Source: Candidatus Poribacteria bacterium
Lineage (GTDB): Bacteria > Poribacteria > WGA-4E > WGA-3G
Reading direction: 5' to 3'
Assembly: GCA_965207855.1 (NCBI GenBank)
Contig: OZ242310.1
Coordinates: forward strand, 3,444,202 to 3,508,201
Length of the DNA stretch: 64,000 nucleotides
In this document: piece after piece, positions 1 through 64,000 of the stretch
Position numbering within the stretch: the first letter of the stretch is position 1
How the letters are laid out: each line of letters begins with the position of its first letter
Made by a program: the position numbers and the translations under genes
Notes under the pieces: generated by a model
The model's database searches: none
Seen by the model: the letters and a program-made list of their open reading frames with translations, nothing else
Told to the model about the DNA's origin: nothing

Positions 1-51
1 ATCACAATCTGGTTTCCTTAGAGGGTGGCCCTAATTTCCGATGGCAGTACA
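1..51 (-). mobile_element. Terminal inverted repeat (left end) of a second IS3-family copy lying upstream of the window, in inverted orientation
   Basis: The reverse complement of 1..51 (TGTACTGCCATCGGAAATTAGGGCCACCCTCTAAGG...AGATTGTGAT) matches the left end of the IS at 40628.. over about 36 contiguous nt and more loosely beyond that. Confidence 0.6.
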
Positions 52-314
52 ATTAGTCAGTTTGGACTTGCAGAAATTTTTCAATCGGACGTAGTAAAGT
101 TGATTTTCATAGTTAATATTACGCAGTTAGCAGTTTTGGGCTTGGTTAAATTGAGTTTCACAATAAATAGTATACCATTTTTACGGGATTAATCGTTTTT
201 TACTTGCTGTGGGAATCTCAATAAGTCTGCTCTGGCTTTTTCTACAGATTATAGTATAGGTCTTATTTTCTCTTTAGTCGTCTAAATGGCTAACTCAACT
301 AATGGAGGGTAACC

Positions 315-845
315 ATGAAAACGACAAGGAATAAAACAGGAATTATTGTCATATTATTGTCAGTAATTCAATTTCTGGCTTGTGAAGAATCTATACCTGA
401 ACATAATCACCCGACTTCAGAAAACAGCCATGAAACACAAGACACTGTTTTTGATGAGAAAAAGGCTGAACTAAAAAGACTCCAAGTGTTTCAGAACTAT
501 CTGAACACTTTCAGTAAAGCGGTCGATGAAGCAGAAGCTGCCATTGCTAAAGGAGAAGAAGGTGGTTTTAGGATTGAAAAGTTTACAAATAGAATCTTTA
601 CGCTTGATGTCAGAATTACTTATATAGATTGGGATAGACAAACATTTTCCGCTAACGTAATTGAAACAAACGCCAATCTTAGAATAGATGTGGATGAAAA
701 TAGTATGGAAATTGTAGAGTCTACTATCGTAAAAGGTGAAAAGTATCTCCTAAAAGTAAAGATAATAGATATTGAAAAAGACGTGAGATTCGGGCTTTGG
801 ATAGATGAACCTCGCTTTCAAATTACCTGTCAACTTATTATCTGA
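315..845 (+). CDS. Hypothetical lipoprotein/secreted protein (176 aa)
   Basis: ATG preceded by GGAGGG RBS. The N-terminus MKTTRNKTGIIVILLSVIQFLAC looks like a lipoprotein signal. I do not recognise the family. Confidence 0.5.
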   Translation: MKTTRNKTGIIVILLSVIQFLACEESIPEHNHPTSENSHETQDTVFDEKKAELKRLQVFQNYLNTFSKAVDEAEAAIAKGEEGGFRIEKFTNRIFTLDVRITYIDWDRQTFSANVIETNANLRIDVDENSMEIVESTIVKGEKYLLKVKIIDIEKDVRFGLWIDEPRFQITCQLII

Positions 846-1114
846 TACTTTCTACCTTCACATTCAATTCAGAAAGTCGTGTGCGGTGAAAGTCGCACGC
901 ACGGTTTGGAGGGGCTGATAACTCGTGAGGGTTATTGGCTACCCTACAATAGAAGTTAGAAGTAAAGCAACTACCTTCAATTTTACAGGATTAACGAATA
1001 AATTTCAAACAGAAAACGAACAACAAACGACTTAGCCTCTGAAACAAGGGTAAGATTAAACTAGCTTGTATAAATAGCGTCCAAAAGTATAAATACGTCC
1101 AAAAGGAGTATCAT

Positions 1115-1519
1115 ATGGATAAACCGAACCCAAGTTCCGCAATCAAGATGAACGCTTATATTATCATGTTGCACCTTCGTTCACAAGGCTGGACAAATTT
1201 CACAGAGATTAAGAAACTATTTGGTTGGGAACGCTTTAAAATGGCAGTCGCTATTGACAGTGTTGGACACATCAATGCCACAATTGACTATCTCTCGGAA
1301 AAATGGAACGAAGATATACCCAAAATTAATGCCTTTGTCTTTACTGATGTAACTGAATCCACGGACTACATTTGCAAGAACGTTTTTGGTAAAAGTGGTG
1401 AGGAGGAGCAACCTCGCTCTAAAGAAATCGCTGCACACGCTGCTAAAATTGCTGCATATCCTAACTGGGATAAAATTGTAGAATATTTAAGGTGTGAAGC
1501 GTTTCACGCAGCAAAGTGA
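1115..1519 (+). CDS. Hypothetical protein (134 aa)
   Basis: ORF with AAAAGGAG RBS 7 nt upstream of the ATG. No recognisable motifs. Confidence 0.4.
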   Translation: MDKPNPSSAIKMNAYIIMLHLRSQGWTNFTEIKKLFGWERFKMAVAIDSVGHINATIDYLSEKWNEDIPKINAFVFTDVTESTDYICKNVFGKSGEEEQPRSKEIAAHAAKIAAYPNWDKIVEYLRCEAFHAAK

Positions 1520-1592
1520 TTGTAAACGAATGTATACAAATCTTCACTTTTTCCGAACAAAAATTTTTTTACTTGACAAATATATGCAAAAT

Positions 1593-1733
1593 AGGGCTAT
1601 TTAGTTTTAAGAGTTAAGTTTATCTATGTAAAGCCGTCCCGTTTCCGGATGCCCGAATTTATTCGGGATAGCACACTTTCCCCCAACAAGTTGGGGCATC
1701 CGGATGTAAATTTTTGGAAAACTAAATGCCCCT
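1593..1733. repeat. MITE-like dispersed repeat, copy A: inverted termini AGGGCTATTTAGTTTTAAG ... AAAACTAAATGCCCCT with an internal palindrome CCGGATGCCC..GGGCATCCGG
   Basis: The termini are reverse complements of each other. The same roughly 17-nt terminus recurs at 4867, 10234, 10921, 11003, 40611 and 51207. Confidence 0.55.
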
Positions 1734-1972
1734 AAGCTTCCGTTCCCACTGATTCCCTGTAGGACGGGGAATGCCATACGGGGAAGCCCACACGGGAAAC
1801 CTCATACCGTTGGTTATTTCCTAATCCCGACTTCCCTATCTTCCATCCTTCCGTCTTATAGGAACTGACTTTATTAACCATCCTTGCGAATCGCTAACCG
1901 CTATCTGCCAACCATCAAAAGCATTTGACATAATCCCAAGATATGCTAAACTCTACATAAAGGAGACCCACA

Positions 1973-3028
1973 ATGAAGAAACCCATTCGCTTAGGACTCA
2001 TTGGCTGTGGCGGGATTGTTCAAAATACGCATGCCCGCGCCTATAGTGCACTTTCAGACACCGTTCAGGTAACCGCACTCGCAGACATCGTTCCAGAAAA
2101 CCTACAAAAAGTCGGAGAACAGTTCAGCGTACCAACAGAGAACCGATACGCAGATTATCGCGAGATGCTTGAACACGCACCTATTGATGTTGTAACTATC
2201 GCCACACCGCACGCATTCCACGCCGAGCAAGTCACTGAAGCCGCAAACGCAGGCGTGGCAGTTATTTCCGAAAAACCGATGGCAACGAACTTGGAAGAGG
2301 CGGACAGTATTCTAACAGCCGTACGTCGCAACGGTGTACCCTACACAGTCGTGCATAACTACCTTTTCAACGCCGGGATGAGAGCAGCGATGACAGAACT
2401 TGACGCGCTCGGTGAATCCCACTTTGGACGAAGCGTTGGAATGGGACTGAAACCGACGGATTTCTCAGCGGATCACCCGACACCGGCGTTTGCGTGGCGT
2501 GCCAGCAAGGCAAAAGGCGGCGGGTGTATCATTGACACCAGTTACCACGAAATCTATTCTGTTTGTGCTTTGATGCAATCACCCGTCCGATATGTTGAGG
2601 CGCGCGTCCAAACCCTCCGTTTCGATATTGATGTCGATGACATTGCTATGTTGCTCTGTGAACACGAAAACGGCGGAATCACGACTGTATCGGGAGCGTG
2701 GTGCGTACCTGCCACAGATTTCGGGTGGTGCGAGATGCACGCTGAAAACGGTTCTCTGCGCGTCCGACATCGCGTAAATGTAGCGGACGCGCTGCGCCGC
2801 TTCACTAGGGCGGATGGATGGAAGGAATTAGAACTCCCTGAATTTAGCGAAGCCGATCAGAAGGACGCAAGCGGACATATCCGCTATTTCACGGAGACCT
2901 TTAATGCCCTTGCAGCGGATGCACCATTACCCGTAGATCCGAAGAAGGCGTATCACAACCTCGCTATTATCGAAGCCGCGCGTAAAGCAACCACAGAACG
3001 CCGCGCAATTGAGATTCCGTCGGCGTAA
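1973..3028 (+). CDS. Gfo/Idh/MocA family NAD(P)-dependent oxidoreductase
   Basis: N-terminal Rossmann motif IRLGLIGCGGIVQNTHARAY. Length is 351 aa. A TTGACA-N17-TAAACT promoter sits near 1923. Confidence 0.8.
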   Translation: MKKPIRLGLIGCGGIVQNTHARAYSALSDTVQVTALADIVPENLQKVGEQFSVPTENRYADYREMLEHAPIDVVTIATPHAFHAEQVTEAANAGVAVISEKPMATNLEEADSILTAVRRNGVPYTVVHNYLFNAGMRAAMTELDALGESHFGRSVGMGLKPTDFSADHPTPAFAWRASKAKGGGCIIDTSYHEIYSVCALMQSPVRYVEARVQTLRFDIDVDDIAMLLCEHENGGITTVSGAWCVPATDFGWCEMHAENGSLRVRHRVNVADALRRFTRADGWKELELPEFSEADQKDASGHIRYFTETFNALAADAPLPVDPKKAYHNLAIIEAARKATTERRAIEIPSA

Positions 3029-3113
3029 ACGTTTAAAGTTTATCCTCCGGCTGCTGGCGAGGTTAGGAAACCTCGCCAAGTATCAAATCCCGCATTTTCA
3101 GAAAGGAAATAAA

Positions 3114-3545
3114 ATGAAAAAAAGCCTGCTATTCCATATTTTGGTCGTTTTGATGGCGATGTTCAGCTTCAACTTTCCCGTGACTGCTATTGCACAGCAG
3201 CACACCACAGTCGTGGACGCAAAGACTGCCGCTGAATACGATGCTGAGGATGATGTCAATACGGCAATATGGCTCGCTGCTGGTGGGATTTTGGGAGTGG
3301 TGGGTAATCTTCCACTAAGTGCCGTCGCTGTCGGTGGTGCGTATGTCTATCAGCCTGTACCACCCGCGGAGCGGTTGCTCGGCAAATCAGCGGAATACGT
3401 CACTATTTACACGGATGCTTACAAAGCCAAGTCACGTAATCTGCGATTGATTGCTGCTGGAAAAGGGGCACTCGGTGGATCGGCTGTCTTCTGCATGTTA
3501 GGGATGGTTAAGATAAAGCCGTGGGCGGATTTCGTTCTCTGGTAG
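3114..3545 (+). CDS. Hypothetical secreted protein (start re-called at internal ATG with RBS; track ORF is 3009..3545)
   Basis: MKKSLLFHILVVLMAMFSFNFPVTAIAQQ is a signal peptide, and GAAAGGAAATAAAATG is an RBS. The 35 aa upstream in the track ORF are basic and not convincing as coding. Confidence 0.45.
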   Translation: MKKSLLFHILVVLMAMFSFNFPVTAIAQQHTTVVDAKTAAEYDAEDDVNTAIWLAAGGILGVVGNLPLSAVAVGGAYVYQPVPPAERLLGKSAEYVTIYTDAYKAKSRNLRLIAAGKGALGGSAVFCMLGMVKIKPWADFVLW

Positions 3546-3547
3546 GA

Positions 3548-3588
3548 ATTGGCAATTAGCAGTTAGCAATTGCTAACCACTAACCGCC
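3548..3588. repeat. CAATTGCTAAC-type palindromic intergenic repeat (GGCAATTAGCAGTTAGCAATTGCTAACCACTAACC) between convergent genes
   Basis: It contains the perfect palindrome TTAGCAATTGCTAA. Related words recur at about 5005-5033, 6116-6210, 12904-12995 and 47380-47427. Confidence 0.45.
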
Positions 3589-3608
3589 CTATGCTGATAG
3601 CCAAAAAA

Positions 3609-4727
3609 TCACGCCAATATATGTCGTAAGGCGTTTGCGATAATATACTCTTCACCGGCATTGAGGGTGTATGCATTAATAACCAGCGCCTTTTTGCCCT
3701 GTGCGTTCACTTTAATCCTCGGTGTGCCAGCATCAAGTTCCTGTGTGATTTGTGCAGCGTCCTTCCCAGTAATAGCGGCATCAATCTTCACGTGCAGATT
3801 CGACAGTGTATGGCTCCTTTCCGGGTAGTGAACTTCGCACGATACACCGTCAACGCTCGCAAGTTCATGTGCTAATGCTTCATATCTGGCATCTTGTTCC
3901 TTTAGGCGTTTATCGTGGTCGGTGGACAACCAAATATCGATAGCAGTTACCAATCCGATAATCTCCTGTCTATCTACTTTCATGCCGCGTCCGACAGGTC
4001 TCGGTCCAATGAAACCGTGCTGCCGCACTGTTTCGATCATGTCTTTTCTTCCACAGACGAAACCCGTTGAATGTGGCGCGTTGAAATACTTGCCCCCAAA
4101 ACAGACAAGGTCAGCGGATTGGGCATTCCGACGGAAATAGTCAAGCGGATAGATTTGGGCGGCTGCATCAGCAATCACTGGGAGATTGTGTGAGCGGGCA
4201 ATCTCAGTCGCATCTGCTAACGACACGCCATTTTCGTGCTCTGCTTGAATAAGATAGGCAACCGCCGCTGTATTTTCATTGATGGCAGCCGCTAACGCCT
4301 CGTTCGTGCAACCGTTGTCATCGCCAACGTAAATGAGTTTACTCCCAGGAATCGTAAACGCACGATCGTAGGTGTAATGTTGCATCTTCTGAAAAACGAT
4401 TTCATTCTTAAGCCCGCTGGTGTCTGGCAGTTGTGCCATTTTGTCAGGATCGTTTCCCGTCATCACTGTTGCTGATGCCAAAACGAGTGCCGTATAGCAC
4501 CCGGCGGTAATATAGGCATCCTCAACACCGAGTCGTTCCGCTATGAATTGTCCAGATTTTTCCAACAATTCTGCCATTTCGACGTAGCTCGCATCGGCTT
4601 CAAACATCGCTTTGCGAACGGCTGCTGAAGGTGTGGACCCACCGCGCACAGTCTGGTTTCCCTGAGCGTTAATTAGGGGCCGTGCCCCGAGTTTTTTATA
4701 GACGTTTCCCCAACTTGTAGTCGCCAT
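3609..4727 (-). CDS. SelA-like / DgaE-like PLP-dependent enzyme (L-seryl-tRNA selenium transferase-related family, COG1921-type)
   Basis: 372 aa. The FGGKYFNAPHSTGFV segment is a candidate PLP-lysine region. Overall similarity to the SelA-like aminotransferase fold is recalled from memory. Confidence 0.5.
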   Translation of the reverse strand: MATTSWGNVYKKLGARPLINAQGNQTVRGGSTPSAAVRKAMFEADASYVEMAELLEKSGQFIAERLGVEDAYITAGCYTALVLASATVMTGNDPDKMAQLPDTSGLKNEIVFQKMQHYTYDRAFTIPGSKLIYVGDDNGCTNEALAAAINENTAAVAYLIQAEHENGVSLADATEIARSHNLPVIADAAAQIYPLDYFRRNAQSADLVCFGGKYFNAPHSTGFVCGRKDMIETVRQHGFIGPRPVGRGMKVDRQEIIGLVTAIDIWLSTDHDKRLKEQDARYEALAHELASVDGVSCEVHYPERSHTLSNLHVKIDAAITGKDAAQITQELDAGTPRIKVNAQGKKALVINAYTLNAGEEYIIANALRHILA

Positions 4728-4780
4728 GAGATAGCCTCCTTAGTATAAGGATTCTCTGTAACACGGTCATTCAGTTCTTC

Positions 4781-4839
4781 TGTAGGAGGGATTTCCTAAT
4801 CCCGACTTCTTCTTGTAGGAGCGAGCTCCCGTTCGCGAC
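4781..4839. repeat. Two tandem REP-like units: TGTAGGAGGGATTTCCTAATCCCGAC and TGTAGGAGCGAGCTCCCGTTCGCGAC
   Basis: Same unit architecture (TGTAGGAG + short hairpin + GAC) as 10123..10147 and 16276..16301. The copy of the MITE terminus AAAACTAAATAACCCTG lies at 4867..4883. Confidence 0.5.
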
Positions 4840-5033
4840 CTTCCGCTCCAGATGTGCAAAAAGCCTAAAACTAAATAACCCTGTTTCTGTAACTCAAAAG
4901 AGAAAGCGTTAACGGTTTTGGGTGAGAAATCTAAGCACACTTTAATACGAAACGCACAATTTGTCAACTCGTTTAATGTTTTTATTCGATGACTACTAAA
5001 CGATCGCTGACTGCTGACAATTGCTAACAGCCC

Positions 5034-6017
5034 TTAAAGAATCGTCAATTCATCTTCCTCACTGCTCTCCGCCAGAACCGCCACTAATTCGTTCGCAACC
5101 CCCCCAAAGGCTTCCGATTGCGGCGACTCCGGATTCCCAGCAACGATCGGAACCCCGATGTCCCCTGCAGTGCAAACTTCAGCGTCAAGCGGAATTTGCC
5201 CTAAGAACGTGACACCAAATCGCTCACTTGTATTCCTACCGCCATCGGCACTAAAAATCTCCGTCTTTTCATTGCAGTGCGGGCAGAGGAAGTAACTCAT
5301 GTTTTCTATAATCCCCAGAATCGGCACACCGAGACGTTCAAACATAGCGACCCCTCGCCGGACATCCGCAAGCGCAACGTCTTGGGGCGTTGTAACGATA
5401 ACTGCTCCAGTCAACGGGATCGCCTGTGTTAAGGTGAGCGCAACATCTCCTGTCCCAGGGGGGAGGTCGATAATCAGATAGTCGAGTTCACCCCACGCGA
5501 CGTCGCTCAGGAATTGACGGATCGCACTGTGCAGCATCGGCCCTCGCCAGATCATCGCCTGTTCTTCCGGCACCATGAACCCGATCGACATCAGTTTAAT
5601 GTTATGCCGAACCAACGGGATGAGTTTGCGTTCCGGACTCGTCCGTGGACGTTCTTGAATCCCCATCATCGTTGGGATACTCGGACCGTAGGCATCCGCG
5701 TCCATCAAGCCGACTTTCGCACCGGCGTTTGCAAGCGAAATTGCCATATTCGTGGCGACAGTCGATTTCCCGACACCCCCCTTGCCACTCGCAACGGCGA
5801 TTTTATGTTTTATATTTGGTAAAGTAATGTTCTGTTGCGGGGTTTGTTGTTGTGCTGTTTGCTGTTGTGGACGAGGCTGTTGCTCTTGCCGTCCAGGGAT
5901 TTGTGAACCGCTGATGACCTGTAGCTCTGGGTGTTCCTTTGCTGTCGGACCTGATGCGGGTTTCGGACCTGATGCGGGTTTCGGTTTTTTTGTGTCGCCT
6001 TTTTTCAAAAATCTCAT
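5034..6017 (-). CDS. apbC: Mrp/ApbC/NBP35-family Fe-S cluster carrier ATPase (start re-called at MRFLKK; track ORF extends to 6068)
   Basis: Deviant Walker A KIAVASGKGGVGKST, and CPHC near the C-terminus. GAGGAGG sits 6 nt upstream of the ATG at about 6017. The N-terminus carries an unusual low-complexity KPKPASGPKPASGP/Q-rich segment. Confidence 0.8.
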   Translation of the reverse strand: MRFLKKGDTKKPKPASGPKPASGPTAKEHPELQVISGSQIPGRQEQQPRPQQQTAQQQTPQQNITLPNIKHKIAVASGKGGVGKSTVATNMAISLANAGAKVGLMDADAYGPSIPTMMGIQERPRTSPERKLIPLVRHNIKLMSIGFMVPEEQAMIWRGPMLHSAIRQFLSDVAWGELDYLIIDLPPGTGDVALTLTQAIPLTGAVIVTTPQDVALADVRRGVAMFERLGVPILGIIENMSYFLCPHCNEKTEIFSADGGRNTSERFGVTFLGQIPLDAEVCTAGDIGVPIVAGNPESPQSEAFGGVANELVAVLAESSEEDELTIL

Positions 6018-6233
6018 GTTTGTCCTCCTCATTGATTCGGTTTTATCCAGCATTCTAATCTGCTGCAAAATAGTTTAACACTTTTTCTCTTAATTTTGTA
6101 TAATATCATGAATCGACAATTAGCGGTTAGCAGTCAGGGACTGATGGTTACTGATAACCGACAGTGAGCGCAGCGAATGTCCTAATCGCTAATTGCCAAT
6201 TGCTGACAGCCATTACAAAAGGAGTTTTTTTTT

Positions 6234-6899
6234 ATGAACATTCTCATGTTGCGCCATTCCGCCGGTTTTGAGCACTCGTATCTACCCAATGCTGAGGTTA
6301 CACTGAAGCAGCTGGGTGCAGAAAACGGTTGGAACGTCCTTACAACACACCGTTGCGAACTGATAAACGCTGAAAACCTTGAAAAACAGGACCTCGTCGC
6401 ATTCGCAACCACCGGTAATCTCGCTTTTGATGAGGCGCAGAAAGAGGCACTCCTGAGTTTCGTACGCAACGGAAAAGCCTTCTTGGGCATCCATAACGCA
6501 ACAGATACCTGCTACGATTGGCCCGAATACGGCGAGATGCTCGGCGGCTATTTCGCTGGACACCCGTGGCACGAAGAAGTCAATGTCATCGTTGAGGATT
6601 CCGACCATCCCGCAACCCGCATGCTCGGCAGTAGCTTCAAGGTTGTTGATGAAATTTATACCTTCAAGAACTGGGATCGCAACAAAACCCGCGTCCTCAT
6701 GCGCTTGGACAACGACTCTATCGATCTCTCTCGCGGAAACCGTGAAGACCACGATTACGCGCTCGGATGGTGTCATACTTACGGTCAAGGACGCGTGATG
6801 TACACAGCACTCGGCCATCCTGATGAACTCTGGGACCAAAAATGGTTCCATGAACACATTGTTGGATGTATCAGATGGGCTGCCGGACTCGAAGACTAA
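6234..6899 (+). CDS. ThuA-like (trehalose-utilisation ThuA / class-I glutamine amidotransferase-like fold) protein
   Basis: 221 aa. Residues are conserved across the ThuA-like region. The convergent neighbour is a Gfo/Idh/MocA (ThuB-like) oxidoreductase, which is the classical ThuA/ThuB pairing. Confidence 0.55.
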   Translation: MNILMLRHSAGFEHSYLPNAEVTLKQLGAENGWNVLTTHRCELINAENLEKQDLVAFATTGNLAFDEAQKEALLSFVRNGKAFLGIHNATDTCYDWPEYGEMLGGYFAGHPWHEEVNVIVEDSDHPATRMLGSSFKVVDEIYTFKNWDRNKTRVLMRLDNDSIDLSRGNREDHDYALGWCHTYGQGRVMYTALGHPDELWDQKWFHEHIVGCIRWAAGLED

Positions 6900-6933
6900 C
6901 TGCTATCCACACACTTCATAGCCGAGCTCCAAG

Positions 6934-6958
6934 GCGCGCTGCGTGCGCGCCCTTTTCT
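6934..6958. terminator. Bidirectional rho-independent terminator GGCGCGCTGCGTGCGCGCC + TTTTCT
   Basis: A 7-bp perfect GC stem between convergent genes, with T-runs on both sides. Confidence 0.6.
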
Positions 6959-6971
6959 ATCACCCTTCCAT

Positions 6972-7973
6972 TCAATCCGCTATAACACCTGTTGCCCGCA
7001 AAAGCGTCTCCTGCACCAACAATTCATGCGATACCGGACGATCAGGTTCCTGCTCTCCTGCGATAGTCGCTAAGAACGCATCCAACTCCAGTTCATAAGT
7101 CCGTTGACGGCTTTCACCATCTATCTCCACGATCTGCTCACCCGCTACATACCCATCTTTTGCTTCCTCCAGACAGAGGCGAATCTTCAACCCCGGTTCA
7201 AAGGGTTCAACGATGATAGCACTTCCCTCACTACCGTAAACTTCAAACCGACGCGCAACCGGTCGAGGCTCCAAAGCGGAGATAGATATGAACGCCATCG
7301 CCTTCTCGAATTCATACACCGTCAATGTATTGTCTTTGAAAGGTTCGACCGAATCGCCATCATTTCGGAGGAAAGCGGTCACCTTTTCCGGACGTCCAAG
7401 GAGCCACAGGACCTGATCGAGGACGTGTCCACCTAAATCGAAAAAGATACCGCCGATGTGTTCACTGATGCGCTTGCGTGATTCGTGAGGAATGTTGGTT
7501 GACATGTGGGCACGAACCGAAAAAACATCGCCTAAAAAGCCGGATTTCACCCACTCAGCGACCTGTTTAAAGGCAGAGTGATACCGCAACATATACCCCA
7601 TCTGCACGAGCAGCGATTTTTCTTGGGCGGTATTGATAACCCGTTGCCACTGTTCCCAGTTTTCACCAGCCGGTTTATCGTACCAGACGTGTTTACCAGC
7701 GTTCACAATCTCCTCAGTCTGATCCAAACTTTCGGCATTATTCCCTTCCGAAGCAATTGCGACAATAGTGTCATCATTTAGCATCTCCGCTGCGTCCGTG
7801 TACCAATGGACCTCCGCAAATCTGCCACCGTCATTTTGCAGTTTTGTGCGTTGTTCCGCATCCGGTTCAAACACGCCTGCAACTTCAACATCAGGGTTCA
7901 CAAGCATCGCCTGCAGCTTCCCCCCTGCGTGCCCATGTTTCGTCCCATACTGTGCCATCCGTATTTTTGCCAT
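6972..7973 (-). CDS. Gfo/Idh/MocA family oxidoreductase (ThuB-like)
   Basis: 333 aa. The N-terminal dinucleotide-binding region is IRMAQYGTKHGHAGG. Confidence 0.75.
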   Translation of the reverse strand: MAKIRMAQYGTKHGHAGGKLQAMLVNPDVEVAGVFEPDAEQRTKLQNDGGRFAEVHWYTDAAEMLNDDTIVAIASEGNNAESLDQTEEIVNAGKHVWYDKPAGENWEQWQRVINTAQEKSLLVQMGYMLRYHSAFKQVAEWVKSGFLGDVFSVRAHMSTNIPHESRKRISEHIGGIFFDLGGHVLDQVLWLLGRPEKVTAFLRNDGDSVEPFKDNTLTVYEFEKAMAFISISALEPRPVARRFEVYGSEGSAIIVEPFEPGLKIRLCLEEAKDGYVAGEQIVEIDGESRQRTYELELDAFLATIAGEQEPDRPVSHELLVQETLLRATGVIAD

Positions 7974-8212
7974 AGTTCATCTCCAAAGTCCGAAGTTTAT
8001 AGAAAAATTTATACCTTAGGACTTACGCACTGTAGCATAAGCTGTTAGTTTGTGCAATCTGAAGCGTTGATAGATACCACAGATATCCACAACTTCTAAC
8101 AGCGTAATAGACGGAATGACCGCATTTTGCGTAAGTCCTATACCTATTATATCCGCACTCAATCGAAAGTCAAGGGAAATCCAAAATCACAACTGAAAAC
8201 TACAACACAATC

Positions 8213-8247
8213 CACTTGACAATTCCATCCAAATATATTAAAATTTA
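8213..8247 (+). promoter_or_regulatory. Sigma70-like promoter TTGACA-N17-TAAAAT upstream of argJ
   Basis: ACTTGACAATTCCATCCAAATATATTAAAAT, followed by AAGGAG and the ATG at 8279. Confidence 0.5.
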
Positions 8248-8278
8248 CCCTACATTTTTTTAAGGAGCGTTCATATAA

Positions 8279-9484
8279 ATGAAAAAAATAGAGGGTGGAA
8301 TCACCGCCGTCCAAGGTGTCCGGGCAGCAGGTGTGCACGCAGGTATTAAAGCCGCAGATACAAAAGATGTGACACTCATCGTTACCGACACCCCTGCAGC
8401 CGCCGCCGGAGTCTTCACAAAAAATAGCGTCACCGCTGCACCCGTCATCCTATGCCGTGAGCATCTCAGCGATAGACAGGCACAAGCCGTTATCGTCAAT
8501 AGTGGGAACGCCAATGCTTGCACAGGCGAAGTCGGTATGACAAATGCAAGACGGATGGCATCCGCAACAGCCGAGCAGCTCGGTATAGACGCGGGGCTTG
8601 TTCTCGTCTCTTCAACGGGTGTTATCGGACAGCAGCTGCCGATGGACAAAATCGAAAGTGGAATCCAAACCGCCGTAGAAGCACTCAGTACCGAAGGCGG
8701 AGGCGATGCTGCGGAAGGTATTATGACGACCGATACACACCCGAAATCTATCGCCGTAGAGGCGGAGATTGACGGCGCACCCGTGAGGATTGGTGGAATC
8801 GCTAAAGGGTCTGGCATGGGTGCACCCAATATGGCGACTATGCTCTCCTATCTGACAACAGATGCGCGAATCAACCCTGAAACGCTCCAATCTGCTTTAA
8901 ATCGTGTTGTAGACGATACCTACAACCTCTTAACAATTGACACCGATCGCAGCACAAATGATACCGTGATTCTCCTCGCAACCGGACGTGCTGACAACGC
9001 CGATATTATTGAAGCAACCGGGGAAAATTACGAAGCGTTCTGTGAGGGACTGCAGTTCGTTTGCACCGAGTTAGTGAAGATGCTCGCTCGCGACGGTGAA
9101 GGCGCGACTAAACTTGTTGAGGTAGTCGTTACACACGCCAAAAACCGCGAAGATGCGGAAAAAGCCGCCCGTGCTGTCGCCGAGTCACCGCTCGTCAAAA
9201 CCGCTATTTTCGGCAACGATGCCAATTGGGGACGCATTATGATGGCAATCGGTAAATCTGAAGCAGAATTCGATCCGTATCAGGTGGATGTCTGGATTGC
9301 CGATTATCAACTCGTCAAAGACGGAATGGATGCCGGTTACGATGAAGACAAAGCCACCGCTTTATTCGCGCAAGATTCCCTGCGGATCACGATTGATCTT
9401 CGGGCTGGGGACGCTGAAATCACAATGTGGACGTGCGATTACTCCTATGACTACATCCGAATCAATGCGGATTACCGGACCTAA
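8279..9484 (+). CDS. argJ: Bifunctional glutamate N-acetyltransferase / amino-acid acetyltransferase ArgJ
   Basis: 401 aa. The autoproteolytic ATML..T motif (PNMATMLSYLTTDA) and the overall ArgJ pattern are present. Confidence 0.9.
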   Translation: MKKIEGGITAVQGVRAAGVHAGIKAADTKDVTLIVTDTPAAAAGVFTKNSVTAAPVILCREHLSDRQAQAVIVNSGNANACTGEVGMTNARRMASATAEQLGIDAGLVLVSSTGVIGQQLPMDKIESGIQTAVEALSTEGGGDAAEGIMTTDTHPKSIAVEAEIDGAPVRIGGIAKGSGMGAPNMATMLSYLTTDARINPETLQSALNRVVDDTYNLLTIDTDRSTNDTVILLATGRADNADIIEATGENYEAFCEGLQFVCTELVKMLARDGEGATKLVEVVVTHAKNREDAEKAARAVAESPLVKTAIFGNDANWGRIMMAIGKSEAEFDPYQVDVWIADYQLVKDGMDAGYDEDKATALFAQDSLRITIDLRAGDAEITMWTCDYSYDYIRINADYRT

Positions 9485-9586
9485 CGTTCAAGAAAAAGGA
9501 AGAGAAAAATGAGACACACAACTGAAATCAAACTTGCGAATTTTTGACGAAAATTCAAACTTCTGCTATTTTACTGAAAAATTAAC

Positions 9587-9620
9587 TTGACATTCAATCG
9601 CGGGTATGTTAAACTATATA
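9587..9620 (+). promoter_or_regulatory. Sigma70-like promoter TTGACA-N17-TAAACT upstream of the tRNA cluster
   Basis: CTTGACATTCAATCGCGGGTATGTTAAACT lies about 50 nt upstream of tRNA-Gly. Confidence 0.45.
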
Positions 9621-9669
9621 CGTTTTTGAAATCCGCAGAATATTTTTCTGCGCGGGTTGATAAAAAAGT

Positions 9670-9744
9670 GCGGGAGTAGCTCAGTGGTAGAGCTCCACCT
9701 TGCCAAGGTGGAAGTCGCGAGTTCAAATCTCGTCTCCCGCCCCA
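9670..9744 (+). tRNA. tRNA-Gly (anticodon GCC)
   Basis: The acceptor stem GCGGGAG/CTCCCGC pairs. The anticodon loop is TTGCCAA, a GTTCAAAT T-loop is present, and CCA is encoded. Confidence 0.85.
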
Positions 9745-9750
9745 TCTTAA

Positions 9751-9825
9751 GGTGGCGTAGCCAAGTGGTAAGGCCAGAGTCTGCAAAACTCTTATTCGTC
9801 GGTTCGATTCCGACCGCCACCTCCA
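9751..9825 (+). tRNA. tRNA-Cys (anticodon GCA)
   Basis: The acceptor stem GGTGGCG/CGCCACC pairs. The anticodon loop is CTGCAAA, the T-loop is GGTTCGATTCC, and CCA is encoded. Confidence 0.85.
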
Positions 9826-9844
9826 TTATTATCTTTCCAAGAAC

Positions 9845-9918
9845 GGGCGGTTAGCTCAGGTGGCTAGAGCGTTTGCTTGACATGCAAGAGGTCACAGGTT
9901 CAAGTCCTGTACCGCCCA
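9845..9918 (+). tRNA. tRNA-Val (anticodon GAC)
   Basis: The acceptor stem GGGCGGT/ACCGCCC pairs. The anticodon loop is CTTGACATG, as in bacterial tRNA-Val(GAC). The T-loop is GGTTCAAGTCC. Confidence 0.8.
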
Positions 9919-10122
9919 TTTTTCTCTCTTCCAACTTCCCTCATACCAGTACCGCCCCTATACCGATTCTGTCAGATTTCACTAACGCTTGCTCGTAGTC
10001 GGGAAACCATTCATTGCCCGTTAACCAGCGACATATTCAACAACCCAAAAAATCCTAAAATCCTGCAAGTCCTGATTCAGACAGACACCGAAACTCCAGT
10101 TTTCCACGTTTCCATTCTTCCT

Positions 10123-10147
10123 GTAGGAGCGACCTTTGGTCGCGACT
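10123..10147. repeat. REP-like unit TGTAGGAGCGACCTTTGGTCGCGAC
   Basis: Hairpin GCGACC/GGTCGC. Same family as the units at 4814 and 16276. Confidence 0.5.
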
Positions 10148-10426
10148 CTTACCTTTAACACCAATAACTGTTCTGCTATCCAGCTAGAAAAATAATTGGC
10201 ATTTCGCCGTCAGATGGTGTACAATAATTAGGCAGGGCTATTCAGTTTTAGACTTTTTAACCATTTCGGTTAGGAAGTCTAAAACAGGGTTCGCTCCTAT
10301 GGGAAAGAGTCGAGAATCAGAAGCTCCATCCTATAGAAGAACCAAATGTCCCTGGAATGGATTTACCTTTAACTAACAGTTGAAGCCTCCATGCCCACAA
10401 ACCAATAAAGAAAAGCGGAGAAATAG

Positions 10427-10888
10427 ATGAACTCTGAAAAAGGCTATGCAGTCCTTCTTCCTGAAAACTATCCATGGAAAATATCCAACAGCATGAAACT
10501 CCCTAATGCCTATATTACGGTTCCGTTAGGAAGTGAGAATCTGAGGGCACGGTACTGGAAACTTCCACCGTATTCTGCCAATACCTTACACAAACATGTA
10601 AGTTCAGAAGAACTTTATATTGTGCTTGAAGGGACGGGCAAAATTCGTATTGAAGATGAGACTATCAGGGTCCCAAAATACGGGTCGGTCCTCGTTGCCC
10701 CTGAAAGGATACGTCAAATCTTCAATGACACACCTCAAGAGGTCCTGTGGCTTATTGTCGGAGAACCCGAACCGGAATTAGAAGGCAATCAAGAATTTCG
10801 CCCTGAGATGTTTTATCCCCAAAACCCGCAACAACTGCCGAAAGAATTAACTGGACATCAATGGCCGCCCAAGGAGAAAAATGGTTGA
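10427..10888 (+). CDS. Cupin-domain protein
   Basis: 153 aa. A cupin_2-like core is present: HKHVSSEELYIVLEGTG...YGSVLVAPERIRQIFN. Confidence 0.6.
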   Translation: MNSEKGYAVLLPENYPWKISNSMKLPNAYITVPLGSENLRARYWKLPPYSANTLHKHVSSEELYIVLEGTGKIRIEDETIRVPKYGSVLVAPERIRQIFNDTPQEVLWLIVGEPEPELEGNQEFRPEMFYPQNPQQLPKELTGHQWPPKEKNG

Positions 10889-10920
10889 AGAGATAGGACT
10901 TCGACTCCGGTAGCACGCAA

Positions 10921-11018
10921 GGTCATTTGGTTTTAAGAATTTATGCAGCGCGGTTAGGAAACCGTACCTACCGGGCCTTAGGGGTAAAAAATCAGTAGAG
11001 TGGAAAACTAAATGCCCC
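10921..11018. repeat. MITE-like dispersed repeat, copy C: termini GGTCATTTGGTTTTAAG ... GAAAACTAAATGCCCC
   Basis: Inverted termini about 98 bp apart, lying immediately upstream of thrS. Confidence 0.5.
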
Positions 11019-11115
11019 AAATAATTAAACGTAAACAGTGTACGAAAAAAGACGTTAAGTCTATTGTCAACAATTTTTAAACCCATACGAATTGACATAA
11101 TGAGAGTAGATCCCA

Positions 11116-12903
11116 ATGCGTGAATCCAATCAACCTGAAGACTACCTACAACGCTTACGCCATTCAACCGCGCACATCATGGCGTATGCCGTCCAACAAC
11201 TATTCCCAGATGGCGAACGGACCGTTAAACTCGCAATCGGCCCCCCGATTGAGAACGAGTTCTATTACGATATGGAGGTGCCACGCCCTATTACACCCGA
11301 CGATTTCCCGGAGATCGAAAAGCACATGAAGGCGATGATTAAAGCCAATGTGCCTTTCCAACAGGAGACGTGGACCTACGATGAGGCTCGCGAATGGTTT
11401 GGCGAACGAAACCAAAAATTCAAACTCGAATTAATCGACGGAATCTCCGATCAGGAAGTCAACGCCAGTGATGAAGGGGTCGCTGACGAAGGTGTTTCTA
11501 TCTATCACAACGGTGATTTCACTGACCTCTGTAAAGGACCGCACGTCGAGAAAACAGGCGAGTGCCGATATTTCAAACTGCTCCGCGTTTCTGGAGCCTA
11601 TTGGCGCGGCGATGGCAATCGCGAGCAGTTACAACGCATTTATGGTACCGCATGGGAGACCAAAGCCGACCTTCAGGCATACTTAACACAACGCGAAGAA
11701 GCCGCCAAACGCGACCATCGCAGACTCGGACGCGAACTGGAACTGTTTCAGATGCATCCTGAATCTCCGGGTAGTCCTTTTTGGCTTCCCAAAGGCGCAT
11801 TCATCTATAATCTCTTGTCTGAAAAGGTACGGAAACTCTATATCAGTGAAGGGTATCAAGAGGTACGGACACCGCTCGTCTACGATAGCAGTCTCTGGGA
11901 AACCTCTGGACATTGGGAACACTTCAAGGAGAATATGTTCCTCATTGAAAGTGAGGACGGTGGATCGGTAAGTGCACTTAAACCGATGAACTGTCCGGCG
12001 CACATGCTTATCTATAAAAGTGCGCGCCACAGTTATCGCGACCTGCCTTACCGTCTACACGACCAAGGCGTGTTGCATCGCAACGAAGCCACTGGCACGC
12101 TCACCGGTTTGTCGCGCGTCCGTCAGATGTGTCAAGACGACGCTCACAACTTCGTTACCGAAGACCAGATTGCCGATGAATATGAACGCATCCTTGGGCT
12201 TTTTGACCGTATCTATGGGACATTTGATTTACCGTTCCGATGCGATTTGAGTACACGCAATCCTGACAAGTTCATGGGTGATGTTGAGGTCTGGAATCGT
12301 GCGGAAAACATGCTTGAGAGTGTGTTGAAAAACAACCAGATTGAGTATAGCATTGATCCAGGGGAAGCAGCGTTTTACGGTCCCAAACTCGATTTTCAGG
12401 TGCGTGATTCACTCAACCGAGATGTCCAATGTGCTACCGTCCAACTCGATTTTCAACTTCCTGAACGGTTTGAACTCATCTATGTCGCACCCGATGGATC
12501 CGAGAAACGACCTGTCGTTATCCATCGTGCGATTTGTGGGAGTTTTGAACGTTTCATCGCCATGCTCATTGAGCATTATGCCGGTGCGTTTCCGACGTGG
12601 CTCTCTCCCGTCCAATGTGTTGTGATGACGATCAGTCAACGCTTCGTTGACTACGCCACAGAGGTCCATCAGTTGCTATCGCAAAAGGGGTGTCGGGTTG
12701 AATTGGATAACAGCGACGATAAGATTGGGGCAAAAATCCGTCTCGCCCGTTTGCAACGTGTCCCCTATATGTTGATCATCGGTGGACGTGAACAGGAGAA
12801 CCGCACCGTCAGTGTCCGAAGTCGAGATGAAGGCGACATCGGCGCGATGGCACTTGATACTTTCGTTGAAAAAATTGCTCAAGAAGCCGATTTAGATTTT
12901 TAA
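11116..12903 (+). CDS. thrS: Threonine--tRNA ligase lacking the N-terminal TGS (N1) domain
   Basis: Residue by residue it aligns with E. coli ThrRS from the N2 editing domain onward (RHSTAHIMAYAVQQLFP ...). Class-II motifs and the anticodon-binding domain are present. Length is 595 aa against about 640. Confidence 0.9.
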   Translation: MRESNQPEDYLQRLRHSTAHIMAYAVQQLFPDGERTVKLAIGPPIENEFYYDMEVPRPITPDDFPEIEKHMKAMIKANVPFQQETWTYDEAREWFGERNQKFKLELIDGISDQEVNASDEGVADEGVSIYHNGDFTDLCKGPHVEKTGECRYFKLLRVSGAYWRGDGNREQLQRIYGTAWETKADLQAYLTQREEAAKRDHRRLGRELELFQMHPESPGSPFWLPKGAFIYNLLSEKVRKLYISEGYQEVRTPLVYDSSLWETSGHWEHFKENMFLIESEDGGSVSALKPMNCPAHMLIYKSARHSYRDLPYRLHDQGVLHRNEATGTLTGLSRVRQMCQDDAHNFVTEDQIADEYERILGLFDRIYGTFDLPFRCDLSTRNPDKFMGDVEVWNRAENMLESVLKNNQIEYSIDPGEAAFYGPKLDFQVRDSLNRDVQCATVQLDFQLPERFELIYVAPDGSEKRPVVIHRAICGSFERFIAMLIEHYAGAFPTWLSPVQCVVMTISQRFVDYATEVHQLLSQKGCRVELDNSDDKIGAKIRLARLQRVPYMLIIGGREQENRTVSVRSRDEGDIGAMALDTFVEKIAQEADLDF

Positions 12904-13005
12904 ATGGTTGTCGGTTATCGGTTGCAAAGGTTTCCCTTTTAACCGATAACCAACTGATAACCGACAACTGACAACCGACGACTATAAAAAAAAGGAGTAT
13001 TCCGA

Positions 13006-13638
13006 ATGTATAAGTTTCTGTCAACTCAATTTGCCGTATATGGATTAACAATCTCCGCTATCTTAATTGGAATCTTAGCTTTCAGCGGTTGTGGGGGTTC
13101 TAAACAGGTCACTCGCGTTGACGCTGACACCACGATTGATTTGTCAGGACGTTGGAACGATACAGATTCACGTATGGTTGCCGACGAGATTATTGGTGAT
13201 TGTCTGAGCCACCCTTGGATTAACGATCACGGTATAAATACGGGCGGGAAACCCGTCGTGATTGTTGGAGGGATCCGTAATAAGAGTATGGAACATATCC
13301 CTGTCGCTACCTTTATAACCGACATTGAACGGGCATTTATCAATTCTGGGAAAGTCCGTACTGTATCCGGTTCGAGTGAACGTGGCGAAATTCGCGAGGA
13401 ACGTGCTGACCAAGGAGAATTCGCTGCCCTTGAGACTGTCAAACGGATGGGACGTGAACTCGGCGCAGATTATATGATGACTGGCGAAATTAACACCATC
13501 GAAGACCGTGAAGGTGGCGATCAGGTTGTTTTCTATCAGACAGACCTCACTCTGACAAATATCGAAACGAACGAGAAAATCTGGATTGGGAACAAAAAGA
13601 TTAAGAAATTTATCGGGCGCGACAAGTTTAAACTGTAG
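13006..13638 (+). CDS. LpoB-like (COG3417-type) outer-membrane lipoprotein
   Basis: Lipobox LAFSGC. The C-terminal domain resembles the penicillin-binding-protein activator LpoB/FlgO-like fold, recalled from memory. Confidence 0.4.
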   Translation: MYKFLSTQFAVYGLTISAILIGILAFSGCGGSKQVTRVDADTTIDLSGRWNDTDSRMVADEIIGDCLSHPWINDHGINTGGKPVVIVGGIRNKSMEHIPVATFITDIERAFINSGKVRTVSGSSERGEIREERADQGEFAALETVKRMGRELGADYMMTGEINTIEDREGGDQVVFYQTDLTLTNIETNEKIWIGNKKIKKFIGRDKFKL

Positions 13639-13741
13639 GATGTCCGTAACGCCTCTGTTTGAGCGGGGCCCCGTGCCCCTAATCTGTTCGGATGGGTCTC
13701 CGTGCCCACCCGCTCCGACTCGTTTGAAAACTACAAAATAT

Positions 13742-15073
13742 ATGATTAAAGCTCTCCCGTTTCTGCTTATTACCTCTCTACTGATAGGGTGTGGCGGTTA
13801 TAAGTTTTCAGAAGTTATAGCACCTTTGGAGACAGGACAGCCAGAAGCTGCCTATACCTATCTTCAGAAACACGCACCGAAAAACCCTGATATTCCCTTT
13901 CTGTTTGACCTTGGACTCGTTGCCCATTATGCCAACCACTTCACTGAGAGCAGTGCAGCGTTGGATCAAGCCGGAGATATCGCCGAGGATCGCTATACCA
14001 AGAGTGTTTCAAAAGAAGTAACTTCATTGGTTACTTCCGACAAATTGCGTCCGTATGCTGGAACCCGATATGAGCGACTTTTAAGCCACTACTATCGCGC
14101 ACTCAACTATATCTACCGCGGTCAGTTAGACGGTGCCTTGGTGGAATGCCGCCGCGCTACGGCTCTCATTGACTACTTCAAAAGCGATGATAAGTATGAT
14201 TTCTTCGGTGCCGGGTTTCTTGCGAATCTCTCTGGTATGGTTTTTGAGGCCGCAGGCGAATGGAACGATGCTTATATTTCCTACAGACAAGCCGTGGAAT
14301 ACTATCAGAACGCTGCTGAGAAAACCGGTGTACCGATGCCAGCTGACATTGGTAATTCACTCGTGCGGTTGACTCGCAAACTCGGGTTCACCGACGAGTT
14401 TGAGCGTTACCGAAATCAATACGGCGAACCTCCACCGCGTCCTGAAAATACCGGTGAGTTGATTCTCTTTTATGAAAGTGGCTACGTGCCACCCAAAACT
14501 GAAGAGGCTTTGACGTTTCCTATCCTGAAAATAGACAATGTGGAGGACGAAAAGTTTGTTCCGACGCTTGTAGGACGCGAAGGCAGGGTCTATAAGGATG
14601 TCGAATTGGAATATCTCCTACGGGTCGCGATACCCACAATCGGTTCCCTTCGCCCTCGCTTTGCAGGAATCGAGGTGACAGTAGCGCAAAGTCAAGAGAG
14701 AGGCACGCTTGTAGCAGACGTGGAGAGCATCGCCGTAGAGACCTTTAATGCGGAGCGTCCTATCATTCTTCTACGAACCTTAGTCCGCGCTGTAGGGAAA
14801 TACTTGATTTACCGAAAGGCAAACAAGGAAAATGAGGCGTTAGGGCTGCTTGTAAACCTTGCGGGTGCTGTGACGGAGCAGGCGGACACACGCTCGTGGA
14901 AGACGCTACCGAATCAAATTTTTGTCGTGCGGATGCCGGTTCCCGCAGGCACGCATACACTCGATCTCTCTTTTTTAAATGCCAACGGACGAATCAGTCG
15001 ACAAGAATCCGTTCCAGATGTTAAAATTAATCCGAATCGGATAACCTTTCTCAATTACCGAACTTATGAATGA
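13742..15073 (+). CDS. Lipoprotein with TPR-like helical repeats (start re-called at MIKALPF; track ORF is 13586..15073)
   Basis: Lipobox LLIGCGG. It is probably co-transcribed with the LpoB-like gene. Confidence 0.45.
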   Translation: MIKALPFLLITSLLIGCGGYKFSEVIAPLETGQPEAAYTYLQKHAPKNPDIPFLFDLGLVAHYANHFTESSAALDQAGDIAEDRYTKSVSKEVTSLVTSDKLRPYAGTRYERLLSHYYRALNYIYRGQLDGALVECRRATALIDYFKSDDKYDFFGAGFLANLSGMVFEAAGEWNDAYISYRQAVEYYQNAAEKTGVPMPADIGNSLVRLTRKLGFTDEFERYRNQYGEPPPRPENTGELILFYESGYVPPKTEEALTFPILKIDNVEDEKFVPTLVGREGRVYKDVELEYLLRVAIPTIGSLRPRFAGIEVTVAQSQERGTLVADVESIAVETFNAERPIILLRTLVRAVGKYLIYRKANKENEALGLLVNLAGAVTEQADTRSWKTLPNQIFVVRMPVPAGTHTLDLSFLNANGRISRQESVPDVKINPNRITFLNYRTYE

Positions 15074-15104
15074 TCTGTTTCAGATCGCGATATAGACAAA
15101 AAAC

Positions 15105-16265
15105 ATGCAACGCATCTACTTAGATTACAACGCCACAACGCCGCTCCGTCCCGAAGTCCGTGACGCAATGATGCCCTATCTCACCGAGGCGTTCGGTAAC
15201 GGCTCCAGTATCCACGCCTACGGACGCGAAGCACGCACTGCCATTGACACCGCACGCGAACAGGTCGCCGAGCTCATCAGTGCCAAGAGTCCAAGCGAAA
15301 TTGTCTTCACCGGTAGTGGTACCGAGTCAGATAACCACGCCATCAAAGGTTTAACCGAGTTGCAAAAGAGCCGCAGCAAAGGTAACCACATCATCACTTC
15401 GTCTGTAGAGCACCACGCCGTTTTGCATACCTGTCAGTACTTGGAGCAACGCGGTTTCGAGGTAACCTACCTTCCTGTGGATAGATACGGACGGATAAGC
15501 ATTGAACAACTCCGCGAGGCGATCCGAGATACTACAATCTTCATCTCCATTATGCACGTCAACAACGAGAACGGCACCATCCAACCGCTCGAAGATATAT
15601 GCGAAGTTGCACAGGAACACGATATTCCACTCCATACCGATGCCGTGCAATCGGTCGGTAAATTGGAGATGAACGTTCAGGAGCTCGGCGTGAACCTTCT
15701 CGCGTTCTCTGGGCACAAGGTCTATGCCCCCAAGGGTATCGGTGTCCTCTATATCCGCCGCGGCACCCGACTCGCCAACCTCGTCCACGGCGGTTCGCAT
15801 GAACGCAACCGACGTGCTGGGTCCGAGAACGTCCCCGCTATCGTCGGACTTGGGGCTGCCGCAGATCTCGCCAAACAGGAACAGGCTGCTTATGCCACAC
15901 ATCTGAGTGGACTCACGCACCGCTTGCGCCAAGGCTTAGATGCGCACATTGAGCGGCTTCACTATAACGGACATCCTGACCACTGCGCGCCCGGCACGCT
16001 TAATGTTTCATTTGAATCTGTCGAAGGTGAAAGTCTTATCTTACGCTTGGACATGGAGGGTATCTGTGTCTCAACGGGTTCCGCGTGTACCTCTGGTTCT
16101 ATGGAACCCTCACACGTTCTCGCCGCGCTCGGCTTACCGCCGAGATTAGCACAAGGCACTGTCCGCTTTTCGCTGGGTAGAAACACAACCGAAGCCGAAA
16201 TTGATACTGTTATTGCTAAATTGCCGAAAGTCATCCAACAGATGCGCACCCTGTATAGAGGATAG
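15105..16265 (+). CDS. iscS: Cysteine desulfurase (NifS/IscS class-V aminotransferase)
   Basis: PLP-lysine region SGHKVYAPKGIGVLY, and the active-site Cys loop STGSACTSGS. Confidence 0.85.
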   Translation: MQRIYLDYNATTPLRPEVRDAMMPYLTEAFGNGSSIHAYGREARTAIDTAREQVAELISAKSPSEIVFTGSGTESDNHAIKGLTELQKSRSKGNHIITSSVEHHAVLHTCQYLEQRGFEVTYLPVDRYGRISIEQLREAIRDTTIFISIMHVNNENGTIQPLEDICEVAQEHDIPLHTDAVQSVGKLEMNVQELGVNLLAFSGHKVYAPKGIGVLYIRRGTRLANLVHGGSHERNRRAGSENVPAIVGLGAAADLAKQEQAAYATHLSGLTHRLRQGLDAHIERLHYNGHPDHCAPGTLNVSFESVEGESLILRLDMEGICVSTGSACTSGSMEPSHVLAALGLPPRLAQGTVRFSLGRNTTEAEIDTVIAKLPKVIQQMRTLYRG

Positions 16266-16275
16266 ACGCTCTTCT

Positions 16276-16301
16276 TGTAGGAGCGATTTCCCAATCGCGA
16301 C
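16276..16301. repeat. REP-like unit TGTAGGAGCGATTTCCCAATCGCGAC
   Basis: Hairpin GCGATT/AATCGC immediately after the iscS stop codon, followed by TTTTG. It may double as a terminator. Confidence 0.5.
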
Positions 16302-16425
16302 TTTTGACCGAACCGATTTCTAAAAACACCCAAAAGAGTCCCTTTTTGTGCAGTTGCATGTCCTTTTTCGTGCAGCCTGACTCCTTAAATCCACGAATTT
16401 CTCCCAAATCTATCGTTTTTAGCAT

Positions 16426-16440
16426 TGGCACAGAAATTGC
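16426..16440 (+). promoter_or_regulatory. Sigma-54 (-24/-12)-type promoter TGGCAC-N5-TTGC
   Basis: TTGGCACAGAAATTGCG matches the RpoN consensus exactly. It lies 45 nt upstream of the 16485 start. Confidence 0.5.
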
Positions 16441-16484
16441 GCTTATCTCCATATCAACAATTTATGCCTTGGAGGTAAGGGCAA

Positions 16485-17951
16485 ATGAACCGAAAACTGA
16501 CCTTGTCCGCTTTCACGATTGCGGTGGTGTTACACACAATCATTGCTTTTGTTGTTGGGATGTATCTCCTCACACAAACAGCACAATTCAGAGATCTTAT
16601 CGGTATCGAAGTATTCCAACCCAAGGAACCACCGAAACCCAAGGTTGGAAGGGCTGCTATGGAACTTCCTGTTAAACCGACAGTTCCAACAAAAAATACT
16701 GTCATCGAACAGGTTCCGGTACAACCCCGTTTAAGCACTATTTTCCTTCGCCAGCCGAAGCTTCAAACGCAGACGGTAATTGAGTTTTCAGAGCAAACCG
16801 TCAAAGTAAAACCACCAAACAACCCGGATGTCCCAAAATTAAGAACAATAGACACCAGGCCATTAACAGACGTGATACAGGCTGATTTGCTGGTATCAGA
16901 TGCCCCCGATGCTTTAGTGTTCTCCGCCCCGGTAATAACAGTCCCCTCCGTCCGAACGAGGCACATCACCCGCGGGATCGCCGGACAATTGAGAATCACT
17001 TTTGAGCATCCACCGGGTCTCACAATGGTCGAGAACGTCGGTGCCGCGCGCGACGCACTCGATGATGTCGTTGAAAACATCATACTCTCTAAGCACAAAA
17101 TCTTACCACTACCGAAGGGCGAACCGGGTGGACGCGTTATCGGTAAAGGTAAAGACATCCAAGGCGTGTTCCGCTTTACACGGATCCGGCACAATCTCTC
17201 TGATTGGTGGGCTGACGCTTCTTCCCTTAACGCATTGACGAAGTGGCTCAATGAGCGTACGAAAATCAAAACCGATATGAGCGTTGAAGGTGGCGGATTG
17301 AAACTGACCGACACAAACCTCTTCAAAACGCCGCTTACTTTTATGACAGGGCATGATCCATCTCTTGCACGCAGTCGTGAGCTTCTCGGGAACGGATATA
17401 GTGCAGGCAAAATAGATGGTCGTTTCACAGAGGCTGAAGCGGCAGGGTTACGTCGCTACCTCGTTGAAAAAGGCGGATTCCTCGTCTTTGACGACTGCGG
17501 TGTGAACGCACCCGCGCAGGCAATGGTGCGACTCTTCCTCGCACAGATGCGCTATGTCATGCCCGAATATCACGTTGAGCGGATTTCCAACAATCATGAG
17601 ATTTATAATAACTTCTATGAAATGGGTGGACCCCCTGTCGGATACGACATCTTCTGGTGGGGCACACGTCCACCGAAACGGAACTTCCTTGAAGGTATCT
17701 CCGTAGGTGCAAAACTCTCCGTCATTGTTGTTCGGCGCGATTACATGTGTGCAATGGAGTCTATCAGTCTCGCGACCCGCAGCGTCCACTATTCACCCGG
17801 CGTCTATCGTTTCATGACAAACGTCGTCGTCTATGCGTTGACGCATGGCGGAATTTCTGACTACTCCGGTTATGTGCCTGAATCGGCGTTAGAAGAGACG
17901 AAATTTCCGGCACGTCCACCTGCAGCTGCAGACCGCATCGGTTTTGAATGA
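16485..17951 (+). CDS. N-terminally membrane-anchored protein with a C-terminal DUF4159-like domain
   Basis: The N-terminus has a TM helix (FTIAVVLHTIIAFVVGMYLL). The C-terminal ~180 aa (FDDCGVN...VVRRDYMCAMES) resemble DUF4159 from aerotolerance/BatA-type loci, recalled from memory. Confidence 0.4.
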   Translation: MNRKLTLSAFTIAVVLHTIIAFVVGMYLLTQTAQFRDLIGIEVFQPKEPPKPKVGRAAMELPVKPTVPTKNTVIEQVPVQPRLSTIFLRQPKLQTQTVIEFSEQTVKVKPPNNPDVPKLRTIDTRPLTDVIQADLLVSDAPDALVFSAPVITVPSVRTRHITRGIAGQLRITFEHPPGLTMVENVGAARDALDDVVENIILSKHKILPLPKGEPGGRVIGKGKDIQGVFRFTRIRHNLSDWWADASSLNALTKWLNERTKIKTDMSVEGGGLKLTDTNLFKTPLTFMTGHDPSLARSRELLGNGYSAGKIDGRFTEAEAAGLRRYLVEKGGFLVFDDCGVNAPAQAMVRLFLAQMRYVMPEYHVERISNNHEIYNNFYEMGGPPVGYDIFWWGTRPPKRNFLEGISVGAKLSVIVVRRDYMCAMESISLATRSVHYSPGVYRFMTNVVVYALTHGGISDYSGYVPESALEETKFPARPPAAADRIGFE

Positions 17952-17982
17952 CGTTTATTGCTCTCTTTTTTTATTGACAAAA

Positions 17983-18012
17983 AAAACAGATGCCATAAAA
18001 TAGGGTGCATAT
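17983..18012 (+). promoter_or_regulatory. Sigma70-like promoter TTGACA-N16-TAAAAT upstream of the Ldh_2 operon
   Basis: TTGACAAAAAAAACAGATGCCATAAAAT. Confidence 0.45.
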
Positions 18013-18047
18013 TCTTTATTACGATTTTCAACTTTAGCAAATCCAAT

Positions 18048-18082
18048 CGTGAATTGACCAGAAACCTGCCCGTAATGAAATG
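18048..18082 (+). promoter_or_regulatory. Conserved 5'-leader motif TCGTGAATTGACCAGAAACCTGCCCGTAATGAAAT followed by a hairpin
   Basis: A near-identical 35-nt motif occurs at 20426..20460 upstream of the SDR gene (28/35 identical). Confidence 0.5.
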
Positions 18083-18112
18083 GAGGGCAGTCCAGGAGCA
18101 ATAGTTTAAAAT

Positions 18113-19183
18113 ATGGAAAAGACACATCTACTTCATGCCCCACATCTCCACGCAATTTCACGCAACATATTCGTCGCTGCCGGGGTCTCACGACACATCG
18201 CAGAGGATGTTTCTGAAATCCTGCTCAACGCCAATCTCGCTGGACACGATTCCCACGGCGTACTCCGCATTCCCGCCTATTTGCGCGGTATTGATGGCGG
18301 ATCCCTAAAGCCAACAGCCGAGCCCAAACGCCTTGAAGAAACCGCAAATACCCTGAGCGTTGATGGGCAGGGCAGCTTCGGGCACTATACCTCACGCTGG
18401 TCTATAAAGAAAGCCATTGAGAAGGCAAAAACCGCTGCCTCTTGCTCTGTCAGCATCCGCAACACCGGACATATCGGACGTCTCGGCGAATATGCTGAAG
18501 AAGCAGCAAGAGCCGGATGTATCTCGCTTATCACTGTCGGGGGGGGCGGTAGAGGCAGAGGCCCAACTGTGCCTTTTGGTGGCGCGGAAGGTGCTTTTGG
18601 AACAAACCCCATCGCTATCGGTGTACCTACTGGGGATAGCAGTCCATTTATTGTTGATTACGCCACGAGTATGGTCGCCGAAGGAAAAATTCAGGTCGCC
18701 CGAAGCAAAGGTATTGATTTACCTGAGGGGTGTATCCTTGATAAAGACGGGAATCCGAGCGTCAAACCCGCTGACTTCTACGATGGTGGCTCGCTTCTTG
18801 CATTCGGAAAACACAAAGGCTACGCACTCGCCATGTTTACATGCCTCCTTGGTGGATTGGCAGGAACGTTTGATGTGGAACAAGGTTCAATGAACGGCAT
18901 TTTCATGCAAGCCGTTGATGTCAAAGCCTTCACGCCTGTTGATGAATACCAGAAAGGTGTACGAGCCTTCTTAGATGGCATTAAATCCACACCACCCGCC
19001 CCCGGCTTTGACGAAGTATTAGTTCCGGGTGATTTTGAATACCGATCCCGAACCCAACGGTTAGTGGATGGTATTGAAATACCGGATACCATTTACAATC
19101 AACTCCAGGAGTGTGCAGACAAATTCGGCATTTCTATCGGCGAAGAGATAACCGAGGCGGAAGACAAGGCTCGCTATAAGTAG
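18113..19183 (+). CDS. Ldh_2-family (malate/L-lactate/L-sulfolactate dehydrogenase type-2, COG2055) oxidoreductase
   Basis: Signature segment NLAGHDSHGVLRIPAYL. Length is 356 aa. Confidence 0.75.
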   Translation: MEKTHLLHAPHLHAISRNIFVAAGVSRHIAEDVSEILLNANLAGHDSHGVLRIPAYLRGIDGGSLKPTAEPKRLEETANTLSVDGQGSFGHYTSRWSIKKAIEKAKTAASCSVSIRNTGHIGRLGEYAEEAARAGCISLITVGGGGRGRGPTVPFGGAEGAFGTNPIAIGVPTGDSSPFIVDYATSMVAEGKIQVARSKGIDLPEGCILDKDGNPSVKPADFYDGGSLLAFGKHKGYALAMFTCLLGGLAGTFDVEQGSMNGIFMQAVDVKAFTPVDEYQKGVRAFLDGIKSTPPAPGFDEVLVPGDFEYRSRTQRLVDGIEIPDTIYNQLQECADKFGISIGEEITEAEDKARYK

Positions 19184-19204
19184 CTTTGCAGGAGGCAATC
19201 CATC

Positions 19205-20242
19205 ATGAAAAGATTTATGTTTGAAGCCGCGGCACTCCAAACGTTCACAAGAAACCTGTTTGTCGCAGCGGATACCCCGCGGCGTATTGCTGATGATGTT
19301 GCTGAAATTTTGATAAAAGCCAATCTCGCTGGGCACGATTCACACGGTGTGTTGCGTATCCCGTCCTACCTTGATGCGATTGAAAACGGAGGGATCCGTC
19401 CAGCTGCTGAACCAGAAATCATCCGCGAAACCGACAACACACTTCATATTGATAGCAGACGCGGTTTTGGACATTATGCAGCACGTTATGCGATCCGTCG
19501 CGCCATTGAGAAGGCGAAAAGCACACGTACCTGCTTCGCAACGCTTACGCATACCAACCATATCGGCAGAGTCGGTGAATACGCACAAGAAGCCGCTGAG
19601 TCGGGGTGTATCGGAATGATCTCGGTCGGGGGCGGCTCAAAAGGCGGCGGACGTATTCTTCCTTTCGGTGGCGCGGTCGGTGCACTCGGCACAAACCCAA
19701 TCGCTATCGGCGTACCGACAGGTGATGATAGACCCTTCCTCATTGATTTCGCAACCAGTATGATTGCCAACGGCAAAACCTACGTCGCTGACAGCGAAAA
19801 TCGAGATTTGCCTGAAGGTTGTGTTGTTGACAAGCACGGCAATCCCACCGTTAAAACTTCCGAATACCGCGATGGTGGACACCTTCTTGCTTTCGGTAGA
19901 CACAAAGGCTATGCGCTTTCTCTTTTCGTCTGTTTACTCGGTGGATTGGCAGGCACATTTAACGTTGAGGCTGGACAAATGGGCGGTCTCTATATGCAGG
20001 TGATTGATGTCAACGCTTTCATGCCACTTGAAGCGTACCAAAAGGGTGTCCGTGCCTTTTTAGACAGTATCAAATCAGTGCCACCCGCTCCGGGTTTTGA
20101 CGAGGTATTAGTCCCTGGTGATTTTGAGGTCGACACCCGCACACACCGCCTCGCAAACGGCATTGATCTACCCGATACCATCTACCAGCAACTCCGCGAA
20201 TGTGCGGAAGAGTGGGGCGTTCCTATGCCTGAATCCCAGTGA
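19205..20242 (+). CDS. Ldh_2-family oxidoreductase, tandem paralogue of 18113..19183
   Basis: About 60% identical to the upstream gene (NLAGHDSHGVLRIPSYL). The 21-nt spacer puts them in an operon. Confidence 0.75.
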   Translation: MKRFMFEAAALQTFTRNLFVAADTPRRIADDVAEILIKANLAGHDSHGVLRIPSYLDAIENGGIRPAAEPEIIRETDNTLHIDSRRGFGHYAARYAIRRAIEKAKSTRTCFATLTHTNHIGRVGEYAQEAAESGCIGMISVGGGSKGGGRILPFGGAVGALGTNPIAIGVPTGDDRPFLIDFATSMIANGKTYVADSENRDLPEGCVVDKHGNPTVKTSEYRDGGHLLAFGRHKGYALSLFVCLLGGLAGTFNVEAGQMGGLYMQVIDVNAFMPLEAYQKGVRAFLDSIKSVPPAPGFDEVLVPGDFEVDTRTHRLANGIDLPDTIYQQLRECAEEWGVPMPESQ

Positions 20243-20262
20243 TTCGGTTTCCCAGATTAACC

Positions 20263-20291
20263 TTGACATTGCCCCGCTATGGTGTTATACT
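20263..20291 (+). promoter_or_regulatory. Sigma70 promoter TTGACA-N17-TATACT
   Basis: TTGACATTGCCCCGCTATGGTGTTATACT. It would give a ~230-nt leader carrying the conserved motif at 20426..20460. Confidence 0.55.
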
Positions 20292-20425
20292 TAACCTCGT
20301 AAAGTCAATTCTTTTTTTGAAAGGATGTAGGGCCTTGCGGCGGTAGCTAAAATTAGGATGCTTCGGATTTAGCAGAGGTGTGCGATATTAACGAGGGGAA
20401 GTTAGGTACAAATCCTCAATTCCCG

Positions 20426-20460
20426 TCGTGAATTAACCGAAAACCGGCTCGTAATGAAAT
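20426..20460 (+). promoter_or_regulatory. Second copy of the conserved 5'-leader motif TCGTGAATTAACCGAAAACCGGCTCGTAATGAAAT plus hairpin ATGCC..GGCAT
   Basis: See 18048..18082. Confidence 0.5.
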
Positions 20461-20530
20461 TATGCCTTAAACGGCATAATTTGTCTTTGCTTTACATTTG
20501 GAGAGCGGCCCAGAGCCCATAGTTAAAAGA

Positions 20531-21322
20531 ATGAATCTTGGACTCACAGATAAAATAGCAGTCGTAGGCGCGTCAAGCAAAGGACTTGGACGCGCAATCG
20601 CACTCGGTTTGGCACAGGAAGGCGCGAAGGTCACGATCTGTGCAAGAAATAAAGATGAACTGGAGACAACAGCAGACGATATTCGGAGCCAGACGGGTTC
20701 TGAAGTCTTGGCAGTTCCGACGGATGTTAGCCAACCAGAGCAGGTTGAAACCCTCATTAGCACAGCAATTCAGCACTTCGGGGGTATTGATGTTTTAGTC
20801 AACAACGCAGGCGGTCCCAGAGCCGGACGGTTTGACGACCTCGGCGCACAGGATTACCAAGACGCTGTTAATCTAAACCTAATGAGCACGATCAACCTCT
20901 GTCGTGCCGTTGTCCCGACAATGCAGGCACGCGGCGGCGGACGAATTATCAATCTCACTTCTGTTTCTGTCAAGCAACCTGTAGACAATCTCATGTTGTC
21001 GAACATGGCACGCACAGGTGTGATCGGGTTTGCGAAGACGCTCGCAACGGAGTTAGCACCAGATAAAATTCTCGTCAACAATGTCTGTCCGGGTATTATC
21101 TTCACCGATCGCATTCAGCAGCTGGCGACGGTACGTGCAGAGGAAGCCGGTATCACATTTGATGAAGCACTCGAAAGGATGACAGCGGACATCCCACTCG
21201 GTAGAATCGGCGACCCTCATGAATTTGCAGCCCTCGTTGTTTTTCTCGCTTCGGAACGCGCAAGTTATATAACAGGGACAACGATTCAGGTAGACGGCGG
21301 CATGGTAAGATCACTGCTCTAA
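20531..21322 (+). CDS. SDR-family oxidoreductase (3-oxoacyl-ACP-reductase-like); ATG start, track ORF begins at TTG 20498
   Basis: TGxxxGxG-type motif GASSKGLGRA. The catalytic S..YxxxK region is present. Confidence 0.8.
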   Translation: MNLGLTDKIAVVGASSKGLGRAIALGLAQEGAKVTICARNKDELETTADDIRSQTGSEVLAVPTDVSQPEQVETLISTAIQHFGGIDVLVNNAGGPRAGRFDDLGAQDYQDAVNLNLMSTINLCRAVVPTMQARGGGRIINLTSVSVKQPVDNLMLSNMARTGVIGFAKTLATELAPDKILVNNVCPGIIFTDRIQQLATVRAEEAGITFDEALERMTADIPLGRIGDPHEFAALVVFLASERASYITGTTIQVDGGMVRSLL

Positions 21323-21382
21323 ATACAAAGTAGTAGGCACACGTCGTTGTGCTGTAACAGTTGAGCGGAGGCGTGATGAACG

Positions 21383-22105
21383 ATGTTAGTGTCTGTAATC
21401 ATTCCTGCGTATAATGAGGAGCGAACCATTGGGCAGGTCTTGGAGGCACTACGCGCACTACCCCTCGAAAAACAGATTATCGTCGTCAATGATGGTTCCA
21501 CCGATGGAACATACGACGCACTTGAGCGGCTCCGTGAGGTTCATCAGTTAACCGTTGTACACTGCCAAGAAAACGGCGGCAAAGGATGCGCCATCCGTAC
21601 CGGGCTCCCTCATGTCCAAGGTGAAGCCGTGGTTATTCAGGATGCCGACATGGAGTTATCCCCAATGGATCTCTCTGAACTCTTGAAACCACTGGAACGG
21701 GAGGACATTCAAGTCGTTTACGGGTCAAGGTTTCTCAACGGACGCGGGAACGCCAGTCTTCATAATTTTATCGCTAACCGGGTGCTTGCAACTTATACAA
21801 ATCTTCTTTACGGATGTCGGATTACCGATGAATCTACGGGGTATAAAGCCTTTTCAGCGGAATTGATAACACGTTTAAATTTAACATGTGAGGGGTTTGA
21901 ATTCTGTCCAGAGGTTACAGCGAAAATTTTGCGCGCAGGCTATGGCATCCACGAGGTACCGGTCTCCTATTCCCCGCGGACGAAAAAGGAAGGCAAAAAA
22001 CTCCGATTCTGGTCAGACGGCATCTTTGCTGCCTGGACCCTCTTAAAATACCGATTTATTTCAAAAACCAAACTTTTCAAAAATACTGCGCAAGATAAAT
22101 TGTGA
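21383..22105 (+). CDS. Family-2 glycosyltransferase (polyprenyl-phosphate sugar synthase / DPM1-like)
   Basis: VSVIIPAYNEE...VNDGSTDGT...QDADME is the GT2 DxD architecture. Confidence 0.75.
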   Translation: MLVSVIIPAYNEERTIGQVLEALRALPLEKQIIVVNDGSTDGTYDALERLREVHQLTVVHCQENGGKGCAIRTGLPHVQGEAVVIQDADMELSPMDLSELLKPLEREDIQVVYGSRFLNGRGNASLHNFIANRVLATYTNLLYGCRITDESTGYKAFSAELITRLNLTCEGFEFCPEVTAKILRAGYGIHEVPVSYSPRTKKEGKKLRFWSDGIFAAWTLLKYRFISKTKLFKNTAQDKL

Positions 22106-22133
22106 TAATCTATATTTGGAGGTTAAATCGTTA

Positions 22134-23747
22134 ATGATGCTTAAAAAGGTGGTTTATGCCGCGCTGATCCTCTTATTCGTAGGTACGATCTCTACCGTTG
22201 TGTTTGGACACAGCGACCTCCCCACGCTTTTGGAGGATGTCAATAAAGATAGTGTGGTGAACATCCAAGACCTGGTGCTCGTCGCTACTGCTTTCGGACA
22301 ACCCAGAGACCGCAATGCGGAATACGACCCTGATGTCAATCGCGACGGAATCGTTAATGTACTCGATCTTGTTCGCGTCAGTAACGGTTTTGGACAGACT
22401 GCATCGGATGAAAATTCAGCGTATCACGATATTCAGGAATATGTCTTTGATAAGAGTTGTGCGAACAGTGTTTGTCATGCTGCGCCTGCCAACGCGGGTA
22501 ATTTAAATCTGACCTATGGTCTCTCTTATGAAGATTTGATCGTCGGTGTGCCACAGAATCCTGCTGCGGCTGCCGCTGGCATGAAACTCGTAGATCCCGG
22601 CAATCCAGAGAACAGTTTCTTGTTGACGAAACTGATGGGACCCACAGCACCGGAACAAGGCGCACGGATGCCCTTTGCGGGCGGCGTGCTCCACGATGGA
22701 AAAATAGAAGCAATTCGTACCTGGATCGAAGCTGGCGCACCACAGACGGGTAAAGTGATCGGGATGGGGGACCTCGCAGTCTTACGAGACCCTGAAGAAA
22801 TCTTTGAACCACCTGCACCACCACCACCCGGTGAAGGCTATCAACTTCATTTGCCGCCCTTCAGAATCGAACCCGGCACTGAACGGGAAGTATTTTATGC
22901 AACGCAAATCAAAGATGAAAATGGAGAGCCAATAGCGGGTGACATCTTCATAAATAGATATGAGATTTTCTATCCCGTGGGCAGCCATCACTTTATCTTA
23001 TATCGGATGACCGATGCAGCAATCTCAGACGGAATCCTTGAGATTGGCTTAGTTCCCGGAATCGGTGTTGATCCAACAGATCCTTTCCGAGAGTTAGACC
23101 CAGCCGACCCGCAGGCACTTGGAGACGGAGGGATTCATCGCTTCTTCGTTGCCGGATCACAAAGCGACGATCTTTCGCTTGCATTTCCAGAGGGCGTCGC
23201 CCTCCGACTTGCCGGTGATACGCTCTTTGACATGAATTCTCACTTCATTAATTTATTAGGGACCGAAACCCTAATTGGTGAGGCTTATATCAATATCTAC
23301 ACACTTCCACCTGAAGAAGTCACGCATGAGGTAATTGAGATTTTCGTTTCCAACACAGAGATTAACGTCCCGCCCGGGCTGACCCGTGTTAGCAAAATGA
23401 ATTGGTATATTGAAGATGAAATGGAACTGCAAGGCATAGATCCAGGGGCAACATTGAACGTCATGCTGCTCACATCTCACATGCATAGACACGGCGAATT
23501 GTTTGAAATCTTTCAACAGTCAACAGGGGGCTTGTTGCACCGGAGCGTCGCTTATGATGACCCACCGATAACCTTTTATACCCCACCGCTGGCACTTGAT
23601 GCAACCGATGGGCTCAGCTTTCAGTGTACGCATAGCAATTATGATCGGGATGTACCTCTTGAATTCGGTTTTACATCCGAAGACGAGATGTGCCTTATGG
23701 TCGGCTATTATTATGTGCCAACGAAAAGTGTTGCGGACAGTAATTAA
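22134..23747 (+). CDS. Secreted multi-domain protein: dockerin-like repeats + PSCyt1-like domain (degenerate C-x4-CH) + C-terminal PHM/DBH-like putative copper-monooxygenase domain
   Basis: Signal peptide. Two D-x-N-x-D-G/S-x-V-N-x-x-D-L repeats. The segment DKSCANSVCH...MPF..WIEAGAP fits the PSCyt1 pattern. Motifs SHHFILY, NSHFINL, SHMHRHGE and SEDEMCLMVGYYYVP sit at PHM-like spacing. GGAGG RBS; the track ORF begins at 22116. Confidence 0.5.
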   Translation: MMLKKVVYAALILLFVGTISTVVFGHSDLPTLLEDVNKDSVVNIQDLVLVATAFGQPRDRNAEYDPDVNRDGIVNVLDLVRVSNGFGQTASDENSAYHDIQEYVFDKSCANSVCHAAPANAGNLNLTYGLSYEDLIVGVPQNPAAAAAGMKLVDPGNPENSFLLTKLMGPTAPEQGARMPFAGGVLHDGKIEAIRTWIEAGAPQTGKVIGMGDLAVLRDPEEIFEPPAPPPPGEGYQLHLPPFRIEPGTEREVFYATQIKDENGEPIAGDIFINRYEIFYPVGSHHFILYRMTDAAISDGILEIGLVPGIGVDPTDPFRELDPADPQALGDGGIHRFFVAGSQSDDLSLAFPEGVALRLAGDTLFDMNSHFINLLGTETLIGEAYINIYTLPPEEVTHEVIEIFVSNTEINVPPGLTRVSKMNWYIEDEMELQGIDPGATLNVMLLTSHMHRHGELFEIFQQSTGGLLHRSVAYDDPPITFYTPPLALDATDGLSFQCTHSNYDRDVPLEFGFTSEDEMCLMVGYYYVPTKSVADSN

Positions 23748-23812
23748 ATAAATCATGCGAAGCGCGGAATCAATTGGATTACCAAACAAATTTGGAGGTT
23801 GAATTGTTAATT

Positions 23813-25429
23813 ATGATAAGAAAAACAGTCTATTTCACACTCATCACCTTGCTGATGGGCAGCTTCTCTTTTTTCGCACTCGGACACAGCGATCTCCCGA
23901 CGCTGTTAGAGGATGTCAATAAAGACGGTGTGGTAAACATCCAAGACTTAGTGCTTGTTGCTGCTTCCTTTGGACAACTCAGGGATCGTAATGCGACGCA
24001 GGACCCTGATGTCAATCGCGACGGGATCGTTAATGTGCTTGACCTCGTTCGGGTCAGTAACAGTTTTGGACAAACCGTGCCAAGTGAAAATTCAGCATAT
24101 CACGATATTCAGGAATATGTCTTTGATAAGAGTTGTGCCAACAGTGTCTGTCATGCTGCGCCTGCGAATGCGGGTAGTTTAAATCTTACCTACGGTCTCT
24201 CTTATGAAGATTTGGTTGGACAGGTTCCTCTGAACCCAGCCGCCGCGGCTGCCGGTATGAAGCTGGTTGATCCGGGCAACCCGGAGAACAGTTTCCTTTT
24301 GGCGAAATTGATGGGACCCGCAGCACCGGAACTGGGCGCGCGGATGCCTTTTGGCGGCGGTATACTCCATACTGGCAAAATAGAAGCTGTCCGCACATGG
24401 ATTGAGGCTGGCGCACCGCAGACCGGCAAAATAGCGGGTATCGGAGACCTTGGGGTCCTACGCGATCCTGACGAAGTGTTTGAACCGCCCGCGCCACCCG
24501 CCCTCGGTGAAGGCTATCAACTCCGTCTGCCACCCTTCAAGATTGAACCCGGTACGGAACGCGAAATCTACTACGCAACCCAAATCACTGATGAAAATGG
24601 AAACCCTATAGCGGGCGACATCTTTATTAATAGAGTTGAAATCTTCTATCCAGCGGGTAGCCATCACTTCATCGTGTATCGGTTCACTGAAGAGGGCTTA
24701 GCAAACGGGGTCCCAGAGAGAGGAATTACACCCGGAATCGCAGTTGATCCAGCGACGGATAGATTCCGTGAACTGGACCCAGACGATCCGCAAGTGCTTG
24801 GCAATTTTGGTGTTGATAGACTTTTTGTTGTCGGCACGCAGACGGATGATACGCTTTTTGAATTTCCTGAAGGTGTGGGATTACGGATGCCCGGAGACAC
24901 GGTTTACGACCTCAATTCCCACTACATCAATTTGCTTGGGGACGAAACATTGATTGGCGAAACCTACGTCAATATCTACACGATTCCCGAAGAAGAAGTT
25001 CAGTACGAGGCGGTTGAAATTTTCGTTTCTAACAGATCGATTAACGTACCACCCAAAACAACGCGCGTTTCCAAAATGACGTGGTACGTTGAAGATGAAC
25101 TCGAACGCCGAGGACACAACCCGGCAGCGGAATTGAGCGTCTTCTTACTCACATCTCACATGCACAGACACGGTGAGTTGTTTGAAATCAATCAGAGATC
25201 AACCGGGGATTTATTGCACCGAAGCATCGCTTACGACAATGCTCCGATTACTCTGTTTGAACCGATTCTCCGCTTAGGTCCAGACGATGGACTTAGATTC
25301 GAGTGTACCCACAACAACTACGACACGAATGAACCGCTCATATTCGGACTTACATCTGAAGATGAGATGTGCATTATCTTCGGTTATTATTATATCCCGA
25401 CTGAAAGTGCCGGAGAGATCATTAAATAG
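23813..25429 (+). CDS. Tandem paralogue of 22134..23747 (same domain architecture)
   Basis: About 75% identical across all the same motifs (AGSHHFIVYR, NSHYINLLG, TSHMHRHGELFEI, SEDEMCIIFGYYYIPT). The RBS context is also conserved. Confidence 0.5.
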   Translation: MIRKTVYFTLITLLMGSFSFFALGHSDLPTLLEDVNKDGVVNIQDLVLVAASFGQLRDRNATQDPDVNRDGIVNVLDLVRVSNSFGQTVPSENSAYHDIQEYVFDKSCANSVCHAAPANAGSLNLTYGLSYEDLVGQVPLNPAAAAAGMKLVDPGNPENSFLLAKLMGPAAPELGARMPFGGGILHTGKIEAVRTWIEAGAPQTGKIAGIGDLGVLRDPDEVFEPPAPPALGEGYQLRLPPFKIEPGTEREIYYATQITDENGNPIAGDIFINRVEIFYPAGSHHFIVYRFTEEGLANGVPERGITPGIAVDPATDRFRELDPDDPQVLGNFGVDRLFVVGTQTDDTLFEFPEGVGLRMPGDTVYDLNSHYINLLGDETLIGETYVNIYTIPEEEVQYEAVEIFVSNRSINVPPKTTRVSKMTWYVEDELERRGHNPAAELSVFLLTSHMHRHGELFEINQRSTGDLLHRSIAYDNAPITLFEPILRLGPDDGLRFECTHNNYDTNEPLIFGLTSEDEMCIIFGYYYIPTESAGEIIK

Positions 25430-25456
25430 GACCGATTTCATAAATGTGGAGAAGCG

Positions 25457-25486
25457 CGCTTCATAGGCGCGCTTTTCTCTTATCTT
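25457..25486 (+). terminator. Rho-independent terminator AAGCGCGCTTCATAGGCGCGCTTTTCTC
   Basis: An 8-bp GC stem plus a T-run. Confidence 0.6.
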
Positions 25487-25488
25487 AG

Positions 25489-27363
25489 ATGGAAACCACT
25501 CATTCAAGAAAAAATAACTTCATAGATGCCCTCACACATCGGATTTTGGTGTGTGATGGTGCTATCGGAACCGAAATCCGCAAGCAGGTACCAGCACATC
25601 TGCAATGTGTTGATGCCTGTAATATCTCTACTGAATACGCCGAGAAAGTCTCAATGGTTCATCGCGCATACGCTGCTGCCGGTGCCGATGTTATTCAAAC
25701 CAATACCTATCAGGCAAACAGCGAAGCGTTAGCTGTTCACGGCTTGGCTGAGCAGGTTGAAGAAATTAACAGAAGCGGTGTGAGCCTCGCACGTGCTGCT
25801 GTGCCGAAGACTTGCTATGTAGCCGGTTCCGTTGGACCGATCTCTTTCCAAACCTTAGATACCACACTGCCCGCAACGAAGGCAATCAGGCGCATCTTCA
25901 AACAGCAAATGGATGCCCTTGTTGATGAAGGCGTTGATCTTCTCGTCCTTGAGACTTTCGTTTCTCCCAGACAAGCAGAAATCGCCGCGAAGCAAGCCCT
26001 CACTTACGATGTCCCTGTCGTCGTTGAAATCAGTGGCGTTTCAGGCGGCACAGTAGGTGCCGGGGTTGATGTCCGGGTCTTTGCACAAGAGCTCGAACAA
26101 CTCGGCGCACACGCGGTCGGGGTCAATTGCCGCGGTCCACACGACCTTGTCGAGGCGATGGAACTCCTTGCACCTGTCATCAAGGTTCCTATCGCTGTAC
26201 AACCCAACGCTGGCAATCCGAGAGTCGAACAGGGCGAAGTGGCACTCTCTTATACAGTCGAGGCAGAAGTTTTCAGCGATTACGTTGGAAAATTGATTGA
26301 ACTTGGCGCGAACATGATTGGCGGTTGCTGCGGCACGACCCCCGCTTATGTGGCGAAAATCCGTCAGGCTGTTAGAGAACGTGAACCTGTTGAACGGCAA
26401 CAACGGATCTTCGTCCTTCCAAAGATTCGCGCAACCTCGAAAGTCCGGACGGATAATCCTGTGCAACAGGTGTTTGAAACGCGAGAGCAGATCATAAGTG
26501 TTGAAATGCGCGCCAATACATTTCCACAGTTTCGAGCGATGTTGCGTGAGGCGAAAAAACTCGCTGCCATCGGTGTCGATCTGTTTGATGTAACCGACAA
26601 TTCCGGTGCTGCTGTGAATATTGGAGCCGTCGGTACAGCATACCGACTTCAGCAGACAACACAAATTCCGACGCTCATCCATTGGACAACCCGCTCGCGG
26701 AATCTCATTAGTATGCAATCGCATTTACTCGAAGCAGAGGCGTTGGGTATTCGTGGCATTGTTGCGCTCTCTGGCGACCATCCAAAAGTAGGTCCCTATG
26801 AAGCGGCGAGCCTCGTCCCGGATGTCCGAGGTGCCGTTCAATTGATGAAACTCATTGCACGTCTGAATCAAGGTGAACTCGCTGACGGTTCATCTATTGG
26901 CGATCCGTGTGGATTCTATTACGGCGGCGGTTTTACGGTTGCTGAGAACCTTCAACCCCACGTCAAACATCTCACAAATAAGGTGAAGCAAGGCGCAAAA
27001 TTTGCCTATACGCAACCGGTCTGGACTTATGAAGATATCGTTCGGACCCAGCAAGCGACGGAACATCTTGGTATAAAATTGCTTTACGGCATCCTACCGC
27101 TCACCAGTTTCCGCAGTGCCTCCTATCTACGCGACAATTTGGGACTCTATATCCCTCAGTTTATCGTTGACAAATTTCGAGACCTTGAGGATACCGCCGC
27201 ACACGAACTCGGTATCCGGTTGTGTTTGGAGTTAATTCGCGACATCCGTAATCAAAATGAATGTAAAATTGATGGTATCTATCTCATCCCACCTGCTCTC
27301 ATGAATTGGAAAAACAGAGTCAGGATCATCTCAGAGATCGTTAAAACCTACCGTTTTTTTTAA
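25489..27363 (+). CDS. Bifunctional homocysteine S-methyltransferase / 5,10-methylenetetrahydrofolate reductase (YitJ-like fusion)
   Basis: The N-terminal half (ILVCDGAIGTE..GCCGTTP) is a Hcy-binding methyltransferase domain. The C-terminal half is an MTHFR/MetF domain (LSGDHPKVG). Confidence 0.8.
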   Translation: METTHSRKNNFIDALTHRILVCDGAIGTEIRKQVPAHLQCVDACNISTEYAEKVSMVHRAYAAAGADVIQTNTYQANSEALAVHGLAEQVEEINRSGVSLARAAVPKTCYVAGSVGPISFQTLDTTLPATKAIRRIFKQQMDALVDEGVDLLVLETFVSPRQAEIAAKQALTYDVPVVVEISGVSGGTVGAGVDVRVFAQELEQLGAHAVGVNCRGPHDLVEAMELLAPVIKVPIAVQPNAGNPRVEQGEVALSYTVEAEVFSDYVGKLIELGANMIGGCCGTTPAYVAKIRQAVREREPVERQQRIFVLPKIRATSKVRTDNPVQQVFETREQIISVEMRANTFPQFRAMLREAKKLAAIGVDLFDVTDNSGAAVNIGAVGTAYRLQQTTQIPTLIHWTTRSRNLISMQSHLLEAEALGIRGIVALSGDHPKVGPYEAASLVPDVRGAVQLMKLIARLNQGELADGSSIGDPCGFYYGGGFTVAENLQPHVKHLTNKVKQGAKFAYTQPVWTYEDIVRTQQATEHLGIKLLYGILPLTSFRSASYLRDNLGLYIPQFIVDKFRDLEDTAAHELGIRLCLELIRDIRNQNECKIDGIYLIPPALMNWKNRVRIISEIVKTYRFF

Positions 27364-27377
27364 ACTATTGAATCTGA

Positions 27378-27412
27378 GCACCGCTCCACTACGTTCCGCG
27401 GTGGTTTTTGGT
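27378..27412 (+). terminator. Rho-independent terminator (CACCGC...GCGGTG + TTTTTGG)
   Basis: Hairpin followed by a T-run after the stop at 27363. Confidence 0.5.
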
Positions 27413-27509
27413 CAATTCCAACCTACTCCAGGTGCTCAAGGCTTTCTGACTTCACCAGACACTATCGTGAAACGAAGTGGAACGATAACCAGAGTTAATA
27501 ATTAAAAAT

Positions 27510-29438
27510 ATGCAAACTCGTGAAACTTCCATCTCATCGGCACGCGTTACAGCGAGGTCACTGATCTTAGGGATTTTATTCATCCCTGTTAATGTTTATT
27601 GGATGACGCTTGTTGAAGTGAAGTATTACTCCCTTGACGGTTCATGCCTCCCGCTTTTTATCCAACCGGTCTTCATTATGTTCGTCTGTGTTATCGCGAA
27701 CACACTCTTGAAACGTTTCGCGCCGCGGCAGATGCTCCAACAGGGAGAGTTGCTCACTGTCTACATCATGGTGGCGATCTCGTGTACGTTTGCCGGACAC
27801 GACACGATGCAGAATATGTTCGGGAGTATTGGGCATGCGTTCCAATTCGCAACGGACGAGAATGAGTGGCAGACGCTCTTTTTTCGGTATCTACCCGCTT
27901 GGCTTACCATCTCGGATACCCAAAGCCTCCAAGGGTTTTACGAGGGGGAAGCCACCTTCTACACGAAGCATAACTTCTCAATTTGGCTAAAACCCTTGGC
28001 GTTCTGGGGACTCTTTTTCCTGATTATGATGTTCATGATGCTTTGCATCAACACAATCGTCCGAAAGCGATGGGCAGAGCAAGAAAAACTCGCGTATCCG
28101 ATCATACAACTTCCGCTACGACTCTCCGAAGATGGCGGTATCAGCCTCCTCAAGAATCGGATGATGTGGATAGGCTTCAGCATCGCGTTCGCTATCGGGG
28201 TCATTAACGGGGTCAACTATCTTTTTCCGCAGTTTCCAGAGATCCCTTATATCAAGCGGACGGCTGTTTTCCAAAATATTTTCACTGACCGTCCATGGAA
28301 CGTCATTCGTGGGACCCGGATCTCTGTTTATCCTTTCGCAGTGGGTTTGGCGTTTTTCTTACCGTTGGACCTCTCGTTCTCGTGTTGGTTCTTCTTTGTT
28401 GTACGCTTAGCGGAATTCGTCATTGGCGCAGCACTCGGTACCCGCTATTTTCCTGCCCTCAACGAGCAGGCGTATGGTGCTTGGATCGCCCTTTTCCTGC
28501 TTGCCGTTTGGGTCACACGGCGACATCTGGTAGAAGTGATGAAAAAAGTATTTGGGTTTGAATCGCGTCTTGATGATTCCAACGAACCGATGCCGTATCG
28601 TGCCGCCTTTTTGGGAATTCTTGGATCACTTGTTGCCCTTGGGATCTTTTCCTCTATCGCAGGAATGGCGTTGTGGGTCGCCGGTCTTTTCTTTGGTGTC
28701 TATTTTCTGCTATCGTTTGCAATTACTCGTGTTCGGGCGGAACTCGGCACACCGCATGAAATTTACTACGTCAATCCGCACGACATGCTCGCGACAGTCG
28801 GTGGAACGCGGCAGTTTGACACGAGCAGTCTCACCATTATGTCGCTTTTCTATTGGTTCAATCGGGGCTACCGGAATCACCCAATGCCGAATCAGATTGA
28901 GGCGTTCAAACTCGCCGAATCAACGGGGATGGGCAACAGACGTTTGTGGGTGGCGATGTTGATAGCAATTATCGTCGGGATTTTGGTGACTTTTTGGGCG
29001 AATCTGGACATCACCTTCCGGAACGGTGCTGATGCGAAAGCCGGTGGATTCAAAGACTGGGTTGGCAGAGAATCGTTCAGTCGGCTGCAGCGATGGCTGC
29101 ATAACCCAACGGAACCGAACATGGTTGGTATGGGCTTTATGGGTATCGGCGCGCTCTTGACGTTTGTGATGATGTACATGCGGATGCATTTCTTGTGGTG
29201 GCCCTTCCATCCAGCGGGTTACGCGCTTGCCATCAGTTTTGCGATGGATTATTTCTGGTTCGCTTTCTTCGTGGCGTGGTTTTTGAAGTTAATGATTCTT
29301 CGGCACGGTGGCTTGCGGCTCCATCGTCAGGTCGCACCGCTCTTTTTGGGGTTAATATTAGGCGACTACGTCATCGGCAGCACCTGGGCAATCATCGGAC
29401 CGGCATCCGGCTTACGAACCTATAAAATCTTTATTTGA
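27510..29438 (+). CDS. Large polytopic membrane protein, unrecognised family (paralogue 1 of 3 in the window)
   Basis: 642 aa with 12 or more hydrophobic segments. Shares motifs HAFQFAT(D/P)ENEW, YPI(I/V)QLPL, PLDLSFSCWFF, R(V/I)RAE(L/I)G(T/P)P and LGLILGDY with 57331..59256 and 60059..61972. Confidence 0.6.
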   Translation: MQTRETSISSARVTARSLILGILFIPVNVYWMTLVEVKYYSLDGSCLPLFIQPVFIMFVCVIANTLLKRFAPRQMLQQGELLTVYIMVAISCTFAGHDTMQNMFGSIGHAFQFATDENEWQTLFFRYLPAWLTISDTQSLQGFYEGEATFYTKHNFSIWLKPLAFWGLFFLIMMFMMLCINTIVRKRWAEQEKLAYPIIQLPLRLSEDGGISLLKNRMMWIGFSIAFAIGVINGVNYLFPQFPEIPYIKRTAVFQNIFTDRPWNVIRGTRISVYPFAVGLAFFLPLDLSFSCWFFFVVRLAEFVIGAALGTRYFPALNEQAYGAWIALFLLAVWVTRRHLVEVMKKVFGFESRLDDSNEPMPYRAAFLGILGSLVALGIFSSIAGMALWVAGLFFGVYFLLSFAITRVRAELGTPHEIYYVNPHDMLATVGGTRQFDTSSLTIMSLFYWFNRGYRNHPMPNQIEAFKLAESTGMGNRRLWVAMLIAIIVGILVTFWANLDITFRNGADAKAGGFKDWVGRESFSRLQRWLHNPTEPNMVGMGFMGIGALLTFVMMYMRMHFLWWPFHPAGYALAISFAMDYFWFAFFVAWFLKLMILRHGGLRLHRQVAPLFLGLILGDYVIGSTWAIIGPASGLRTYKIFI

Positions 29439-29480
29439 TGAAGTCATAATGCTCCTTCTTGAAACGGCACACAAGAGGCA

Positions 29481-30518
29481 ATGGAAAACGTGAACTTACC
29501 TGTTGGGAAACTCAAACACGATTTTTTAAAAGAACTTCTACCTACACACGATGGAAGCACAAGTCTGGTTGTCGGTCCACAACTCGGTGAAGATGCTGCT
29601 GTCATTGCCTTAGGCGACAACTACCTCGTTGCTACCAGTGATCCGATCACCTTTGCGACTGAAGATATTGGATGGTATGTCGTATGCGTCAATAGCAATG
29701 ACATTGCAGCGATGGGTGCCGTGCCGAAATGGTTGTTGGTAACGCTGTTATTACCCGAAGACGCGACGACACCCACGATGGTTCGAGACATCATGACGCA
29801 ACTCACGCAGGCATGTGCAGAATTTGACATCCTACTCTGTGGGGGACATACCGAAGTTACACCGGCGGTAACGCAGCCCGTTGTCGTGGGACAAATGATG
29901 GGGATTGCCAATAAAAATAGCTTGTTCACTTCAGCGAATGCCTGCGTAGGAGACGCATTAATCCTCACAAAGGGAATCGGTATTGAAGCAACTGCAATCA
30001 TTGCCCGTGAGCGTGAAGCGCAGTTGCGTGAAAAGTACGACGATCGCTTCTTGAAACAGGCGAGACACTATCTCACGCATCCCGGAATCTCTGTACTCAA
30101 GGACGCACAAACTGCAATCGCCACAGGGGGTGTCCACGCTATGCACGATGTCACAGAAGGGGGTGTCGCAACTGCGGTCTATGAATTGGCGACCGCAGCC
30201 GAGTTGGGAGTGGTTGTCTATTCGGATAAACTTTTAGGTTCATCAAGTCTGTATGGAAATATAACACGAACATTGTGTGATATGTTTCGGCTCAACCCGC
30301 TTGGTGTTATCTCTTCTGGTTCGATGTTAATCGCATCGGAGCCCGAAAAAGGCGAAGTAATTTGCCAAGCCCTCGGTAAGGAGGGGATCAGTGCCGACAT
30401 CATCGGAGCGTTTTTGCCATCTGAGTATGGGTTGTGGTTGGAAGAGGCCACCGGTACACGACAACCGCTACCTGTTTTTGAGACAGATGAAATCGCCAAA
30501 CTCTTTAAGCAGCAATAG
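29481..30518 (+). CDS. AIR-synthase-related (PurM/HypE-like fold) protein
   Basis: GKL..FLKELL...GEDAAVI..GD.YLVATSDPITF..DIG...VCVNSNDIAAMGA..KWLL is the HypE/PurM N-domain pattern. Confidence 0.55.
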   Translation: MENVNLPVGKLKHDFLKELLPTHDGSTSLVVGPQLGEDAAVIALGDNYLVATSDPITFATEDIGWYVVCVNSNDIAAMGAVPKWLLVTLLLPEDATTPTMVRDIMTQLTQACAEFDILLCGGHTEVTPAVTQPVVVGQMMGIANKNSLFTSANACVGDALILTKGIGIEATAIIAREREAQLREKYDDRFLKQARHYLTHPGISVLKDAQTAIATGGVHAMHDVTEGGVATAVYELATAAELGVVVYSDKLLGSSSLYGNITRTLCDMFRLNPLGVISSGSMLIASEPEKGEVICQALGKEGISADIIGAFLPSEYGLWLEEATGTRQPLPVFETDEIAKLFKQQ

Positions 30519-30534
30519 CCATTGAATTTTACGA

Positions 30535-31203
30535 ATGAAAACCCGACTACAAAACTATCCCCTAACAAGCACCATCATTAAGTTGAAAACCGGTCGGGTC
30601 CAACTCACACTTATAGAAGACCCCGATTGGTTTCTCGAACAACTCAGTCGGGAAGATAAGGACGGCAAACTCTATCTCCCCTATTGGACCTACCTCTGGG
30701 AATCCTCGATCGGTCTCGCTCGCCATGTAGAGAAAATAGGAGCACAACTAAAGGGCGGACATATTTTGGAGATTGGATGCGGGTTTGGATTGACAGGAAT
30801 TGTCGCCTGTCAGATGGGTGCACGTGTGATCTTCACAGACGCAGAATGGGAAGCACTCCATTTCGCAGCACACAACGCAGAGCAGAACGGCGTTGAAGAA
30901 AATGCGGATTTCGTTCAGATGGATTGGAATACGCCCTGTTTCAACTGCAAATTTCCGTATATCCTCGCCGCCGATGTCGTTTACGAGGAACACCACTGGA
31001 CTCCGATTTTATCTCTCCTTCAGAACTATCTCTCTCCTGACGGTATCGCTCTCTTTTCCGAACCGAATCGAAACAACGCTGCCGGATTTTTCAAACGGAT
31101 CGCAAATAACGGTTTCTGCTATCAAAAATCTACCCTTCCTGTTACATTAGATAGACAAACTTCCCAAGTTTCTATCTATACTGTGCGACGCGTAAACGCG
31201 TGA
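30535..31203 (+). CDS. Class-I SAM-dependent methyltransferase (METTL21/Nnt1-like)
   Basis: Motif I ILEIGCGFGLTGI, and an acidic post-I residue in VIFTDAEWEAL. Confidence 0.6.
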   Translation: MKTRLQNYPLTSTIIKLKTGRVQLTLIEDPDWFLEQLSREDKDGKLYLPYWTYLWESSIGLARHVEKIGAQLKGGHILEIGCGFGLTGIVACQMGARVIFTDAEWEALHFAAHNAEQNGVEENADFVQMDWNTPCFNCKFPYILAADVVYEEHHWTPILSLLQNYLSPDGIALFSEPNRNNAAGFFKRIANNGFCYQKSTLPVTLDRQTSQVSIYTVRRVNA

Positions 31204-31484
31204 AGGGTAAGTTGCGTTTCCTTTTCCAATCTTTCACCCCTCCAACCCTCTTTTTTTATTTTGCCCAAAAAATAGGAAAAAATACGTGCCTCTTGCTAAA
31301 AAAACAGGCAAAAATTTCCGGACGCTGACTATCTCGCGAAGGTATTGTTTGACAAAAGCCTTGTGGGTGTAGATGAAACCTGTAATTCGTACTTTTGGCA
31401 AGGTTTTTGCTAACAGCATATTAAAGTCGGCGCTCCTCGTTAATTCAGCACATTTACGTGAAATTGACTTGAGAAAGGTGGAGG

Positions 31485-32087
31485 ATGGAAACAGACACTT
31501 CAACGCTAAAGGTTTTAATCATTGATAACAATCAAGAGCGAGCAACTACATTAATCCGAATCCTAAAAGCAGGGCGGTACGAAGTTGCTGCACAGCTGCG
31601 TTTGCAGAGGGACTTAATAAGTCAGGTCTCACACTTAAAACCCGACATCATATTGATAGGCGTTGACTTTCTGGGACAGACAATACTTAGTTGGGTTGAG
31701 TCTCTTCACGCAAGCTATCCGTGTCCGATGGTCATGTTTTCGCGGGATGAGCGATCGGAAACGATTCAGGCAGCAACGCGGGCGGGTGTTTCTGCTTATG
31801 CTGTTGGAGAACTCACCGGAGCCAGAGTTAAAACGATCATTGAGGCGGCCGTTGCTCGGTTTTATGAATTCCGGGCATTACAGGAGGAACTTGAGAAAAC
31901 TAAGACAAGTCTCGCCGAACGTAAAATCATTGAGCGCGCAAAGGAGCTCCTCGCTCAACATCGCGGTTGTGACGAGGCACAGGCGTACCAAATTTTACGA
32001 AAGATGGCGATGAATCGCAGAAAACGCCTTGCGGAAGTCTCACAGGAGTTGTTATCTATGGCGGAGGTGTTGACGAATAAATTGTAA
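31485..32087 (+). CDS. nasT: ANTAR-domain response regulator (NasT/AmiR-type nitrate-assimilation antiterminator)
   Basis: Atypical receiver domain plus a C-terminal ANTAR helix pattern (LAERKIIERAKELL...AYQILRKMAMNRRKRLAEV). Confidence 0.75.
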   Translation: METDTSTLKVLIIDNNQERATTLIRILKAGRYEVAAQLRLQRDLISQVSHLKPDIILIGVDFLGQTILSWVESLHASYPCPMVMFSRDERSETIQAATRAGVSAYAVGELTGARVKTIIEAAVARFYEFRALQEELEKTKTSLAERKIIERAKELLAQHRGCDEAQAYQILRKMAMNRRKRLAEVSQELLSMAEVLTNKL

Positions 32088-32289
32088 AAAAATCTTGGTT
32101 AAGAGTTAGAAATTAAGAGACTTCTTTAACAATCCACCTCTTAACTTAAAACTTAAAACAAGAATAGCCCAAACCAAAGGTGGTTTGGGACCAGACATAG
32201 GTGTCTATTGGGTTGAGCTTTCGGTGCAACTTATAAACCGAAACTATATGCTCACCAATAGATACCTTTTTTATTTCCGTCTCTAACTC

Positions 32290-32480
32290 GGTAGGTTCGG
32301 TTTTGCGGCGTACTCGCCCCCGGTTCATGCCCTAAGGCATTCATACCGTTGATTCTGATTTGGAATGCCATACGGCATTCATACCCCGGTTCATGCCCAT
32401 AAGGCATGAATACCGTTGATTTGAAGTCCATACGGACTTCATACCGTTGATTCAAGGCATGAATACCGTTGATTCTGATT
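32290..32480 (+). promoter_or_regulatory. Structured leader of the nitrate-assimilation operon: 4-5 imperfect tandem ~35-40 bp units (GGCAT[TC/GA]ATACCGTTGATT...), each forming a short hairpin
   Basis: Hairpins ATGCC-CTAA-GGCAT, AATGCC-ATAC-GGCATT, TCATGCC-CATAA-GGCATGA, GAAGTCC-ATAC-GGACTTC and GCATGAAT...ATTCATGC. They sit between nasT and nirA. A related ATGCCATACGG word occurs at about 1760. Confidence 0.55.
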
Positions 32481-32546
32481 CATGCGACGTGCATTCCAAC
32501 TGCACCGATTAGAGATTCCACGTGTTTCTGAAGGAGGAGTGATAAA

Positions 32547-34139
32547 ATGAACCAATCGAAAAAGAGGGTTATCCCCGCAAGCCGAAAGGTGCGTTCCGCT
32601 CCCAGTTTAAAGGCACCCGCAGCTGCGAAAAAGCGAAAGTCTAAAGTAAATGCTGCCGAAGTGCTGAAGCGGGAGAAGAATGGATTTGAAGTTATCAATG
32701 ACCTTCCCAATTACATTCGGGACGGATGGGAGTCGATTCCAGCGAACGAGCGCGACCGCCTCAAGTGGGTAGGCGTCTTTTACCGAAAACAGACACCGGG
32801 GGCATTTATGATGCGTCTCCGTATGTCCAGCGGTTTTTCTAATGCCGAGCAGTTTCGCGCGATTGCTGAAATCAGTGAAACATACGGACCCGGATTTGTA
32901 GATCTCACAACACGGCAACAAATTCAGCTCCGCGGTTTCGCTATTGAAAACGTCCAGCATATCTGGAATCGACTTGAGGCGGTAGGTTTGGATTCACTCC
33001 AAACCGGTTTTGACAACATCCGCGGTGTCATCGGATGTCCCGTTGCTGGGTTGACACCGAATGAACTGTTTGATGCGTCGCATGTCGCCAGAGAATTCAC
33101 GAGACTCTTCGTTGGGAACAAGGAGTTTACCGATATTCCGCGCAAGTTTAATGTCGGTATTACAGGATGTCTTGATAACTGCACCCATACGGCTTCGCAG
33201 GATATTGCCCTTACGCCAGCGATAAAGGAAATTGAAGGTCAAGAGACACACGGCTTTAACGTCGCTGTTGGTGGAAAGATGGGGTCTGGTGGCTACACGC
33301 TTGCGAAGCCACTTGATGCGTTTGTTACTCCCAAAGAAGCTGCAGTCTTGTGTGCTGACATTGCCTTGATTTTTCGAGATTACGGAGCCAGGACAGCTCG
33401 AAATAAATCGCGTCTCGCTTTTCTGATTCAGGAGTGGGGGGTAGAAAAATTCCGAGAGGAAGTCGAGACGCGGCGGCACAGAAAACAACCGCTCCTGACC
33501 GCTGGAAAAGATGTGCGCGGCAAAAAGAAAACCGACCATACCGGTATCTTCTCTCAGAAGCAGCCACACCTCAACTATGTCGGACTCGTCGTGCCTGTCG
33601 GACGGATCACGACAACACAACTTTTCGAGGTGGCACGTCTCTCAGATGAATACGGTAACGGCGACATCCGTCTCACGCAGGGACAGAATCTGATTATCAC
33701 CAATGTTCCTGACGAGCGAATCGGGGCCTTAACAGCAGAACCGCTCCTACAGGAACTCCGTTATGATCCCTCGGAAATCATGCGTGGTATGGTCAGTTGC
33801 ACAGGTATCGACTACTGCCACTTCTCGCTCATTGAGACTAAGGAACGCGCCATGGAAGCAATCCGACATTTGGAGGCAAAACTCGGCAATACCAAACCAC
33901 TGACTATCCATTGGTCGGGATGTCCAAACGGGTGTGGCAATCACGCCGCCGCAGACATCGGACTTCTTGGTAAGAGGGTTAAAATTGACGGAGTCGTTAC
34001 CGATGCCGTGGATGTATTCGTCAAGGGGGATGCCAGTGCTAACCCTAAAGTTGCACCGAAGTTATTAGAAAATGTCCCTTGCGACGATCTACCGCGAGTG
34101 CTTGAAGGTCTCGTGCCTTATCTTTCAAGGAAAATTTAA
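32547..34139 (+). CDS. nirA: Ferredoxin-dependent nitrite reductase (NirA; sirohaem/4Fe-4S nitrite-sulfite reductase family)
   Basis: Cys cluster CTGIDYC...SGCPNGC. An N-terminal K/R-rich extension is present. Length is 530 aa. Confidence 0.8.
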   Translation: MNQSKKRVIPASRKVRSAPSLKAPAAAKKRKSKVNAAEVLKREKNGFEVINDLPNYIRDGWESIPANERDRLKWVGVFYRKQTPGAFMMRLRMSSGFSNAEQFRAIAEISETYGPGFVDLTTRQQIQLRGFAIENVQHIWNRLEAVGLDSLQTGFDNIRGVIGCPVAGLTPNELFDASHVAREFTRLFVGNKEFTDIPRKFNVGITGCLDNCTHTASQDIALTPAIKEIEGQETHGFNVAVGGKMGSGGYTLAKPLDAFVTPKEAAVLCADIALIFRDYGARTARNKSRLAFLIQEWGVEKFREEVETRRHRKQPLLTAGKDVRGKKKTDHTGIFSQKQPHLNYVGLVVPVGRITTTQLFEVARLSDEYGNGDIRLTQGQNLIITNVPDERIGALTAEPLLQELRYDPSEIMRGMVSCTGIDYCHFSLIETKERAMEAIRHLEAKLGNTKPLTIHWSGCPNGCGNHAAADIGLLGKRVKIDGVVTDAVDVFVKGDASANPKVAPKLLENVPCDDLPRVLEGLVPYLSRKI

Positions 34140-34142
34140 AAA

Positions 34143-35492
34143 ATGGACATAAAAAATAAAGCAACACACATAAATCTATTTAGCTTAAAAACGATCCAGA
34201 TGCGTACCTTCCATACCACATGGTTCGCCTTTTTCTTAGCCTTTTTTGGATGGTTCGGTATTGCTCCGCTTATGGCGATTATCCGTGAAGACCTGATGCT
34301 AACAAAAGCAGAGGTGGGTAATACTATTATCGCTTCCGTCGCAATTACAGTATTGGTGCGAGTCTTAATCGGACCGCTTTGCGACAAGATCGGGCCTCGA
34401 AAGGCGTATACATGGCTGCTGATTCTTGGTTCACTACCGGTCATGGGTATCGGACTCGCTCAGAATTACGAGACGTTTCTGCTCTTTCGACTCGCGATCG
34501 GTGCAATCGGTGCCTCGTTCGTTATCACACAGTATCACACCTCGGTGATGTTTGCCCCGAATTGTGTCGGCACAGCGAATGCGACAACAGCCGGATGGGG
34601 GAATCTCGGTGGCGGTGTCACGCAGATGGTCATGCCGCTCATCTTTACGGCTATTCTCAGTTTCGGTGTGGACCAATTCCTCGGATGGCGGTTGGCGATG
34701 CTTATTCCCGGTGTCGCGCTATTTATCACTGGATTCGCCTATTACTTCTTTACCAAAGATGCCCCGGATGGCAATTATAAAGAACTCCGTGAACGCGGCG
34801 AACTTGAACCCGCGAAAGGCACAGGTATGGCGTCTTTCATGTCGGCGATTAAAGACTACCGCGTCTGGGCACTCTTTGTTATCTATGCCGTCTGTTTCGG
34901 CGTGGAGCTCACTATTAACAATATCGCCGCACTCTACTATCACGACCAGTTCCAGTTAGATGTCAAGACCGCAGGACTCATCGCTGGACTGTTCGGTTTG
35001 ATGAATATCTTCGCACGGACGGTTGGCGGTGTTTTCTCCGATTTCTTCTCGAAGAGGATGGGGCTCCGCGGGCGTGTCCGGTTCTTATTCTTTGTGCTGT
35101 TAGGTGAGGGGATCATGCTGATAGTCTTTTCGCAAATGGCGGTGCTTATCCTTGCTGTTGGCGCGATGATGGTCTTTAGTCTCTTTGTACAAATGTCGGA
35201 AGGCGCGACCTATGGAATCGTCCCTTTCATCAATAGAAAAGCGTTAGGGGCTGTTGCGGGTATTGTCGGCGCGGGTGGAAATGCGGGTGCCGTTGCTGCG
35301 GGTTTCCTGTTCCGTGCTGAGAGTATCACACTGCAGCAAGGCTTGTTGTATCTCGGTGTGATGGTTACAATCGCCTCGTTCGCTACGGTATTGGTGAAAT
35401 TCTCACCCGTAGTCCAAGCCGCAGAGAAAAAAGCATTTGATGCCGCACTCGCCGAGAGGCAGCGTTTAAAAGCCGAAGGTGCTTTATCCTAA
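34143..35492 (+). CDS. narK: MFS nitrate/nitrite transporter NarK/NrtP
   Basis: NNP signature AGWGNLGGG, with 12 TM segments. Confidence 0.85.
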   Translation: MDIKNKATHINLFSLKTIQMRTFHTTWFAFFLAFFGWFGIAPLMAIIREDLMLTKAEVGNTIIASVAITVLVRVLIGPLCDKIGPRKAYTWLLILGSLPVMGIGLAQNYETFLLFRLAIGAIGASFVITQYHTSVMFAPNCVGTANATTAGWGNLGGGVTQMVMPLIFTAILSFGVDQFLGWRLAMLIPGVALFITGFAYYFFTKDAPDGNYKELRERGELEPAKGTGMASFMSAIKDYRVWALFVIYAVCFGVELTINNIAALYYHDQFQLDVKTAGLIAGLFGLMNIFARTVGGVFSDFFSKRMGLRGRVRFLFFVLLGEGIMLIVFSQMAVLILAVGAMMVFSLFVQMSEGATYGIVPFINRKALGAVAGIVGAGGNAGAVAAGFLFRAESITLQQGLLYLGVMVTIASFATVLVKFSPVVQAAEKKAFDAALAERQRLKAEGALS

Positions 35493-35568
35493 TCTGACTT
35501 CGATCTATAAAACTAACAAATAACCTGATTTTGACTACAAAAAATCGTAAAAAAATTGGTCAATAAAA

Positions 35569-37677
35569 ATGAAAAATGCAACGGGGAAAGCCGTCTGTCC
35601 TTATTGTGGTGTCGGTTGCGTCATCCGCGCAACCGTTAGTGATAACAAGATTACAAGAATTTCAGCGGACGATGATGTCGCCCCAAATTACGGTATGCTC
35701 TGTCCAAAAGGCGCACATCTTAAACAGGTATTTCAGAACCACGATGGAAGGCTCGCGTATCCAATGATTCGCGACCGGCGCGGCGAACCACCGCGTCAGG
35801 TCTCATGGGACGAAGCGATTACTTTCACGGCAAACCGGCTTCACGAAATTCAGTTGGAGCACGGCAAGGATTCCATCGCGCTTTACGGTTCTGGTCAATT
35901 AGACACAGAGGCTTCTTACATTTTTAACAAATTTTTCAAAGGCTTCCTCCGGACGAACAACGTAGATACCAATAGTCGGCTCTGTATGTCTTCAGCAGTC
36001 GTCGGTTACATGCAAGCGTTCGGTTCCGACGGACCGCCTACCTGCTATGACGATATTCAGCATGCGGATGTATTCCTGATTATCGGCGCGAATATGGCGG
36101 TCAATCATCCCGTGCTTTTCCAGATGATTCGCAAACGGCGGGCACTGGAGCCAAACACACGGATTATCACCGTGGATCCGCGCCGTACCAAGACAGCGGA
36201 TTTCTCGGATATCCATGTCCCGCTTGCCCCCGGCAGCGATGTTGCTTTTCTCCAACTCATTGCCAAACGGCTTCTTAGAGTCGGACGCGTCAATGGACGT
36301 TTCATCCGTCGGCGGACTGAAAACTATAGTGTTTATGAGAGCCATTTAAAGAGCCTTGACGAAGACGAACTTCTCACCGCTTGCGATATTCATCCTGCGC
36401 GTATTGACGAGATTGTTGAATACCTTTCTAAACCGAGTCGCCTGCTCAGTTTTTACTGTCAAGGCACGAATCAAAGCACAAGCGGCGTTGACAAGAATGT
36501 TGCGCTCATCAATTTACATCTCCAGTTAGGTGAAGTCGGTATAAGAGGTGCGGGGCCTTTCTCGTTGACGGGACAACCGAATGCGATGGGCGGAAGAGAG
36601 GTCGGTTATTTGTCCCACCAATTGCCCGGCTACCGCGTCGTCACCAATGATATGCACCGCGCCTATCTGGAAGGTGCGTGGCGTGTTCCACCCGGAAGCA
36701 TTGATCCGAATCCGGGATTAACGGCAGTGCCAATGTTTGAGGCAGCGGCTGAAGGAGAAGTCCGCGCACTCTGGATCGCCTGCACGAACCCCGCAGTCAG
36801 CATGCCCGATACAAAGGTATCGCAGGCAGGACTCCGTCGCGCAGATCTCGTTATTGTCCAGGATTGTTACTATCCAACAGAGACAGCCGAATACGCCGAT
36901 GTGCTGCTCCCCGCCGCACAGTGGGGTGAAAAGCAAGGCACAATGACGAACAGCGAGCGACTCGTTGTCCGAAGCGATCAGTTCCTTATACCCCCTGGTG
37001 AAGCACAGCCGGATTGGTGGATATTCGCACAGGTCGCCAGAGCGATGGGATTCAAGCGGAATTTCGACTTCTACAACGCCGAAGAGGTGTGGGATGAATA
37101 TCGACTCTTGACAGCAGGCACACCGTGTGATCAGCTGGGAATGACGAATGAACGCCTCGCCAAGACCTCTTTACGCTGGCCCTGTCCACATCCACGGCAT
37201 CCCGGCACCGCTCGCCGATACACCCGCACGAAGTTTTTCACTGAATCGGGGAAAGCACAGTTCAAAACGCCTATCTATCAACCGCCCGATGAGAAAGTAA
37301 CTGAGGCGTTCCCATTCGGCTTGACGACGGGACGTATTGAGAGTCAGTGGCACACCCGCACCCGAACCGGCAAAGTGCCGCAGCTGGTGCGTAAGGACCC
37401 TGAACCCTTTGTCGAAATCCATCCAGACGATGCAGCGGAGAACAGTGTTCAAGATGGTGAATGGGTCTATCTTGTCGGGAGGCGGGGAAGGTGCTATGCC
37501 AAGGCACGTGTTACGGAAGCGATCCGGCGCGGCTTGCTCTTTACGCCGTTCCATTGGGGGGACCTCTTCCATGCGGAGACCAATGCGAACTACGTAACGA
37601 ATCCTGCGTTTGATCCGGTCTCCAAGCAACCCGAGTTAAAATTCTGCGCTGTGCGGATTGAGGTTGAAGATTCGTAG
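35569..37677 (+). CDS. nasA: Assimilatory nitrate reductase catalytic subunit (molybdopterin oxidoreductase, NasA/NarB)
   Basis: N-terminal 4Fe-4S motif CPYCGVGC, a molybdopterin-binding domain pattern, and a C-terminal MopB barrel. Confidence 0.85.
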   Translation: MKNATGKAVCPYCGVGCVIRATVSDNKITRISADDDVAPNYGMLCPKGAHLKQVFQNHDGRLAYPMIRDRRGEPPRQVSWDEAITFTANRLHEIQLEHGKDSIALYGSGQLDTEASYIFNKFFKGFLRTNNVDTNSRLCMSSAVVGYMQAFGSDGPPTCYDDIQHADVFLIIGANMAVNHPVLFQMIRKRRALEPNTRIITVDPRRTKTADFSDIHVPLAPGSDVAFLQLIAKRLLRVGRVNGRFIRRRTENYSVYESHLKSLDEDELLTACDIHPARIDEIVEYLSKPSRLLSFYCQGTNQSTSGVDKNVALINLHLQLGEVGIRGAGPFSLTGQPNAMGGREVGYLSHQLPGYRVVTNDMHRAYLEGAWRVPPGSIDPNPGLTAVPMFEAAAEGEVRALWIACTNPAVSMPDTKVSQAGLRRADLVIVQDCYYPTETAEYADVLLPAAQWGEKQGTMTNSERLVVRSDQFLIPPGEAQPDWWIFAQVARAMGFKRNFDFYNAEEVWDEYRLLTAGTPCDQLGMTNERLAKTSLRWPCPHPRHPGTARRYTRTKFFTESGKAQFKTPIYQPPDEKVTEAFPFGLTTGRIESQWHTRTRTGKVPQLVRKDPEPFVEIHPDDAAENSVQDGEWVYLVGRRGRCYAKARVTEAIRRGLLFTPFHWGDLFHAETNANYVTNPAFDPVSKQPELKFCAVRIEVEDS

Positions 37678-37749
37678 GTGTGAACCAAATTGGGTCGTTA
37701 GGAGAGGTCCCAGTGCCTCACAACTTTGTCTGCTGATCTAATAGAAGAT

Positions 37750-38091
37750 TTAGTCGGTTCTGATAGAATCTGTTTCCAAATCTAAAACGAAGGTGATAGT
37801 GTTCTTAATTTGTGTCATCATATTGTCTGAAAGTTTGCCAAGCCTCCGCTCAAGTCGAACTTTCTCTATAGAACCTAATCCTGGCACATTAACGTAAGAT
37901 TGTTGATTAAGAAATCTCAATCGTGGAAGTGCTACTTCATACGGACTTTCCCTATATTGGGTTGTTAAGGGGATATAGATTATTAGATTTCGTGGTGGAT
38001 CTGGATCGTAACGGGATACCACAAGCACAGGTCGCGTTCTCGCGGTTAAACCGAGGTCGGCTAACCAAATCTCACCGGGATATAGGTTCAT
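37750..38091 (-). CDS. mazF: MazF/PemK-family type II toxin
   Basis: 113 aa. GEIWLADL...RPVLVVS is the PemK pattern. Confidence 0.75.
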   Translation of the reverse strand: MNLYPGEIWLADLGLTARTRPVLVVSRYDPDPPRNLIIYIPLTTQYRESPYEVALPRLRFLNQQSYVNVPGLGSIEKVRLERRLGKLSDNMMTQIKNTITFVLDLETDSIRTD

Positions 38092-38257
38092 CGAGTAGGT
38101 CCAAAACCTCCTGTTCTACAGCACGCGAGCGCATTATATCCAATGCATCTCGGTCTGCGAGATCAATGATTTCCAAAATTCGTTCCCTGACCGTCGCTGC
38201 AATATTCGGTTCCCATTCGCGTAATTTCGTGTCTAATCTCTCTGCTAACATATCCAT
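38072..38257 (-). CDS. Putative antitoxin (61 aa) overlapping the mazF start
   Basis: Small acidic protein with a 20-nt overlap on the toxin gene. Confidence 0.45.
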   Translation of the reverse strand: MDMLAERLDTKLREWEPNIAATVRERILEIIDLADRDALDIMRSRAVEQEVLDLLDEPISR

Positions 38258-38394
38258 TGGTCTCTCTCCGTTACTTTATTTGTTGGTATTGGAAAAACTG
38301 ATAAACGTCTCCGCAATCAGTTCTTAAAAATCATACAACATTTAGGAAGAAGAATCAAGAAAAAGGTGTATCTGGTACTTTCCGTTTCCTGCGT

Positions 38395-38432
38395 AAAAAA
38401 GAAAAGGGCAGGCACAGATGCCTGCCCATAAC
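38395..38432 (-). terminator. Rho-independent terminator for the vWA-VIT gene (GGGCAGGCATCTGTGCCTGCCC + TTTTCTTTTTT on the minus strand)
   Basis: 9-bp perfect stem. Confidence 0.6.
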
Positions 38433-38471
38433 AACTGCCTGACACGAATGCCGGTTTCGGCAATCTAAGAG

Positions 38472-40568
38472 TTACACCATTGGTGGTGTAATCTCATAGT
38501 TCACGCCTTTATAGCAGATAATCATGACGAGAGCATCTTTGGCAAGTTTAGTGTATCGCCCTAATTCTGGGAAATGCTGCCTCAGGCCGAAGTAGTCTTC
38601 GCTACCAAACTCAACCTGTTTTCGCTCCGATTTCCCATCATATTCGCTATCTACCCATATCTCACCGTGCCGATGGAATGTCTTACGTCCAATGTATTTC
38701 GTATTAGCATCCTGCCTCTTGTATCGAGCATATTTCCGTTCCTCTAATTCTCGGTTGTATCTAATCCTCTCGGAGATGGGTATCGCTTCCGTGTAGGCAT
38801 CTGAAATCCGTGAATCATCATACACTTTTCGTAGTGAACCATCGTCTGCGTCAACAAATGATGTGTAAGGTGTGGGTACCCCGTATTTCTTACTAAGGCG
38901 TTTAATCTCTTTATAAAGTTCGTCACTTCCATCACCGAGTGCAGCCTGGTCCACGAGTTCCGCTATTCTGCTTTGTGCCCAGAGATGTGGCAAGAAATCG
39001 TTGTCGGATTCAAGTTTGGAGAAATGGACGTTTTTGGAGAATTCCTGCTTTTCGTTGCCGATGATTCCATGAAGTTTCAGAACGGTGTGACCGTGGCCTT
39101 CATAGCGACCCAGAAGCGTCAACTGCTCCTCACGAAACAGGTCTGGCAGGTTTTTCGGGGTTAGTTCTTTCGTAATGATCTGTCCAAAATTGATTCCGAC
39201 ATCCACCAGCATCGGCTCGTTCATTTTCCTGAAGAGCGTAGACACAGCGACCTCAATGTCTTCATTTGGTTTTACATAAGTGCGCGAGCCACCGTTATCC
39301 GCCGCCATCTTGTCGAGTAAATGGTCGTTCACATCGTACCCTACACCGAATACAAAAATGCGAGATAGATTCCGGTTCGCTTTCCCGACATTTTCGAGGA
39401 TTCTGGCTGCGTTCGTTACACCAACGGTCGGTCGTCCATCGGTAAGGAAAACGATGATCCGTGGACGTTTAGGATCCGGTTTTTCGGCTAACGCAGTGAG
39501 TAGCGCATCATTGATGTTTGTCATACCGCGTCCTTCAATACCGTCAATAAATGCGAAGCCTTTTTCACGTTCACCTTTCACGTTAATGAGTTTTTCGGAC
39601 AAAACTGTAGAGTCGGGCCAGCGTTCACCACCAAACCACTCTTCGCCTCTGTTCAACCTATCAGCGAGCGAGGTGATGTCTTCGTTAAACAGAATGAGGT
39701 TGAACCGATCGCCGTCGTTCAGATTATAAACACAATAGCGGAGTGCTTCTTTCGCTTGTGCGACTTTTCGCCCGCTCATACTACCTGACCGATCTAAAGC
39801 GAAAATGAAGTCTTTCTCAGAAATCTCTGTCTGTTTTACTTTATACTTCGGCGAAACGAGCAGCATAAAGTATCCATCTTCTTTCTCATCGGCGCGGTGC
39901 GTAAGCAAGGTAATCCCGAAATTGTCATCTGAAACCGCATAGTAGCAGAGAAAGTCGTCGTCTGGGTCTACATCTGTACCTTCATAACTGATACGCACGT
40001 GGTGATCGTCCTTGCGGTTGATCGTAACCTCGTGTGAGGGTGAGTAAACCGTTCTGAGTTCATCTTCACTTTCAATCTCCATCTCAACGTGAAGATTTCC
40101 GATCAGTCCAGATGCCGATTTCGCAAGCGACAACGGATAGGTGTACTTAGCAAGGTCGCTCTCTGCGCTGATCACCTGAGAGTACTCAAATTTGACGTGT
40201 CGCATGGCGTTTGCTGGAATCCCCGCTACACGTGCCACAAACGCCCGCGTGCCGATGTGCTCCAAAATTGATCTGTTACCACCGTAACGGGCACTACGCC
40301 TATAAATCCGGTGGGATTCTTCTTGAGAGAGGAGTTCTCCGTTTATTGATTCTCCATCAATGGAGAGGGCAAGTTTTGAAAAGACCGCATCATCTGGCAA
40401 AGGAAAGAGGTAGATTCCATTGACTTCAAAGTCGTTTGGATTAACGAAAATCTGGTCTACCTTCGTTGTCGTGAGTTGGTTTTTAATGCCGATCTTGATG
40501 TGGTGGCGATCAATTTTTAAGGGGATCGCGCGACCCTCTGTGTGCTCAAGGGAAACTATAGTTAACAT
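38472..40568 (-). CDS. VIT (vault/inter-alpha-trypsin) + von Willebrand factor A domain protein; start re-called (track ORF runs to 40844 by reading through the IS terminus)
   Basis: MIDAS motif DRSGSMSG. ATG at about 40568 with AAGGAGG RBS. The upstream 92 codons of the track ORF are antisense to IS3 orfA and its IR. Confidence 0.7.
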   Translation of the reverse strand: MLTIVSLEHTEGRAIPLKIDRHHIKIGIKNQLTTTKVDQIFVNPNDFEVNGIYLFPLPDDAVFSKLALSIDGESINGELLSQEESHRIYRRSARYGGNRSILEHIGTRAFVARVAGIPANAMRHVKFEYSQVISAESDLAKYTYPLSLAKSASGLIGNLHVEMEIESEDELRTVYSPSHEVTINRKDDHHVRISYEGTDVDPDDDFLCYYAVSDDNFGITLLTHRADEKEDGYFMLLVSPKYKVKQTEISEKDFIFALDRSGSMSGRKVAQAKEALRYCVYNLNDGDRFNLILFNEDITSLADRLNRGEEWFGGERWPDSTVLSEKLINVKGEREKGFAFIDGIEGRGMTNINDALLTALAEKPDPKRPRIIVFLTDGRPTVGVTNAARILENVGKANRNLSRIFVFGVGYDVNDHLLDKMAADNGGSRTYVKPNEDIEVAVSTLFRKMNEPMLVDVGINFGQIITKELTPKNLPDLFREEQLTLLGRYEGHGHTVLKLHGIIGNEKQEFSKNVHFSKLESDNDFLPHLWAQSRIAELVDQAALGDGSDELYKEIKRLSKKYGVPTPYTSFVDADDGSLRKVYDDSRISDAYTEAIPISERIRYNRELEERKYARYKRQDANTKYIGRKTFHRHGEIWVDSEYDGKSERKQVEFGSEDYFGLRQHFPELGRYTKLAKDALVMIICYKGVNYEITPPMV

Positions 40569-40707
40569 GGTTTGCTCCTCCTTTATGCTAAAATACTTAT
40601 GATAGATTTGAAAACTAAATAGAACTTTGTACTGCCACCGGAAATTAGGGCCACCCTCTAAGGCAAGATTGTGATATACTAACAATCTATTTGAAAGGAG
40701 CATTCCG

Positions 40708-40995
40708 ATGGCGAAACGAACGAGATACACCCCCGAGTTTAAAGCAGCAGTCGTGCTGGAGGCCCTCAGCGGTGAAAGTTCAAAGCAGAACTCTGCCGGC
40801 GACATAACCTCAGCGAACAACAACTCTCGAAGTGGAAGCAGCAAGCGATTGAAAACTTTGCGTCTCTGTTTGGCTCCAAGGATAAAGCGTCAGCGGCGGA
40901 TGCGTCGCGTATCGCTCACCTTGAGCAACTCGTTGGGCGTCTCACTGTCGCCTTAGACATTGAAAAAAAAGCCGCGAAGTGGTTGCCCTAACGGC
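40708..40995 (+). pseudogene. IS3 orfA (transposase HTH) carrying an apparent 1-nt frameshift near 40780 in addition to the programmed site
   Basis: Frame 1 gives MAKRTRYTPEFKAAVVLEALSGESS. A second frame continues with the canonical KAELCRRHNLSEQQLSKWKQQAIENF...LDIEKKAAKWLP. Confidence 0.55.
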
Positions 40996-41833
40996 ATCAA
41001 AGAAACGAGAAATGGTGGCAAAAGTGCACAAGGCTTCTTCATATTCGATTCGGCAGATTTGTAAGACCCTCGGCTACAACCGGAATCTTCTCTATTATCA
41101 GCCGAAGCGCCCCCCTTCTCAAGAGGGACTGCGAACGAGAATAGAGGAGTTAGCGGCAACCTATCCAACATACGGATATAGACGTATCACGAAGTTGTTG
41201 GCGGCTGAAGGGCACACCGTTGGGTATAAGCGCGTCGCCCGGTTGATGAAAGAAGCCCATCTCTCGGTGGCTGTCAAACGTGCGTGTCAAACGACCCACG
41301 CCGCTGAGAGTCGGCAACCGTGGCAGAATCGCCTGAAGACCCTTGAGATCTGTCGTTGCGATCAGGTCTGGGTCGGCGATATCACCTACGTCCGCCTCAA
41401 CAGACGCTTCGTTTATGTCGCTCTGCTCATGGATGTCTTCACGCGCATGATTCGAGGGTGGAATCTCAGTCAACACTTGACGCAATCTTTGACCTTGCGC
41501 CCCTTAGAGCAAGCTTTAGACGACAGGGTTCCCGAGATTCATCACTCTGATCAAGGCGTGCAGTATCTTTCAAAGGACTATATCTCACTGCTGAGGCAGC
41601 ATGGCGTTGAGATTTCGGTCGCACACAGAGGACGCCCTTGGGAGAACGGATACGCTGAACGGTTGATCCGCACCCTCAAGGAAGAAGAAGTCCACCTTAA
41701 CGACTATCAGAACATCCACGAAGCCAGAGATCGCATCGAGCATTTTATCACACAGGTGTATCATCAGAAACGCCCACATTCGGCGTTAGGCTATTTGACA
41801 CCTATGGAATTTCAGCAACAAAACTTGTCTTAA
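40979..41833 (+). CDS. IS3 orfB (DDE integrase core)
   Basis: rve-type catalytic core with the DDE residues. Confidence 0.85.
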   Translation: MVALTASKKREMVAKVHKASSYSIRQICKTLGYNRNLLYYQPKRPPSQEGLRTRIEELAATYPTYGYRRITKLLAAEGHTVGYKRVARLMKEAHLSVAVKRACQTTHAAESRQPWQNRLKTLEICRCDQVWVGDITYVRLNRRFVYVALLMDVFTRMIRGWNLSQHLTQSLTLRPLEQALDDRVPEIHHSDQGVQYLSKDYISLLRQHGVEISVAHRGRPWENGYAERLIRTLKEEEVHLNDYQNIHEARDRIEHFITQVYHQKRPHSALGYLTPMEFQQQNLS

Positions 41834-42056
41834 CTTTACGGAATTTTGGCCCTAATAAAGGGTGGCACTACACTTAAAACGTGCGATGAATCGCAATACT
41901 ACAAGCAGGACCGTTCGTAGTAGAGCAATTTATTGCTCGTCAATTACCAAAATATTTTTTCAAATTTCAGTTTGTGCTACAGAACGTTTAAGGCATCTTC
42001 TACCTTTGCCTTATTGAACCACTTGTCAACAAGCTGCGTAAGTTCTAACGGGAGCT

Positions 42057-42950
42057 CTACGCCCTCGGATTAGCAAGAACAGTCATATCAACATTAAGCC
42101 GATCGGCAATGTCCTCCAGAGTGCTTGCCTTCCTTACAGTATTGGTCCCCGAAACTATGTAATATGTTCCTGGGTCAGTTTCAACTTTTCTTTGGGCTTT
42201 ATCCTCATAGTCACAATTTGCAATTAGAGGTATCCCATTAATATGTAAATCGAGTTTCTTGACTTTCTCGATTCCTAATTCCTTAATTACCTTGATAAAG
42301 GTATCTATTGCCGTATCCTCTGAAATCCAAGGCCCACCGTTTATTCGCACAGCGAGAATATTAGATTTTGTTTCGATGATAGGATCCGGTGGTTCACCGA
42401 ACAAACCGATCAAGGCCTCATATAAATTCTTACCAGGCATACCATTTCCAGCTTCAATGTAACGGATATATCCGGGGGTACAGCCTACACTCTTAGCCAC
42501 GTCATCCGGGGTCTTGTTATTTCGTGCCTCTCTAAGCCATTTTCCGAATGCAATGGCTTCTTCACTTTTAGTATGCTCTACATTGGTTTCTATGATTTCT
42601 TTATCTGAGGTCGGCGGCACATCTTCTGTAAAACGTTCCGTATATTGCACCGCATAATCCTCAATATATTGGATGATCCGGGGGGTTGCATGGAACCATT
42701 CACCGCGTGCCCGAAATCCTCCAAAATGCTCATGTATCCTCCTTTCTTCGCGGCGTGCTTCATCTTCTGTGTCAAACGGGAGGACTCCCATTGCCCATAT
42801 TGGAGATTCAGACCCGGTTTGGAGTGCTGTTTTGCGTAATGAGAGTTCTGTCTTTGTGTAACCAATCTTGATGAAGTCTACTTGCTCATCGCCAAACGTG
42901 CTCTTAGCAAAGAAATACACCAGGGGTTTCGGTTGATTTTGATCTGACAT
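42057..42950 (-). CDS. T5orf172 (GIY-YIG-superfamily)-like N-domain + XRE-type HTH + uncharacterised C-terminal domain protein
   Basis: The N-terminus VYFFAKSTFGDEQVDFIKIGYTKT...RK..LQTG matches the T5orf172/MUG113 pattern from memory. The central segment KWLREARNNKTPDDVAKSVGCTPGYIRYIE is an HTH. Confidence 0.5.
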   Translation of the reverse strand: MSDQNQPKPLVYFFAKSTFGDEQVDFIKIGYTKTELSLRKTALQTGSESPIWAMGVLPFDTEDEARREERRIHEHFGGFRARGEWFHATPRIIQYIEDYAVQYTERFTEDVPPTSDKEIIETNVEHTKSEEAIAFGKWLREARNNKTPDDVAKSVGCTPGYIRYIEAGNGMPGKNLYEALIGLFGEPPDPIIETKSNILAVRINGGPWISEDTAIDTFIKVIKELGIEKVKKLDLHINGIPLIANCDYEDKAQRKVETDPGTYYIVSGTNTVRKASTLEDIADRLNVDMTVLANPRA

Positions 42951-42955
42951 GATTG

Positions 42956-43228
42956 TTACTCCTTATTGGTAATGACTTTGGATTTACCTATTGGTAGATC
43001 ATCAGTTAAAAGCCGTTCAATACTGGTATCAAAAACTTTTGCTATCTGGTAGCATCTCCAAACCGTAGGAGAATCTTTTCCCTTTTCAAAGCGCGAGATC
43101 ATTATCTGCGATGTGCCGATCTTCTCAGCAAGTTCGACTTGAGTCAAATTTCGCATGACACGTTGCCTTCGGATATTCTCGCCGAGTCTTTCCCTAACGT
43201 GTTGAGGAATACGAGATTTGCTTTGCAT
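42956..43228 (-). CDS. XRE-family HTH transcriptional regulator (90 aa)
   Basis: LTQVELAEKIGTSQIMISRFEKG is an HTH_3 motif. It lies 5 nt upstream of the T5orf172-HTH gene. Confidence 0.8.
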   Translation of the reverse strand: MQSKSRIPQHVRERLGENIRRQRVMRNLTQVELAEKIGTSQIMISRFEKGKDSPTVWRCYQIAKVFDTSIERLLTDDLPIGKSKVITNKE

Positions 43229-43277
43229 AATACCCTCCGTTATTGCTAATAAATAATTAGTATTACTTATAATTTAG

Positions 43278-43318
43278 AATTATAAATACTAAATTATAAG
43301 TAATTATACTATATTGAT
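43278..43318. promoter_or_regulatory. Perfect palindromic operator ACTTATAATTTAG-N13-CTAAATTATAAGT upstream of the XRE gene
   Basis: 13-bp arms that are exact reverse complements, about 50 nt upstream of the XRE start. Confidence 0.6.
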
Positions 43319-43560
43319 CGCCTTAAGTCAAATTTTTTTGCATCTGTTCATGAAAAGGGTAAAGTTTACCCATTCATTACAAAAATGGTATTCCAATGTT
43401 TTTGAGGATCAGGAATGGTGAGTTAAGCTGGCGCGGTGTTTCTTTGCCCATGTACTTTTTAGAATTTCACCAGCATACCAGTAAGTTAATTTTCGACTAT
43501 TGAGGGAATTTTTCTTGCTTCGCGAAAGTATTGCGAGTTTATCCACTATTTAAGGAACCT

Positions 43561-45171
43561 CTAACCAAAATTTTCACTTGAAGGGCGTTCTTGCAACACA
43601 GGAACAACGTAACTCCGAATCGTCAACCCGTCTATCATCTCTGTCTCAGTCCGCGGTTTTGGTGCCTCGCGATGATCGAACACCACGTGGTAGCCTTCTG
43701 TTACATCTTCCGTTGATAGATACGCCGCGAGTTGTTGCTTCCCTGCGGTATAACCTCTTTCACTTCTCCAAATCTTTGTTTCAACGATGTATTTTTTTTG
43801 GTTGTGAAGGATGAGTAAATCCATCCGACCTCGCCCTGTAGGAACCTCCATATACATTGCCCCATTCACGCTGGCAACAAACTGGTCAAGATAGGCAAAA
43901 AGCAGATGCTGTCCGATGAACTCTTGCGGTGTTTCAGGGACTTGTAAGATCCTAAATCCTGCGCGGGCAATAAAGTCCCGGAAGTTATCCATGAGTCGTT
44001 CCATCTGAATGTGTCCGGTGGCCGTAAGATACTGAAATCCATCGGTCCCTTCGGGGAAGTAATCGTTCTCCAATCCGTTGATTACTGGCTTGAATGCTTG
44101 TAAAATGCAATGTAGATAAATTGGATTGTCAATTTTACACATTCTGTCACTGCCTCTCGCGAGTACTCCGTACGTTGCAAGTTCATTAATAAGTTCGTTG
44201 CGTAGGTTGAAAGGCACTCCTTCTTCGTACAATGCGATTCGCATCAAAAAGTTTTCAAAGCGAGGATTTCGACGGATATTGGTCGTCAAATGTGTTAGGT
44301 TGGTATTATTTTCATCCACGAGTTGTATGTGTGCTGCTGAAAAGTGTGCCAACGTGATCGTTTCAGTTTTCGGGATGTCCATCTCCTCTGTGAGTATCTG
44401 CGCGAATCGGTTGACAAGAAAGGGTTGGCCCCCTGTCTGTTTGTGAATGGCTTCAGATACTTCTGGAGCAAAAGCCTGTCCGACCTCAGCGGTATATTGT
44501 CCGAACAGCTCTTGCACCTGTATGAGTGTAAAATTGGGCAGAGCAAAATCGTCGTGGATATTGAACGGAGAAACAGAGCGATCATAGTCAAGTTGTGCAA
44601 TACTTTTAACACCCACAATGCCAAGACTGTGCGGACATTGAAACGTGGTGTCAGTGACGTAAGTATGTCGAAACGCGTGCAGAAAACCCTTCAACGCAGA
44701 TGTAGGGATACCATCAAACTCGTCAATAATGAGGACAACTTTCTGCCTGTTTTCCCCATCCTTCAGGAAACGCTGAACCTGTTCAAAGAATTCCATCATT
44801 GACAAATGGTTGGTTATCTGGGCATTGTCGAGAAAATGCTTTAGCGTTGCGTCGAGTGCCGCTCCGCGTTCGTAGAAAACGCGTTCAATTTCCTTGCAAA
44901 TTCGTTTGGTGAGAGACTCGTAAAATTCGGAACGATCACAATCTACATATATTTCAAAATTCAGTTGAATAGGAAAATAGGTTAGGTCTTCAGCGGCGAG
45001 TGCTGCAACGGCGCGCTGAAAGAAAGTCGTCTTCCCTGTCTGCCGCGGTGCGAAGATGACGATATAGCGTCCCTCTTTAACGCGCTTGATGAACTCAGTA
45101 AGTTCTTCAGTGCGAGGGACAACGTAATGCTGTTCAGGGTTCACAGGCCCCTGCGTACCAAATCTTCTCAT
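43561..45171 (-). CDS. AAA-ATPase-like (PF09820-type) N-domain + PD-(D/E)xK nuclease (PDDEXK_9-type) C-domain protein
   Basis: Walker A APRQTGKTT, Walker B LIIDEFD. The C-terminus GRGRMDLLILHN..YIVETK is a PD-(D/E)xK-like D...E.K. Confidence 0.6.
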   Translation of the reverse strand: MRRFGTQGPVNPEQHYVVPRTEELTEFIKRVKEGRYIVIFAPRQTGKTTFFQRAVAALAAEDLTYFPIQLNFEIYVDCDRSEFYESLTKRICKEIERVFYERGAALDATLKHFLDNAQITNHLSMMEFFEQVQRFLKDGENRQKVVLIIDEFDGIPTSALKGFLHAFRHTYVTDTTFQCPHSLGIVGVKSIAQLDYDRSVSPFNIHDDFALPNFTLIQVQELFGQYTAEVGQAFAPEVSEAIHKQTGGQPFLVNRFAQILTEEMDIPKTETITLAHFSAAHIQLVDENNTNLTHLTTNIRRNPRFENFLMRIALYEEGVPFNLRNELINELATYGVLARGSDRMCKIDNPIYLHCILQAFKPVINGLENDYFPEGTDGFQYLTATGHIQMERLMDNFRDFIARAGFRILQVPETPQEFIGQHLLFAYLDQFVASVNGAMYMEVPTGRGRMDLLILHNQKKYIVETKIWRSERGYTAGKQQLAAYLSTEDVTEGYHVVFDHREAPKPRTETEMIDGLTIRSYVVPVLQERPSSENFG

Positions 45172-45272
45172 ATCTATTTTTTCTCATTACATAAGAGAAA
45201 GAATAAAAAACGGGCAGATCTGAATGACATCCGCCCGCATAAGTTTGTAAACCTAATGCTAAATGCAGATGC

Positions 45273-46223
45273 CTAAAAACCAAGTTCCTTATTCACAATA
45301 TTCCGCAGCTCCTCACCCTTCAAATACCGTTCCAAGTTATCCAAGAAGAACCCAGTGATACGGCGCATGCGATGCTGTGAACCACCCGCAGAATGCGGTG
45401 AGATAATAACATTATCAAAATCCCACAACGGACTGTCTGCTGAAAGCGGTTCGACTTCGGTGACATCTAAACCTGCTGCAGCGATTGTTCCGGCTCGCAG
45501 AATCTCAATCAGATCGGGTTCGTTGACAATCGGACCGCGGGCGACGTTAATAAAGAACGCCGTTGGTTGCATCACAGAAAGGTTATCCTTATTAATCAGA
45601 CCCCGTGTCTCTTCGGTCAACGGACAGGCAATCATCACAACGTCCACTTGACTCATCATATTTGAAAGTTGATCCATTGGTAGCAATTCATCGACGTTAT
45701 CGGGTTTATCCGTGCGGTAGGCATCGACAGCCGTGACGTGCATATCAAACCCTTTGGCGCGCTTCGCCATCTGCATCCCGATACCACCCATCCCGACAAT
45801 ACCGATCTTGAACTCATCAATCTCAATCATAGGCATTGTCCTGGCACCACCCCATTGGTGTTTGTCCTGATTCCGAACGGATTCATGGATACCACGGGCT
45901 AAGCCGAGTAGAAGCGCAAACGCTTGATCTGCGACATGCGTTGCGTACAAGCCTGCGGCATTCGTCAAAATGACATCGCTCTCGCGGATTGCAGGATACA
46001 TGTGCCGATCCATACCCGCACTGGAGGATTGAATCCATTTAATATTGGGGAAATGCGGGAAAATGTCTTCGCTGCAATAACCGTAAAAAATATCGACATC
46101 TTTACCTTCTTCGATAAGTTCCTCGGTTGAGTTTGGGACAACGTAGGTGTGTTCGTCGCCAAGGATGCTTTCCAATCGCTCAAGAAGTGCGCCTTCAAGA
46201 CCTCTTTGAAGTAGAATTTTCAT
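45273..46223 (-). CDS. D-isomer-specific 2-hydroxyacid dehydrogenase family protein (start re-called at MKILLQ with AGGAGG RBS)
   Basis: NAD-binding GIVGMGGIGMQMAKRAKGFD, and catalytic R/E/H segments. Confidence 0.8.
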   Translation of the reverse strand: MKILLQRGLEGALLERLESILGDEHTYVVPNSTEELIEEGKDVDIFYGYCSEDIFPHFPNIKWIQSSSAGMDRHMYPAIRESDVILTNAAGLYATHVADQAFALLLGLARGIHESVRNQDKHQWGGARTMPMIEIDEFKIGIVGMGGIGMQMAKRAKGFDMHVTAVDAYRTDKPDNVDELLPMDQLSNMMSQVDVVMIACPLTEETRGLINKDNLSVMQPTAFFINVARGPIVNEPDLIEILRAGTIAAAGLDVTEVEPLSADSPLWDFDNVIISPHSAGGSQHRMRRITGFFLDNLERYLKGEELRNIVNKELGF

Positions 46224-46386
46224 ATTTTTAACTATTACCTCCTGGGCTGCCCTCCATTTCATTGCGGGCAGGTTTATGGTTAATTCCAAGCTGGATTGGT
46301 ACAGCGTGCGCGGTTCATGTTCATTAAGAACTTCGGGATAGTGGGATAGAGGCACGCGGGAAGGCACTTTGTATCCTTCTCTCTTT

Positions 46387-47283
46387 TTATTTCCACGGTG
46401 GTGTTTCCGGCAGCAATTCCTGAAATTTATCAATCAACGCCGTCTCATAAGCACCCGCATATTGCCCGTTGAAAAACTTTTCCAGCACTTCATCAAGGAA
46501 GAGCTGCCACGATGCGTCCTCAGAACCCGGATTGACAGGAAAAAACAGGGCACCCACATCTCGCGCCGCTTTCAGATCCCCCGGAGAATCGCCAAGCATC
46601 AGAACGTGGTTCTCCGCATATCTGTCTTTCGTCGTTATCGTAAGATGTTCCGTTTTCGTTCCCATCTCCTGTCCGGCAATCACAGCGACATAGTTATCAA
46701 TCTCGTGTTCCGCCCATTCGCGTTGGAGTGCTTCGTCGGGTGTAGCAGACACAACGATAACATCCGCCTTGTCCTGAAGCCCTTGTAAGGTCTCGCGTAC
46801 CCCAGGAAAAGGGGGCAGATTATAGACAATCTCTTCGACGCTTTCGTTCACGCCGAGACTCCATTCCATAACTTGGCTCAGTTCCTCGTGCCGCTCGCCG
46901 GTTGCGTTATCAATCGCTGCTTGTAGTGCTGGATTCCCCAGTTTCGTTTCGGTTTCAGACCATTCCCTTAAGTAGGGAAGTTCTGGCACCGCAACACCCA
47001 TATTCTGCACGAGTGGCATCTCGCGTAAGAAATCGCACACCAGTAGAATCGCCTTAAACCGGTTCGTGCCGCGCGTTGTTGAGTAGAGATTCACAAAATC
47101 CCATGCTTGATGCACCTGCCGTGAAATGGATGCTAAGCCGAAATGCTTGACGAGGTTCACACTGAAACAGTCGTTGTGCTTAACCTCCATACTATTGAAA
47201 ACACAACCGTCGGAATCAATTCCGACAAAGAACTCGTGTTGCGGTTGAAAATCGTATAATGCCTGTTGTGCTCCGTAATCCAT
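46387..47283 (-). CDS. HAD-superfamily hydrolase
   Basis: Motif I VGIDSDGCVF and motif IV LMLGDSPGDLKAARDVG. Confidence 0.65.
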   Translation of the reverse strand: MDYGAQQALYDFQPQHEFFVGIDSDGCVFNSMEVKHNDCFSVNLVKHFGLASISRQVHQAWDFVNLYSTTRGTNRFKAILLVCDFLREMPLVQNMGVAVPELPYLREWSETETKLGNPALQAAIDNATGERHEELSQVMEWSLGVNESVEEIVYNLPPFPGVRETLQGLQDKADVIVVSATPDEALQREWAEHEIDNYVAVIAGQEMGTKTEHLTITTKDRYAENHVLMLGDSPGDLKAARDVGALFFPVNPGSEDASWQLFLDEVLEKFFNGQYAGAYETALIDKFQELLPETPPWK

Positions 47284-47427
47284 AAACCCTCCTTTTTAGG
47301 AATTGTCAACTATCAATAGTTATCAATTAAGACTCGTGGTCAATACGATAAAACGGACTGCCACAAGCGACTCTTTGACTGACAACTGAAAGGTTTTTCG
47401 CAGAAAAACCGAACTGACAACTGACAA

Positions 47428-48984
47428 CTACTCAACAATAACTTCTGGGCGACCGTCCAGCATCCATTCGGTATGGAACACCGTCGGTTCCCCGTCTTTT
47501 CCGAGGATCGTGTTGCCGTCTGCGTCTAACTTATGGTAGGTGTGCGCCCCGAAGTAGTCGCGCATCGCTTGAATCAGATTCGCAGAGAGCCTACCGTTAC
47601 GATAGCTATCAAAATATGCTAAAGCCGAACTGAACGCCGGAATCGGGACACCGAGCTGCGTGGCTGTGCTGATAACATTCCGCCAGTTCGGTTGTGCCGC
47701 CTCAATGACACCTCGGAAATACGAGTCAAGGAGTAGGTTCGGCAACTCAGGGTTCCGCTCGAACGCCTCTGCAATCCGGTGTAGAAATTTTGCCCGAATG
47801 ATACACCCACCCCGCCAGCCAAGACTAATCTTGCCGAGGTCCAAATCCCATCCGAACTCTGCACTTGCTTCTCGCATCAAGGCGAAGCCTTGCGCATAAG
47901 AGCAGATTTTCGCAGCGTAAAGTGCGTCGTGAATCGCCTTTAGCATTTCCTCACGATCGCCTTGGTATGCCCCGGAAGGTCCTTGGATAACCTGTGCCGC
48001 TGCGACGCGTTCACTTTTTATCGCCGAGATACACCGCGCAAAAACCGCTTCTGCGATCGTCGGTGCGGATATACCGAGATCCAGTGCCGAGATGCTCGTC
48101 CATTTGCCAGTTCCCTTTTGTCCGGCTTGATCCAACACGACATCAACAAAAGGCGTACCACTGCTATCGAGTTGTGTGAAAATATCAGCCGTAATCTCAA
48201 TGAGGTAAGAGTTGAGTTCGCCGCTATTCCATTCACTAAAAACCTCGTGCGTCTCTTTGGCATTCATGCCGAGGACACCTTTCATCAGCGAGTAGGCTTC
48301 ACATATCAGCTGCATGTCCCCGTATTCGATGCCGTTATGCACCATCTTCACGTAGTGCCCCGCACCATCCGGTCCGATGTAAGAACAACACGGCGTACCG
48401 TCTACCTGCGCTGCGATTTTCGTGAAGATCGGTTCCACGAGTGCGTAAGCCGCAGCTGAACCCCCGGGCATCATCGCCGGTCCCTTTAACGCGCCTTCTT
48501 CTCCACCCGAAATGCCTGTCCCAATAAACAAAATATCTTTTTCGGCTAACTCGGCGTGCCGACGGACGGTGTCGTTGAAGTTTGAATTTCCACCATCAAT
48601 AATGAGATCGCCTTTTGAGAGGTGTGGGACTAATTGCGCGATAAACGCGTCAACGGGTTCCCCCGCTTTCACCATTAGGATAATTTTTCGAGGGCTTTCC
48701 AGTTTCTCGATGAGTTCTGTCACCGAGTGTGCCCCTGTGATATTTTTACCGTTCGCAGTACCTGCTATGAAAGCGTCAACGCGTGCGACGGTCCGGTTGA
48801 AGACCGCTACTTCAAAGCCTTTGCTTTCCATATTCAGGGCAAGGTTTTCGCCCATCACTGCTAATCCGATGAGTCCAATATCTGCCGCCAAATTTGTGTT
48901 CCTCCTATGATAGAGTTGGTCTTGAATATCATAAACCGCAGAGGAAATAGTGTCAATATGTTTTTTCTCAGAGGCTAGGGTCAT
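47428..48984 (-). CDS. gnd: 6-phosphogluconate dehydrogenase (decarboxylating); annotated ORF has a ~35-aa N-terminal extension relative to E. coli Gnd
   Basis: Near-collinear with E. coli Gnd from DIGLIGLAVMGENLALN onwards. The ATG abuts the IS630 terminus. Confidence 0.85.
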   Translation of the reverse strand: MTLASEKKHIDTISSAVYDIQDQLYHRRNTNLAADIGLIGLAVMGENLALNMESKGFEVAVFNRTVARVDAFIAGTANGKNITGAHSVTELIEKLESPRKIILMVKAGEPVDAFIAQLVPHLSKGDLIIDGGNSNFNDTVRRHAELAEKDILFIGTGISGGEEGALKGPAMMPGGSAAAYALVEPIFTKIAAQVDGTPCCSYIGPDGAGHYVKMVHNGIEYGDMQLICEAYSLMKGVLGMNAKETHEVFSEWNSGELNSYLIEITADIFTQLDSSGTPFVDVVLDQAGQKGTGKWTSISALDLGISAPTIAEAVFARCISAIKSERVAAAQVIQGPSGAYQGDREEMLKAIHDALYAAKICSYAQGFALMREASAEFGWDLDLGKISLGWRGGCIIRAKFLHRIAEAFERNPELPNLLLDSYFRGVIEAAQPNWRNVISTATQLGVPIPAFSSALAYFDSYRNGRLSANLIQAMRDYFGAHTYHKLDADGNTILGKDGEPTVFHTEWMLDGRPEVIVE

Positions 48985-49006
48985 TTATGGTAAACCTGAG
49001 AATTAA

Positions 49007-49558
49007 TTAGACATTTGCATATTCTTGAATAATCTCCTGAAGTGTTGAGTCGGGGTTATATTCGCGTTTGCGTTTGATATTGGCAAAATCATGTTCAATC
49101 GGATTATAATCCGGGGAATAAGGTGGCAGAAATAGCAGCCTCGCACCCGTCGCCTCTACGAGCTCTCGCGTCCGAGAAGTCTTGTGGAGCATCGCATTAT
49201 CTAAGATGAGGACATGACTCGGAGTCAAATGTGGACATAACTCCTCGGCTAACCAGTCGTTGAAATCGGCGGATTTACACCCGCCTTGAAGCAATCGCAC
49301 AGCTCTGAAAGTTCCTTGAAAACGCGCCGCAAGGAGTGTGGTCGTCCGGGTGCGTTGGCTCGAAATCAACCCATAGACGGCTTGACCTTTCGGGGCATAC
49401 CCGAAGCGTCTATGACTTTCGTCTCGGAAACCGCTTTCATCGGCGTAAACTACACATTTGCCTGCGCGCTTGAGCGTAGCGAGTTCCTGACGGTAGGCGG
49501 CGCGTTGTTTCGGACATCGCTCCTTATAGCCGAGTGTTTTTTTTTCGGGTAATCCCAA
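49007..49558 (-). CDS. IS630-family transposase, DDE (DDE_3) catalytic part
   Basis: ADESGF...ILDNAMLHKT...LPPYSPDYNPIE is the DD(35)E pattern. Confidence 0.75.
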   Translation of the reverse strand: MGLPEKKTLGYKERCPKQRAAYRQELATLKRAGKCVVYADESGFRDESHRRFGYAPKGQAVYGLISSQRTRTTTLLAARFQGTFRAVRLLQGGCKSADFNDWLAEELCPHLTPSHVLILDNAMLHKTSRTRELVEATGARLLFLPPYSPDYNPIEHDFANIKRKREYNPDSTLQEIIQEYANV

Positions 49559-49844
49559 GCGTTTTCAAGCCATAGTAAACACAAAACTCCGAGACGCCCA
49601 AATCAGCGGCGCGTTCGGCTTGCGTCTGATCCGGGAAGTCAGCGACATGTTTTTCAAGTGCCTGCAGATCAAGGGTTCTTGGACCCCGGGGCCCCGGTTT
49701 CTCACGCACCAACGGGTCTTCGGCATTCAACCATGTATACAGAGTTGCGCGTGCGATGGAAAACTGCTGGCAGGCTTCGGTCTTTTTACCGCCAGCTGCG
49801 ATGAACGCTAAAACGCATTTGCGGAAATCTGATGAATAAGCCAT
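49524..49844 (-). CDS. IS630-family transposase, N-terminal HTH part (joined to the DDE part by frameshift)
   Basis: HTH segment CQQFSIARATLYTWL, and a 35-nt overlap containing the A9 run. Confidence 0.7.
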   Translation of the reverse strand: MAYSSDFRKCVLAFIAAGGKKTEACQQFSIARATLYTWLNAEDPLVREKPGPRGPRTLDLQALEKHVADFPDQTQAERAADLGVSEFCVYYGLKTLGITRKKNTRL

Positions 49845-49907
49845 AATACCAAAAGGCTAACATAAATCTAATAAAGTGTCTATTTATTTATCTGGGTTAC
49901 CATAGTT

Positions 49908-51101
49908 TTAAAAGTTATTCTTTAGTAAAGTCAATGCTTGTTTAGGATGTGCGGCGAAATATCTCATTGTTTTAGCGATAGCTTCATATCCTGCTAAGCG
50001 TAATATAGAAAGTGCGGTGTTCCGCAAAGCTGCCATGACTGCCGGGATTGCGCCACAGCGGACTTGAGAAGCATCTTCACCGAGAAGCATGTCTCGGATC
50101 CAATGGGACTTATTTTCTATCGCCCAATGTCCGCGCTTGAGGCGTAAAAGGTCAGCTGCGGTGGCACGGTTAGGTTCAAGGCTCGTGATGCCATAGTGTG
50201 TCTGGCAGGCGACTTCTCCGGTTCGTAGGTTCTTGCGGGTGTATGTGCACTCGAAGACCTGCCGGACCCCTGGCCAGTCTATGTATTCATTAAGTGCGGT
50301 GCTTGCCGTCAAACGTCGTGTTTCAAAGCGTCCATGGGCTTGGTCAACGGTTTTGCGAGTGTCAAGGGTTTCTCCCCAGTCTTGGTGTTCTGCCTTGAGG
50401 ATGTTATAGGCGGTCTGAAAGGTTGTTTCGGTAGGTCGCCGAAACAACCTTTCAATATCTTCATAGACCTGTTTATGGTTGGCTTTGACGGGTAAAACGT
50501 AATCCCCGCCTGATTCTAAAACCGATGCGCAAAAACGGCGTTGCGTCAATAGAGCATCTGCTGTCACGACCTTGCCAGAAACATCAAACGCCTTGAGGAT
50601 TTCACGCGAGACGGGCACTTCATGCGTCTTCTCTGACATCGCTTTTTGCGTGAGAGTAATACCGAGTTCATGAGAAACGACTGACATCAAATGCGTGAAC
50701 TTCGCACCTTGTTTCTTGCTACCCCGTAAGGTCTTGCCATCTATAGCGACAGCCGTCAGACCGCCTTGACTGCCCCAACCCAAGTCCTCAAGCGCACTTG
50801 AAGCCCACTGCGTCAGCACGGTTTCTAAGTCATCAATGTCTAATCTACGAAAAAGATTGTAGAATGTTGCGGCACATGGTGTTTTCCTATGTGTGAACCC
50901 TAAGGCTTTTCTGAGTGCCTTGTAGGTGCGTCCGTATTCAGCAATAGCTGCATAGCTGCGATATCCAGACATCATGGCAATGATAGCGAGTGCGAGGATT
51001 GCCTTTAGTGGATGTCTTTTGCCTTTTTCCTTGCGTGGGTCTGCGACGGATGCTAACATATCAAGTAAGTGGCGAGAGGGTTTTCTCGTCATGAGCTTCA
51101 C
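49908..51101 (-). CDS. ISAs1-family (IS4-related, H-repeat-associated) transposase
   Basis: 397 aa. The N-terminal DDE_Tnp_1_assoc-like region (KRHPLKAILALAIIAMMSGYRSYAAIAEYG) and the C-terminal GHWAIENKSHWIRD are ISAs1 hallmarks. Confidence 0.75.
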   Translation of the reverse strand: MKLMTRKPSRHLLDMLASVADPRKEKGKRHPLKAILALAIIAMMSGYRSYAAIAEYGRTYKALRKALGFTHRKTPCAATFYNLFRRLDIDDLETVLTQWASSALEDLGWGSQGGLTAVAIDGKTLRGSKKQGAKFTHLMSVVSHELGITLTQKAMSEKTHEVPVSREILKAFDVSGKVVTADALLTQRRFCASVLESGGDYVLPVKANHKQVYEDIERLFRRPTETTFQTAYNILKAEHQDWGETLDTRKTVDQAHGRFETRRLTASTALNEYIDWPGVRQVFECTYTRKNLRTGEVACQTHYGITSLEPNRATAADLLRLKRGHWAIENKSHWIRDMLLGEDASQVRCGAIPAVMAALRNTALSILRLAGYEAIAKTMRYFAAHPKQALTLLKNNF

Positions 51102-51350
51102 CTCAAAGGTTGTGGTAAATTTTTAAGGTGAAGTATAGCATGTATGGCGTGAAAACTCACGCCATACATGCAGATATAAAAACATAAATCTGCCAAAGCA
51201 AAACTTAAAACTAAATGACCCTATCTCAGAGGCAGTCAGCTGTCGCTAAAAATCCAGATTAGACCCCTGGCACTTATGTTGCTCTGGATCACCAGAGAAG
51301 TGTCCTTCAAGGAACACATGAATCACCTTTGCTTTCGAGGGGTGAGGATG

Positions 51351-53444
51351 TCAAGAGCCTATAAAAGGTTTCAAATCCCAGAGGAGGGTTGTGCACTCAA
51401 AACTGCCAGTCGCCAGAAGTGTACCGTCCGGTGAAAAAGCGAGGGACTGAATATCTGTTGGATGTCCCCAGAGCGTCGCAATATTTTCACCACTTGTCAC
51501 AGACCATAACCGAATTGCCATCTTTTCCATGCCTTTTTCCCACCAAGTGCCAGATGCCAAATACTTACCACATGGCGAAAACGCCAAGGCATAAGGTTTC
51601 TGTCTCTGTGGCTGCGAGATTGTAAAAAGCGTTGTTAGAGTTTCAGCATTCCATAGACGAAGTTCTCCGAACAGTCCACCCGCAATCAAATTACCACACG
51701 GCGAAAATGCTATCTCCATCAGTGTCCGAGGTTCACCTAATGGCAATGTTGCAATCTCTTCGCCGGATTCAACATTCCACACCCGGGCGATTTTATCAGC
51801 TGATCCGCTCACCAGTCGTTTGCCATCTGGCGAGAAGCACATTGACCAGATGTGCTCGGTGTGTCCTGTGAGAGGTTTCAACTGCTCTTTATGTATGAAA
51901 TTCCATAGATAGATTGTACCTTCTCTACTTCCAACTGCAAGCCGGTCGCCTGTTGGTGCAAATGCAATCTTCCATAGCAATCGGACCGGATCGGTTTCAG
52001 TGAATTCTGCAATCGGTGCGTCGGCTTTCTCGGCATCCCAAACTTTGACGTTGTTGTTTTGGCTATGGGCAGACAGCATGTTTCCAGAAGGCAAAACAGT
52101 AAAAGAGGTAATGCGTGCACCCTGCAATAATGTTTCCCGAACCTCTTTACTTTCAACATCCCATAGCACAATACCGGTCCGTTGCCCTTTTATCGCCAAC
52201 GTCTTTCCATCTGGCAAAAACAGGACCGGATCTGGGAAACAATCGGGTTCACGAAGTGTTGAAAATGTGTGTATGTTGCCAATTTGAGTTTTTTTCTTTG
52301 GTGTAGTGCTCGTGTGGAACGCTGCGAGAGCCGGCTGTGGGAATTCTCTGAACCATACGGCATCAATGCTCCTCGGATGTAGTTCCGGGATCTCTATTTT
52401 TTCATTACGTTCCATATTCCAGACCTCGATGGGGTCTTGCCCATCTACAATCGCGAATAACTCACGTTCTGTTGTGTAAAATGGTGTTATCTGAGATGTT
52501 TGAAAGTCAGTATAAGCGACCTTTTGCACACCCTTTGCCACATCCCACACGCGTAGACTTTGATCTCTACTACTTGATGCAAGGAAATTGCTGCAAGGCG
52601 AAAAGGTAATAGTGTCTACCCAGTCGCTATGTGCTTTGAAGTGAGCAATGCATTTCGCCTTTTCTATGTCCCATACTGAGATGCATCGGTCAACGCGATC
52701 GGCACCGCCGAGCGGTTCATCAGGGGCTGCGCCCGCCAGCAGGCGACTGTCCGGAGAGAAGGCAAATCTACTACTTGCGAATTTGACAATTGGGACACCG
52801 GTTGCTGGGTACCAGATGTGAGTTTGCATGCCTTCTGCATCAGGGTTAACAAGTCGATCATCGCGGACTGAATAGACTTTGGGGTTATCTCCAATAGCGG
52901 CCATGTACTGGCCGTTAGGCGAAAATTCGAGTTGGGAAATATCAGCCGATTTAACTTCACGGTCACCTCGATCCATTTCTGCGACGCAGACACCGTGATG
53001 CACGTCTAACACCTCAACGATGCCGTGCTGATTCGCGGTGGCAACCCACTTGTGATCTGGAAAAAAGTTAATGCGCCAATGAATATTATGTTCCACCTTC
53101 GGCTTCATCTGCGCGAGACACTCACCACTCTGAATATCCACTACCTTAATAACACCGTCATAGTTGGCGATAGCAATCCATTTGCTGTCTTGCGAAAAAT
53201 CGATGGCGGAGATCATCCCACGTTCTGTTTCCCATAACGCTATGGGAGTACTTGATGACATTTCATACCACCAGAGCCCCATACCGGTTGCAACGGCGAA
53301 ATACCTGCCATTTGGGGACGGTTTCACGGCACGAAAATTGCCTTTTCCCAATCGGGCGATTGCACCTTCTGGTAGTGCCCATCTGGTTCCTTTGGAATCA
53401 CCCTGCACAACATGAAAGGGTGCCGGTCTTCGATTTTGTTTCAT
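51351..53444 (-). CDS. WD40-repeat (beta-propeller) protein, ~14 repeats (start re-called at MKQNRRP with AAGGAG RBS)
   Basis: Repeated [LF]xGHxxxIxSxAFSPDGxxLASGSxDxTxxLWD units. Confidence 0.75.
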   Translation of the reverse strand: MKQNRRPAPFHVVQGDSKGTRWALPEGAIARLGKGNFRAVKPSPNGRYFAVATGMGLWWYEMSSSTPIALWETERGMISAIDFSQDSKWIAIANYDGVIKVVDIQSGECLAQMKPKVEHNIHWRINFFPDHKWVATANQHGIVEVLDVHHGVCVAEMDRGDREVKSADISQLEFSPNGQYMAAIGDNPKVYSVRDDRLVNPDAEGMQTHIWYPATGVPIVKFASSRFAFSPDSRLLAGAAPDEPLGGADRVDRCISVWDIEKAKCIAHFKAHSDWVDTITFSPCSNFLASSSRDQSLRVWDVAKGVQKVAYTDFQTSQITPFYTTERELFAIVDGQDPIEVWNMERNEKIEIPELHPRSIDAVWFREFPQPALAAFHTSTTPKKKTQIGNIHTFSTLREPDCFPDPVLFLPDGKTLAIKGQRTGIVLWDVESKEVRETLLQGARITSFTVLPSGNMLSAHSQNNNVKVWDAEKADAPIAEFTETDPVRLLWKIAFAPTGDRLAVGSREGTIYLWNFIHKEQLKPLTGHTEHIWSMCFSPDGKRLVSGSADKIARVWNVESGEEIATLPLGEPRTLMEIAFSPCGNLIAGGLFGELRLWNAETLTTLFTISQPQRQKPYALAFSPCGKYLASGTWWEKGMEKMAIRLWSVTSGENIATLWGHPTDIQSLAFSPDGTLLATGSFECTTLLWDLKPFIGS

Positions 53445-53799
53445 ATCCACTCCTTGATGATAGTTCTGGGTGTATCCTAACATAGCTGGAGTGAGGGAGC
53501 AACCCCTTATCCCCTGATCCCCTTATCAGCCCGGAATCCTCCCGGGATGTATTTTCATGTATTCTTGAGAGGTCACGAGTACAACTCAGGCCTACACGCA
53601 CGAAGTGCTTTATGGATGTCCACCAAAACTCAATTAAACACATATCCCAAATTTACGTCAAAGTATAAAGATAAAAAACACATCGCGCGGCAAGACACAC
53701 TCGCCGGAAAGGAGCCCCACCATTCGCAGTCTACTCGGCCTCAAGAAGTATATCATTCGATATAGATACGCCATCGTAATCAGTTTCATTCTTGTCATT

Positions 53800-55485
53800 G
53801 TGACGAATGTGCTTCTCCTGATTAGCCCAAAGATCCTCGAGATGGTTTTTGATGAATTGCAGCGTTCCTTTGAAGATCCCAACTTTACGGTATCTTCGGG
53901 ACGGATTCTCTTTTTCGCGCTCCTCATTTTTGGAGTCGCCCTCTTTGCCGGTATCCTGCGCTTCGCCCAACGGCGTATCATCCAAGGGGTCGCGAGGCAG
54001 ATGGAGTTTCATCTTCGTGCCGACTTCTTTCTTCATCTCCAGAAACTCTCCGCTGCGTATTACGATAACGTTCGCACGGGTGATCTGATGACGCGTGCAA
54101 CCAGCGACTTAAACGCCATCAGAATGGTGCTGAGCAGTGCTGTGATGTATACGGCGGATGCTATTGTGTTTTTCGGACTCGCGCTTACCATCATGCTGCG
54201 GATTGATGCAACGCTAACGCTTGTTGCCTTGCTCCCGTATCCAATCCTTGCCGTCTTAATTCGTTCTCTCGGCAAACGATTACACGCCCACTACGAGAGT
54301 ATCCAAGAGGCGTTCTCAACGCTGAATACGAAAGTACAGGAAAATCTGTCGGGTGTCCGCGTCGTCAAAGCCTATACACTTGAGGAGAGCGAAATTGGGC
54401 ATTTCCAAGAATTAAACCAAGAATTTGTTGACCGTAACCACCGCCAAATCCGACTGATGACCTTCTTTTTTCCGCTCTTCCGATTTCTACCCGGCATTGG
54501 CGGTGTCGTCCTTCTTTGGATGGGTGGACTTCATGTCATCGAAGGAACAATTAGCCTCGGCGAATTTGTTGCCTTTAGTGCCTATCTTATGATGCTTGTC
54601 CGTCCGATGATTACGCTTGGATTCATCGTCAACACATTTGAGCGCGGGGCAGCGTCTATGGACAGGATTCAAGCAATCCTTGATGAAAAGCCGGAAATTT
54701 CTGACGCGAAAGATGTGAAATGGGGGATTAAAGATATTGATGGCGAGATTGAGTTTAGAAACCTGAATTTTGATTATCCAGACGGAACGCCTGTACTCAG
54801 AGACATCAACCTTAAAATTGCGCGTGGTATGACGCTCGCGATCGTGGGCGGGACCGGGTCTGGAAAGTCTACGCTCGTTAACCTAATTCCACGCATTCGT
54901 CAGGCTGAACGTGGCACCATCTTTATCGACGGTGTGGACATTCAGGATATACCGCTAAACGTCCTCCGTTCCAATATCGGGTTTGTCGAGCAAGAACCCT
55001 TTCTTTTTTCTGACTATTTGCGAAACAATATCGCCTACGGTCTCGAAACACCAGATGAGGCACAGATAAGAGACGCAGCGCACACCGCCGACCTCCTCGA
55101 TCAAATTGAGGAGTTTCCTGATGGCTTGGAGACGTTTCTGGGTGAACGTGGGATAACAATCTCAGGTGGACAACGCCAACGGAGCGCACTCGCACGCGCA
55201 ATTATCATCAGACCCAAAATTCTCATTCTTGACGATGCATTTGCGAATGTTGATACCCAGACCGAAGACACCATTCTTAGTCGGCTTGACGAGATTATGA
55301 AGAACCGCACGACGATCCTCATTTCGCATCGGATCTCCACTGTCAAAAATGCCGACCATATTATCGTCCTCAATGACGGCAACATTACTGAGACAGGCAC
55401 ACACGAACAACTGATTGAACAAAATGGGATTTACGCGAATATCTACGAAACACAACTCTTGCAAGAGGAACTTGAGGAACTCTAA
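53800..55485 (+). CDS. ABC exporter, fused permease/ATPase (MdlA/MsbA-like), first of a pair
   Basis: Walker A GGTGSGKST, signature ISGGQRQR, Walker B ILILDDA. The only in-frame start is GTG 53800. The conserved N-terminal helix continues upstream in frame (LKKYIIRYRYAIVISFILV) without a canonical start. Confidence 0.75.
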   Translation: MTNVLLLISPKILEMVFDELQRSFEDPNFTVSSGRILFFALLIFGVALFAGILRFAQRRIIQGVARQMEFHLRADFFLHLQKLSAAYYDNVRTGDLMTRATSDLNAIRMVLSSAVMYTADAIVFFGLALTIMLRIDATLTLVALLPYPILAVLIRSLGKRLHAHYESIQEAFSTLNTKVQENLSGVRVVKAYTLEESEIGHFQELNQEFVDRNHRQIRLMTFFFPLFRFLPGIGGVVLLWMGGLHVIEGTISLGEFVAFSAYLMMLVRPMITLGFIVNTFERGAASMDRIQAILDEKPEISDAKDVKWGIKDIDGEIEFRNLNFDYPDGTPVLRDINLKIARGMTLAIVGGTGSGKSTLVNLIPRIRQAERGTIFIDGVDIQDIPLNVLRSNIGFVEQEPFLFSDYLRNNIAYGLETPDEAQIRDAAHTADLLDQIEEFPDGLETFLGERGITISGGQRQRSALARAIIIRPKILILDDAFANVDTQTEDTILSRLDEIMKNRTTILISHRISTVKNADHIIVLNDGNITETGTHEQLIEQNGIYANIYETQLLQEELEEL

Positions 55486-55506
55486 AGTTTAAAGGAGGAA
55501 CCGCTT

Positions 55507-57315
55507 GTGTTTGGCATGGGAGGCGACCTATACGAATATAGCGATGAGGAGCAGGACCTCGGGAAAGTCTATGATCGCGTGCTGATGAGACGGCTCTTGG
55601 CATATCTCAAGCCCTATAAACTCCAATTGTTTATCATCGGGTTTCTCATGGTCGGGAATACGCTTGCACGTTTGGCTGGACCCTACCTGCTGCAGCGCGG
55701 TATTGACGAGCACATTACCCCGGGCGTATTAGACGGATTAAGCACAATCGTGATTTTCTTCGTAGTGGCACTGATTGGCGAGTTCGTATTTAGTTACTTT
55801 GAGGAATACCGTATGCAGATGATTGGACAACGCGTGATGCACGATCTGCGGCAAACCCTCTTTTCACATTTGCAACGTTTAGACGTGCAGTTTTTCGATA
55901 AGAATCCTGTCGGTAGACTGATGACCCGTGTTATGGGCGATGTTCAGGTCCTCAACGAACTCTTTGCTTCTGGCGTGATTACTGTTTTCGCGAATCTGCT
56001 TCAGATTTTGGGTATCATGGTGGCAATGCTCCTGTATAACTGGAAACTTGCCCTTGTGACATTCACTGTCATACCGATTATCTTCGGCGCAACGCTTGTT
56101 TACCAAATCTATTCGCGGCGTGCTTTTCGGGAACAACGGAAGCAGCTCGCACGGATCAATGCCTTTTTACAGGAAAACATCGTCGGTATGACGACGATGA
56201 AGCTTTTCGCACAAGAACGCCGGAGCCATCTCCGTTTTAACGAGCGCAACCGGAGATACCTCGCTGCCAACCTTCGGAGTATCTTCTATTTTTCTATTTT
56301 TCACCCGCTGATTGAAGTGACGGCTTCGCTTGCGATAGCCGTGATTATCTGGTACGGTGGTGGACAGGTTGTTCAGAACGCCCTGAGTTTCGGTGTACTG
56401 TTAGCATTTATCCGTTATGCTGAACGCTTCTTCTGGCCCATACGAGAACTCAGCGAAAAATATACCATCTTCCAAAACGCCATGGCTTCCTCCGAACGCA
56501 TCTTCCAATTGCTTGATACGCAACCGACGATCGCTTCTGCCGTCCCTAAAAGTGGTACCAAGACGCTGAAAGGTGAGATTGAATTTCGGAATGTCTGGTT
56601 CGCCTATAACGATGATGACTACGTGCTGCAAGATGTCTCATTCAAAGTGAAACCGGGTGAAAAGGTCGCGCTTGTTGGGCATACCGGTGCCGGGAAAACC
56701 TCTATCATCAATCTGCTTTGCCGATTCTACGAGATTAACAAAGGTCAAATCCTGATTGACGGTGTAGACATCCGAGAGATGAACGTGGAGGAACTCCGGG
56801 AAGCCATCAGCATTGTGCAACAGAACATCTTCCTCTTTTCCGATTCAATTGAACGGAACATCAGTTTAGGCAATCCATCAATCTCATCAGAGCAGGTCGA
56901 ACGCGCCGCAAAAGATGTGCATTTAGATCGGTTTATTCAGAAGATGCCACAAGTTTACGGCACTGAAATTAAAGAGGACGGCGGTGGGTTATCCGTTGGA
57001 CAGAAACAGTTGGTCGCATTTGCCCGTGCTTTGGCTTCTGATCCAAGTATCCTTATCCTTGACGAGGCGACATCAAGCGTTGACACCGAGACCGAAATCT
57101 TGATTGAGGACGCACTTAAACGTTTGATGGCGAATCGAACTTCTGTTGTTATCGCACACCGGCTCTCAACAATCCAGAATGCCGATAGGATTATCGTGAT
57201 GCACCGCGGGGAAATTCGGGAGACTGGCACACACCAGGAGTTATTACAAAAGGGAGGCATCTATCATCGCCTGTATCAATTGCAATACAAGGGACAGGAA
57301 AGAAATGGGGGGTAA
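55507..57315 (+). CDS. ABC exporter, fused permease/ATPase (MdlB-like), second of the pair
   Basis: Walker A GHTGAGKTS, signature LSVGQKQL, Walker B ILILDEATS. AAAGGAGG RBS before the GTG. Confidence 0.8.
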   Translation: MFGMGGDLYEYSDEEQDLGKVYDRVLMRRLLAYLKPYKLQLFIIGFLMVGNTLARLAGPYLLQRGIDEHITPGVLDGLSTIVIFFVVALIGEFVFSYFEEYRMQMIGQRVMHDLRQTLFSHLQRLDVQFFDKNPVGRLMTRVMGDVQVLNELFASGVITVFANLLQILGIMVAMLLYNWKLALVTFTVIPIIFGATLVYQIYSRRAFREQRKQLARINAFLQENIVGMTTMKLFAQERRSHLRFNERNRRYLAANLRSIFYFSIFHPLIEVTASLAIAVIIWYGGGQVVQNALSFGVLLAFIRYAERFFWPIRELSEKYTIFQNAMASSERIFQLLDTQPTIASAVPKSGTKTLKGEIEFRNVWFAYNDDDYVLQDVSFKVKPGEKVALVGHTGAGKTSIINLLCRFYEINKGQILIDGVDIREMNVEELREAISIVQQNIFLFSDSIERNISLGNPSISSEQVERAAKDVHLDRFIQKMPQVYGTEIKEDGGGLSVGQKQLVAFARALASDPSILILDEATSSVDTETEILIEDALKRLMANRTSVVIAHRLSTIQNADRIIVMHRGEIRETGTHQELLQKGGIYHRLYQLQYKGQERNGG

Positions 57316-57330
57316 GGTGCGTTATCGGAA

Positions 57331-59256
57331 TCAATGCCAGACAATATACGTCGGCATTTCCAATACCAACCCAATCAGGCTCCACACACATCCAAGCGTA
57401 TAATCCCCCAAGATGAGTCCTAAAAAGAACGGTACCGCCTGCCGATAGAGCTTCACGCCCCCAATCTTCAGTACAATTGCCTTTGCCAACCAACTTAGGA
57501 AGATTGGAAACCACAGACCGCTCATCCCCGTCCCACTCACCAGCACATAACCACCGGGATGCAGGGGCCACCAGAGAAATCGAATCTTCATAATCATCAG
57601 GAATATCGTAAATAGGAAACTGCTGCCGATAACACTCAGTTCCGGCACACTCGTCTCCCGTGGACTAACAAGCCACGTTTGTAGGCGATTAAACGTTTCC
57701 CATCCCATGTAAACAATCCAACCACGTGCTTTGCTCCCTGCCCCCATATCGTAAAGGACGTGTAGATACGCCCAAAACGTTATCAGTATCCCGAACACAA
57801 TCGCCAAGATCATCCCAATAAGGAGTTGACGATACCCGATACGACTCCGTTCTGCCAACCTGAACGCCTCCAACTCACTCGGTGTCGGATGTGCGCGGAA
57901 ACACCGAACAAATGGATAGAGAAACGTGAGTCCTGTTAGATTCGCTGCACCGAGACGACGCGTGCCTAATGCAAGCACCATCGTCCGTCCAGGATCGACA
58001 AAGATGAGCTGATGCAACGGCGGTCCGATCTCTGCGCGGATACGGGTAATACCGATAACTAACGGGAAGTAGAACACGAAGAACAGCCCTATCGCCCAAA
58101 ACGTCATCCCCATCTGATGGCAAAAGAAAAAAAGAAACAGCATCCCAACGGTAAAAAGACCCGCCGCAGTCCGATAGCGCATCGGTTCACCGGAGTCGTC
58201 GGGTGCAGCTTCACCACGGCGTTGTGCGATGCCGAAAACTTTCCGCAGAATGCGCCCGTAGTGCCGCCGACCCATCCACAGCGGAATGCAGCCAAACGCA
58301 ATCCATGCCCCTGTCTGCTGCTCAAGGTGATAGATGTTTCGTGCCCCAAACGCGTCTGTTACAATCAGTTGGATACGACTGAAAAGCCAGAAAAACCAAC
58401 ACGAAAACGAGAGATCCAGCGGTGTGAAGAACATCAAACCGATACTAAACGGATAGAAGGATATCCGAATCGGTCCCATCGCGCTCCACGGTTTTGAACT
58501 GAATTGCCCGATTGTTTTGCCTTTGATGGGGAGTGCAGGTATATCAGGAAACAGGTAGTTCAATCCATTCAACAATTCCGCGCTCCCTGCGAGTGCGAAG
58601 CCTAGCCACATCCACGGCGAAGTAAAGAAGCGTTTCGGGTTGCTTGTCAGAGCCAAGGGGAGTTGAACGATTGGATAGTTTAGGCGTTCGTTTTCGGTCC
58701 ACTGTTTTCGGAGAAAAACGGTTACCGCCAGCAGCGTCAACCAGAGCGCGATGACAAAACTCGACCACGCCAGCACGGGGGGTATCCACGCATCTAAGTG
58801 AGAAGGGGTATAGAGAGTAGAATCACCGTTATAGAACCCATCCAAAACGCGCGGGCTTTTAATAGCGATCCACGTCGGGATGTGGTGTCCAAAAAGCGGA
58901 ATCCATTCGTTTTCTGGCGTTGCAAATTGGAAGGCGTGTGCGAGGACAGGGATAAGATACCCCATCATCGTGTGTCCGCTAATCGTCGTTAGCATCACCA
59001 CCATGACATAGATGGTCTGCAAATCCGCCTGCGACATCGCCAGACGCGGCACGAACCGTTGGAACAGTAGATTGATAAGTACAAAGACGAGGAGGGTGAA
59101 AACGGCGTTGAAGAATAGAGACGCGATTGTGAGCTGCGTAGAGTGCCACACCTCTGTTCCCATCAGACACCAGTAACTATTGAAAGCAACAAGCACCAAT
59201 CCAATCAGCAGAATATGCGGTTTGACGAGGTTCTGCTTACTATTACTGTTAGTCAT
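57331..59256 (-). CDS. Large polytopic membrane protein, unrecognised family (paralogue 2)
   Basis: 641 aa. About 40-45% identical to 27510..29438, and about 85-90% identical to 60059..61972. Confidence 0.6.
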   Translation of the reverse strand: MTNSNSKQNLVKPHILLIGLVLVAFNSYWCLMGTEVWHSTQLTIASLFFNAVFTLLVFVLINLLFQRFVPRLAMSQADLQTIYVMVVMLTTISGHTMMGYLIPVLAHAFQFATPENEWIPLFGHHIPTWIAIKSPRVLDGFYNGDSTLYTPSHLDAWIPPVLAWSSFVIALWLTLLAVTVFLRKQWTENERLNYPIVQLPLALTSNPKRFFTSPWMWLGFALAGSAELLNGLNYLFPDIPALPIKGKTIGQFSSKPWSAMGPIRISFYPFSIGLMFFTPLDLSFSCWFFWLFSRIQLIVTDAFGARNIYHLEQQTGAWIAFGCIPLWMGRRHYGRILRKVFGIAQRRGEAAPDDSGEPMRYRTAAGLFTVGMLFLFFFCHQMGMTFWAIGLFFVFYFPLVIGITRIRAEIGPPLHQLIFVDPGRTMVLALGTRRLGAANLTGLTFLYPFVRCFRAHPTPSELEAFRLAERSRIGYRQLLIGMILAIVFGILITFWAYLHVLYDMGAGSKARGWIVYMGWETFNRLQTWLVSPRETSVPELSVIGSSFLFTIFLMIMKIRFLWWPLHPGGYVLVSGTGMSGLWFPIFLSWLAKAIVLKIGGVKLYRQAVPFFLGLILGDYTLGCVWSLIGLVLEMPTYIVWH

Positions 59257-59983
59257 TCCCGCACCTACTGATGTGCTGTAACGCTTTCTTCAACACCGCT
59301 TCGTTGCTGTATTTTTTTAGAGTATCTTGTGCGGTAGAATCGTTGAATTCCCGAATCTCTTCGCATAACAACGGTAGTGCCCGCACAACGTTATCTACGA
59401 TTGTGATGCTCGCCTGTTGTGCCGTCCGTGACATTGGGTTTAAATCGACGGTTACAACTGCTTTACCCATCTTTCGGAGTGCTTCGCATCGGTCCCCGTC
59501 CTCAAGTGGCACAAAAACGACATCGGCTTTAAAGATTCCCTTTGGATGCACGAACTTACGATTGGAATCGATATAGGAGAGTTGTGCCTCGGTTGTCGGC
59601 ATCAGGATGTCGCGGGCACCGTGCTTGAGAAGATACTCCCGGATTTTCTGTTCCCGTCCGGTTTCCGTGTGGAAAATGTTCACCTCTAACGGTGCGTTTA
59701 GAGCCTGTCCCAATTCGATGAGTCCCTCCGGTGCCAACGCTGCCACATTCCCGTTGACGGAGATGACGGGGTGTTCTGCCAAACGCAGCATTGCTGCTGC
59801 GGCGTGGATCGCCTCAATCGCGAACGGTTGTGTCGCTTCTCCGATGAGGTAATCAAAAGCCTCTCCGCGACCGTGTGCGATAAGTCCGTGGATTGAGGTA
59901 ATCCCTTGTTCTACGCCTGCAACGATGGTATCTCTGAGCGTGAGTGAAAGGTATCGGGGATGTGTTTTCGGAACGTCGCTCAA
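59249..59983 (-). CDS. Hypothetical 244-aa protein, weakly reminiscent of the archaeal-type DUF137 / 4-phosphopantoate--beta-alanine ligase (PPS) family
   Basis: TTG start. An 8-nt overlap with the downstream membrane-protein gene implies translational coupling. The family call is from memory and weak. Confidence 0.3.
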   Translation of the reverse strand: MSDVPKTHPRYLSLTLRDTIVAGVEQGITSIHGLIAHGRGEAFDYLIGEATQPFAIEAIHAAAAMLRLAEHPVISVNGNVAALAPEGLIELGQALNAPLEVNIFHTETGREQKIREYLLKHGARDILMPTTEAQLSYIDSNRKFVHPKGIFKADVVFVPLEDGDRCEALRKMGKAVVTVDLNPMSRTAQQASITIVDNVVRALPLLCEEIREFNDSTAQDTLKKYSNEAVLKKALQHISRCGND

Positions 59984-60058
59984 TTGGGTAGCACCTCAGC
60001 AGAAGTTTCCGTCTATTATACCGCCTTTTGCATAAGTTTGCAAGAGGGCTTGAACACC

Positions 60059-61972
60059 TCAATGCCACACAATATACGTCGGTATCTCCAACACCAACCC
60101 AATCAGGCTCCAGACACACCCGAGTGTATAATCCCCTAAGATGAGTCCTAAAAAGAAGGGTATCGCTTGTCTGTAGAGTTTCACACCGCCAATCTTTAGC
60201 ACAATTGCCTTCGCTAACCACCCCAGAAAGATTGTAAACCATAATCTTCCCATTCCAGAGCCACTGATTAACACATAGCCCGCGGGATGTAGGGGCCACC
60301 AGAGAAACCGAATCTTCATAATCATCAGGAAAATCGTGAACATGAAACTACTGCCGATAACGCCGAGTTCCGGCACGCCTGTCTCTCGTGGACTCACAAG
60401 CCACGTCTGTAAGCGGTTAAACGTTTCCCATCCCATATAAACAATCCAACCGCGCGCTTTGCTTGCTGCCCCCATATCGTAGAGGACGTGTAGGTATGCC
60501 CAAAACGTTATCAATATCCCAAACACAATCGCCAAGATCATACCGATAAGGAGTTGGCGATACCCGATGCTCGTCCTTTCCGCCAGACGGAACGCCTCCA
60601 GTTCACTCGGTGTCGGGTGGGCGCGGAAACAGCGAACAAATGGATAGAGGAACGTCAGTCCCATCAGATTGCCTGCCCCTAAACGGCGTGTACCTAACGC
60701 CGTGACCATCGTCCGTCCGGGATCGACGAGGATGAGTTGATGAAGGGGCGGCCCAATTTCGGCGCGGATACGCGTGATACCGATAATCATCGGAAAGTAG
60801 AAAAGAAAAAAGAGTCCAATCGCCCAGAAGGTCATCCCCATCTGAAAACAGAAGAGGAAAAGGAACAGTAATCCCACGGTGAACAGGCCTGCAGCAGTGC
60901 GATAGCGCATCGGTTCACCAGAATCGTCGGGAGGCGGTTCGTCACGGCGTTGTGAGATGCCGAAAACTTTACGGATAATACGTCCATAGTGCCGTCGTCC
61001 CATCCACAACGGGATGCATCCAAACGCAAGCCACGCCCCCGTCTGCTGTTCAAACCTATAGATATCGCGTGCGCCGAGCATATCTGTCACAACCATCTGC
61101 AGACGGGTCAGTAACCAGAAAAACCAGCAGGAAAACGAGAGATCCAGCGGCGTGAAGAACATCAAACCGATGCTGAATGGATAGAGGGAGATCCGAATCG
61201 GTCCCATCGCACTCCACGGCTTTGAACTGAATTGCCCAAGCACTCTGTTTCTAATCGGTAGGGAAGGGATTTCTGGATACAGGAAACTCAGTCCGTTTAG
61301 GAGTTCCGCACTCCCCGCAATTGCAAATCCGAGCCACATCCACGGCGAGGTAAAGAAGCGTTTCGGATTGCTCGTCAGTGCCAAGGGGAGTTGGACGATT
61401 GGATAGTTCAGGCGTTCGTTTTCCGTCCACTGTTTACGGAGAAAGATCGTCACTGCCAGCAATGTCAGCCAGAGGGCGATGACAAAACTCGACCATGCCA
61501 GCACGGGCGATATCCATGCGTTTAGCGTGGCAGAATTATAAAGTGTAGCATCCCCGTTGTAGAACCCGTCTAAGATGCGCGGACTTTTGACTGCAATCCA
61601 ACTCGGGATACTGTTTCCAAAGAGCGATAGCCACTCATTTTCGGGGCTTGCGAACTGAAATGTATGTGTGAGGACGGGGATGAGGTACCCCATCATGGTG
61701 TGTCCACTAATTGTGGATACCATCACCACCATCACATAGATGGTTTGCAGATCGGCTTGCGACATCGCCAGACGCGGCACGAATCTTTGGAACAGGAGGT
61801 TAACAAGCACGAAAACAAGGAGGGTAAAGACCGCATTAAAGAACAGTGAGGCGATGGTTAGCTGCGTAGAGTGCCACACCTCTGTTCCCATCAGGCACCA
61901 GTAGCTATTAAAAGCGACGAGAGCCAACCCAATCAATAGAATGTGAGGTTTGACACGGTTCTGTTCCGCCAA
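60059..61972 (-). CDS. Large polytopic membrane protein, unrecognised family (paralogue 3, recent tandem duplicate); TTG start re-called, track ORF extends to 62095
   Basis: It aligns from LAEQNRVKPHILLIGL with paralogue 2 (MTNSNSKQNLVKPHILLIGL). GAGGTG lies 7 nt upstream of the TTG. Confidence 0.55.
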   Translation of the reverse strand: MAEQNRVKPHILLIGLALVAFNSYWCLMGTEVWHSTQLTIASLFFNAVFTLLVFVLVNLLFQRFVPRLAMSQADLQTIYVMVVMVSTISGHTMMGYLIPVLTHTFQFASPENEWLSLFGNSIPSWIAVKSPRILDGFYNGDATLYNSATLNAWISPVLAWSSFVIALWLTLLAVTIFLRKQWTENERLNYPIVQLPLALTSNPKRFFTSPWMWLGFAIAGSAELLNGLSFLYPEIPSLPIRNRVLGQFSSKPWSAMGPIRISLYPFSIGLMFFTPLDLSFSCWFFWLLTRLQMVVTDMLGARDIYRFEQQTGAWLAFGCIPLWMGRRHYGRIIRKVFGISQRRDEPPPDDSGEPMRYRTAAGLFTVGLLFLFLFCFQMGMTFWAIGLFFLFYFPMIIGITRIRAEIGPPLHQLILVDPGRTMVTALGTRRLGAGNLMGLTFLYPFVRCFRAHPTPSELEAFRLAERTSIGYRQLLIGMILAIVFGILITFWAYLHVLYDMGAASKARGWIVYMGWETFNRLQTWLVSPRETGVPELGVIGSSFMFTIFLMIMKIRFLWWPLHPAGYVLISGSGMGRLWFTIFLGWLAKAIVLKIGGVKLYRQAIPFFLGLILGDYTLGCVWSLIGLVLEIPTYIVWH

Positions 61973-62148
61973 TTCGTAGCACCTCAACACAAATTTGCGT
62001 CTATTATACAGTGTTTTGTGTCTGTTTTCAAGAGGGATATCGGACAATCTTATTTTTTTGAAACCTCTTACGAATTGCTGTATAATTTGCTTCAATTTGA
62101 CATCATAGAAAATGAGTCGCGTCTTATATCTATCTCAGATTTAGGAGA

Positions 62149-62533
62149 ATGCATGAAGCATCGAAACGGAAAAGGAACAAACGAACATCTCGAAAGCGAT
62201 TCAGCGAGCTTAACTTGCAGTACCTCGGTGAAAAATCGATCCCGATCTTAAAGAAAAAACTCGCCCAAGACCCGAATTCTGCGGAACTACATAACCACCT
62301 CGCAACTGCCTATCTTCTTTCTACAGGAAACGTATGAAAAACCTGATAAGTCAGCACTACATGCCAGCGTTGCGCTACTTTACATGAAGCAAGGCGACAT
62401 TGATGCCGCGGAACCTTATCTCATAGAGGCACTCATGCTGGATCCAGAGTGTAGCGCGGCACAAAAGGTTTTGGAGGTGTTCAACGAAGAACAAGCAAAG
62501 CAAAGCACTGCCTATGAAACCGAGGCACTCTGA
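62149..62533 (+). pseudogene. Small TPR-like protein split by an apparent 1-nt frameshift near 62330
   Basis: Frame 1 gives ...AELHNHLATAYLLSTGNV*. Frame 2 continues as a TPR helix pair: ...SALHASVALLYMKQGDIDAAEPYLIEALMLDPE. Confidence 0.35.
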
Positions 62534-62789
62534 AGCACAAGTCTCTTCCATTTGGGGGGTGAGTTCCACTAGCGATTTGGCAAGCTGTATGAGGTGAGAT
62601 TGTACTTCGTGTCCGCTGGAGCAAAGACCGACTCCAAACAGTGTGTTTCTTCACGCCAGCGGCGTGATATGTCTATAGAAATTGGAAACGGCTATAGCTG
62701 CACTCCAGCGGAGTGCTATGTCAAAAATTGTCCAAAATTTAGTATGCTCAGTGAAAATGGTAAATTGAGGTCTTGTGGGTGAATATTCT

Positions 62790-64000
62790 ATGATACGATT
62801 TTCTGAAATATGGTACTGGGTTTTAGTAGTGGTTGTTGTCATACTTGCAGCCAGTATAACGATTTTGTTTGGAGAAACAAATGATGTTCCGGTGCTTGAG
62901 GAAACCAGTTCGCCTGATACCCTTAAAGAGGCGGATCCGGTAACCAAGGTTGAACTTCAACCTGAGGATTCTGCCTCGCGTGGTACTACAGTAAATGTTG
63001 ATCCTTCCGACAAGGTTGAACTTCAGCAGCTCTTCAATGACTTGAGGAAGGAATATCTTGATACTCGAGCTAAATTGATGGATTGGTGGTTGGAGTTCAT
63101 TGGGATAATCCTCACCTTTTTTGCTATTCTTATTGCTATTGCTGGTTACATTGGTTTCAGAGAGTTTAGGAGGCTTAGAGATGAAGCACGCCAACATGTT
63201 ACTGAGATACGAAAAGATAAGAAAGAGTCTGATGAACTCATGCAGAATATGAGGCAAAAGGGAAATGCGGAAGTTTTCGACACGCTCTCCGAAAGTGAAG
63301 AATTTAAGAAAAGTTTGTCTGATCTGCTACAAAATTCCGAATTACCTGTTATAGAAAAGGCTATAGCCGATGCATCGGCATTGCAGCAAGATGGAGCAAT
63401 TGAGGATGCTATCGAGAAATGGCGTTCTATTGCTAACATAGTGGAAGGAATTGATAATGCCTCGCGTATCGAGCGTGGTTTTCTGTCGGTTATCTTTATT
63501 CACAGGAAGGAAAACCAGAGGAAACAATTTCCGCCTGCAACGAGGCAATTCGTCTGAAACCAGATAGTGCTGAGGTATACAATAATCGTGGTGCTGCAAA
63601 CGGTGAACTTGGTCAATATGATGATGCTATTACTGATCTTAATGAGGCAATCGCGTTGGATCCAGATGATGCCGAAGCATACTACAACCGAGGAACTGTA
63701 CGCTTCATGAGGGACGAAGATGAATTTGCTTGTGCTGACTTTGATGAGGCGATTCGTCTAAAGCCGTCTCATACGAAGGCGTTTATCAATCGTGGGTCTT
63801 CGAGGGCTAGGCTTGGTCAATACGATGCTGCTATTGCTGATCTTGATAAGGCAATAGCGTTAGATCCAAATGATGCCCAGGCATACTATAACCGAGGATG
63901 TATGAAATTCCTACTCGGCGCAGATACAGAAGCTTCTGTCAACTTTGATGAGTCGATCCACTTTGAAAATGCAAAGTCGGATTTCCAAAATGCATTAGAC
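62790..64000 (+). CDS. Membrane-anchored TPR-repeat protein (continues past the window end) with an apparent frameshift near 63465
   Basis: N-terminal TM helix IWYWVLVVVVVILAASITILF. After about 63460 the TPR repeats (AWFSVGYLYSQEGKPEE..AIRLKPDSAEVYNNRG..) continue in a different frame to the window edge. Confidence 0.45.

Follow-up and report, generated by a model that had tools for sequence, protein, structure and literature searches.

The 64,000-nt window analysed here, part of a Candidatus Poribacteria contig, contains four short units, denoted A to D (Table 1), which belong, with high probability, to a family of miniature inverted-repeat elements (MITEs) derived from insertion sequences of the ISAs1 family. 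The same window encodes an ISAs1 element with the same ends, the presumed autonomous parent as judged from its sequence. The units are 103–143 bp long and are very probably type I MITEs, in which the two ends are kept around short, hairpin-rich interiors. They show the features by which such elements are recognized: a non-coding length of less than about 600 bp, inverted repeats, target duplication, dispersed copies, ends common with an insertion sequence, and presence/absence polymorphism. The earlier note on this DNA had suggested a MITE-like dispersed family, and this suggestion passes all feasible sequence tests, namely those for inverted repeats, duplications, empty sites, near-identical copies and an ISAs1 element with the same ends.

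Termini and units in the window

The terminal word that drew attention to the family is present at every position that had been named in the window, at a frequency far above chance. With up to three mismatches, GGGNCATTTAGTTTTAAG has six matches compared with 0.13 expected, and six or more are found in none of the 100 shuffled sequences; with up to one mismatch, GGNYATTTAGTTTT has seven matches compared with 0.20 expected, a number that no shuffle attains. The termini of the elements are YAGGGNYATTTAGTTTT...AAAACTAAATRNCCCTR, which form inverted repeats of 17–19 nt on all four units. The exact boundaries can be gleaned from unit B, where the alignment with a related locus, L001, breaks exactly at the unit, so that the elements start with YAGGG and finish with CCCTR, and a 9-bp target duplication lies outside.

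With these boundaries, the three pairs of 98–141 bp that had been described turn out to be real, but the number of complete units is four rather than three, and their ends lie 1–2 nt further out. The copy at 10234, previously listed without a partner, has its partner end at 10338–10354, detected by a looser scan, and thus is part of the complete unit C. The word at 40611, previously taken for a partial member, is only a 13-nt match (GAAAACTAAATAG) without the GGG terminus and without internal similarity; removal of the adjacent IS3 element (40628–41872) in silico restores no element end at this site, and this word is not counted as a family member. Finally, the copy described as lying next to ISAs1 is indeed associated with an ISAs1 element, but 51207–51223 is the left inverted repeat of that element itself, not a separate adjoining unit.

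Table 1. Positions of units A to D, which are very probably MITEs, and of associated features in the window
Feature	Position	Strand	Details
Matches to GGNYATTTAGTTTT	1595+, 1718-, 4867-, 10236+, 10921+, 11004-, 51207-		at most one mismatch
MITE unit A	1592..1734	+	143 bp; 143-bp subfamily; ends TAGGGCTATTTAGTTTTAAG / TAGGGGCATTTAGTTTTCCA; internal double hairpin
Target-site duplication of B, left copy	4753..4761	.	9 bp; TCTCTGTAA
MITE unit B	4762..4883	-	122 bp; main 122-bp subfamily
REP-like hairpins nested in B	4783-4806, 4816-4839		
Target-site duplication of B, right copy	4884..4892	.	TTTCTGTAA; 8/9 identical to left copy
Putative target duplication of the C-cupin-D block, left copy	10224..10232	.	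9 bp; ATAATTAGG
MITE unit C	10233..10354	+	122 bp; 122-bp subfamily; left arm of putative composite
Putative passenger segment	10355..10917	+	563 bp; cupin ORF 10427-10888, 153 aa, Cupin_2 (PF07883)
MITE unit D	10918..11020	+	103 bp; ends CAAGGTCATTTGG / TTGGGGCATTTAG; shortened, decayed member of the 142-bp subfamily
Putative target duplication of the C-cupin-D block, right copy	11021..11029	.	ATAATTAAA; 7/9 identical to left copy
10-bp direct repeat, left of ISAs1	48966..48975	.	TCTCAGAGGC
ISAs1-family insertion sequence	48976..51223	-	2248 bp as found, about 1331 bp without IS630
ISAs1 right repeat, split	48976-48987 + 49905 onward (GTTTTAAAAG)		reconstructed TAGGGTCATTTAGTTTTAAAAG
TA duplication of IS630	48986-48987 and 49903-49904		target inside the ISAs1 right repeat
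IS630-family insertion sequence	48988..49902	-	915 bp; ends TGGTAAACC.../...GGGTTACCA; NF033545
ISAs1-family transposase gene	49908..51101	-	397 aa, full length
ISAs1 left repeat	51205-51223		TAGGGTCATTTAGTTTTAAGTT
10-bp direct repeat, right of ISAs1	51224..51233	.	TCTCAGAGGC, perfect copy

As noted earlier, the units are intergenic, and the sole ORF that overlaps any of the four is a spurious 66-aa frame. The internal sequence or structure that paired copies were anticipated to have in common is found as well: the interiors of B and C are roughly 70–80% identical, A resembles a copy in another Poribacteria genome, and the interior of D resembles the 142-bp subfamily; A and D represent two other subfamilies. 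Specifically, unit A is 90% identical over 142 nt to locus L057 (OZ246958.1) and clusters with five other Poribacteria units, and 46 nt of the interior of D (10948–10993) are 83% identical to L090.

Unit B provides the clearest case of insertion. In L001 (ENA ERZ24894577), whose sequence matches that of the window at 99% identity on either side of B, the unit is missing and the empty site consists of a single TCTCTGTAA, compared with the arrangement TCTCTGTAA-[CACGG...CCCTG]-TTTCTGTAA in the window. The insertion lies between a promoter-like site on the minus strand (4967–4939) and the start codon, at 4727, of a SelA-like gene, that is, in a putative 5' leader, and transcription would be expected to run through the unit. 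The sequence that carries this empty site (ena:ERZ24894577:ctg522474l) is 10.96 Mb long, compared with at most 6.8 Mb for the scanned Poribacteria chromosomes, and could stem from an assembly that is chimeric or concatenated, or from a genome of exceptional size.

For unit A, no target-site duplication is recognizable, the flanks ATGCAAAA and AGCTTCCG being different, and no empty site was found among the related loci; one of these, L053, contains the upstream ORF without the downstream DNA. The approximately 190 bp immediately to the right of A (1735–1921) are dense in other short repeats, such as CTGTAGGACGGGGAATGCC and TTTCCTAATCCCGACTTCC, the latter of which also occurs inside B, and this segment is missing from the otherwise 99%-identical L001. 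The repeat-rich segment may account for the absent target duplication, and a later rearrangement to the right of A appears likely. Upstream of A, the catalytic domain of a group II intron (RF00029, 55.6 bits) maps to 872–947 and is preceded by a 176-aa ORF (315–845) without a Pfam match; the 315–947 region may be an intron remnant or contain a degenerate intron-encoded protein.

The family in other genomes and its presumed ISAs1 parent

The family extends far beyond the window. A two-ended pattern, AGGGNYATTYRGTTYT-N85-115-AACYRAATRNCC, for which about one chance match is expected in 596 Gb by our own estimate, identifies at least 115 loci, almost all of them in Candidatus Poribacteria; among the matches listed, at least 30 Candidatus Poribacteria genomes contribute about 100 loci, the few others being from Blastocatellia, Gemmatimonas, Chthonomonadales, Kiritimatiellae and one Heliobacteriaceae bin. 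The pattern was designed from the window copies, so that these copy numbers are lower bounds and the consensus at positions 2–17 is fixed by selection. Position 1 lies outside the pattern, and it is C or T in 230 of the 234 ends (C in 75% and T in 23%), followed by AGGG.

The statistic of the direct repeats, too, is independent of the search pattern. Exact direct repeats of 8–10 bp abut 78 of the 117 listed units (9 bp in 49, 10 bp in 22 and 8 bp in 7 units), and when one mismatch is allowed, this number rises to 97 (83%), with the mode at 9 bp; when left and right flanks are paired at random as a control, less than one unit has such repeats. Within the window, one duplication brackets B, A has none, and C and D have a single outer one. 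The listed units tend to avoid genes: only 4 of 115 lie within open frames of at least 120 codons, though such frames span 82% of the loci.

The units in related genomes are 119–147 bp long, with modes at 122 and 143 bp, and fall into three subfamilies that have only the termini in common, the interiors being unrelated. Copy numbers in individual genomes can be substantial: OZ244616.1 has at least 16 units, and OZ250160.1 at least 34, with a median best pairwise identity of 99.2%, which indicates recent amplification. The near identity of such copies suggests ongoing ISAs1 transposition in Poribacteria. The same two genomes contain short tandem arrays of units: four units with a 126-bp period and the 4-nt spacer GAAG in L033 (212–711), two units with a common 8-bp duplication, AGTATTCT, in L025 (4208–4459), and a duplicated 179-bp segment that holds one unit in L007 (4758–5058). 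In the bins assigned to Blastocatellia, Gemmatimonas and Chthonomonadales (L006, L013, L018, L027, L067, L081, L097 and L113), the ends of the units are unchanged, being CAGGGTCATTCAGTTTTC for the most part, and duplications of 9 bp flank them, but the interiors are unrelated, which implies that this ISAs1 subgroup and its MITEs are not confined to Poribacteria.

These observations bear on the alternative raised by the earlier note, namely that many promoters and terminators reuse the word as a site bound by a regulatory protein or RNA, with regulatory selection keeping it in place. Such a site could be accommodated with the intergenic position of the units, with the placement of B in a putative 5' leader and of the C-D block right behind a promoter-like site (see below), and with the strong RNA folds of the units. 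However, it leaves unexplained the target-specific 8–10-bp direct repeats around 83% of the listed copies, the precise empty sites, the 99% identity of copies at unrelated loci, and the fact that a transposase-encoding element has identical ends. One would not expect a regulatory site to show target duplications or presence/absence polymorphism, which leaves the alternative unsupported, and the unrelated interiors of the subfamilies speak against it as well. Furthermore, no Rfam 15 family matches in or near any unit at the gathering thresholds, the matches in the window being limited to three tRNAs and the group II intron domain, and terminator-like sites are not enriched around the units (9 compared with 13 expected, with one inside a unit). 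All told, a regulatory origin of the word is very improbable.

The transposase-encoding element with these ends belongs to the ISAs1 family. For elements of this family, PMC11946415 gives inverted repeats of 14–22 bp, with CAGGG at the start, and direct repeats of 10 bp, in agreement with ISArsp11 (PMC6305408), and the window element has both. Removal of an IS630 element inserted in the right repeat leaves it with two ends that agree at all 19 nt. The transposase scores 229.7 bits against the NCBIfam profile NF033564 (cut-off 70) over all of its positions (1–314 of 314), contains the Pfam domains DDE_Tnp_1_assoc and DDE_Tnp_1, and is 53–76% identical to the copies in L106, L100 and L080; the terminal word copy at 51207–51223 stands 103 bp upstream of this ORF. 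Of the related elements, the one in L106 is complete (1347 bp) and has the same ends as the MITEs and the duplication TAAGATAGG, the one in L080 is interrupted but has the same ends and the duplication AAGGCTATGG, and the left repeat of the one in L100 is identical to that of the window element. The duplications of the ISAs1 elements are 9, 10 and 10 bp long, similar to those of the units. In the full-profile transposase and the length of 1.33–1.35 kb, as well as in the repeats starting with CAGGG (or TAGGG) and the direct repeats of 9–10 bp, the presumed parent resembles the known members of the family, ISAs1, ISArsp11, IS1358 and the H-repeat elements (PMC11946415, PMC6305408). The MITE units differ from all of these in being 103–143 bp long and encoding nothing, and the repeat of the present family, YAGGGNYATTTAGTTTT, differs from the ISArsp11 repeat, CAGGGCTGATGCAAAGTCG, past the first five nucleotides.

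The right repeat of the window copy is disrupted, so this copy may itself be immobile. Mobilization of the units would involve the DDE transposase of a full ISAs1 copy (such as that encoded at 49908–51101), which would bind both ends in trans, excise or copy the unit, and insert it at a staggered cut, giving rise to the 9-bp (8–10 bp) duplication. Because any two correctly oriented ends would be usable, a larger segment such as the C-cupin-D block could move as a composite. Action of the transposase in trans, the choice between cut-and-paste and copy modes, and effects on the transcription of neighboring genes are all extrapolated from the sequences.

The other transposase in the vicinity is that of the IS630 element, which is encoded in two overlapping frames (49524–49844 and 49007–49558) with the domains HTH_Tnp_IS630 and DDE_3. 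Nezha in cyanobacteria and RUP in pneumococcus, paired with IS630 and IS630-Spn1, respectively, are bacterial MITEs with a parent insertion sequence, and the units could in principle have been derived from and mobilized by the IS630 element in a similar manner, given that its transposase (49007–49844) lies near one copy of the word and that TA is found on both sides of unit A. The TA at unit A, however, belongs to the TAGGG...CCCTA terminus itself, the ends of the IS630 element are different (TGGTAAACC...), and its duplication is TA, whereas the MITE duplications are 9 bp of arbitrary sequence. Thus, neither the TA duplication nor the IS630 ends that define the Nezha-like and RUP-like elements are found in the units, and the length of the target duplication together with the end sequence rules out IS630 as the parent, a derivation that retains next to no probability. 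A cyanobacterial Nezha-like MITE was also considered and dropped, there being no HIP1 sites in the window; the window ThrS, for which a 97% identical homologue exists, has named homologues from Candidatus Poribacteria only. The derivation of the units from ISAs1 is the one adopted below.

Two further observations concern the insertion sequences of the window. ISAs1 lies directly upstream of a 6-phosphogluconate-dehydrogenase-like gene (ORF 47428–48984, minus strand), and the first ATG of this ORF (48982–48984) is within the ISAs1 inverted repeat, so that the N-terminal extension of approximately 35 aa is doubtful. The IS3-family element at 40628–41872 (1245 bp) has imperfect 26-nt inverted repeats and a 3-bp duplication, CTT, and is located just upstream of a large vWA-like ORF.

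The cupin block upstream of thrS

Units C and D bracket a cupin gene, unit D being the right arm of a putative composite that encompasses 788 bp in total (10233–11020). Neither C nor D has a target duplication of its own, and the imperfect outer repeat brackets the block as a whole, the sequence ATAATTA occurring in the flank left of C and again in that right of D. In two related genomes, the homology to the window ends at 10229 and restarts at 11019–11020 with nothing in between (L118 and L117), and a single copy of the target is present, ATAATTTAG in L118 and ATAATTATG in L117. When 10233–11029 is excised in silico, the window becomes colinear with L117, L118 and L121.

The cupin ORF has only four close homologues, the others being at most 59% identical and the named ones among them coming from Verrucomicrobia; a metagenome scan for additional copies of the block yielded only relatives with 48–52% identity. 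Most of the passenger segment (10368–10914) is 82% identical to a cupin locus in L119/L120 that lacks MITE ends and has unrelated neighbor genes. In L121, a cupin gene with no MITEs lies in the argJ-thrS neighborhood, across three tRNA genes, and the target upstream of thrS is empty. The 401-aa ORF of the window at 8279–9484 has a counterpart in L121 that matches the Pfam ArgJ family.

The most economical reading of these comparisons, and a probable one, is that two MITEs came to flank a cupin gene and that their outer ends then transposed the 788-bp block. A more intricate course of events retains some probability, given that the duplication is imperfect (7/9) and that the comparison genomes are 12–15% diverged in this region. 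A competing reading is two independent insertions of C and D beside a resident cupin gene, followed by a precise loss of the 788-bp block in the compared genomes; the imperfect outer repeat and the cupin gene that L121 has in the same argJ-thrS neighborhood fit such a history. It is, nevertheless, unlikely: neither unit has its own target duplication, three genomes have a single intact target without a footprint, the L121 gene is located beyond the three tRNA genes while its thrS-upstream target is empty, and the cupin gene of L119/L120 is found at an unrelated locus.

If the block indeed moved as a composite, the insertion would have placed the cupin gene behind a promoter-like site. A promoter-like sequence, TTGGCA-18-TACAAT (10196–10225), lies upstream of thrS and is conserved in the relatives, and the block starts 7 bp past its –10 box. 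Because the insertion is right behind this site, the cupin gene is probably read from it, and transcription may run through the entire block.

The earlier note described thrS as N-terminally truncated, a description that does not hold. The ThrS protein consists of 595 aa, and its roughly 110 nearest homologues, which include all the named Candidatus Poribacteria ThrS, are 584–604 aa long or are shorter fragments. The window ThrS (11116–12903) and these homologues have no N-terminal TGS domain, and PF02824 is found only in a more distant homologue of 639 aa. Judging from these relatives, the short ThrS is a lineage trait, not a truncation.

RNA folds, the nested repeat and relation to known elements

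Three of the four units have strong predicted RNA folds compared with shuffled controls (z = –5.0 for A, –4.1 for B and –6.4 for C); for D, the fold is not significant (z = –0.8). In an RNAalifold consensus of 23 diverse members of the 122-bp subfamily, the only structure is the stem formed by the terminal repeats, with no conserved interior structure beyond this pairing. A central hairpin is kept in this subfamily as well, and one of its stem pairs covaries (CG in 5, GC in 5, UA in 5 and AU in 3). This hairpin is a 25-nt REP-like motif, GTAGGAGCGAnCTCCnnnTCGCGAC, with a GTAG head and an imperfect palindrome, and its stem variants are GCGAT/ATCGC, GCGAC/GTCGC and GGGAT/ATCCC. The motif also occurs alone, in intergenic positions of the window (10123–10146 and 16278–16301), and in about 1 Mb of Poribacteria sequence, 26 solo copies are found along with 54 nested in 122-bp MITEs.

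REP elements are palindromes of about 20–40 nt with a GTAG head and, to our knowledge, have neither target duplications nor long terminal inverted repeats. Conceivably, the units could owe their spread, as REP/BIME-like palindromes, to a RAYT (Y1) transposase, or they could be genes for structured non-coding RNAs, with the terminal word forming one portion of a conserved stem, and the nested and solo copies of the REP-like hairpin, as well as its covarying stem pair, point in this direction. The units as a whole, however, have long terminal inverted repeats and duplications, unlike REPs; the three subfamilies have the termini alone in common, without an RNA-like core; the consensus fold amounts to the pairing of the terminal repeats; and Rfam offers no match. 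A REP or RNA nature of the complete units is therefore hardly probable, and the REP-like hairpin, which resembles REP/BIME in the GTAG head, the imperfect palindrome and the solo intergenic copies, is more plausibly a small repeat in its own right that some of the MITEs carry.

As ISAs1-derived MITEs, the units have much in common with type I MITEs of known parentage, for example, MITEAba12 (PMC6382973): the small non-coding size, the ends and duplication length of a co-resident insertion sequence, numerous copies between genes, strong predicted folding and polymorphic insertion. They differ in that the parent is an ISAs1 element, the host belongs to the uncultivated phylum Poribacteria, and several subfamilies with unrelated interiors have one common pair of ends. 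The C-cupin-D block likewise has precedents. Passages of PMC6382973 describe MITE pairs that flank class 1 integrons in Acinetobacter and a MITE-297 pair around 76 kb, and the Tn3-derived TIMEs form mosaic non-autonomous transposons (PMC4133298). As in these composites, two non-autonomous elements bracket a passenger, and the outer ends and outer duplication delimit the block. By comparison, the present block is only 788 bp long, contains a single cupin gene, has arms from two MITE subfamilies, is chromosomal and resides in the leader of the essential thrS gene, and its movement is deduced from a comparison of three genomes only.

Thus, MITEs, their insertion sequence parents and MITE-flanked composites are already known, and the new element is the ISAs1-derived set in Poribacteria. 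We found no published papers that link Poribacteria with MITEs and, in the searchable literature, none that link ISAs1 with MITEs; ISAs1 also goes unmentioned in a review on prokaryotic MITEs from 2024. There is about an even chance that this is the first described family of ISAs1-derived MITEs, one that spans the phylum Poribacteria along with relatives in Blastocatellia, Gemmatimonas, Chthonomonadales and Kiritimatiellae, has been recently active, as the 99% identical copies indicate, and whose pairs behave as composite transposons of minimal size and relocate single host genes, in this case, a rare Verrucomicrobia-like cupin into the thrS leader, with the creation of a new transcription unit.

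The family does not change the understanding of transposition. It does show that a conspicuous repeat in an uncultivated phylum of sponge symbionts belongs to ordinary transposon biology and is not a new regulatory signal. With the parent enzyme named, the definition of the ends (YAGGGNYATTTAGTTTT plus the 9-bp duplication) lets annotators mask and track these elements, and the insertion polymorphisms can serve to mark strains in metagenomic data. If its history is as proposed, the small MITE-flanked cupin block would be a clean natural case of gene movement by non-autonomous elements.

What the first reader, a model, noticed from the sequence alone, without database searches (positions are those of the whole stretch)
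17983..20530. Conserved 35-nt 5'-leader element shared by the Ldh_2 operon and the SDR gene, a candidate cis-regulatory RNA or operator
TCGTGAATT(G/A)ACC(A/G)(G/A)AAACC(T/G)GC(C/T)CGTAATGAAAT occurs twice (18048..18082 and 20426..20460). Each copy is in the same orientation inside a leader and downstream of a good sigma70 promoter (TTGACA-N16/17-TAAAAT / TATACT). Each is followed by a hairpin, and the ~230-nt leader of the SDR gene is unusually long. The downstream genes are two Ldh_2-family hydroxyacid dehydrogenases and an SDR, which is plausible for a co-regulated hydroxy/oxo-acid pathway. The element does not match a riboswitch class I can name.
Basis: seen in the sequence. Interest (0 to 1): 0.6.

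Follow-up and report, generated by a model that had tools for sequence, protein, structure and literature searches.

The report
Poribacterial gene-boundary hairpin repeat family
The two 35-base matches are real, but they are copies of a roughly 75-base hairpin-containing repeat that sits directly against the start (or, flipped, the stop) of many unrelated genes across the phylum Poribacteria. It is therefore not a switch for one hydroxy-acid pathway but an apparently undescribed gene-punctuation element.

Summary
The repeat is real: 18047-18081 and 20426-20460, 30/35 identical, none expected by chance. It is only the 5' half of a longer unit that runs to the start codon: a conserved flank (ACCAGAAACC), a 6-bp stem, a near-invariant 13-nt apical module (G-N-A-A-Y-GAA-R-U-G-G-A), the 3' arm, a CCAGGAGG/CCATAGTTAAAAA tail, then ATG. 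The SDR copy is a long form with an extra hairpin inside the loop.

The window holds five copies. A pattern scan found the unit in at least 32 Poribacteria genome assemblies, and a covariance model found 139 copies in 0.86 Mb. Seventy percent abut a start codon and 23% lie flipped on a stop codon. Seventeen form head-to-head pairs whose two stems always differ. Stems covary strongly.

Downstream genes are unrelated (ATP synthase, Nuo, CysS, RfbA-like, enolases and others). Five related Ldh_2 leaders lack the element but keep the promoter. Orthologous copies are 89-97% identical where adjacent four-fold sites are 44-75%.

Verdict: this is a phylum-wide structured interspersed repeat, BIME-like in architecture and like Neisseria REP2 in carrying the translation start region. 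Forward copies probably act as a modular 5'-UTR/translation-initiation module. Pathway-specific co-regulation is not supported. Nothing matches in Rfam or in the searched literature.

The parts
17974..18001 (+). Sigma70-like promoter of the Ldh_2 operon (TTGACA-16-TAAAAT). It is gene-specific and is not part of the repeat.
   Evidence: The same TTGACAAAAAAAACAG...TAAAAT promoter is conserved in L001, L002, L005 and L007, which lack the repeat.
18043..18112 (+). Copy 1: a short-form, forward (start-side) unit that ends at the Ldh_2 ATG (18113). The 5' flank including ACCAGAAACC is 18057-18066. Stem arms are 18066-18071 (CTGCCC) and 18085-18090 (GGGCAG). The apical module GTAATGAAATGGA is 18072-18084. 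The SD-like CCAGGAG is 18092-18098. The A-rich tail is 18101-18112.
   Evidence: Covariance-model hit 18043-18116, 85.2 bits, E 4.7e-14. The structure is supported.
20263..20291 (+). Sigma70-like promoter of the SDR gene (TTGACA-17-TATACT, extended -10). It is gene-specific.
   Evidence: The blocks AGATTAACCTTGACA and GGTGTTATACTTAA are invariant in the window, L004 and L001.
20422..20530 (+). Copy 2: a long-form, forward unit that ends at the SDR ATG (20531). Stem arms are 20445-20450 (CGGCTC) and 20503-20508 (GAGCGG), with one G.G mismatch. A 10-bp hairpin is inserted in the loop at 20457-20482 (AAATTATGCC-TTAAAC-GGCATAATTT), followed by a T-rich stretch at 20483-20499.
   Evidence: Covariance-model hit 20422-20534, 53.7 bits. 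The long-form consensus fold over 28 copies is. The inserted hairpin was flagged as terminator-like.
46224..46294 (-). Copy 3: a short-form, forward unit that ends at the ATG (46223-46221) of a D-2-hydroxyacid dehydrogenase gene (45273-46223, minus strand).
   Evidence: Covariance-model hit 46220-46294, 86.5 bits. Pfam 2-Hacid_dh_C. No promoter-like site lies upstream.
27353..27426 (-). Copy 4: a reverse (stop-side) unit with stem CACCGC/GCGGTG. Its tail overlaps the stop codon of the S-methyltransferase/MTHFR gene (25489-27363, plus strand). It is the left half of a head-to-head pair.
   Evidence: Covariance-model hit, 68.2 bits. Context. Pfam of the gene.
27440..27509 (+). Copy 5: a forward unit with a fully compensated stem TATCGT/ACGATA. 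It ends at the ATG (27510) of a DUF6785 gene and is the right half of the head-to-head pair.
   Evidence: Covariance-model hit 27440-27513, 66.9 bits. Pfam.

Best explanation
Shown. The two matches are two of at least five copies in this window of a Poribacteria-wide interspersed repeat. The repeat is about 75 nt long, or about 113-125 nt in a long form that carries extra hairpins inserted in the loop. Each unit has these parts in order: a 5' flank ending in ACCAGAAACC; a 6-bp stem whose sequence varies but stays complementary; a near-invariant apical module G-N-A-A-Y-GAA-R-U-G-G-A (a 3x3 G.A/N.G/A.G internal loop, two Watson-Crick pairs and a GAA triloop); the 3' arm; and a tail (n)CCAGGAGG-CCATAGTTAAAAA. 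The tail always faces the neighbouring gene. In about 70% of copies it abuts a start codon, with the ATG 29-35 nt after the GGAG of the 3' arm. In about 23% the flipped unit lies on the stop codon of the preceding gene. Head-to-head pairs with two different stem types fill intergenic spacers, including spacers inside nuo and atp gene clusters.

Inferred. Forward copies such as those in front of Ldh_2 and the SDR gene work in the mRNA as a modular translation-initiation leader. They replace the gene's own Shine-Dalgarno region, supply an SD-like motif and an unstructured A-rich spacer (and possibly the ATG), and place a hairpin about 23 nt upstream of the ATG, which I infer is just outside the ribosome footprint. 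There it could insulate or stabilise the transcript, or be bound by a trans-acting factor that recognises the invariant apical module. Reverse copies are mostly a second stem subtype that lacks the SD. They present a hairpin followed by GUUU(U/C)(U/C)GGU at the 3' end of the upstream gene, which would suit a weak terminator or 3' stabiliser. The family's architecture (hairpin repeats, heterotypic inverted pairs) suggests it arose as REP/BIME-like DNA and is now kept by selection. It does not signal co-regulation of the Ldh_2 and SDR genes.
For: Family identity. The listed loci come from at least 32 Poribacteria assemblies, and the 13 listed hits in other phyla lack the 3' arm. The covariance model found 139 hits in 864 kb and 5 in the window.

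Boundaries. Conservation starts about 10-17 nt before ACC and stops at the start codon.

Structure. RNAalifold predicted the same structure independently. 98.9% of cells are paired, 6 of 8 pairs show double changes, and 0 of 500 shuffles reach the observed values. About 20 different but complementary stem sequences occur. Long-form P1 and P2 are supported.

Gene-boundary locking. Of 138 unique copies, 97 abut a start codon, 32 abut a stop codon and 9 do neither. The ATG offset mode is 32 nt; 67 of 70 fall within 29-35 nt, and 68 of 70 start codons are ATG.

SD retention depends on orientation. An SD-like motif is present in 71 of 98 forward copies and 7 of 32 reverse copies. Stem subtype A is 83 forward: 16 reverse, while subtype B is 2: 11, plus 2: 4 among unique metagenome copies.

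Selection. Orthologous copies are 89-97% identical where adjacent four-fold sites are 44-75% identical. Paralogous copies within a genome have a median identity of only 68-80% and a maximum of about 0.9.

Replacement of native initiation regions. Relatives without the element have an ordinary AAGGA SD 8-10 nt from the ATG. In L004 a pair replaces the native 60-nt SDR-GT2 spacer from the stop codon to a new ATG.

Unrelated downstream genes.
Against: There are no expression data, so transcription, processing and any effect on translation are all inferred.

The SD-like motif sits about 13 nt from the ATG. I regard that as long for a canonical SD. About a quarter of forward copies lack it.

Reverse copies keep the apical module as well as forward copies do (0.96 vs 0.98). 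G.U and A.C mismatches are equally frequent (12 vs 11 in forward copies, 8 vs 5 in reverse copies). Both results fit DNA-level or orientation-independent recognition better than a purely sense-RNA function.

Single-sequence folding energies are not unusual (z from -1.3 to +0.1).

Sampling was seeded with an A-type pattern, so the proportions are biased. Copy number per genome is extrapolated from a single 64-kb window.
Confidence: 0.55

Rival explanations
1. REP/BIME- or MITE-like DNA repeat with no dedicated role in gene expression. Hairpin-forming single-stranded DNA is recognised by a RAYT/IS200-type or other transposase, or by a DNA-binding or structural protein. Gene-boundary placement reflects where insertions are tolerated, followed by loss of redundant spacer DNA.
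For: Copies occur in both orientations with equally conserved apical modules. There are heterotypic head-to-head pairs, none tail-to-tail, and 0 of 17 pairs share a stem type, as with the Y/Z REPs in BIMEs (PMC2817692). Stems carry compensatory changes, as in REPs. There is no G.U over A.C bias. Presence and absence vary between close relatives. Copy number is high.
Against: Orthologous copies are conserved in position and sequence across species whose synonymous sites are near saturation. Within a genome no copies are near-identical. That is the opposite of the species-specific, highly dynamic behaviour described for REPs/BIMEs. Spacing to the ATG is tight, and the SD is retained only in forward copies. 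No RAYT-like ORF was seen in about 0.9 Mb of held sequence, although this was a weak test.
Confidence: 0.27
2. Operator of a global post-transcriptional regulator. A CsrA-like or phylum-specific RNA-binding protein, or a small RNA, binds the invariant apical module (AUGGA/GUGGA) together with the SD-proximal CAGGA, and controls translation of a very large regulon.
For: The 13-nt apical module is near-invariant whatever the stem sequence. Two GGA motifs lie about 13 nt apart, one in or near the hairpin loop and one at the SD, which from my own knowledge is the geometry typical of CsrA targets. Purifying selection is evident.
Against: Conservation extends over about 70 nt, well beyond a protein-binding hairpin. 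Reverse copies keep the module although their transcript would carry its complement. Presence of CsrA in Poribacteria was not established; the one paper listed by the Poribacteria + CsrA search concerns Borrelia flagellar regulation, not Poribacteria.
Confidence: 0.12
3. One reading: a gene-specific riboswitch, attenuator or operator that co-regulates the Ldh_2 operon and the SDR gene as one hydroxy/oxo-acid pathway.
For: Three forward copies in this window precede oxidoreductases (Ldh_2, SDR, 2-Hacid_dh). The long form contains a terminator-like hairpin followed by a T-rich run.
Against: The unit precedes 50 unrelated gene groups. It is absent from orthologous Ldh_2 leaders in 5 genomes and from the SDR leader of the closest relative. 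It also occurs flipped at stop codons. The hairpin is too simple to form a ligand pocket, which is my inference.
Confidence: 0.02
4. Leader peptide or upstream ORF: xTG-GAG-GGC-... (about 9 codons) ending at the TAA in the tail, translationally coupled to the main gene.
For: ATG, GTG or TTG always occupies the 3' side of the triloop, and 60 of 119 copies give a 9-codon ORF ending in the tail.
Against: The other half have ORFs of 3-27 codons or no stop within +60 nt. The peptides are not conserved beyond what the nucleotide conservation already implies. The A/G at the first codon position covaries with its pairing partner U/C (UA 31, CG 33), so base pairing explains it. No SD precedes the putative start. 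Reverse copies have the same property.
Confidence: 0.03

Closest known systems
Neisseria REP2 repeats and the similar Borrelia plasmid IR sequences (Delihas 2011, PMC3184786)
   Same: An intergenic repeat located immediately upstream of diverse ORFs. It forms their 5' UTR, contains internal stem-loops, and carries the ribosome binding site and the ATG initiation codon. This is what the forward copies here look like.
   Different: REP2 is 120-150 bp long, has about 26 copies per genome, is restricted to one genus and contains its own promoter. The poribacterial unit is about 75 nt long and has no conserved promoter inside or at a fixed distance upstream. It occurs at about 5 copies per 64 kb, spans at least 32 species-level assemblies, also occurs flipped at stop codons, and forms heterotypic head-to-head pairs. 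Sequence similarity to REP2 was not tested.
REP elements and BIMEs of proteobacteria (RAYT-associated; Nunvar 2010, PMC2817692)
   Same: Abundant extragenic hairpin repeats whose palindrome is preserved by complementary mutations. They are arranged as oppositely oriented pairs of two different REP types, like Y and Z2 in E. coli. Here 17 head-to-head pairs were found and none shares a stem type.
   Different: REPs are described as species-specific and dynamic, and as obligately associated with a RAYT gene flanked by them. From my own knowledge they are also short, roughly 20-40 nt. The poribacterial unit is about 75 nt with long conserved unpaired flanks, is locked to start and stop codons, carries an SD-like motif, and is conserved at orthologous sites across species. 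No RAYT was found, but that test was weak.
Correia elements and other bacterial MITEs
   Same: Small non-coding interspersed repeats that are co-transcribed with neighbouring genes and can supply expression signals (PMC3184786). A head-to-head pair resembles a roughly 170-230-bp MITE with long inverted ends.
   Different: A single unit has no terminal inverted repeats. No target-site duplication is evident at the one polymorphic site examined. The two arms of a pair are no more alike than random copies (0.59 vs 0.64). No near-identical recent copies were found.
Riboswitches and gene-specific cis-regulatory leaders in Rfam
   Same: A structured element in the 5' UTR with covariation, located just upstream of the ribosome binding site.
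   Different: No Rfam family reaches its threshold. The best overlapping match is GP20-a at 18.6 bits against a gathering score of 47.2. The downstream genes are not functionally coherent. Copy number is far above what I know of any riboswitch class, and copies also occur in the antisense orientation.

Membership tests
Any Rfam 15 family | Covariance-model score at or above the family's gathering threshold | tested here: not met
   The whole window at gathering thresholds gave only tRNAs and a group II intron domain. E-value mode over three element regions gave nothing relevant. The best overlapping hit was GP20-a at 18.6 bits vs 47.2, E 0.33.
Gene-specific cis-regulatory RNA (riboswitch or attenuator) | Association with a functionally coherent set of downstream genes | tested here: not met
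   Fifty unrelated downstream gene groups. Pfam families include NTP_transferase, MR_MLE, Aminotran_3, AAA_3, PhyH, OSCP, ATP-synt, Proton_antipo_M, tRNA-synt_1e, PhoU, TMP-TENI and Peptidase_M29.
Gene-specific cis-regulatory RNA (riboswitch or attenuator) | Conservation in the orthologous leaders of the regulated gene | tested here: not met
   The Ldh_2 leaders of L001, L002, L003, L005 and L007 lack it while the promoter is conserved. The SDR leader of L004 lacks the hairpin part. It is present at Ldh_2 in L004, L028, L035, L041, L095 and L105, so the distribution is patchy.
Gene-specific cis-regulatory RNA (riboswitch or attenuator) | Covarying secondary structure | tested here: met
REP/BIME (RAYT-associated) | Abundant extragenic imperfect palindrome whose pairing is kept by complementary mutations | tested here: met
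   139 copies in 864 kb of seeded loci, 5 in the 64-kb window, about 20 complementary stem variants.
REP/BIME (RAYT-associated) | Oppositely oriented pairs of distinct REP types | tested here: met
   17 head-to-head pairs, 0 tail-to-tail, 0 of 17 with the same stem against 23% expected. Stems are less alike than in shuffled partners in 4999 of 5000 shuffles.
REP/BIME (RAYT-associated) | A cognate RAYT gene flanked by two inverted copies | tested here: inconclusive
   tblastn with an E. coli YafM sequence recalled from memory against about 0.9 Mb of held sequence gave only spurious hits. The L026 hit lies in a PhyH-like ORF and the L099 hit in a frame with stops. No whole genome was available.
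REP/BIME (RAYT-associated) | Species-specific and highly dynamic distribution | tested here: not met
   Present in at least 32 species-level Poribacteria assemblies. Orthologous copies are 89-97% identical across species. Some presence/absence polymorphism does exist.
Neisseria REP2-type repeats that carry the RBS and ATG | Located immediately upstream of ORFs and supplying the RBS and initiation codon | tested here: met
   97 of 138 copies abut a start codon, 67 of 70 ATGs lie 29-35 nt after the 3' arm, and 71 of 98 forward copies have an SD-like motif. In L004 the pair supplies a new ATG.
Neisseria REP2-type repeats that carry the RBS and ATG | Own promoter inside the repeat | tested here: not met
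   There is no information content upstream of about -17 and no conserved -35/-10 inside the unit. The window's promoters lie 40-130 nt upstream of the unit and are gene-specific. None lies upstream of copy 3.
Neisseria REP2-type repeats that carry the RBS and ATG | Sequence homology to REP2 | not tested
MITE | Terminal inverted repeats, a target-site duplication, and recent near-identical copies | tested here: not met
   A single unit has no TIR. The arms of a pair are 0.59 identical against 0.64 for random copies. No duplication is visible at the L004/window polymorphic site. The maximum paralogue identity is about 0.9.
CsrA/RsmA-type target leader | GGA motifs in a hairpin loop and overlapping the SD, and CsrA present in the organism | tested here: inconclusive
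   The sequence shows (A/G)UGGA at the 3' side of the apical module and CAGGAGG in the tail. Presence of CsrA in Poribacteria was not established.

The most novel reading that the evidence does not exclude
Poribacteria may use a selection-maintained gene-punctuation system. A start-side hairpin module (A type, with SD) and a stop-side module (B type, without SD) share one invariant 13-nt apical motif. That motif would be read by a dedicated trans-acting factor, or the motifs of a pair would pair loop-to-loop. The system would set translation initiation, 3'-end formation and cistron coupling for an estimated several percent of all genes, including genes inside the nuo and atp clusters. This would be a genome-wide post-transcriptional layer with no described counterpart in other bacterial phyla.
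Probability: 0.25. Interest if true: 0.75.

Novelty: new variant of a known kind. Interest (0 to 1): 0.55.

Why it matters
For annotation. Anyone scanning Poribacteria genomes for riboswitches or operators will keep meeting this element. It should be masked or modelled as a repeat family and not read as pathway co-regulation. The covariance model built here finds copies with E-values down to 1e-13.

For biology. The family combines features not usually seen together. It has REP/BIME-like heterotypic hairpin pairs. It is placed precisely against start and stop codons. It carries the translation-initiation region, as Neisseria REP2 does. It shows deep, position-specific conservation that indicates selection, not recent transposition. 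If the forward copies really are interchangeable translation-initiation modules, they are a natural analogue of engineered standardised 5' UTRs or insulators. They would also offer a way into gene expression in an uncultivated, sponge-associated phylum.

Tried and rejected
- Rfam at gathering and permissive thresholds found nothing. The sub-threshold GP20-a resemblance (18.6 bits vs 47.2) rests partly on a 5' hairpin that other copies lack, so I treat it as chance.
- Upstream-ORF reading. Only half the copies give the 9-codon frame, and the variable first base is explained by pairing.
- Promoter inside the unit. No conserved signal was found.
- Thermodynamic stability as evidence for structure. 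The z-scores are about 0, so the case rests on covariation.
- Long-range tail-to-tail helix or translational coupling in head-to-head pairs. MFE folds often draw it, but the tails of true partners are no more alike than those of shuffled partners (P = 0.17). There is no specific support.
- G.U versus A.C asymmetry, to tell RNA from DNA and sense from antisense. No asymmetry was found.
- RAYT search by tblastn with a recalled YafM sequence gave only spurious hits.
- Literature searches for Poribacteria-1, and for Poribacteria combined with repeat, hairpin, REP, MITE or CsrA, found nothing relevant.
- The weak sixth window hit at 53786-53867 (-), E 0.78, lacks the apical module and was rejected.
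- The look-up of encoding contigs for the window's own Ldh_2 protein: not on record.
Full report
**Observation.** The degenerate 35-mer occurs exactly twice in the 64-kb window, at 18047-18081 and 20426-20460 on the + strand. None is expected in dinucleotide shuffles. The downstream genes are two Ldh_2-family proteins (18113-19183 and 19205-20242) and an SDR (ATG at 20531, 263 aa as in relatives).

**The repeat is longer than 35 nt.** Aligning the two leaders shows that a roughly 40-nt block in the SDR leader (20461-20499) interrupts the similarity. If that block is skipped, the similarity continues to the start codon: TGGAGGGCAGTCCAGGAGCAATAGTTTAAAATATG versus TGGAGAGCGGCCCAGAGCCCATAGTTAAAAGAATG. 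The 35-mer holds the 5' arm of a hairpin (CTGCCC) whose 3' arm (GGGCAG) lies just beyond it. A fuzzy search then found a third copy on the minus strand (46256-46290), directly upstream of another ATG. It also found two copies in the closest relative (L004, a TARA scaffold whose Ldh_2 is 96% identical): one upstream of Ldh_2 and one upstream of the GT2 gene, but none upstream of the SDR gene.

**Orthologous leaders.** Protein homologues identify the organism as Candidatus Poribacteria. Five related genomes (L001, L002, L003, L005 and L007; their Ldh_2 proteins are 80-91% identical to the window's) keep the Ldh_2 promoter TTGACAAAAAAAACAG...TAAAAT. Their leaders are short, about 60 nt, with an ordinary AAGGA Shine-Dalgarno 8-10 nt from the ATG and no element. 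The SDR promoter (AGATTAACCTTGACA...GGTGTTATACTTAA) is invariant in the window, L004 and L001. The hairpin part of the element is present only in the window. The gene-specific signals are therefore the promoters. The 35-mer is not conserved with the genes.

**Family.** Among the 80 listed loci, at least 32 different Poribacteria assemblies are represented, several with 7-10 loci each. The 13 listed hits in other phyla lack the 3' arm. By my own estimate about 17 chance matches are expected for a pattern of this information content.

Information content places the 5' boundary about 10-17 nt before ACC and the 3' boundary at the start codon. I built a covariance model from 66 short-form copies. 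It finds five copies in the window: 18043-18116 (+), 20422-20534 (+, long form), 46220-46294 (-), 27353-27426 (-) and 27440-27513 (+). It finds 139 copies in 864 kb of Poribacteria loci plus the window, many of which the seed pattern did not catch. Five per 64 kb would extrapolate to a few hundred per 5-Mb genome. This is an inference from a single window.

**Structure.** The proposed structure is a 6-bp stem, a 3x3 internal loop (G-N-A opposite G-G-A), two Watson-Crick pairs and a GAA triloop.
- RNAalifold returned the same structure independently.
- 98.9% of cells are paired, 6 of 8 pairs have changes on both sides, no shuffle reaches the observed values, and slid controls collapse.
- Across all covariance-model hits the stem occurs as CTGCCC/GGGCAG (46 copies), CTGCTC/GAGCAG (34), CATCGT/ACGATG (12), CACCGC/GCGGTG (3) and about 15 further variants, most of them complementary.
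- The window's own pair at 27353-27513 has CACCGC/GCGGTG and TATCGT/ACGATA.
- The closing pair of the triloop switches between U:A (31) and C:G (33).
- The unpaired apical nucleotides are nearly invariant whatever the stem.
- Single-sequence folding energies are unremarkable (z from -1.3 to +0.1), so the evidence is comparative.
- The long form (28 copies aligned) keeps P1 with covariation. At the triloop it adds a 10-bp hairpin AAATTATGCC-loop-GGCATAATTT with a few compensatory variants, followed by a T-rich stretch. Some copies have a third small hairpin.

**Placement.** Of 138 unique copies, 97 are followed directly by the start codon of an ORF of at least 80 codons. Another 32 lie in the opposite orientation with their tail on the stop codon of a convergent ORF, and 9 do neither. 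Among seed-matched copies, 67 of 70 start codons lie 29-35 nt after the GGAG of the 3' arm (mode 32), and 68 of 70 are ATG. In reverse copies the stop codon usually lies 8-9 nt inside the model's 3' end. That is, the conserved TTAAAAA read backwards supplies or coincides with the TAA. In the window this applies to the S-methyltransferase/MTHFR gene ending at 27363.

Seventeen head-to-head pairs (5' ends facing, 10-57 nt apart) were found. There were two tandem arrangements and no tail-to-tail pairs. Such pairs fill the spacers between co-directional genes, including NuoJ- and NuoL-like genes in L083 and ATP synthase genes in L069, L081 and L118. They also occur between convergent genes (L129).

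**Two subtypes.** No pair has the same stem in both halves, against 23% expected. Stems of true partners are less alike than those of shuffled partners in 4999 of 5000 shuffles. Usually one half is CTGCYC-type (A) and the other CATCGT/CACCGC-type (B). A-type copies are mostly start-side (83 forward, 16 reverse). B-type copies are mostly stop-side (2 forward, 11 reverse). A separate metagenome scan seeded with a B-type pattern gave 2 forward, 4 reverse and 1 neither among unique copies. An SD-like motif (GGAG, GAGG or AGGA) is present in the tail of 71 of 98 forward copies and 7 of 32 reverse copies. The genome scan was seeded with an A-type pattern, so absolute proportions are biased.

**Downstream genes.** Forward copies precede 50 distinct gene groups. 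Pfam assigns representatives to NTP_transferase, two MR_MLE enolase-superfamily groups, Aminotran_3, MoxR AAA_3, PhyH, ATP synthase delta and gamma, a 4Fe-4S NuoI-like protein, Proton_antipo_M (NuoL-like), CysS, PhoU, a phosphoribosyltransferase, an ABC ATPase, ThiE, peptidase M29, a SPOR protein, DUF6785 and a D-2-hydroxyacid dehydrogenase. This is not a pathway regulon.

**Age and selection.** For nine orthologous gene groups, the element is 89-97% identical between species whose adjacent coding sequence is only 44-75% identical at four-fold degenerate sites. Locus-specific signatures, such as GCGGAGG in the enolase group and AAAAACCATG in the NTP-transferase group, are shared by orthologues. 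This argues for vertical descent and against homogenisation. Paralogous copies within a genome have a median identity of only 68-80% and a maximum of about 0.9. The family is therefore old and under purifying selection, with no sign of a recent burst.

Presence and absence still vary. In L004 a roughly 190-nt head-to-head pair replaces the native 60-nt SDR-GT2 spacer that the window and L001 share. The replacement runs exactly from the stop codon to a new ATG one codon downstream of the ancestral start. At the Ldh_2 leader the element stands where relatives have their native SD.

**RNA or DNA.** G.U and A.C mismatches are equally frequent in forward (12 vs 11) and reverse (8 vs 5) copies. Copies not selected by the seed keep the apical consensus equally well in both orientations (0.98 vs 0.96, with the caveat that covariance-model detection favours it). 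These two results do not favour a purely sense-RNA function. They fit DNA-level or orientation-independent recognition. By contrast, the fixed distance to the ATG, the orientation-specific retention of the SD and the replacement of native initiation regions point to a role in the mRNA for forward copies.

**Most likely mechanism.**
- Shown: the window's Ldh_2 and SDR leaders each end in a copy of this family.
- Inferred (moderate confidence): forward copies act as a modular translation-initiation leader. They provide an SD-like motif and an A-rich unstructured spacer, with a hairpin about 23 nt upstream of the ATG. I infer that this is just outside the 30S footprint, where the hairpin could insulate the ribosome binding site from upstream sequence, slow 5'-to-3' decay, or bind a factor that reads the invariant apical module.
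- Inferred: reverse copies put the complementary hairpin followed by GUUU(U/C)(U/C)GGU at the 3' end of the upstream gene, which fits a weak terminator or 3' stabiliser.
- The idea that head-to-head pairs couple translation through a tail-to-tail helix appears in MFE folds but gets no specific support.
- The family's architecture suggests an origin as REP/BIME-like DNA that was later kept by selection.

**Comparison with known systems.** The closest functional analogue in the literature I could read is the Neisseria REP2 repeat, together with the similar Borrelia IR sequences. REP2 is an intergenic repeat immediately upstream of ORFs, with internal stem-loops, that carries a promoter, an RBS and an ATG (PMC3184786). 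The closest architectural analogue is the REP/BIME system. Its features are abundant hairpin repeats with complementary mutations, pairs of two REP types in opposite orientation, and obligate association with RAYT genes (PMC2817692).

The poribacterial family differs from REP2 in having no internal promoter, far higher abundance, phylum-wide spread, reverse copies at stop codons and heterotypic pairs. It differs from REP/BIME in unit length, long conserved unpaired flanks, codon-precise placement, the SD-bearing tail, deep positional conservation and the absence so far of a RAYT, which was only weakly tested. It is not in Rfam 15. Six full-text searches returned nothing on such an element in Poribacteria.

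**Verdict.** The interpretation as a pathway-specific regulatory element is not supported, although the element is a structured part of the 5' leader. What is there is an apparently undescribed, phylum-wide, selection-maintained hairpin repeat that marks gene starts and ends. I rate it a new variant of a known kind (interspersed intergenic repeats) and of moderate interest. The mechanism remains inferred.

Noticed in passing
window 20316-20336; L004 and L001 SDR leaders (alignment A6): A block TTTTGAAAGGAT(A/G)TAGGG is conserved in the SDR leader of the window, L004 and L001, upstream of and independent of the repeat. It may be the real gene-specific leader signal, or a remnant of a variant repeat form.
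   Followed up: no
window 17974-18001; L001, L002, L005, L007 Ldh_2 leaders: The Ldh_2 promoter, with an unusual A-run spacer (TTGACAAAAAAAACAG...TAAAAT), is conserved almost base for base across Poribacteria species whose leaders otherwise differ.
   Followed up: partly
window 872-947 (+): Rfam group II catalytic intron domain (RF00029, 55.6 bits), indicating a group II intron near the start of the window.
   Followed up: no
window 9670-9918 (+): A cluster of three tRNA genes found by Rfam.
   Followed up: no
window 22116-23747 and 23774-25429 (+): Two tandem paralogous proteins that combine a dockerin type I domain with a copper type II ascorbate-dependent monooxygenase C-terminal domain. 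L001 has only one such gene at the syntenic position.
   Followed up: no
L071, L073, L104, L105, L107, L113, L118 (e.g. L073 around 5297-5392): A third variant of the repeat replaces the CAG of the 3' arm with GTTTTTGCTTGGGCGTTTCTTTAG. That insert can pair with the AGAAAC of the 5' flank. L104 has several tandem GCAAAAAC-rich units after it.
   Followed up: partly
window 46235-46303 (-): A sub-threshold resemblance of copy 3 to the Rfam GP20-a cis-regulatory motif (18.6 bits vs gathering 47.2, E 0.33): hairpin, UUAA, a GCCC/GGGC stem, then AGGAGG. I judge it to be chance, but the layouts are alike.
   Followed up: partly
window 18113-20242 versus L001, L002: The Ldh_2 gene is a tandem pair in the window, L003, L004, L005, L007 and L008, but single in L001 and L002. 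The neighbouring genes also differ (SDR/GT2 in some, a WD40 beta-propeller protein in others).
   Followed up: no

Follow-up and report, generated by a model that had tools for sequence, protein, structure and literature searches.

Two adjacent genes of a Candidatus Poribacteria bacterium, called here A and B, encode proteins that are probably exported three-cofactor oxidoreductases, in which electrons would pass from a haem c to a CuH and then to a CuM copper site for the hydroxylation of C–H bonds outside the cell, the enzyme being tethered through a dockerin. Both genes lie in the 64,000-nucleotide stretch of DNA that was analysed, hereafter the window (assembly GCA_965207855.1, contig OZ242310.1, positions 3,444,202 to 3,508,201, forward strand). 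Each protein is composed of an export signal, a type I dockerin, a c-type cytochrome module and a C-terminal core resembling those of PHM and DBH (Table 1). This is the overall interpretation that a previous sequence-only reading of the same DNA had offered, and its main elements hold.

Table 1. Positions in the window of the two genes, of their domains and of the neighbouring expression signals.
Feature	Position	Strand	Residues and motifs	Evidence
Leader of gene A (translation initiation)	22113..22133	+	ATTTGGAGGTTAAATCGTTA ahead of ATG, GGAGG Shine-Dalgarno	Direct reading
Gene A, dockerin + cytochrome c + PHM/DBH-like protein	22134..23747, stop codon included	+	537 aa	ORF from ATG, Pfam, 73% identity to B
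A, Sec-type signal peptide	22134..22208	+	1-25, predicted cleavage after VFG	Sequence inspection
A, type I dockerin	22233..22385	+	34-84, two Ca-loop/helix repeats, DVNKDSVVNIQD and DVNRDGIVNVLD	Pfam PF00404, PDB dockerins
A, c-type cytochrome module	22416..22757	+	95-208; CANSVCH = C109/C114/H115, predicted axial M179-P180	Alignments, profile matches, PSCyt1 E 0.07
A, PHM/DBH-like binuclear copper core	22830..23720	+	233-529; predicted CuH H285/H286/H370, CuM H449/H451/M519	Profile vs PHM, ligand census
Leader of gene B (translation initiation)	23792..23812	+	TTTGGAGGTTGAATTGTTAAT ahead of ATG	Direct reading
Gene B, dockerin + cytochrome c + PHM/DBH-like protein	23813..25429, stop codon included	+	538 aa	ORF, Pfam, homologues
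B, Sec-type signal peptide	23813..23884	+	1-24, predicted cleavage after ALG	Sequence inspection
B, type I dockerin	23909..24064	+	33-84	Pfam PF00404, E 5.7e-10
B, c-type cytochrome module	24095..24436	+	95-208; CANSVCH = C108/C113/H114 (24134-24154), predicted axial M178-P179 (within 24341-24352)	
B, PHM/DBH-like binuclear copper core	24506..25399	+	232-529; predicted CuH H284/H285 (24659-24670), H370 (24914-24925); CuM H449/H451 (25154-25177), M519 (25355-25372)	Profile vs PHM, AF2, Foldseek, ligand invariance
Terminator-like hairpin	25448..25478	+	14-bp stem, 7 G-C pairs, 19 nt 3' of B stop codon	Consensus scan

The Copper Core

Profile alignments and a predicted model support the presence, in both A and B, of a complete two-domain PHM/DBH-type copper core. 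The four motifs singled out previously, SHHF, NSH[F/Y], SHMHRHGE and SEDEMC..GYYY.P, are all found in both proteins. The last of them had been taken as a signature of the Cu2_monoox_C domain, and the corresponding Pfam model (PF03712, cut-off 23 bits) indeed matches A with 29.8 bits and B with 38.8 bits, as well as 26 of 39 family members. In contrast, the N-terminal copper domain PF01082 gave no match even at E 10, with the whole proteins or the excised region, and this CuH domain is recognised only through profile-to-PDB alignment and fold. The Pfam searches that had been suggested were thus positive for PF03712 and for the dockerin model PF00404, but not for PF01082 or for the cytochrome model PF07635, which remained sub-threshold.

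A profile built from the 39 family members matches the PHM chains 1PHM, 1OPM and 8DSN at E-values from 7e-8 to 1e-7 and DBH (4ZEL) at 9e-7. Its positions 182–441 correspond to PHM chain residues 26–280, which cover both copper domains. SHHF falls on the VHHM of PHM (H107/H108), NSHY on QVHY (H172), SHxH on VHTH (H242/H244) and DEM on DEM (M314), all six ligands being aligned with those of PHM, as had been anticipated for the two copper sites. These PHM ligand assignments are confirmed, and its two coppers are about 11 Å apart (PMC12164859). Intervals of 84, 80 and 70 residues between the motifs had been announced and said to mirror the PHM layout; those measured in B are 85 (H285–H370), 79 (H370–H449) and 68 (H451–M519). 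The likeness is only loosely true for the first interval, since H108 and H172 are separated by 64 residues in PHM.

The AlphaFold (AF2) model of residues 95–538 of B has a pLDDT of 87.6 and a pTM of 0.79, its lowest-confidence stretch being the linker between the cytochrome and the core (pLDDT 66–67). The PHM fold that had been proposed could be recognised when this model was compared with the PDB using Foldseek: the best 31 matches are all DBH or PHM (E 3.6e-15 to 8.8e-10), with target-normalised TM values of 0.6–0.67 over about 320 aligned columns for PHM, and the matches ranking next, with E around 1e-5, are viral jelly rolls.

Conservation of the His and Met positions, another point on which the earlier assignment depended, was followed in 207 homologues (120 from Poribacteria and 87 diverse representatives) and is essentially complete. 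The five copper His are 100% conserved, except for a single H285Q, and the CuM Met is present in 203 of the 207, with His in the remaining 4. The E-values and this invariance together exclude a chance resemblance. Judging from the ligands, the core would be expected to bind copper and to perform monooxygenase chemistry. A quite different role has been considered, in which the PHM/PNGase-F-like β-sandwich is reused as a binding module of a non-catalytic surface protein, dockerin-tagged like the many "eukaryote-like" LRR and WD40 proteins encoded in Poribacteria loci. Such a reuse is barely credible, as eleven cofactor ligands are near-invariant over 28–73% identity, which is unexpected for a mere binding scaffold.

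Relationship to PHM and DBH

If A and B are enzymes, one candidate activity is that of a true peptidylglycine alpha-hydroxylating monooxygenase, initiating the C-terminal amidation of glycine-extended peptides made either by the sponge host or by the symbiont. PHM tops the sequence-profile matches, DBH and PHM rank first among the structural ones, and the Poribacteria assignment suggests a symbiont living inside an animal host. The residues lining the substrate site nevertheless make this activity highly improbable. Asn316 and Tyr318 of PHM, which we take from the 1OPM complex to belong to the carboxylate clamp, correspond in the 207 homologues to Ile/Leu and to mostly Phe (also Ile/Tyr), respectively. 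The position of Arg240 is occupied by Thr or Ser, and never by Arg, in the same set. This arginine binds the C-terminal carboxylate of the substrate in PHM (PMC12164859), and its absence means that A and B are not PHM orthologues. In addition, the neighbouring genes include no PAL-like lyase that could serve as a partner. An assignment to PHM proper (EC 1.14.17.3) was thus rejected; on the evidence of these aligned positions, A and B are not peptidylglycine hydroxylases and their substrate is not a glycine-extended peptide.

What is shared with PHM (1PHM, 1OPM), the catalytic core of PAM, is the pair of β-sandwich domains, the CuH HH...H and CuM HxH...M ligands in register, the DEM motif and a YY-rich last strand, at a sequence identity of 13–16%. 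Unlike PHM, A and B are bacterial and exported through a Sec signal, and their electron donor is presumably a haem instead of ascorbate. They carry a fused c-type cytochrome and a dockerin, whereas PAM has a PAL domain and a membrane anchor. Among DBH and MOXD-type monooxygenases, DBH (4ZEL) is the best Foldseek match (E 3.6e-15) and has, like A and B, an accessory domain N-terminal to its PHM-like core. In DBH this accessory domain is a DOMON domain, whose fold is a haem binder in certain other proteins. In A and B its place is taken by a class-I-like cytochrome c bearing motifs for covalent haem attachment, rather than by a DOMON β-sandwich, and the dimerisation domain of DBH has no counterpart.

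The Cytochrome c Module

The module preceding the core is roughly 110 residues long. The pattern CANSVCH ... MPF ... WIEAGAP described in the sequence-only reading occurs in both proteins, as CANSVCH, RMPF and WIEAGAP. Its attribution to the PSCyt1-type "Planctomycete cytochrome c" modules (PF07635) is less secure than first described, the Pfam model being sub-threshold for A (E 0.07, 14.2 bits against 22), not matching B, and yielding weak matches in only 13 of 35 homologous modules. TIGR03806 scores 25.6 bits against a cut-off of 313, and no curated cytochrome c model of Pfam reaches its threshold for the A or B module. In the module profile, C..CH is aligned with the CxxCH of FoxE, of the hydrazine synthase alpha haem domain and of cytochrome c6, while RMP is aligned with the RMP of FoxE and with the NAMP axial Met of cytochrome c6. 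The module combines a CXnCH motif, a predicted distal axial Met and a cytochrome c fold, and is the most constrained portion of the A/B pair (dN/dS 0.064).

The spacing of the haem site varies among homologous modules, with CX4CH in 51, CX2CH in 30 and CX3CH in 8. All three classes retain the two Cys, the His and the Met; with the Pro, these residues are invariant in the family alignments and in every homologue bearing the module. A canonical CxxCH in relatives had been set beforehand as an argument that the longer site is simply degenerate. Such motifs are present, in the 30 modules of distant homologues, and are read here in the opposite sense. Attachment of haem c through CX3CH and CX4CH has been documented (PMC11492766). 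Since CX4CH is an accepted motif and the four residues are retained whatever the spacing, the degenerate site was rejected; the CX4CH of A and B is a length variant under selection and a putative live haem site.

A cytochrome-like module devoid of haem, kept as a structural or targeting domain that is degenerate or stabilised by a disulfide, beside a copper core reduced by small molecules (e.g., ascorbate, as in animals), looks very unlikely, even though the motif is CX4CH and not CXXCH, the Pfam cytochrome models stay below threshold and the isolated cytochrome model has no significant Foldseek match. Cytochrome c maturation genes are absent from the 64-kb window, and a scan of the sampled DNA for the WWD motif was empty. 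From the retained ligands, we infer that the module is occupied by haem.

The closest solved relative of this haem module, by profile comparison, is FoxE of Rhodobacter ferrooxidans SW2 (5MAB). FoxE stands alone and carries two haems at CXXCH sites, whereas the module of A and B is present in a single copy, has a CX4CH site and is fused to a copper enzyme. FoxE being a putative Fe(II) oxidase, A and B might also be oxidases or electron sinks instead of C–H hydroxylases. The haem would then oxidise an external one-electron donor, such as Fe(II) or a reduced host or microbial metabolite, and O2 would be reduced at the copper pair, yielding H2O2 or water; alternatively, electrons would run in reverse, from a substrate oxidised at copper and out by way of the haem. 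That none of the PHM substrate-binding residues is kept, and that no partner reductase is encoded nearby, would be consistent with this scheme, which we regard as unlikely.

Delivery of electrons from haem to copper, as in the hydroxylase reading preferred here, has a precedent. In Cbp2D of Cellvibrio japonicus, the c-type cytochrome domain CjX183 is the reductant of an LPMO, a copper monooxygenase that acts outside the cell (PMC8981238). The analogy is functional: in both cases a small secreted cytochrome c domain would feed electrons one by one to a copper monooxygenase in the extracellular space, and it was counted in favour of haem-to-copper delivery. No homology is claimed, since the target of CjX183 is a mononuclear histidine-brace LPMO carried by a separate polypeptide.

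Export Signal and Dockerin

The N-termini MMLKKVVYAALILLFVGTISTVVFG and MIRKTVYFTLITLLMGSFSFFALG, each followed by H after the predicted cleavage point, were judged by eye to be typical Sec signal peptides, in agreement with the initial description of both proteins; that of A shows a KK n-region, a hydrophobic core and small residues at -3/-1. The two dockerin repeats reported for each protein are also present, as DVNKD[S/G]VVNIQD and DVNRDGIVNVLD. Pfam Dockerin_1 (PF00404, cut-off 22.9 bits) scores 34.6 bits for A and 39.7 bits for B, and PDB dockerins are matched at E 3e-5 to 1e-4. The duplicated Ca-binding loop and helix, as well as the PF00404 score, are shared with cellulosomal type I dockerins (2Y3N_B, 2B59_B). 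These are C-terminal, whereas the dockerin of A and B is N-terminal and is found in a Gram-negative-type sponge symbiont without a cellulosome. No cohesin stood out in the window, nor in related loci totalling about 1.3 Mb. Dockerin-tagged peptidases are encoded in Poribacteria loci as well, along with the LRR and WD40 proteins mentioned above.

Breadth of the Family

The homologues of B number 653 and are headed by proteins of Candidatus Poribacteria. The sequence-only reading knew of no bacterial PHM-like domain fused to PSCyt-like and dockerin modules. Only the dockerin is restricted in this way and, as far as the homologues indicate, it is a lineage-specific addition; the cytochrome + PHM-like fusion itself is common, since 90 of the 150 best representatives of clusters at 50% identity have it. 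It occurs in Poribacteria, Bacteroidota, Latescibacterota, Gemmatimonadota and marine metagenomes, and is annotated as hypothetical in every case. The family is widespread in bacteria yet unstudied. A Por_Secre_tail (T9SS tail) is present in 14 of 39 family members, and the wider family also includes lipoprotein signals and N-terminal PKD, Big, FG-GAP or dockerin modules; these features point to an extracytoplasmic location.

Proposed Mechanism

The Sec signal peptide would first direct the protein out of the cytoplasm, where one haem would be attached covalently at C-ANSV-CH, with His114 and Met178 (B numbering) as axial ligands, and two coppers would load into the PHM/DBH-type core. Through its N-terminal type I dockerin, the enzyme may be tethered to a partner, presumably a cohesin at the cell surface. 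The fused cytochrome c would then accept single electrons from a donor that is external or lies in the periplasm, and hand them on to CuH (H284, H285, H370), standing in for the animal ascorbate/cytochrome b561 supply. From CuH they would reach CuM (H449, H451, M519), where O2 would be activated and a C–H bond of an extracellular substrate hydroxylated. The family seems to carry its own electron donor. When the neighbourhoods of family members were compared, no conserved neighbouring gene was found in any lineage, which was counted in favour of self-sufficiency.

More tentatively, A and B could stand for a class of haem c/CuH/CuM monooxygenases not recognised before, self-sufficient and working outside the cell, in which the fused cytochrome c replaces the animal ascorbate/cytochrome b561 line and which, in sponge symbionts, would be docked by the dockerin at the cell surface and hydroxylate host-derived molecules (amines, peptides or matrix components). 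If this is true, the family would form a large untapped reservoir of C–H-oxidising enzymes, and its haem would offer a natural means of triggering and following the entry of electrons into a non-coupled binuclear copper site.

The Gene Pair

A and B had been described as adjacent paralogues of about 75% identity; they are indeed adjacent, at the positions first given, with an identity of 73% by BLASTP (392/535). The conserved ribosome-binding site attributed to the pair was also recovered: the leaders upstream of the two ATGs are near-identical, with the consensus ATTTGGAGGTT[A/G]AAT[C/T]GTTAAT, and TGGAGGTT[A/G]AAT is retained upstream of the orthologues in 48 Poribacteria loci. Since the A–B intergenic gap contains no hairpin comparable to the one located 3' of B, the two genes may be co-transcribed. 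Their whole-gene dN/dS is 0.12, with a saturated dS; both copies are thus maintained under purifying selection, and their preferences for substrate or partner are probably no longer the same.

The C-Terminal Copper Core

The sequence-only reading had taken the C-terminal ~300 residues of the neighbouring paralogues A and B for a copper monooxygenase domain resembling peptidylglycine alpha-hydroxylating monooxygenase (PHM) and dopamine beta-hydroxylase (DBH), and this part of it was borne out by profile, structural and conservation analyses. The motifs that it listed were all found in both proteins, at the positions it gave. Among the Pfam families that it named, Cu2_monoox_C (above the curated cut-off) and Dockerin_1 (above threshold) were recognised in A and B, PF01082 matched neither protein, and PSCyt1 gave a weak match in A only (E 0.07). 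A single-sequence phmmer search of the PDB reached PHM at an E-value of only about 0.8, and detection thus required a family profile, built from 39 sequences that are 28–73% identical to B. This profile retrieved PHM chains with E-values of 7e-8 to 1e-7, the alignments extending across both copper domains, and DBH with an E-value of 9e-7. In the alignment, SHHF of A and B corresponds to VHHM of PHM (ligands H107/H108), NSHY to QVHY (H172), SHxH to VHTH (H242/H244) and DEM to DEM (M314), which are the copper ligand sets described for PHM (PMC12164859).

The proposed structural comparison led to the same enzymes. An AlphaFold2 model of B residues 95–538 (pLDDT 87.6, pTM 0.79) was searched against the PDB with Foldseek. 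DBH and PHM accounted for the whole of the best 31 matches (E 3.6e-15 to 8.8e-10, with alignments of about 320 columns), and viral jelly rolls came next, with E-values near 1e-5. No solved bacterial family member was present among the PDB matches of either the profile or Foldseek. Conservation of the His and Met positions was followed in 207 homologues, 120 from Poribacteria and 87 representing 50%-identity clusters: the five copper His are invariant except for a single H285Q (B numbering), and the copper Met is found in 203, the remaining four having a His. Since predicted fold and ligand set agree, the A/B core is assigned to the PHM/DBH superfamily. The same ligand invariance contradicts a role as a non-catalytic binding scaffold, to which we give almost no credence.

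Superfamily membership does not make these proteins PHM orthologues. PHM Arg240 clamps the C-terminal carboxylate of the substrate (PMC12164859); its position is occupied by Thr or Ser, never by Arg, in the 207 homologues, and the positions of Asn316 and Tyr318 are hydrophobic in the family. Because the Arg240 equivalent is absent, A and B are not considered PHM orthologues, and a peptidylglycine hydroxylase identity was rejected. A genuine peptide-amidating PHM, against which the lack of a PAL partner also speaks, is thus very improbable.

The Cytochrome Module

The middle module had been likened to the PSCyt1 cytochromes. The cytochrome part of this proposal stands, the PSCyt1 match itself being weak and TIGR03806 far under its cut-off. 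Residues C108, C113, H114, M178 and P179 of B are invariant in the family alignments and in every module-bearing homologue. In profile alignments, the C..CH of the module fell on the CxxCH of three haem proteins, namely FoxE, hydrazine synthase alpha (in its C-terminal haem domain) and cytochrome c6. The RMP of the module was matched to the axial Met region, NAMP, of cytochrome c6. Judged by these ligands and alignments, the module is a predicted c-type cytochrome.

Among the modules located ahead of a PHM-like domain, the haem motif is CX4CH (as in the CANSVCH of A and B) in 51, CX2CH in 30 and CX3CH in 8, all three being documented haem c attachment motifs (PMC11492766). Relatives with a canonical CxxCH, which had been put forward as a possible sign that the site is degenerate in A and B, do therefore exist; a degenerate haem site is nevertheless rejected, all ligands being invariant. 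Their conservation in every spacing class, together with the lowest dN/dS in the protein, points to CX4CH as a functional length variant and not as decay. It also seems quite improbable that the module is structural and haem-free, with the copper reduced by small molecules. The domain and cofactor assignments of A and B are held with high confidence.

The cytochrome module is also encountered in stand-alone arrays of 2–5 tandem copies (cluster representatives P0150, P0163-P0168, P0170, P0182, P0187, P0194, P0195, P0222 and others). CX4CH and CX2CH are often mixed in one protein, and a second-copy motif, C..[PMQ]FCH, is recurrent. These arrays look like an uncharacterised multihaem family.

Proposed Electron Route

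In A and B, one polypeptide unites the canonical CuH and CuM ligand sets with a haem c site that has His and Met as its ligands, all strongly constrained. CuH is the electron-transfer copper of PHM. In the mechanism proposed here, the fused cytochrome would be the electron entry, passing single electrons to CuH; CuH would reduce CuM, where O2 would be activated and a C–H bond of an extracellular substrate hydroxylated. The cytochrome fusion would take the place of ascorbate, which to our knowledge is generally absent from both the periplasm and the extracellular space of bacteria. We lean towards this full route, from haem c through CuH to CuM. A functional precedent is CjX183, a secreted c-type cytochrome domain feeding copper monooxygenases, the LPMOs (PMC8981238). 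Model confidence is lowest in the linker between cytochrome and core (pLDDT 66–67).

The likeness of the haem module to FoxE and the absence of the PHM substrate residues would also suit an oxidase that reduces O2, or else an electron sink for which Fe(II) or a different reductant is the driver, a reading that we consider unlikely. The finding is of interest to researchers on both copper enzymes and symbiosis. Every characterised PHM/DBH member is, as far as we know, eukaryotic and ascorbate-dependent. Bacterial members that bring their own c-type haem would represent another way of feeding such enzymes in ascorbate-free compartments, and this haem would provide a spectroscopic handle on inter-copper electron transfer. 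Electron entry to CuH and the crossing of ~11 Å to CuM are still debated (PMC12164859).

Dockerin and Export

An export signal was recognised by inspection in both proteins. The dockerin seen in the sequence-only reading was confirmed by the Dockerin_1 matches, and cellulosomal dockerins were the best matches in a single-sequence PDB search. The motif is N-terminal in 72 of the 78 homologues of the sampled related loci. The two most divergent of these homologues, at about 50% identity, have a lipoprotein signal in its place; one comes from L069, titled only 'uncultured bacterium', and the other from the Poribacteria locus L072. The Latescibacterota/Gemmatimonadota homologues L078 7728-9176 and L079 7680-9176 (about 38–41% identity) start instead with DFDGDGxVGFSDF / DLNDDGxVxFxDF, a DxDxDG pair for which Pfam gives at most a weak EF-hand (L079) or no match (L078). 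The dockerin version is restricted to Poribacteria plus a small number of relatives.

Dockerin_1 is also carried by LRR, Big_1 and DUF3108-like proteins among the Poribacteria neighbours. Some of the LRR + Big_1 proteins have a metallopeptidase-like domain, and the dockerin-tagged proteins often finish with FlgD_ig/Por_Secre_tail (T9SS-like) domains; in the WD40 protein of locus L052, the dockerin motif was found by pattern match only. No cohesin was noticed in these loci. In this phylum, the dockerin is thus a tag common to a whole set of secreted proteins. The enzyme sits in this phylum within a dockerin-tagged secretome that includes LRR and WD40 'eukaryote-like' proteins, and thus may act on molecules of the host and matter for the chemistry between sponge and symbiont.

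The Gene Pair and Its Surroundings

A and B are 73% identical across 535 residues. Their whole-gene dN/dS is 0.12 by the Nei-Gojobori method, with synonymous sites saturated (dS about 1.5), and the ratio per domain is 0.09 for the dockerin, 0.064 for the cytochrome module, 0.088 for the PHM N-domain and 0.15 for the PHM C-domain. These values indicate an old duplication with purifying selection on both copies; a pseudogenised duplicate is ruled out by the ratio of 0.12. The leaders before both ATGs are almost identical (ATTTGGAGGTT[A/G]AAT[C/T]GTTAAT), and TGGAGGTT[A/G]AAT is retained 5' of orthologues across Poribacteria (48 related loci) despite the synonymous saturation between A and B; this leader may reflect either a strong Shine-Dalgarno context typical of the phylum or a signal specific to the gene. 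A terminator-like hairpin follows B, and a consensus scan found none comparable between A and B, which makes their co-transcription plausible.

Coordinates of the genes and sites discussed (window positions unless a related locus is named)
Feature	Position	Strand	Remark
Tandem Ldh_2-family paralogues (malate/L-lactate dehydrogenase-like)	18113-19183, 19205-20242	+	
Leaders	22113-22133 (A), 23792-23812 (B)		TGGAGGTT[A/G]AAT, 10-13 nt before ATG
Gene A	22134-23747	+	ORF, 537 aa
Gene B	23813-25429	+	ORF, 538 aa
Terminator-like hairpin	25448-25478		14-bp stem, 19 nt past B stop codon
Homocysteine S-methyltransferase + MTHFR	25489-27363	+	single-ORF fusion, directly 3' of B
ANTAR response regulator	31485-32087	+	
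NIR_SIR sirohaem-type reductase	32547-34139	+	
MFS transporter	34143-35492	+	
Molybdopterin NasA-like reductase	35569-37677	+	
Insertion-sequence transposases, rve/IS3-type and DDE_Tnp_1	40979-41833 (+), 49908-51101 (-)		
HTH/MUG113 protein	42057-42950		low-GC stretch
AAA_35 ATPase	43561-45171		low-GC stretch
Other dockerin-tagged Poribacteria proteins	L001 1197-4157; L031 1495-6015; L071 1230-2588; L051 1787-3247; L052 14919-16727		related loci

The nearest homologues of B (78–100% identity) come from Candidatus Poribacteria MAGs and are called 'hypothetical' or 'dockerin type I domain-containing'. Scanning one genome per GTDB species with a 10-sequence alignment as query gave 305 related loci, the best 80 of which comprise 73 from Poribacteria, 3 from 'uncultured bacterium', 3 from Latescibacterota and 1 from Gemmatimonadota. 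Several MAGs have at least two paralogues per genome. The A+B tandem is confined to the three closest genomes (L003, L042, L044); outside these, the B-type gene stands alone at the locus, with A-type or more distant paralogues elsewhere.

Two Ldh_2 dehydrogenases, an SDR and a GT2 glycosyltransferase lie upstream of A in the window, and the methyltransferase/MTHFR fusion and a DUF6785 membrane protein downstream of B. These window neighbours are unrelated metabolic genes only, with no conserved reductase, copper chaperone, cohesin or PAL-like lyase as partner. The Poribacteria paralogues occupy at least five distinct gene contexts with no common partner gene, and the contexts in Leadbetterella, Bacteroidota, a hot-spring Poribacteria MAG, another MAG and marine contigs have nothing in common. 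A WWD-motif scan of the sampled DNA gave no match for cytochrome c synthetase genes.

In L046 and L047, too, the A-type paralogue has an Ldh_2 gene just 5' of it, which suggests that the A copy relocated jointly with its Ldh_2 neighbourhood. An MTHFR gene adjoins the Bacteroidota homologue of L083; its proximity to both this homologue and B is probably a coincidence. At L081, a 201-aa unknown protein is encoded immediately 3' of the homologue. In one MAG (L084 2294-5734, minus strand), the cytochrome-PHM-like gene is divergent from genes for an unknown protein of 487 aa and a CCP_MauG dihaem peroxidase of 632 aa, and a CutA1 gene is present as well. None of these L081 and L084 neighbours is repeated at any other locus examined.

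Breadth of the Family

With B residues 95–538 as query, 1.84 billion cluster representatives were searched exhaustively by HMMER. Matches numbered 4653 at E <= 1e-3, and 976 of them reached E <= 1e-10, some of the latter via the cytochrome module alone. The best 150 include 88 proteins with cytochrome and PHM-like domains, 2 with two cytochrome modules and a PHM-like domain, 11 with the core only (mostly fragments) and about 45 tandem arrays of the cytochrome module alone. Decorations depend on the lineage: lipoprotein signals, T9SS tails (14 of the 39 profile members) and N-terminal PKD/Big_9, Big_7, FG-GAP, DUF4214, DUF5648 or an extra, true PSCyt1 module. Such signals, tails and modules all imply an extracytoplasmic location.

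Named members come from Poribacteria, Leadbetterella, Chitinophagales, Bacteroidota and marine metagenome, and are all called 'hypothetical protein' or 'T9SS type A sorting domain-containing protein' in their sources; no NCBIfam model covers the family. A full-text literature search on bacterial PHM/DBH homologues, Cu2_monoox domains and cytochrome-fused copper monooxygenases retrieved nothing relevant, an absence that is only suggestive since most subscription journals lie outside its coverage. The finding is not categorically new: each of the three modules is known, and the bacterial pairing of haem c with a PHM/DBH core is widespread, without functional annotation in the sources checked.

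Other Features of the Window

A 495-aa ORF with no Pfam match at E 1e-5 (13586-15073, plus strand) lies 3' of an LpoB-like lipoprotein gene. The low-GC stretch at 42001-44000 (GC 0.42), flanked by the rve/IS3-type and DDE_Tnp_1 transposases, is a possible mobile or defence islet. An assimilatory nitrate/nitrite reduction cluster occupies 31485-37677 on the plus strand.

Follow-up and report, generated by a model that had tools for sequence, protein, structure and literature searches.

The three large membrane proteins (A, B and C) encoded in a 64,000-nucleotide stretch of DNA from a Candidatus Poribacteria sponge symbiont (hereafter the window) are most likely solute importers, rather than glycosyltransferases or components of a novel modification machinery, since their predicted structure matches only the fold of a plant iron-chelate/oligopeptide transporter. 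We put at about 75% the probability that they form a very divergent bacterial branch of the OPT/YSL structural superfamily and are, judging from these models, paralogous secondary-active solute transporters. The paralogues belong to the DUF6785 family and do not constitute a novel type of system; neither of the machineries proposed originally, for glycosyl transfer or for modification, is supported. Taken with the caution due to predicted structures, the assignment would provide a first functional handle on DUF6785, a domain-of-unknown-function family of ~7,000 sequence clusters, as an OPT/Yellow-Stripe-fold transporter. Because only the plant protein HvYS1 shares this fold in the copy of the PDB searched, compact bacterial homologues could also help in studying the structure and mechanism of elevator-type OPT transport, and identifying their substrates would show more fully what sponge symbionts obtain from their host.

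Family Membership and Paralogy

The original prediction placed three large membrane-protein open reading frames in the window, and all of them proved to be intact paralogues (Table 1), present in exactly three copies according to tblastn. A shares 40% identity with B across 634 aa (E 3e-173), and B shares 88% with C. The motifs reported for them occur in all three, namely HAFQFAT(D/P)ENEW (in C, HTFQFASPENEW), YPI(I/V)QLPL, PLDLSFSCWFF, R(V/I)RAE(L/I)G(T/P)P and LGLILGDY, and most of these are invariant across 36 aligned homologues. The statement that none of the proteins matches a transporter or enzyme family that can be named has to be corrected, as they belong to the Pfam families PF20581 (DUF6785; 578, 544 and 539 bits for A, B and C against a cutoff of 25, E 1e-161 to 1e-173) and PF20580 (DUF6784; 124, 116 and 117 bits against 26.4, E about 1e-34 to 1e-36). 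A, B, C and all 36 aligned homologues give full-length matches to both models, with scores well beyond the gathering thresholds; the three are thus plain members, showing no difference from a family which is catalogued but carries no assigned function.

A family profile searched against 1.84 billion representatives gave 7,111, 5,122 and 2,443 matches at E<=1e-3, 1e-10 and 1e-30, respectively, in keeping with a family of ~7,100 clusters at 50% identity. The best 150 of the 7,111 matches are all ordinary DUF6785 members, and the counts give no sign of a much larger family being reached. Whereas HvYS1 is a plant protein, the closest relatives among the matches listed are bacterial, from Candidatus Poribacteria and Armatimonadota. 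The literature search found no papers on DUF6785 or DUF6784, and nothing relevant on OPT transporters in Poribacteria.

The reading frame of C is open upstream as far as a TTG at 62095. The ATG at 61972 is favored as the start, because a promoter-like site (62031..62003, 11/12 match) lies upstream of C and because the orthologue is called as a 637-aa gene at locus L169 of a related genome, which also carries an orthologue of B at 98% identity. No Rfam element, riboswitch or other, was found near A, B or C.

Table 1. Genes of the window discussed in the text, in order of position.
Feature	Coordinates	Strand	Assignment
GT2 gene	21383..22105		Confirmed as originally predicted
HMT/MTHFR gene	25489..27363	+	Bifunctional homocysteine S-methyltransferase/MTHFR (YitJ-like); NF006396 509 bits (cutoff 453); immediately upstream of A
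Paralogue A	27510..29438	+	642 aa, DUF6785 + DUF6784; predicted OPT/YSL-fold secondary transporter
PurM-like gene	29481..30518	+	PurM-superfamily (AIR-synthase-related) protein, 345 aa, AIRS + AIRS_C; 42 nt downstream of A
Methyltransferase gene	30535..31203	+	Class-I SAM methyltransferase, Methyltransf_16 (METTL21-like), 222 aa; PF10294 64.8 bits (cutoff 21)
Paralogue B	57331..59256	-	641 aa, DUF6785 + DUF6784; same predicted fold as A
PPS gene	59249..59983	-	Archaeal-type 4-phosphopantoate--beta-alanine ligase (phosphopantothenate synthetase), PPS_PS; between C and B
Paralogue C	60059..61972	-	637 aa, DUF6785 + DUF6784; copy of B

Predicted Fold and Proposed Mode of Transport

The sole fold match of the predicted structures of A, B and C is OPT/YSL, represented by barley YS1 (PDB 7wsr/7wst). 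The YS1-type fold, consisting of a core and a scaffold domain and otherwise unique among solved structures, is found in the predicted models; structurally aligned with HvYS1, they are only 11-12% identical to it. The secondary-structure pattern repeats between the two halves of the proteins, and comparison of the N-terminal with the C-terminal half of alignment A1 by hhalign gave an alignment spanning both halves that is not significant (Prob 0.2%, E 0.31). HvYS1 has a long linker between TM6 and TM7, invisible in its map, whereas A, B and C possess no long counterpart. Despite the shared fold, the relationship to the OPT/YSL superfamily (TC 2.A.67) goes undetected by any HMM or profile: Pfam OPT (PF03169) is absent from the 22 families matched at E<=10 when the 36 members were scanned singly, no NCBIfam/TIGRFAM family, OPT models included, matched A, B or C at E<=0.01, and PDB sequences searched with phmmer and with the family profile gave nothing relevant. 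In this respect they differ from the canonical prokaryotic OPT permeases (clusters 4 and 5 of Gomolplitinant & Saier 2011), which are recognizable as OPT by sequence. Those permeases are predicted to be proton-driven importers and are encoded in heterogeneous contexts, with peptidases, a xylanase and, for one member, pantothenate kinase (PMC3061005).

By analogy with barley YS1, each paralogue would combine a scaffold domain with a mobile domain for transport (the "core"), both built from inverted repeats, and a small organic solute would be carried inward by an elevator-type mechanism, probably coupled to protons. The conserved polar motifs (D/P)ENEW, PLDLSFSCWFF, RxRAExGxPHE, HPAGY and LGLILGDY map to short and broken helices or to the stretches linking them, (D/P)ENEW coming after helix three or four within a net-acidic segment, and may represent substrate- or proton-binding elements of a transporter rather than a glycosyltransferase active site.

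The latter had been proposed originally, in the form of a GT-C-fold, polyprenyl-phosphate-sugar-dependent enzyme with the D/E-N-E motif as its catalytic loop and the GT2 gene supplying the lipid-linked donor. Several features are consistent with such an enzyme: the conserved acidic motif falls within residues 96-152, a net-acidic region poor in K/R and possibly exposed to the periplasm, the GT2 gene is only 5 kb upstream, some DUF6785 members are located among carbohydrate-active genes, and PglB/STT3, ArnT and PMT are likewise large polytopic membrane proteins with an early conserved acidic motif. However, the fold does not match, and neither structural nor sequence similarity to a GT-C fold or a GT-C Pfam family (PMT, PMT_2, STT3, ArnT-like) was detected in A, B or C, so that the fold searches effectively refute a glycosyltransferase and leave it almost no probability. 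The proteins might instead have the OPT/YSL fold and yet act as a sensor or transceptor, a lipid scramblase or a structural membrane protein, in line with their extreme sequence divergence from characterized OPTs. This we consider improbable, as polar and charged motifs in buried positions show strong conservation over the roughly 7,100 clusters, several paralogues occur per genome, and the genes occupy operon-like positions beside metabolic enzymes, a combination typical of transporters. To our knowledge, all characterized members of the OPT superfamily are transporters.

Gene Neighborhoods

The PurM-like and METTL21-like neighbors of A were recognized correctly in the original prediction, as was the coupling of a PPS-like protein to B. 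The PurM-like protein falls below all equivalog cutoffs (SelD 102.8 bits against 125, HypE 97 against 251.6, ThiL 91 against 184 and PurM 41.7 against 236), and among PDB sequences it is closest to HypE (E 3.9e-15). HypE has a C-terminal cysteine, unlike the PurM-like protein, which ends in ...AKLFKQQ without one; a homologue search returned only orthologues at least 83% identical. The methyltransferase has METTL21A as its best PDB sequence match (E 2.4e-12).

According to a further reading, A, the PurM-like protein as an ATP-dependent activator and the methyltransferase make up one module of a new modification or biosynthetic system, with the membrane protein taking up its substrate or releasing its product. 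The three genes lie on the same strand, separated by gaps of 42 nt and 16 nt in which no terminator is predicted. In 13 related genomes, no more than 200 nt lie between the A orthologue and the start of the PurM-like gene, and in 15 both partner genes are found downstream of A. Conservation of the neighborhood, however, holds in part only: among evaluable loci with A orthologues at least 84% identical, both genes occur in 15/38 and neither in 16/38 (the methyltransferase gene in 19/38, the PurM-like gene likewise in part of this clade only), whereas none of the 34 evaluable loci with more distant orthologues has the pair, and neighbors elsewhere are heterogeneous. Moreover, the methyltransferase gene directly follows A without the PurM-like gene at three loci, several genomes carry insertions of 0.5-8 kb between the genes, and B and C are accompanied by neither partner. 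This restricted occurrence, together with the insertions and missing partners, suggests shallow synteny rather than selection for linkage, and the new modification system is very improbable on such shallow conservation.

Upstream of A, the HMT/MTHFR gene is preceded by a 14-bp terminator-like hairpin (25448..25478). Among evaluable Poribacteria loci, 35 of the 40 with at least 84% identity have this gene directly upstream of the A orthologue (<=300 nt), against none of the 33 below that value. A link to the downstream ANTAR/NirA genes was considered and rejected, these being a separate nitrate-assimilation module.

The stop codon of the PPS gene (PF02006 E 1e-67; NF041123 302.5 bits, cutoff 300; NF010324 336 bits) reaches 8 nt into the start of B. 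Pairing of PPS with B is confined to four loci at which B has an orthologue of at least 86% identity; the order C-PPS-B is kept at one of these (L169), and a genome whose B orthologue is 86% identical lacks C upstream of PPS. PPS is regarded as a context gene rather than a demonstrated functional partner, and its coupling to B is as shallow as the linkage of A to the PurM-like and methyltransferase genes.

Candidate Substrates

OPT transporters handle oligopeptides, glutathione, metal-chelate complexes and folates. Neighboring genes hint that DUF6785 transporters might carry amino-acid- or vitamin-like substrates, and those of A are probably unlike those of B and C; the substrate class is a guess, since neither peptidase nor metallophore genes were found consistently adjacent to family members.

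A sugar-catabolic repertoire is typical of Poribacteria and Armatimonadota, and an OPT-fold transporter might carry carbohydrates or glycoside-derived compounds, not peptide-like ones, to feed sugar catabolism, a reading we regard as unlikely. At one locus, genes for alpha-L-fucosidases and a GHL6/GH42M protein are interspersed with two DUF6785 genes, and the same-strand neighbors at distant loci (146 proteins) include Laminin_G_3 (8), PhyH (7) and xylose-isomerase-like TIM barrels (6), as well as GFO/IDH/MocA, CBM9, GH127 and NAGPA. Uptake of xylo-oligosaccharides has been proposed by Saier for one canonical OPT subcluster (PMC3061005). In the window, however, A lies beside one-carbon/methionine enzymes and B beside a CoA-pathway enzyme, neither of them beside glycosidases. 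The neighbor counts are raw, without a background frequency, so that enrichment is unproven, and these neighbor families are generally abundant in such genomes.

A more specific and rather improbable proposal would make DUF6785 a bacterial sister family of OPT specialized in scavenging peptide-like cofactors or their precursors, A importing folate or another methyl-group carrier for the HMT/MTHFR fusion, and B and C supplying the overlapping PPS with an intermediate of the pantothenate pathway (pantoate, beta-alanine or a pantothenate-like compound). If true, it would suggest that vitamins pass from host to symbiont in sponges. Transport of methyl-THF has recently been shown for yeast, fungal and plant OPTs (PMC12687453). 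The pantothenate kinase gene beside one canonical OPT is echoed by PPS beside B and by a pantothenate kinase gene beside one distant DUF6785 member.

Three paralogues of a catalogued membrane-protein family

ORF listing and translation place three paralogous membrane-protein genes, A, B and C, in the window, and the motifs quoted in the original prediction are found in all three proteins and are mostly invariant among 36 aligned homologues, with a slight deviation in C (HTFQFASPENEW). Across the full length, A shares 40% identity with B (E 3e-173), B and C are 88% identical, and tblastn across the window recovered no further copies or fragments of the family. The reading frame of C stays open as far as a TTG at 62095, but the ATG at 61972 is favoured as its start, since a sigma-70-like site precedes it and a related genome, with 98% identity in its B orthologue, has the C orthologue called as 637 aa.

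The family, once thought to match nothing nameable, is already catalogued: A, B and C are covered end to end by Pfam DUF6785 (PF20581, E 1e-161 to 1e-173) together with DUF6784 (PF20580), and the family has no assigned function. No NCBIfam model was matched, a sequence search of the PDB returned no relative, and a literature search found no paper on DUF6785/DUF6784. More than 1,500 homologues were recovered at 90% clustering, and among 1.84 billion representatives the family profile matched 7,111 clusters at 50% identity, 2,443 of them at E<=1e-30. The nearest genomes to A are all Candidatus Poribacteria MAGs (98% identity), followed by Armatimonadota at 45-53% (Chthonomonadales, Capsulimonadaceae, Abditibacteriales); on this evidence a sponge-associated Poribacteria genome is almost certainly the source of the window.

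Features of the window with their positions, strands and identifying evidence
Feature	Position	Strand	Evidence or remark
A	27510..29438	+	642 aa
B	57331..59256	-	641 aa
C	60059..61972	-	637 aa
Sigma-70-like site ahead of C	62031..62003		11/12
Archaeal-type 4-phosphopantoate--beta-alanine ligase (phosphopantothenate synthetase, PPS)	59249..59983	-	NF041123, 302.5 bits (cutoff 300)
PurM-superfamily protein	29481..30518	+	AIRS/AIRS_C
METTL21-like methyltransferase	30535..31203	+	Methyltransf_16
GT2	21383..22105
Tandem paralogues	22116..23747 and 23774..25429	+	Dockerin_1
Nitrate/nitrite genes	31485..37677	+
Group II catalytic intron match	872..947	+	Rfam RF00029, 55.6 bits
tRNA genes (three)	9670..9918
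IS-type DDE transposase	49908..51101	-	DDE_Tnp_1
WD40 beta-propeller protein	51351..53483	-	710 aa

Fold and proposed function

AlphaFold2, run on 36 sequences with no templates, gave a confident model of A (pLDDT 86.3, pTM 0.88), for which Foldseek returned just two significant matches in the PDB, 7wst and 7wsr, both of barley Yellow Stripe 1 (HvYS1; E 5e-9 to 1e-8, probability 1.0, TM 0.61-0.66), while all other entries remained at E>0.06 and TM<0.2. On this result the suggestion of a GT-C glycosyltransferase falls. The predicted tie to the oligopeptide/Yellow-Stripe-like (OPT/YSL) transporters is structural only: the model of A has the fold of HvYS1, but neither PF03169 nor the NCBIfam OPT models are matched by the family, and its profile found no OPT proteins among PDB sequences. 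The helix pattern is visibly repeated between the two halves of the model; an hhalign comparison for the internal duplication expected of OPT was not significant. We infer that the conserved motifs are putative substrate- or proton-binding elements; charge counting gave no clear-cut sidedness for the ENEW loop.

We propose, with a probability of roughly three in four, that A, B and C are OPT/YSL-fold solute transporters, which would bring small organic solutes into the cell by a secondary-active, elevator-type and probably proton-coupled mechanism; far less confidence attaches to the particular coupling ion and class of substrate. Known OPT substrates include oligopeptides, glutathione, and metal-nicotianamine and phytosiderophore complexes, to which folates, including methyl-THF, have recently been added (PMC12687453). 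A is grouped with a folate-dependent methionine-cycle enzyme, and B and C with a CoA-pathway ligase, so that uptake of peptide-like cofactors or precursors suggests itself; because both local associations are phylogenetically shallow, we regard this as very improbable. The other proposal, a modification system pairing a PurM-like activator with the methyltransferase, was rejected because conservation of the linkage is too shallow, and no result connects the PurM-like protein or the methyltransferase in mechanism with the membrane protein. Pfam already listed the family as a DUF; the present analysis adds a well-supported, model-based assignment of these very divergent proteins to a known kind of transporter, and refutes the two more exotic readings. 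The assignment should help annotation and may also serve the structural biology of OPT transporters.

Gene neighbourhoods

The PurM-like, METTL21-like methyltransferase, PPS and GT2 genes were all identified as originally described. A bifunctional homocysteine S-methyltransferase/MTHFR gene (HMT/MTHFR), A, the PurM-like gene and the methyltransferase gene follow one another on one strand, separated by 146, 42 and 16 nt; no terminator-like hairpin was found inside the group, and a strong one lies ahead of it. By sequence, the PurM-like product is predicted to be a PurM superfamily member only, since the SelD, HypE, ThiL and PurM equivalog models all scored under cutoff. Annotations of its close homologues read 'AIR synthase family protein', and its nearest solved relative in sequence is HypE, which, unlike this protein, carries a cysteine at its C-terminus. 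Its neighbour is predicted to be a METTL21-like class-I methyltransferase.

Conservation of this arrangement was compared by tblastn with the window's neighbour genes at 80 genome loci. Where the A orthologue is at least 84% identical, HMT/MTHFR lies within 300 nt upstream in 35 of 40 evaluable loci, and the trio with PurM-like and methyltransferase genes holds in part (both downstream in 15/38, neither in 16/38); below 84% both associations vanish (0/33 and 0/34). In three loci (L022, L024, L052) the methyltransferase directly follows A without the PurM-like gene, and in several close genomes insertions of 0.5-8 kb split the neighbours. Synteny near the methyltransferase is partly explained by a separate assimilatory nitrate/nitrite module directly downstream, comprising an ANTAR response regulator, a NirA-like nitrite/sulfite reductase, an MFS transporter and a molybdopterin oxidoreductase. 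Upstream, the Dockerin_1 tandem paralogues are 73% identical and also carry a copper type II ascorbate-dependent monooxygenase C-terminal domain (PHM/DBH-like); this gene is apparently single in most related Poribacteria loci and double in the closest two.

The PPS gene lies between C and B, its stop overlapping the B start by 8 nt. It is archaeal in type and stands in an evidently bacterial genome; bacteria normally rely on PanC plus pantothenate kinase. The overlap recurs solely where the B orthologue is at least 86% identical (L086, L089, L090, L169). C is a copy of B, present in a genome with a 98%-identical B orthologue and absent from one at 86%. B ends 16 nt from a convergent ABC-exporter gene (57331/57315); a recent indel is indicated there, because locus L169, with a 98%-identical B orthologue, carries two extra genes at this end (12008..13472; 286 and 194 aa, no Pfam match).

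Among more distant members, pooled same-strand neighbours (58 proteins from genomes, 88 from metagenomes) are heterogeneous in Pfam content, including Laminin_G_3 (8), PhyH (7), xylose-isomerase-like TIM barrels (6), asparaginase and one pantothenate kinase. In 5-8 Poribacteria loci at 70-80% identity, a gene for a DAO-type FAD oxidoreductase immediately precedes the DUF6785 gene; in L039, L042, L043, L045 and L047 (PF01266, best E 6e-81) the two genes overlap or have only a small gap between them, and the slot is the one that the HMT/MTHFR fusion occupies in the clade of the window. In L088 (1..11603), two DUF6785 genes alternate with two alpha-L-fucosidase-family genes and a GHL6/Glyco_hydro_42M gene in what resembles a polysaccharide-utilisation-like cluster, which also holds a 1,075-aa protein without Pfam match. 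For other branches of the family, a carbohydrate-related substrate is an alternative to be taken seriously, if one of rather low probability. No partner universal to DUF6785 emerged among the compared loci. Gene contexts are likewise reported as heterogeneous in canonical prokaryotic OPT members, with one subcluster linked to a xylanase and a pantothenate kinase as a neighbour (PMC3061005).

Elsewhere in the window, the IS-type transposase gene adjoins that of the WD40 protein, and the group II intron match falls in the first 2 kb, in a stretch low in GC (38% versus about 49% elsewhere).
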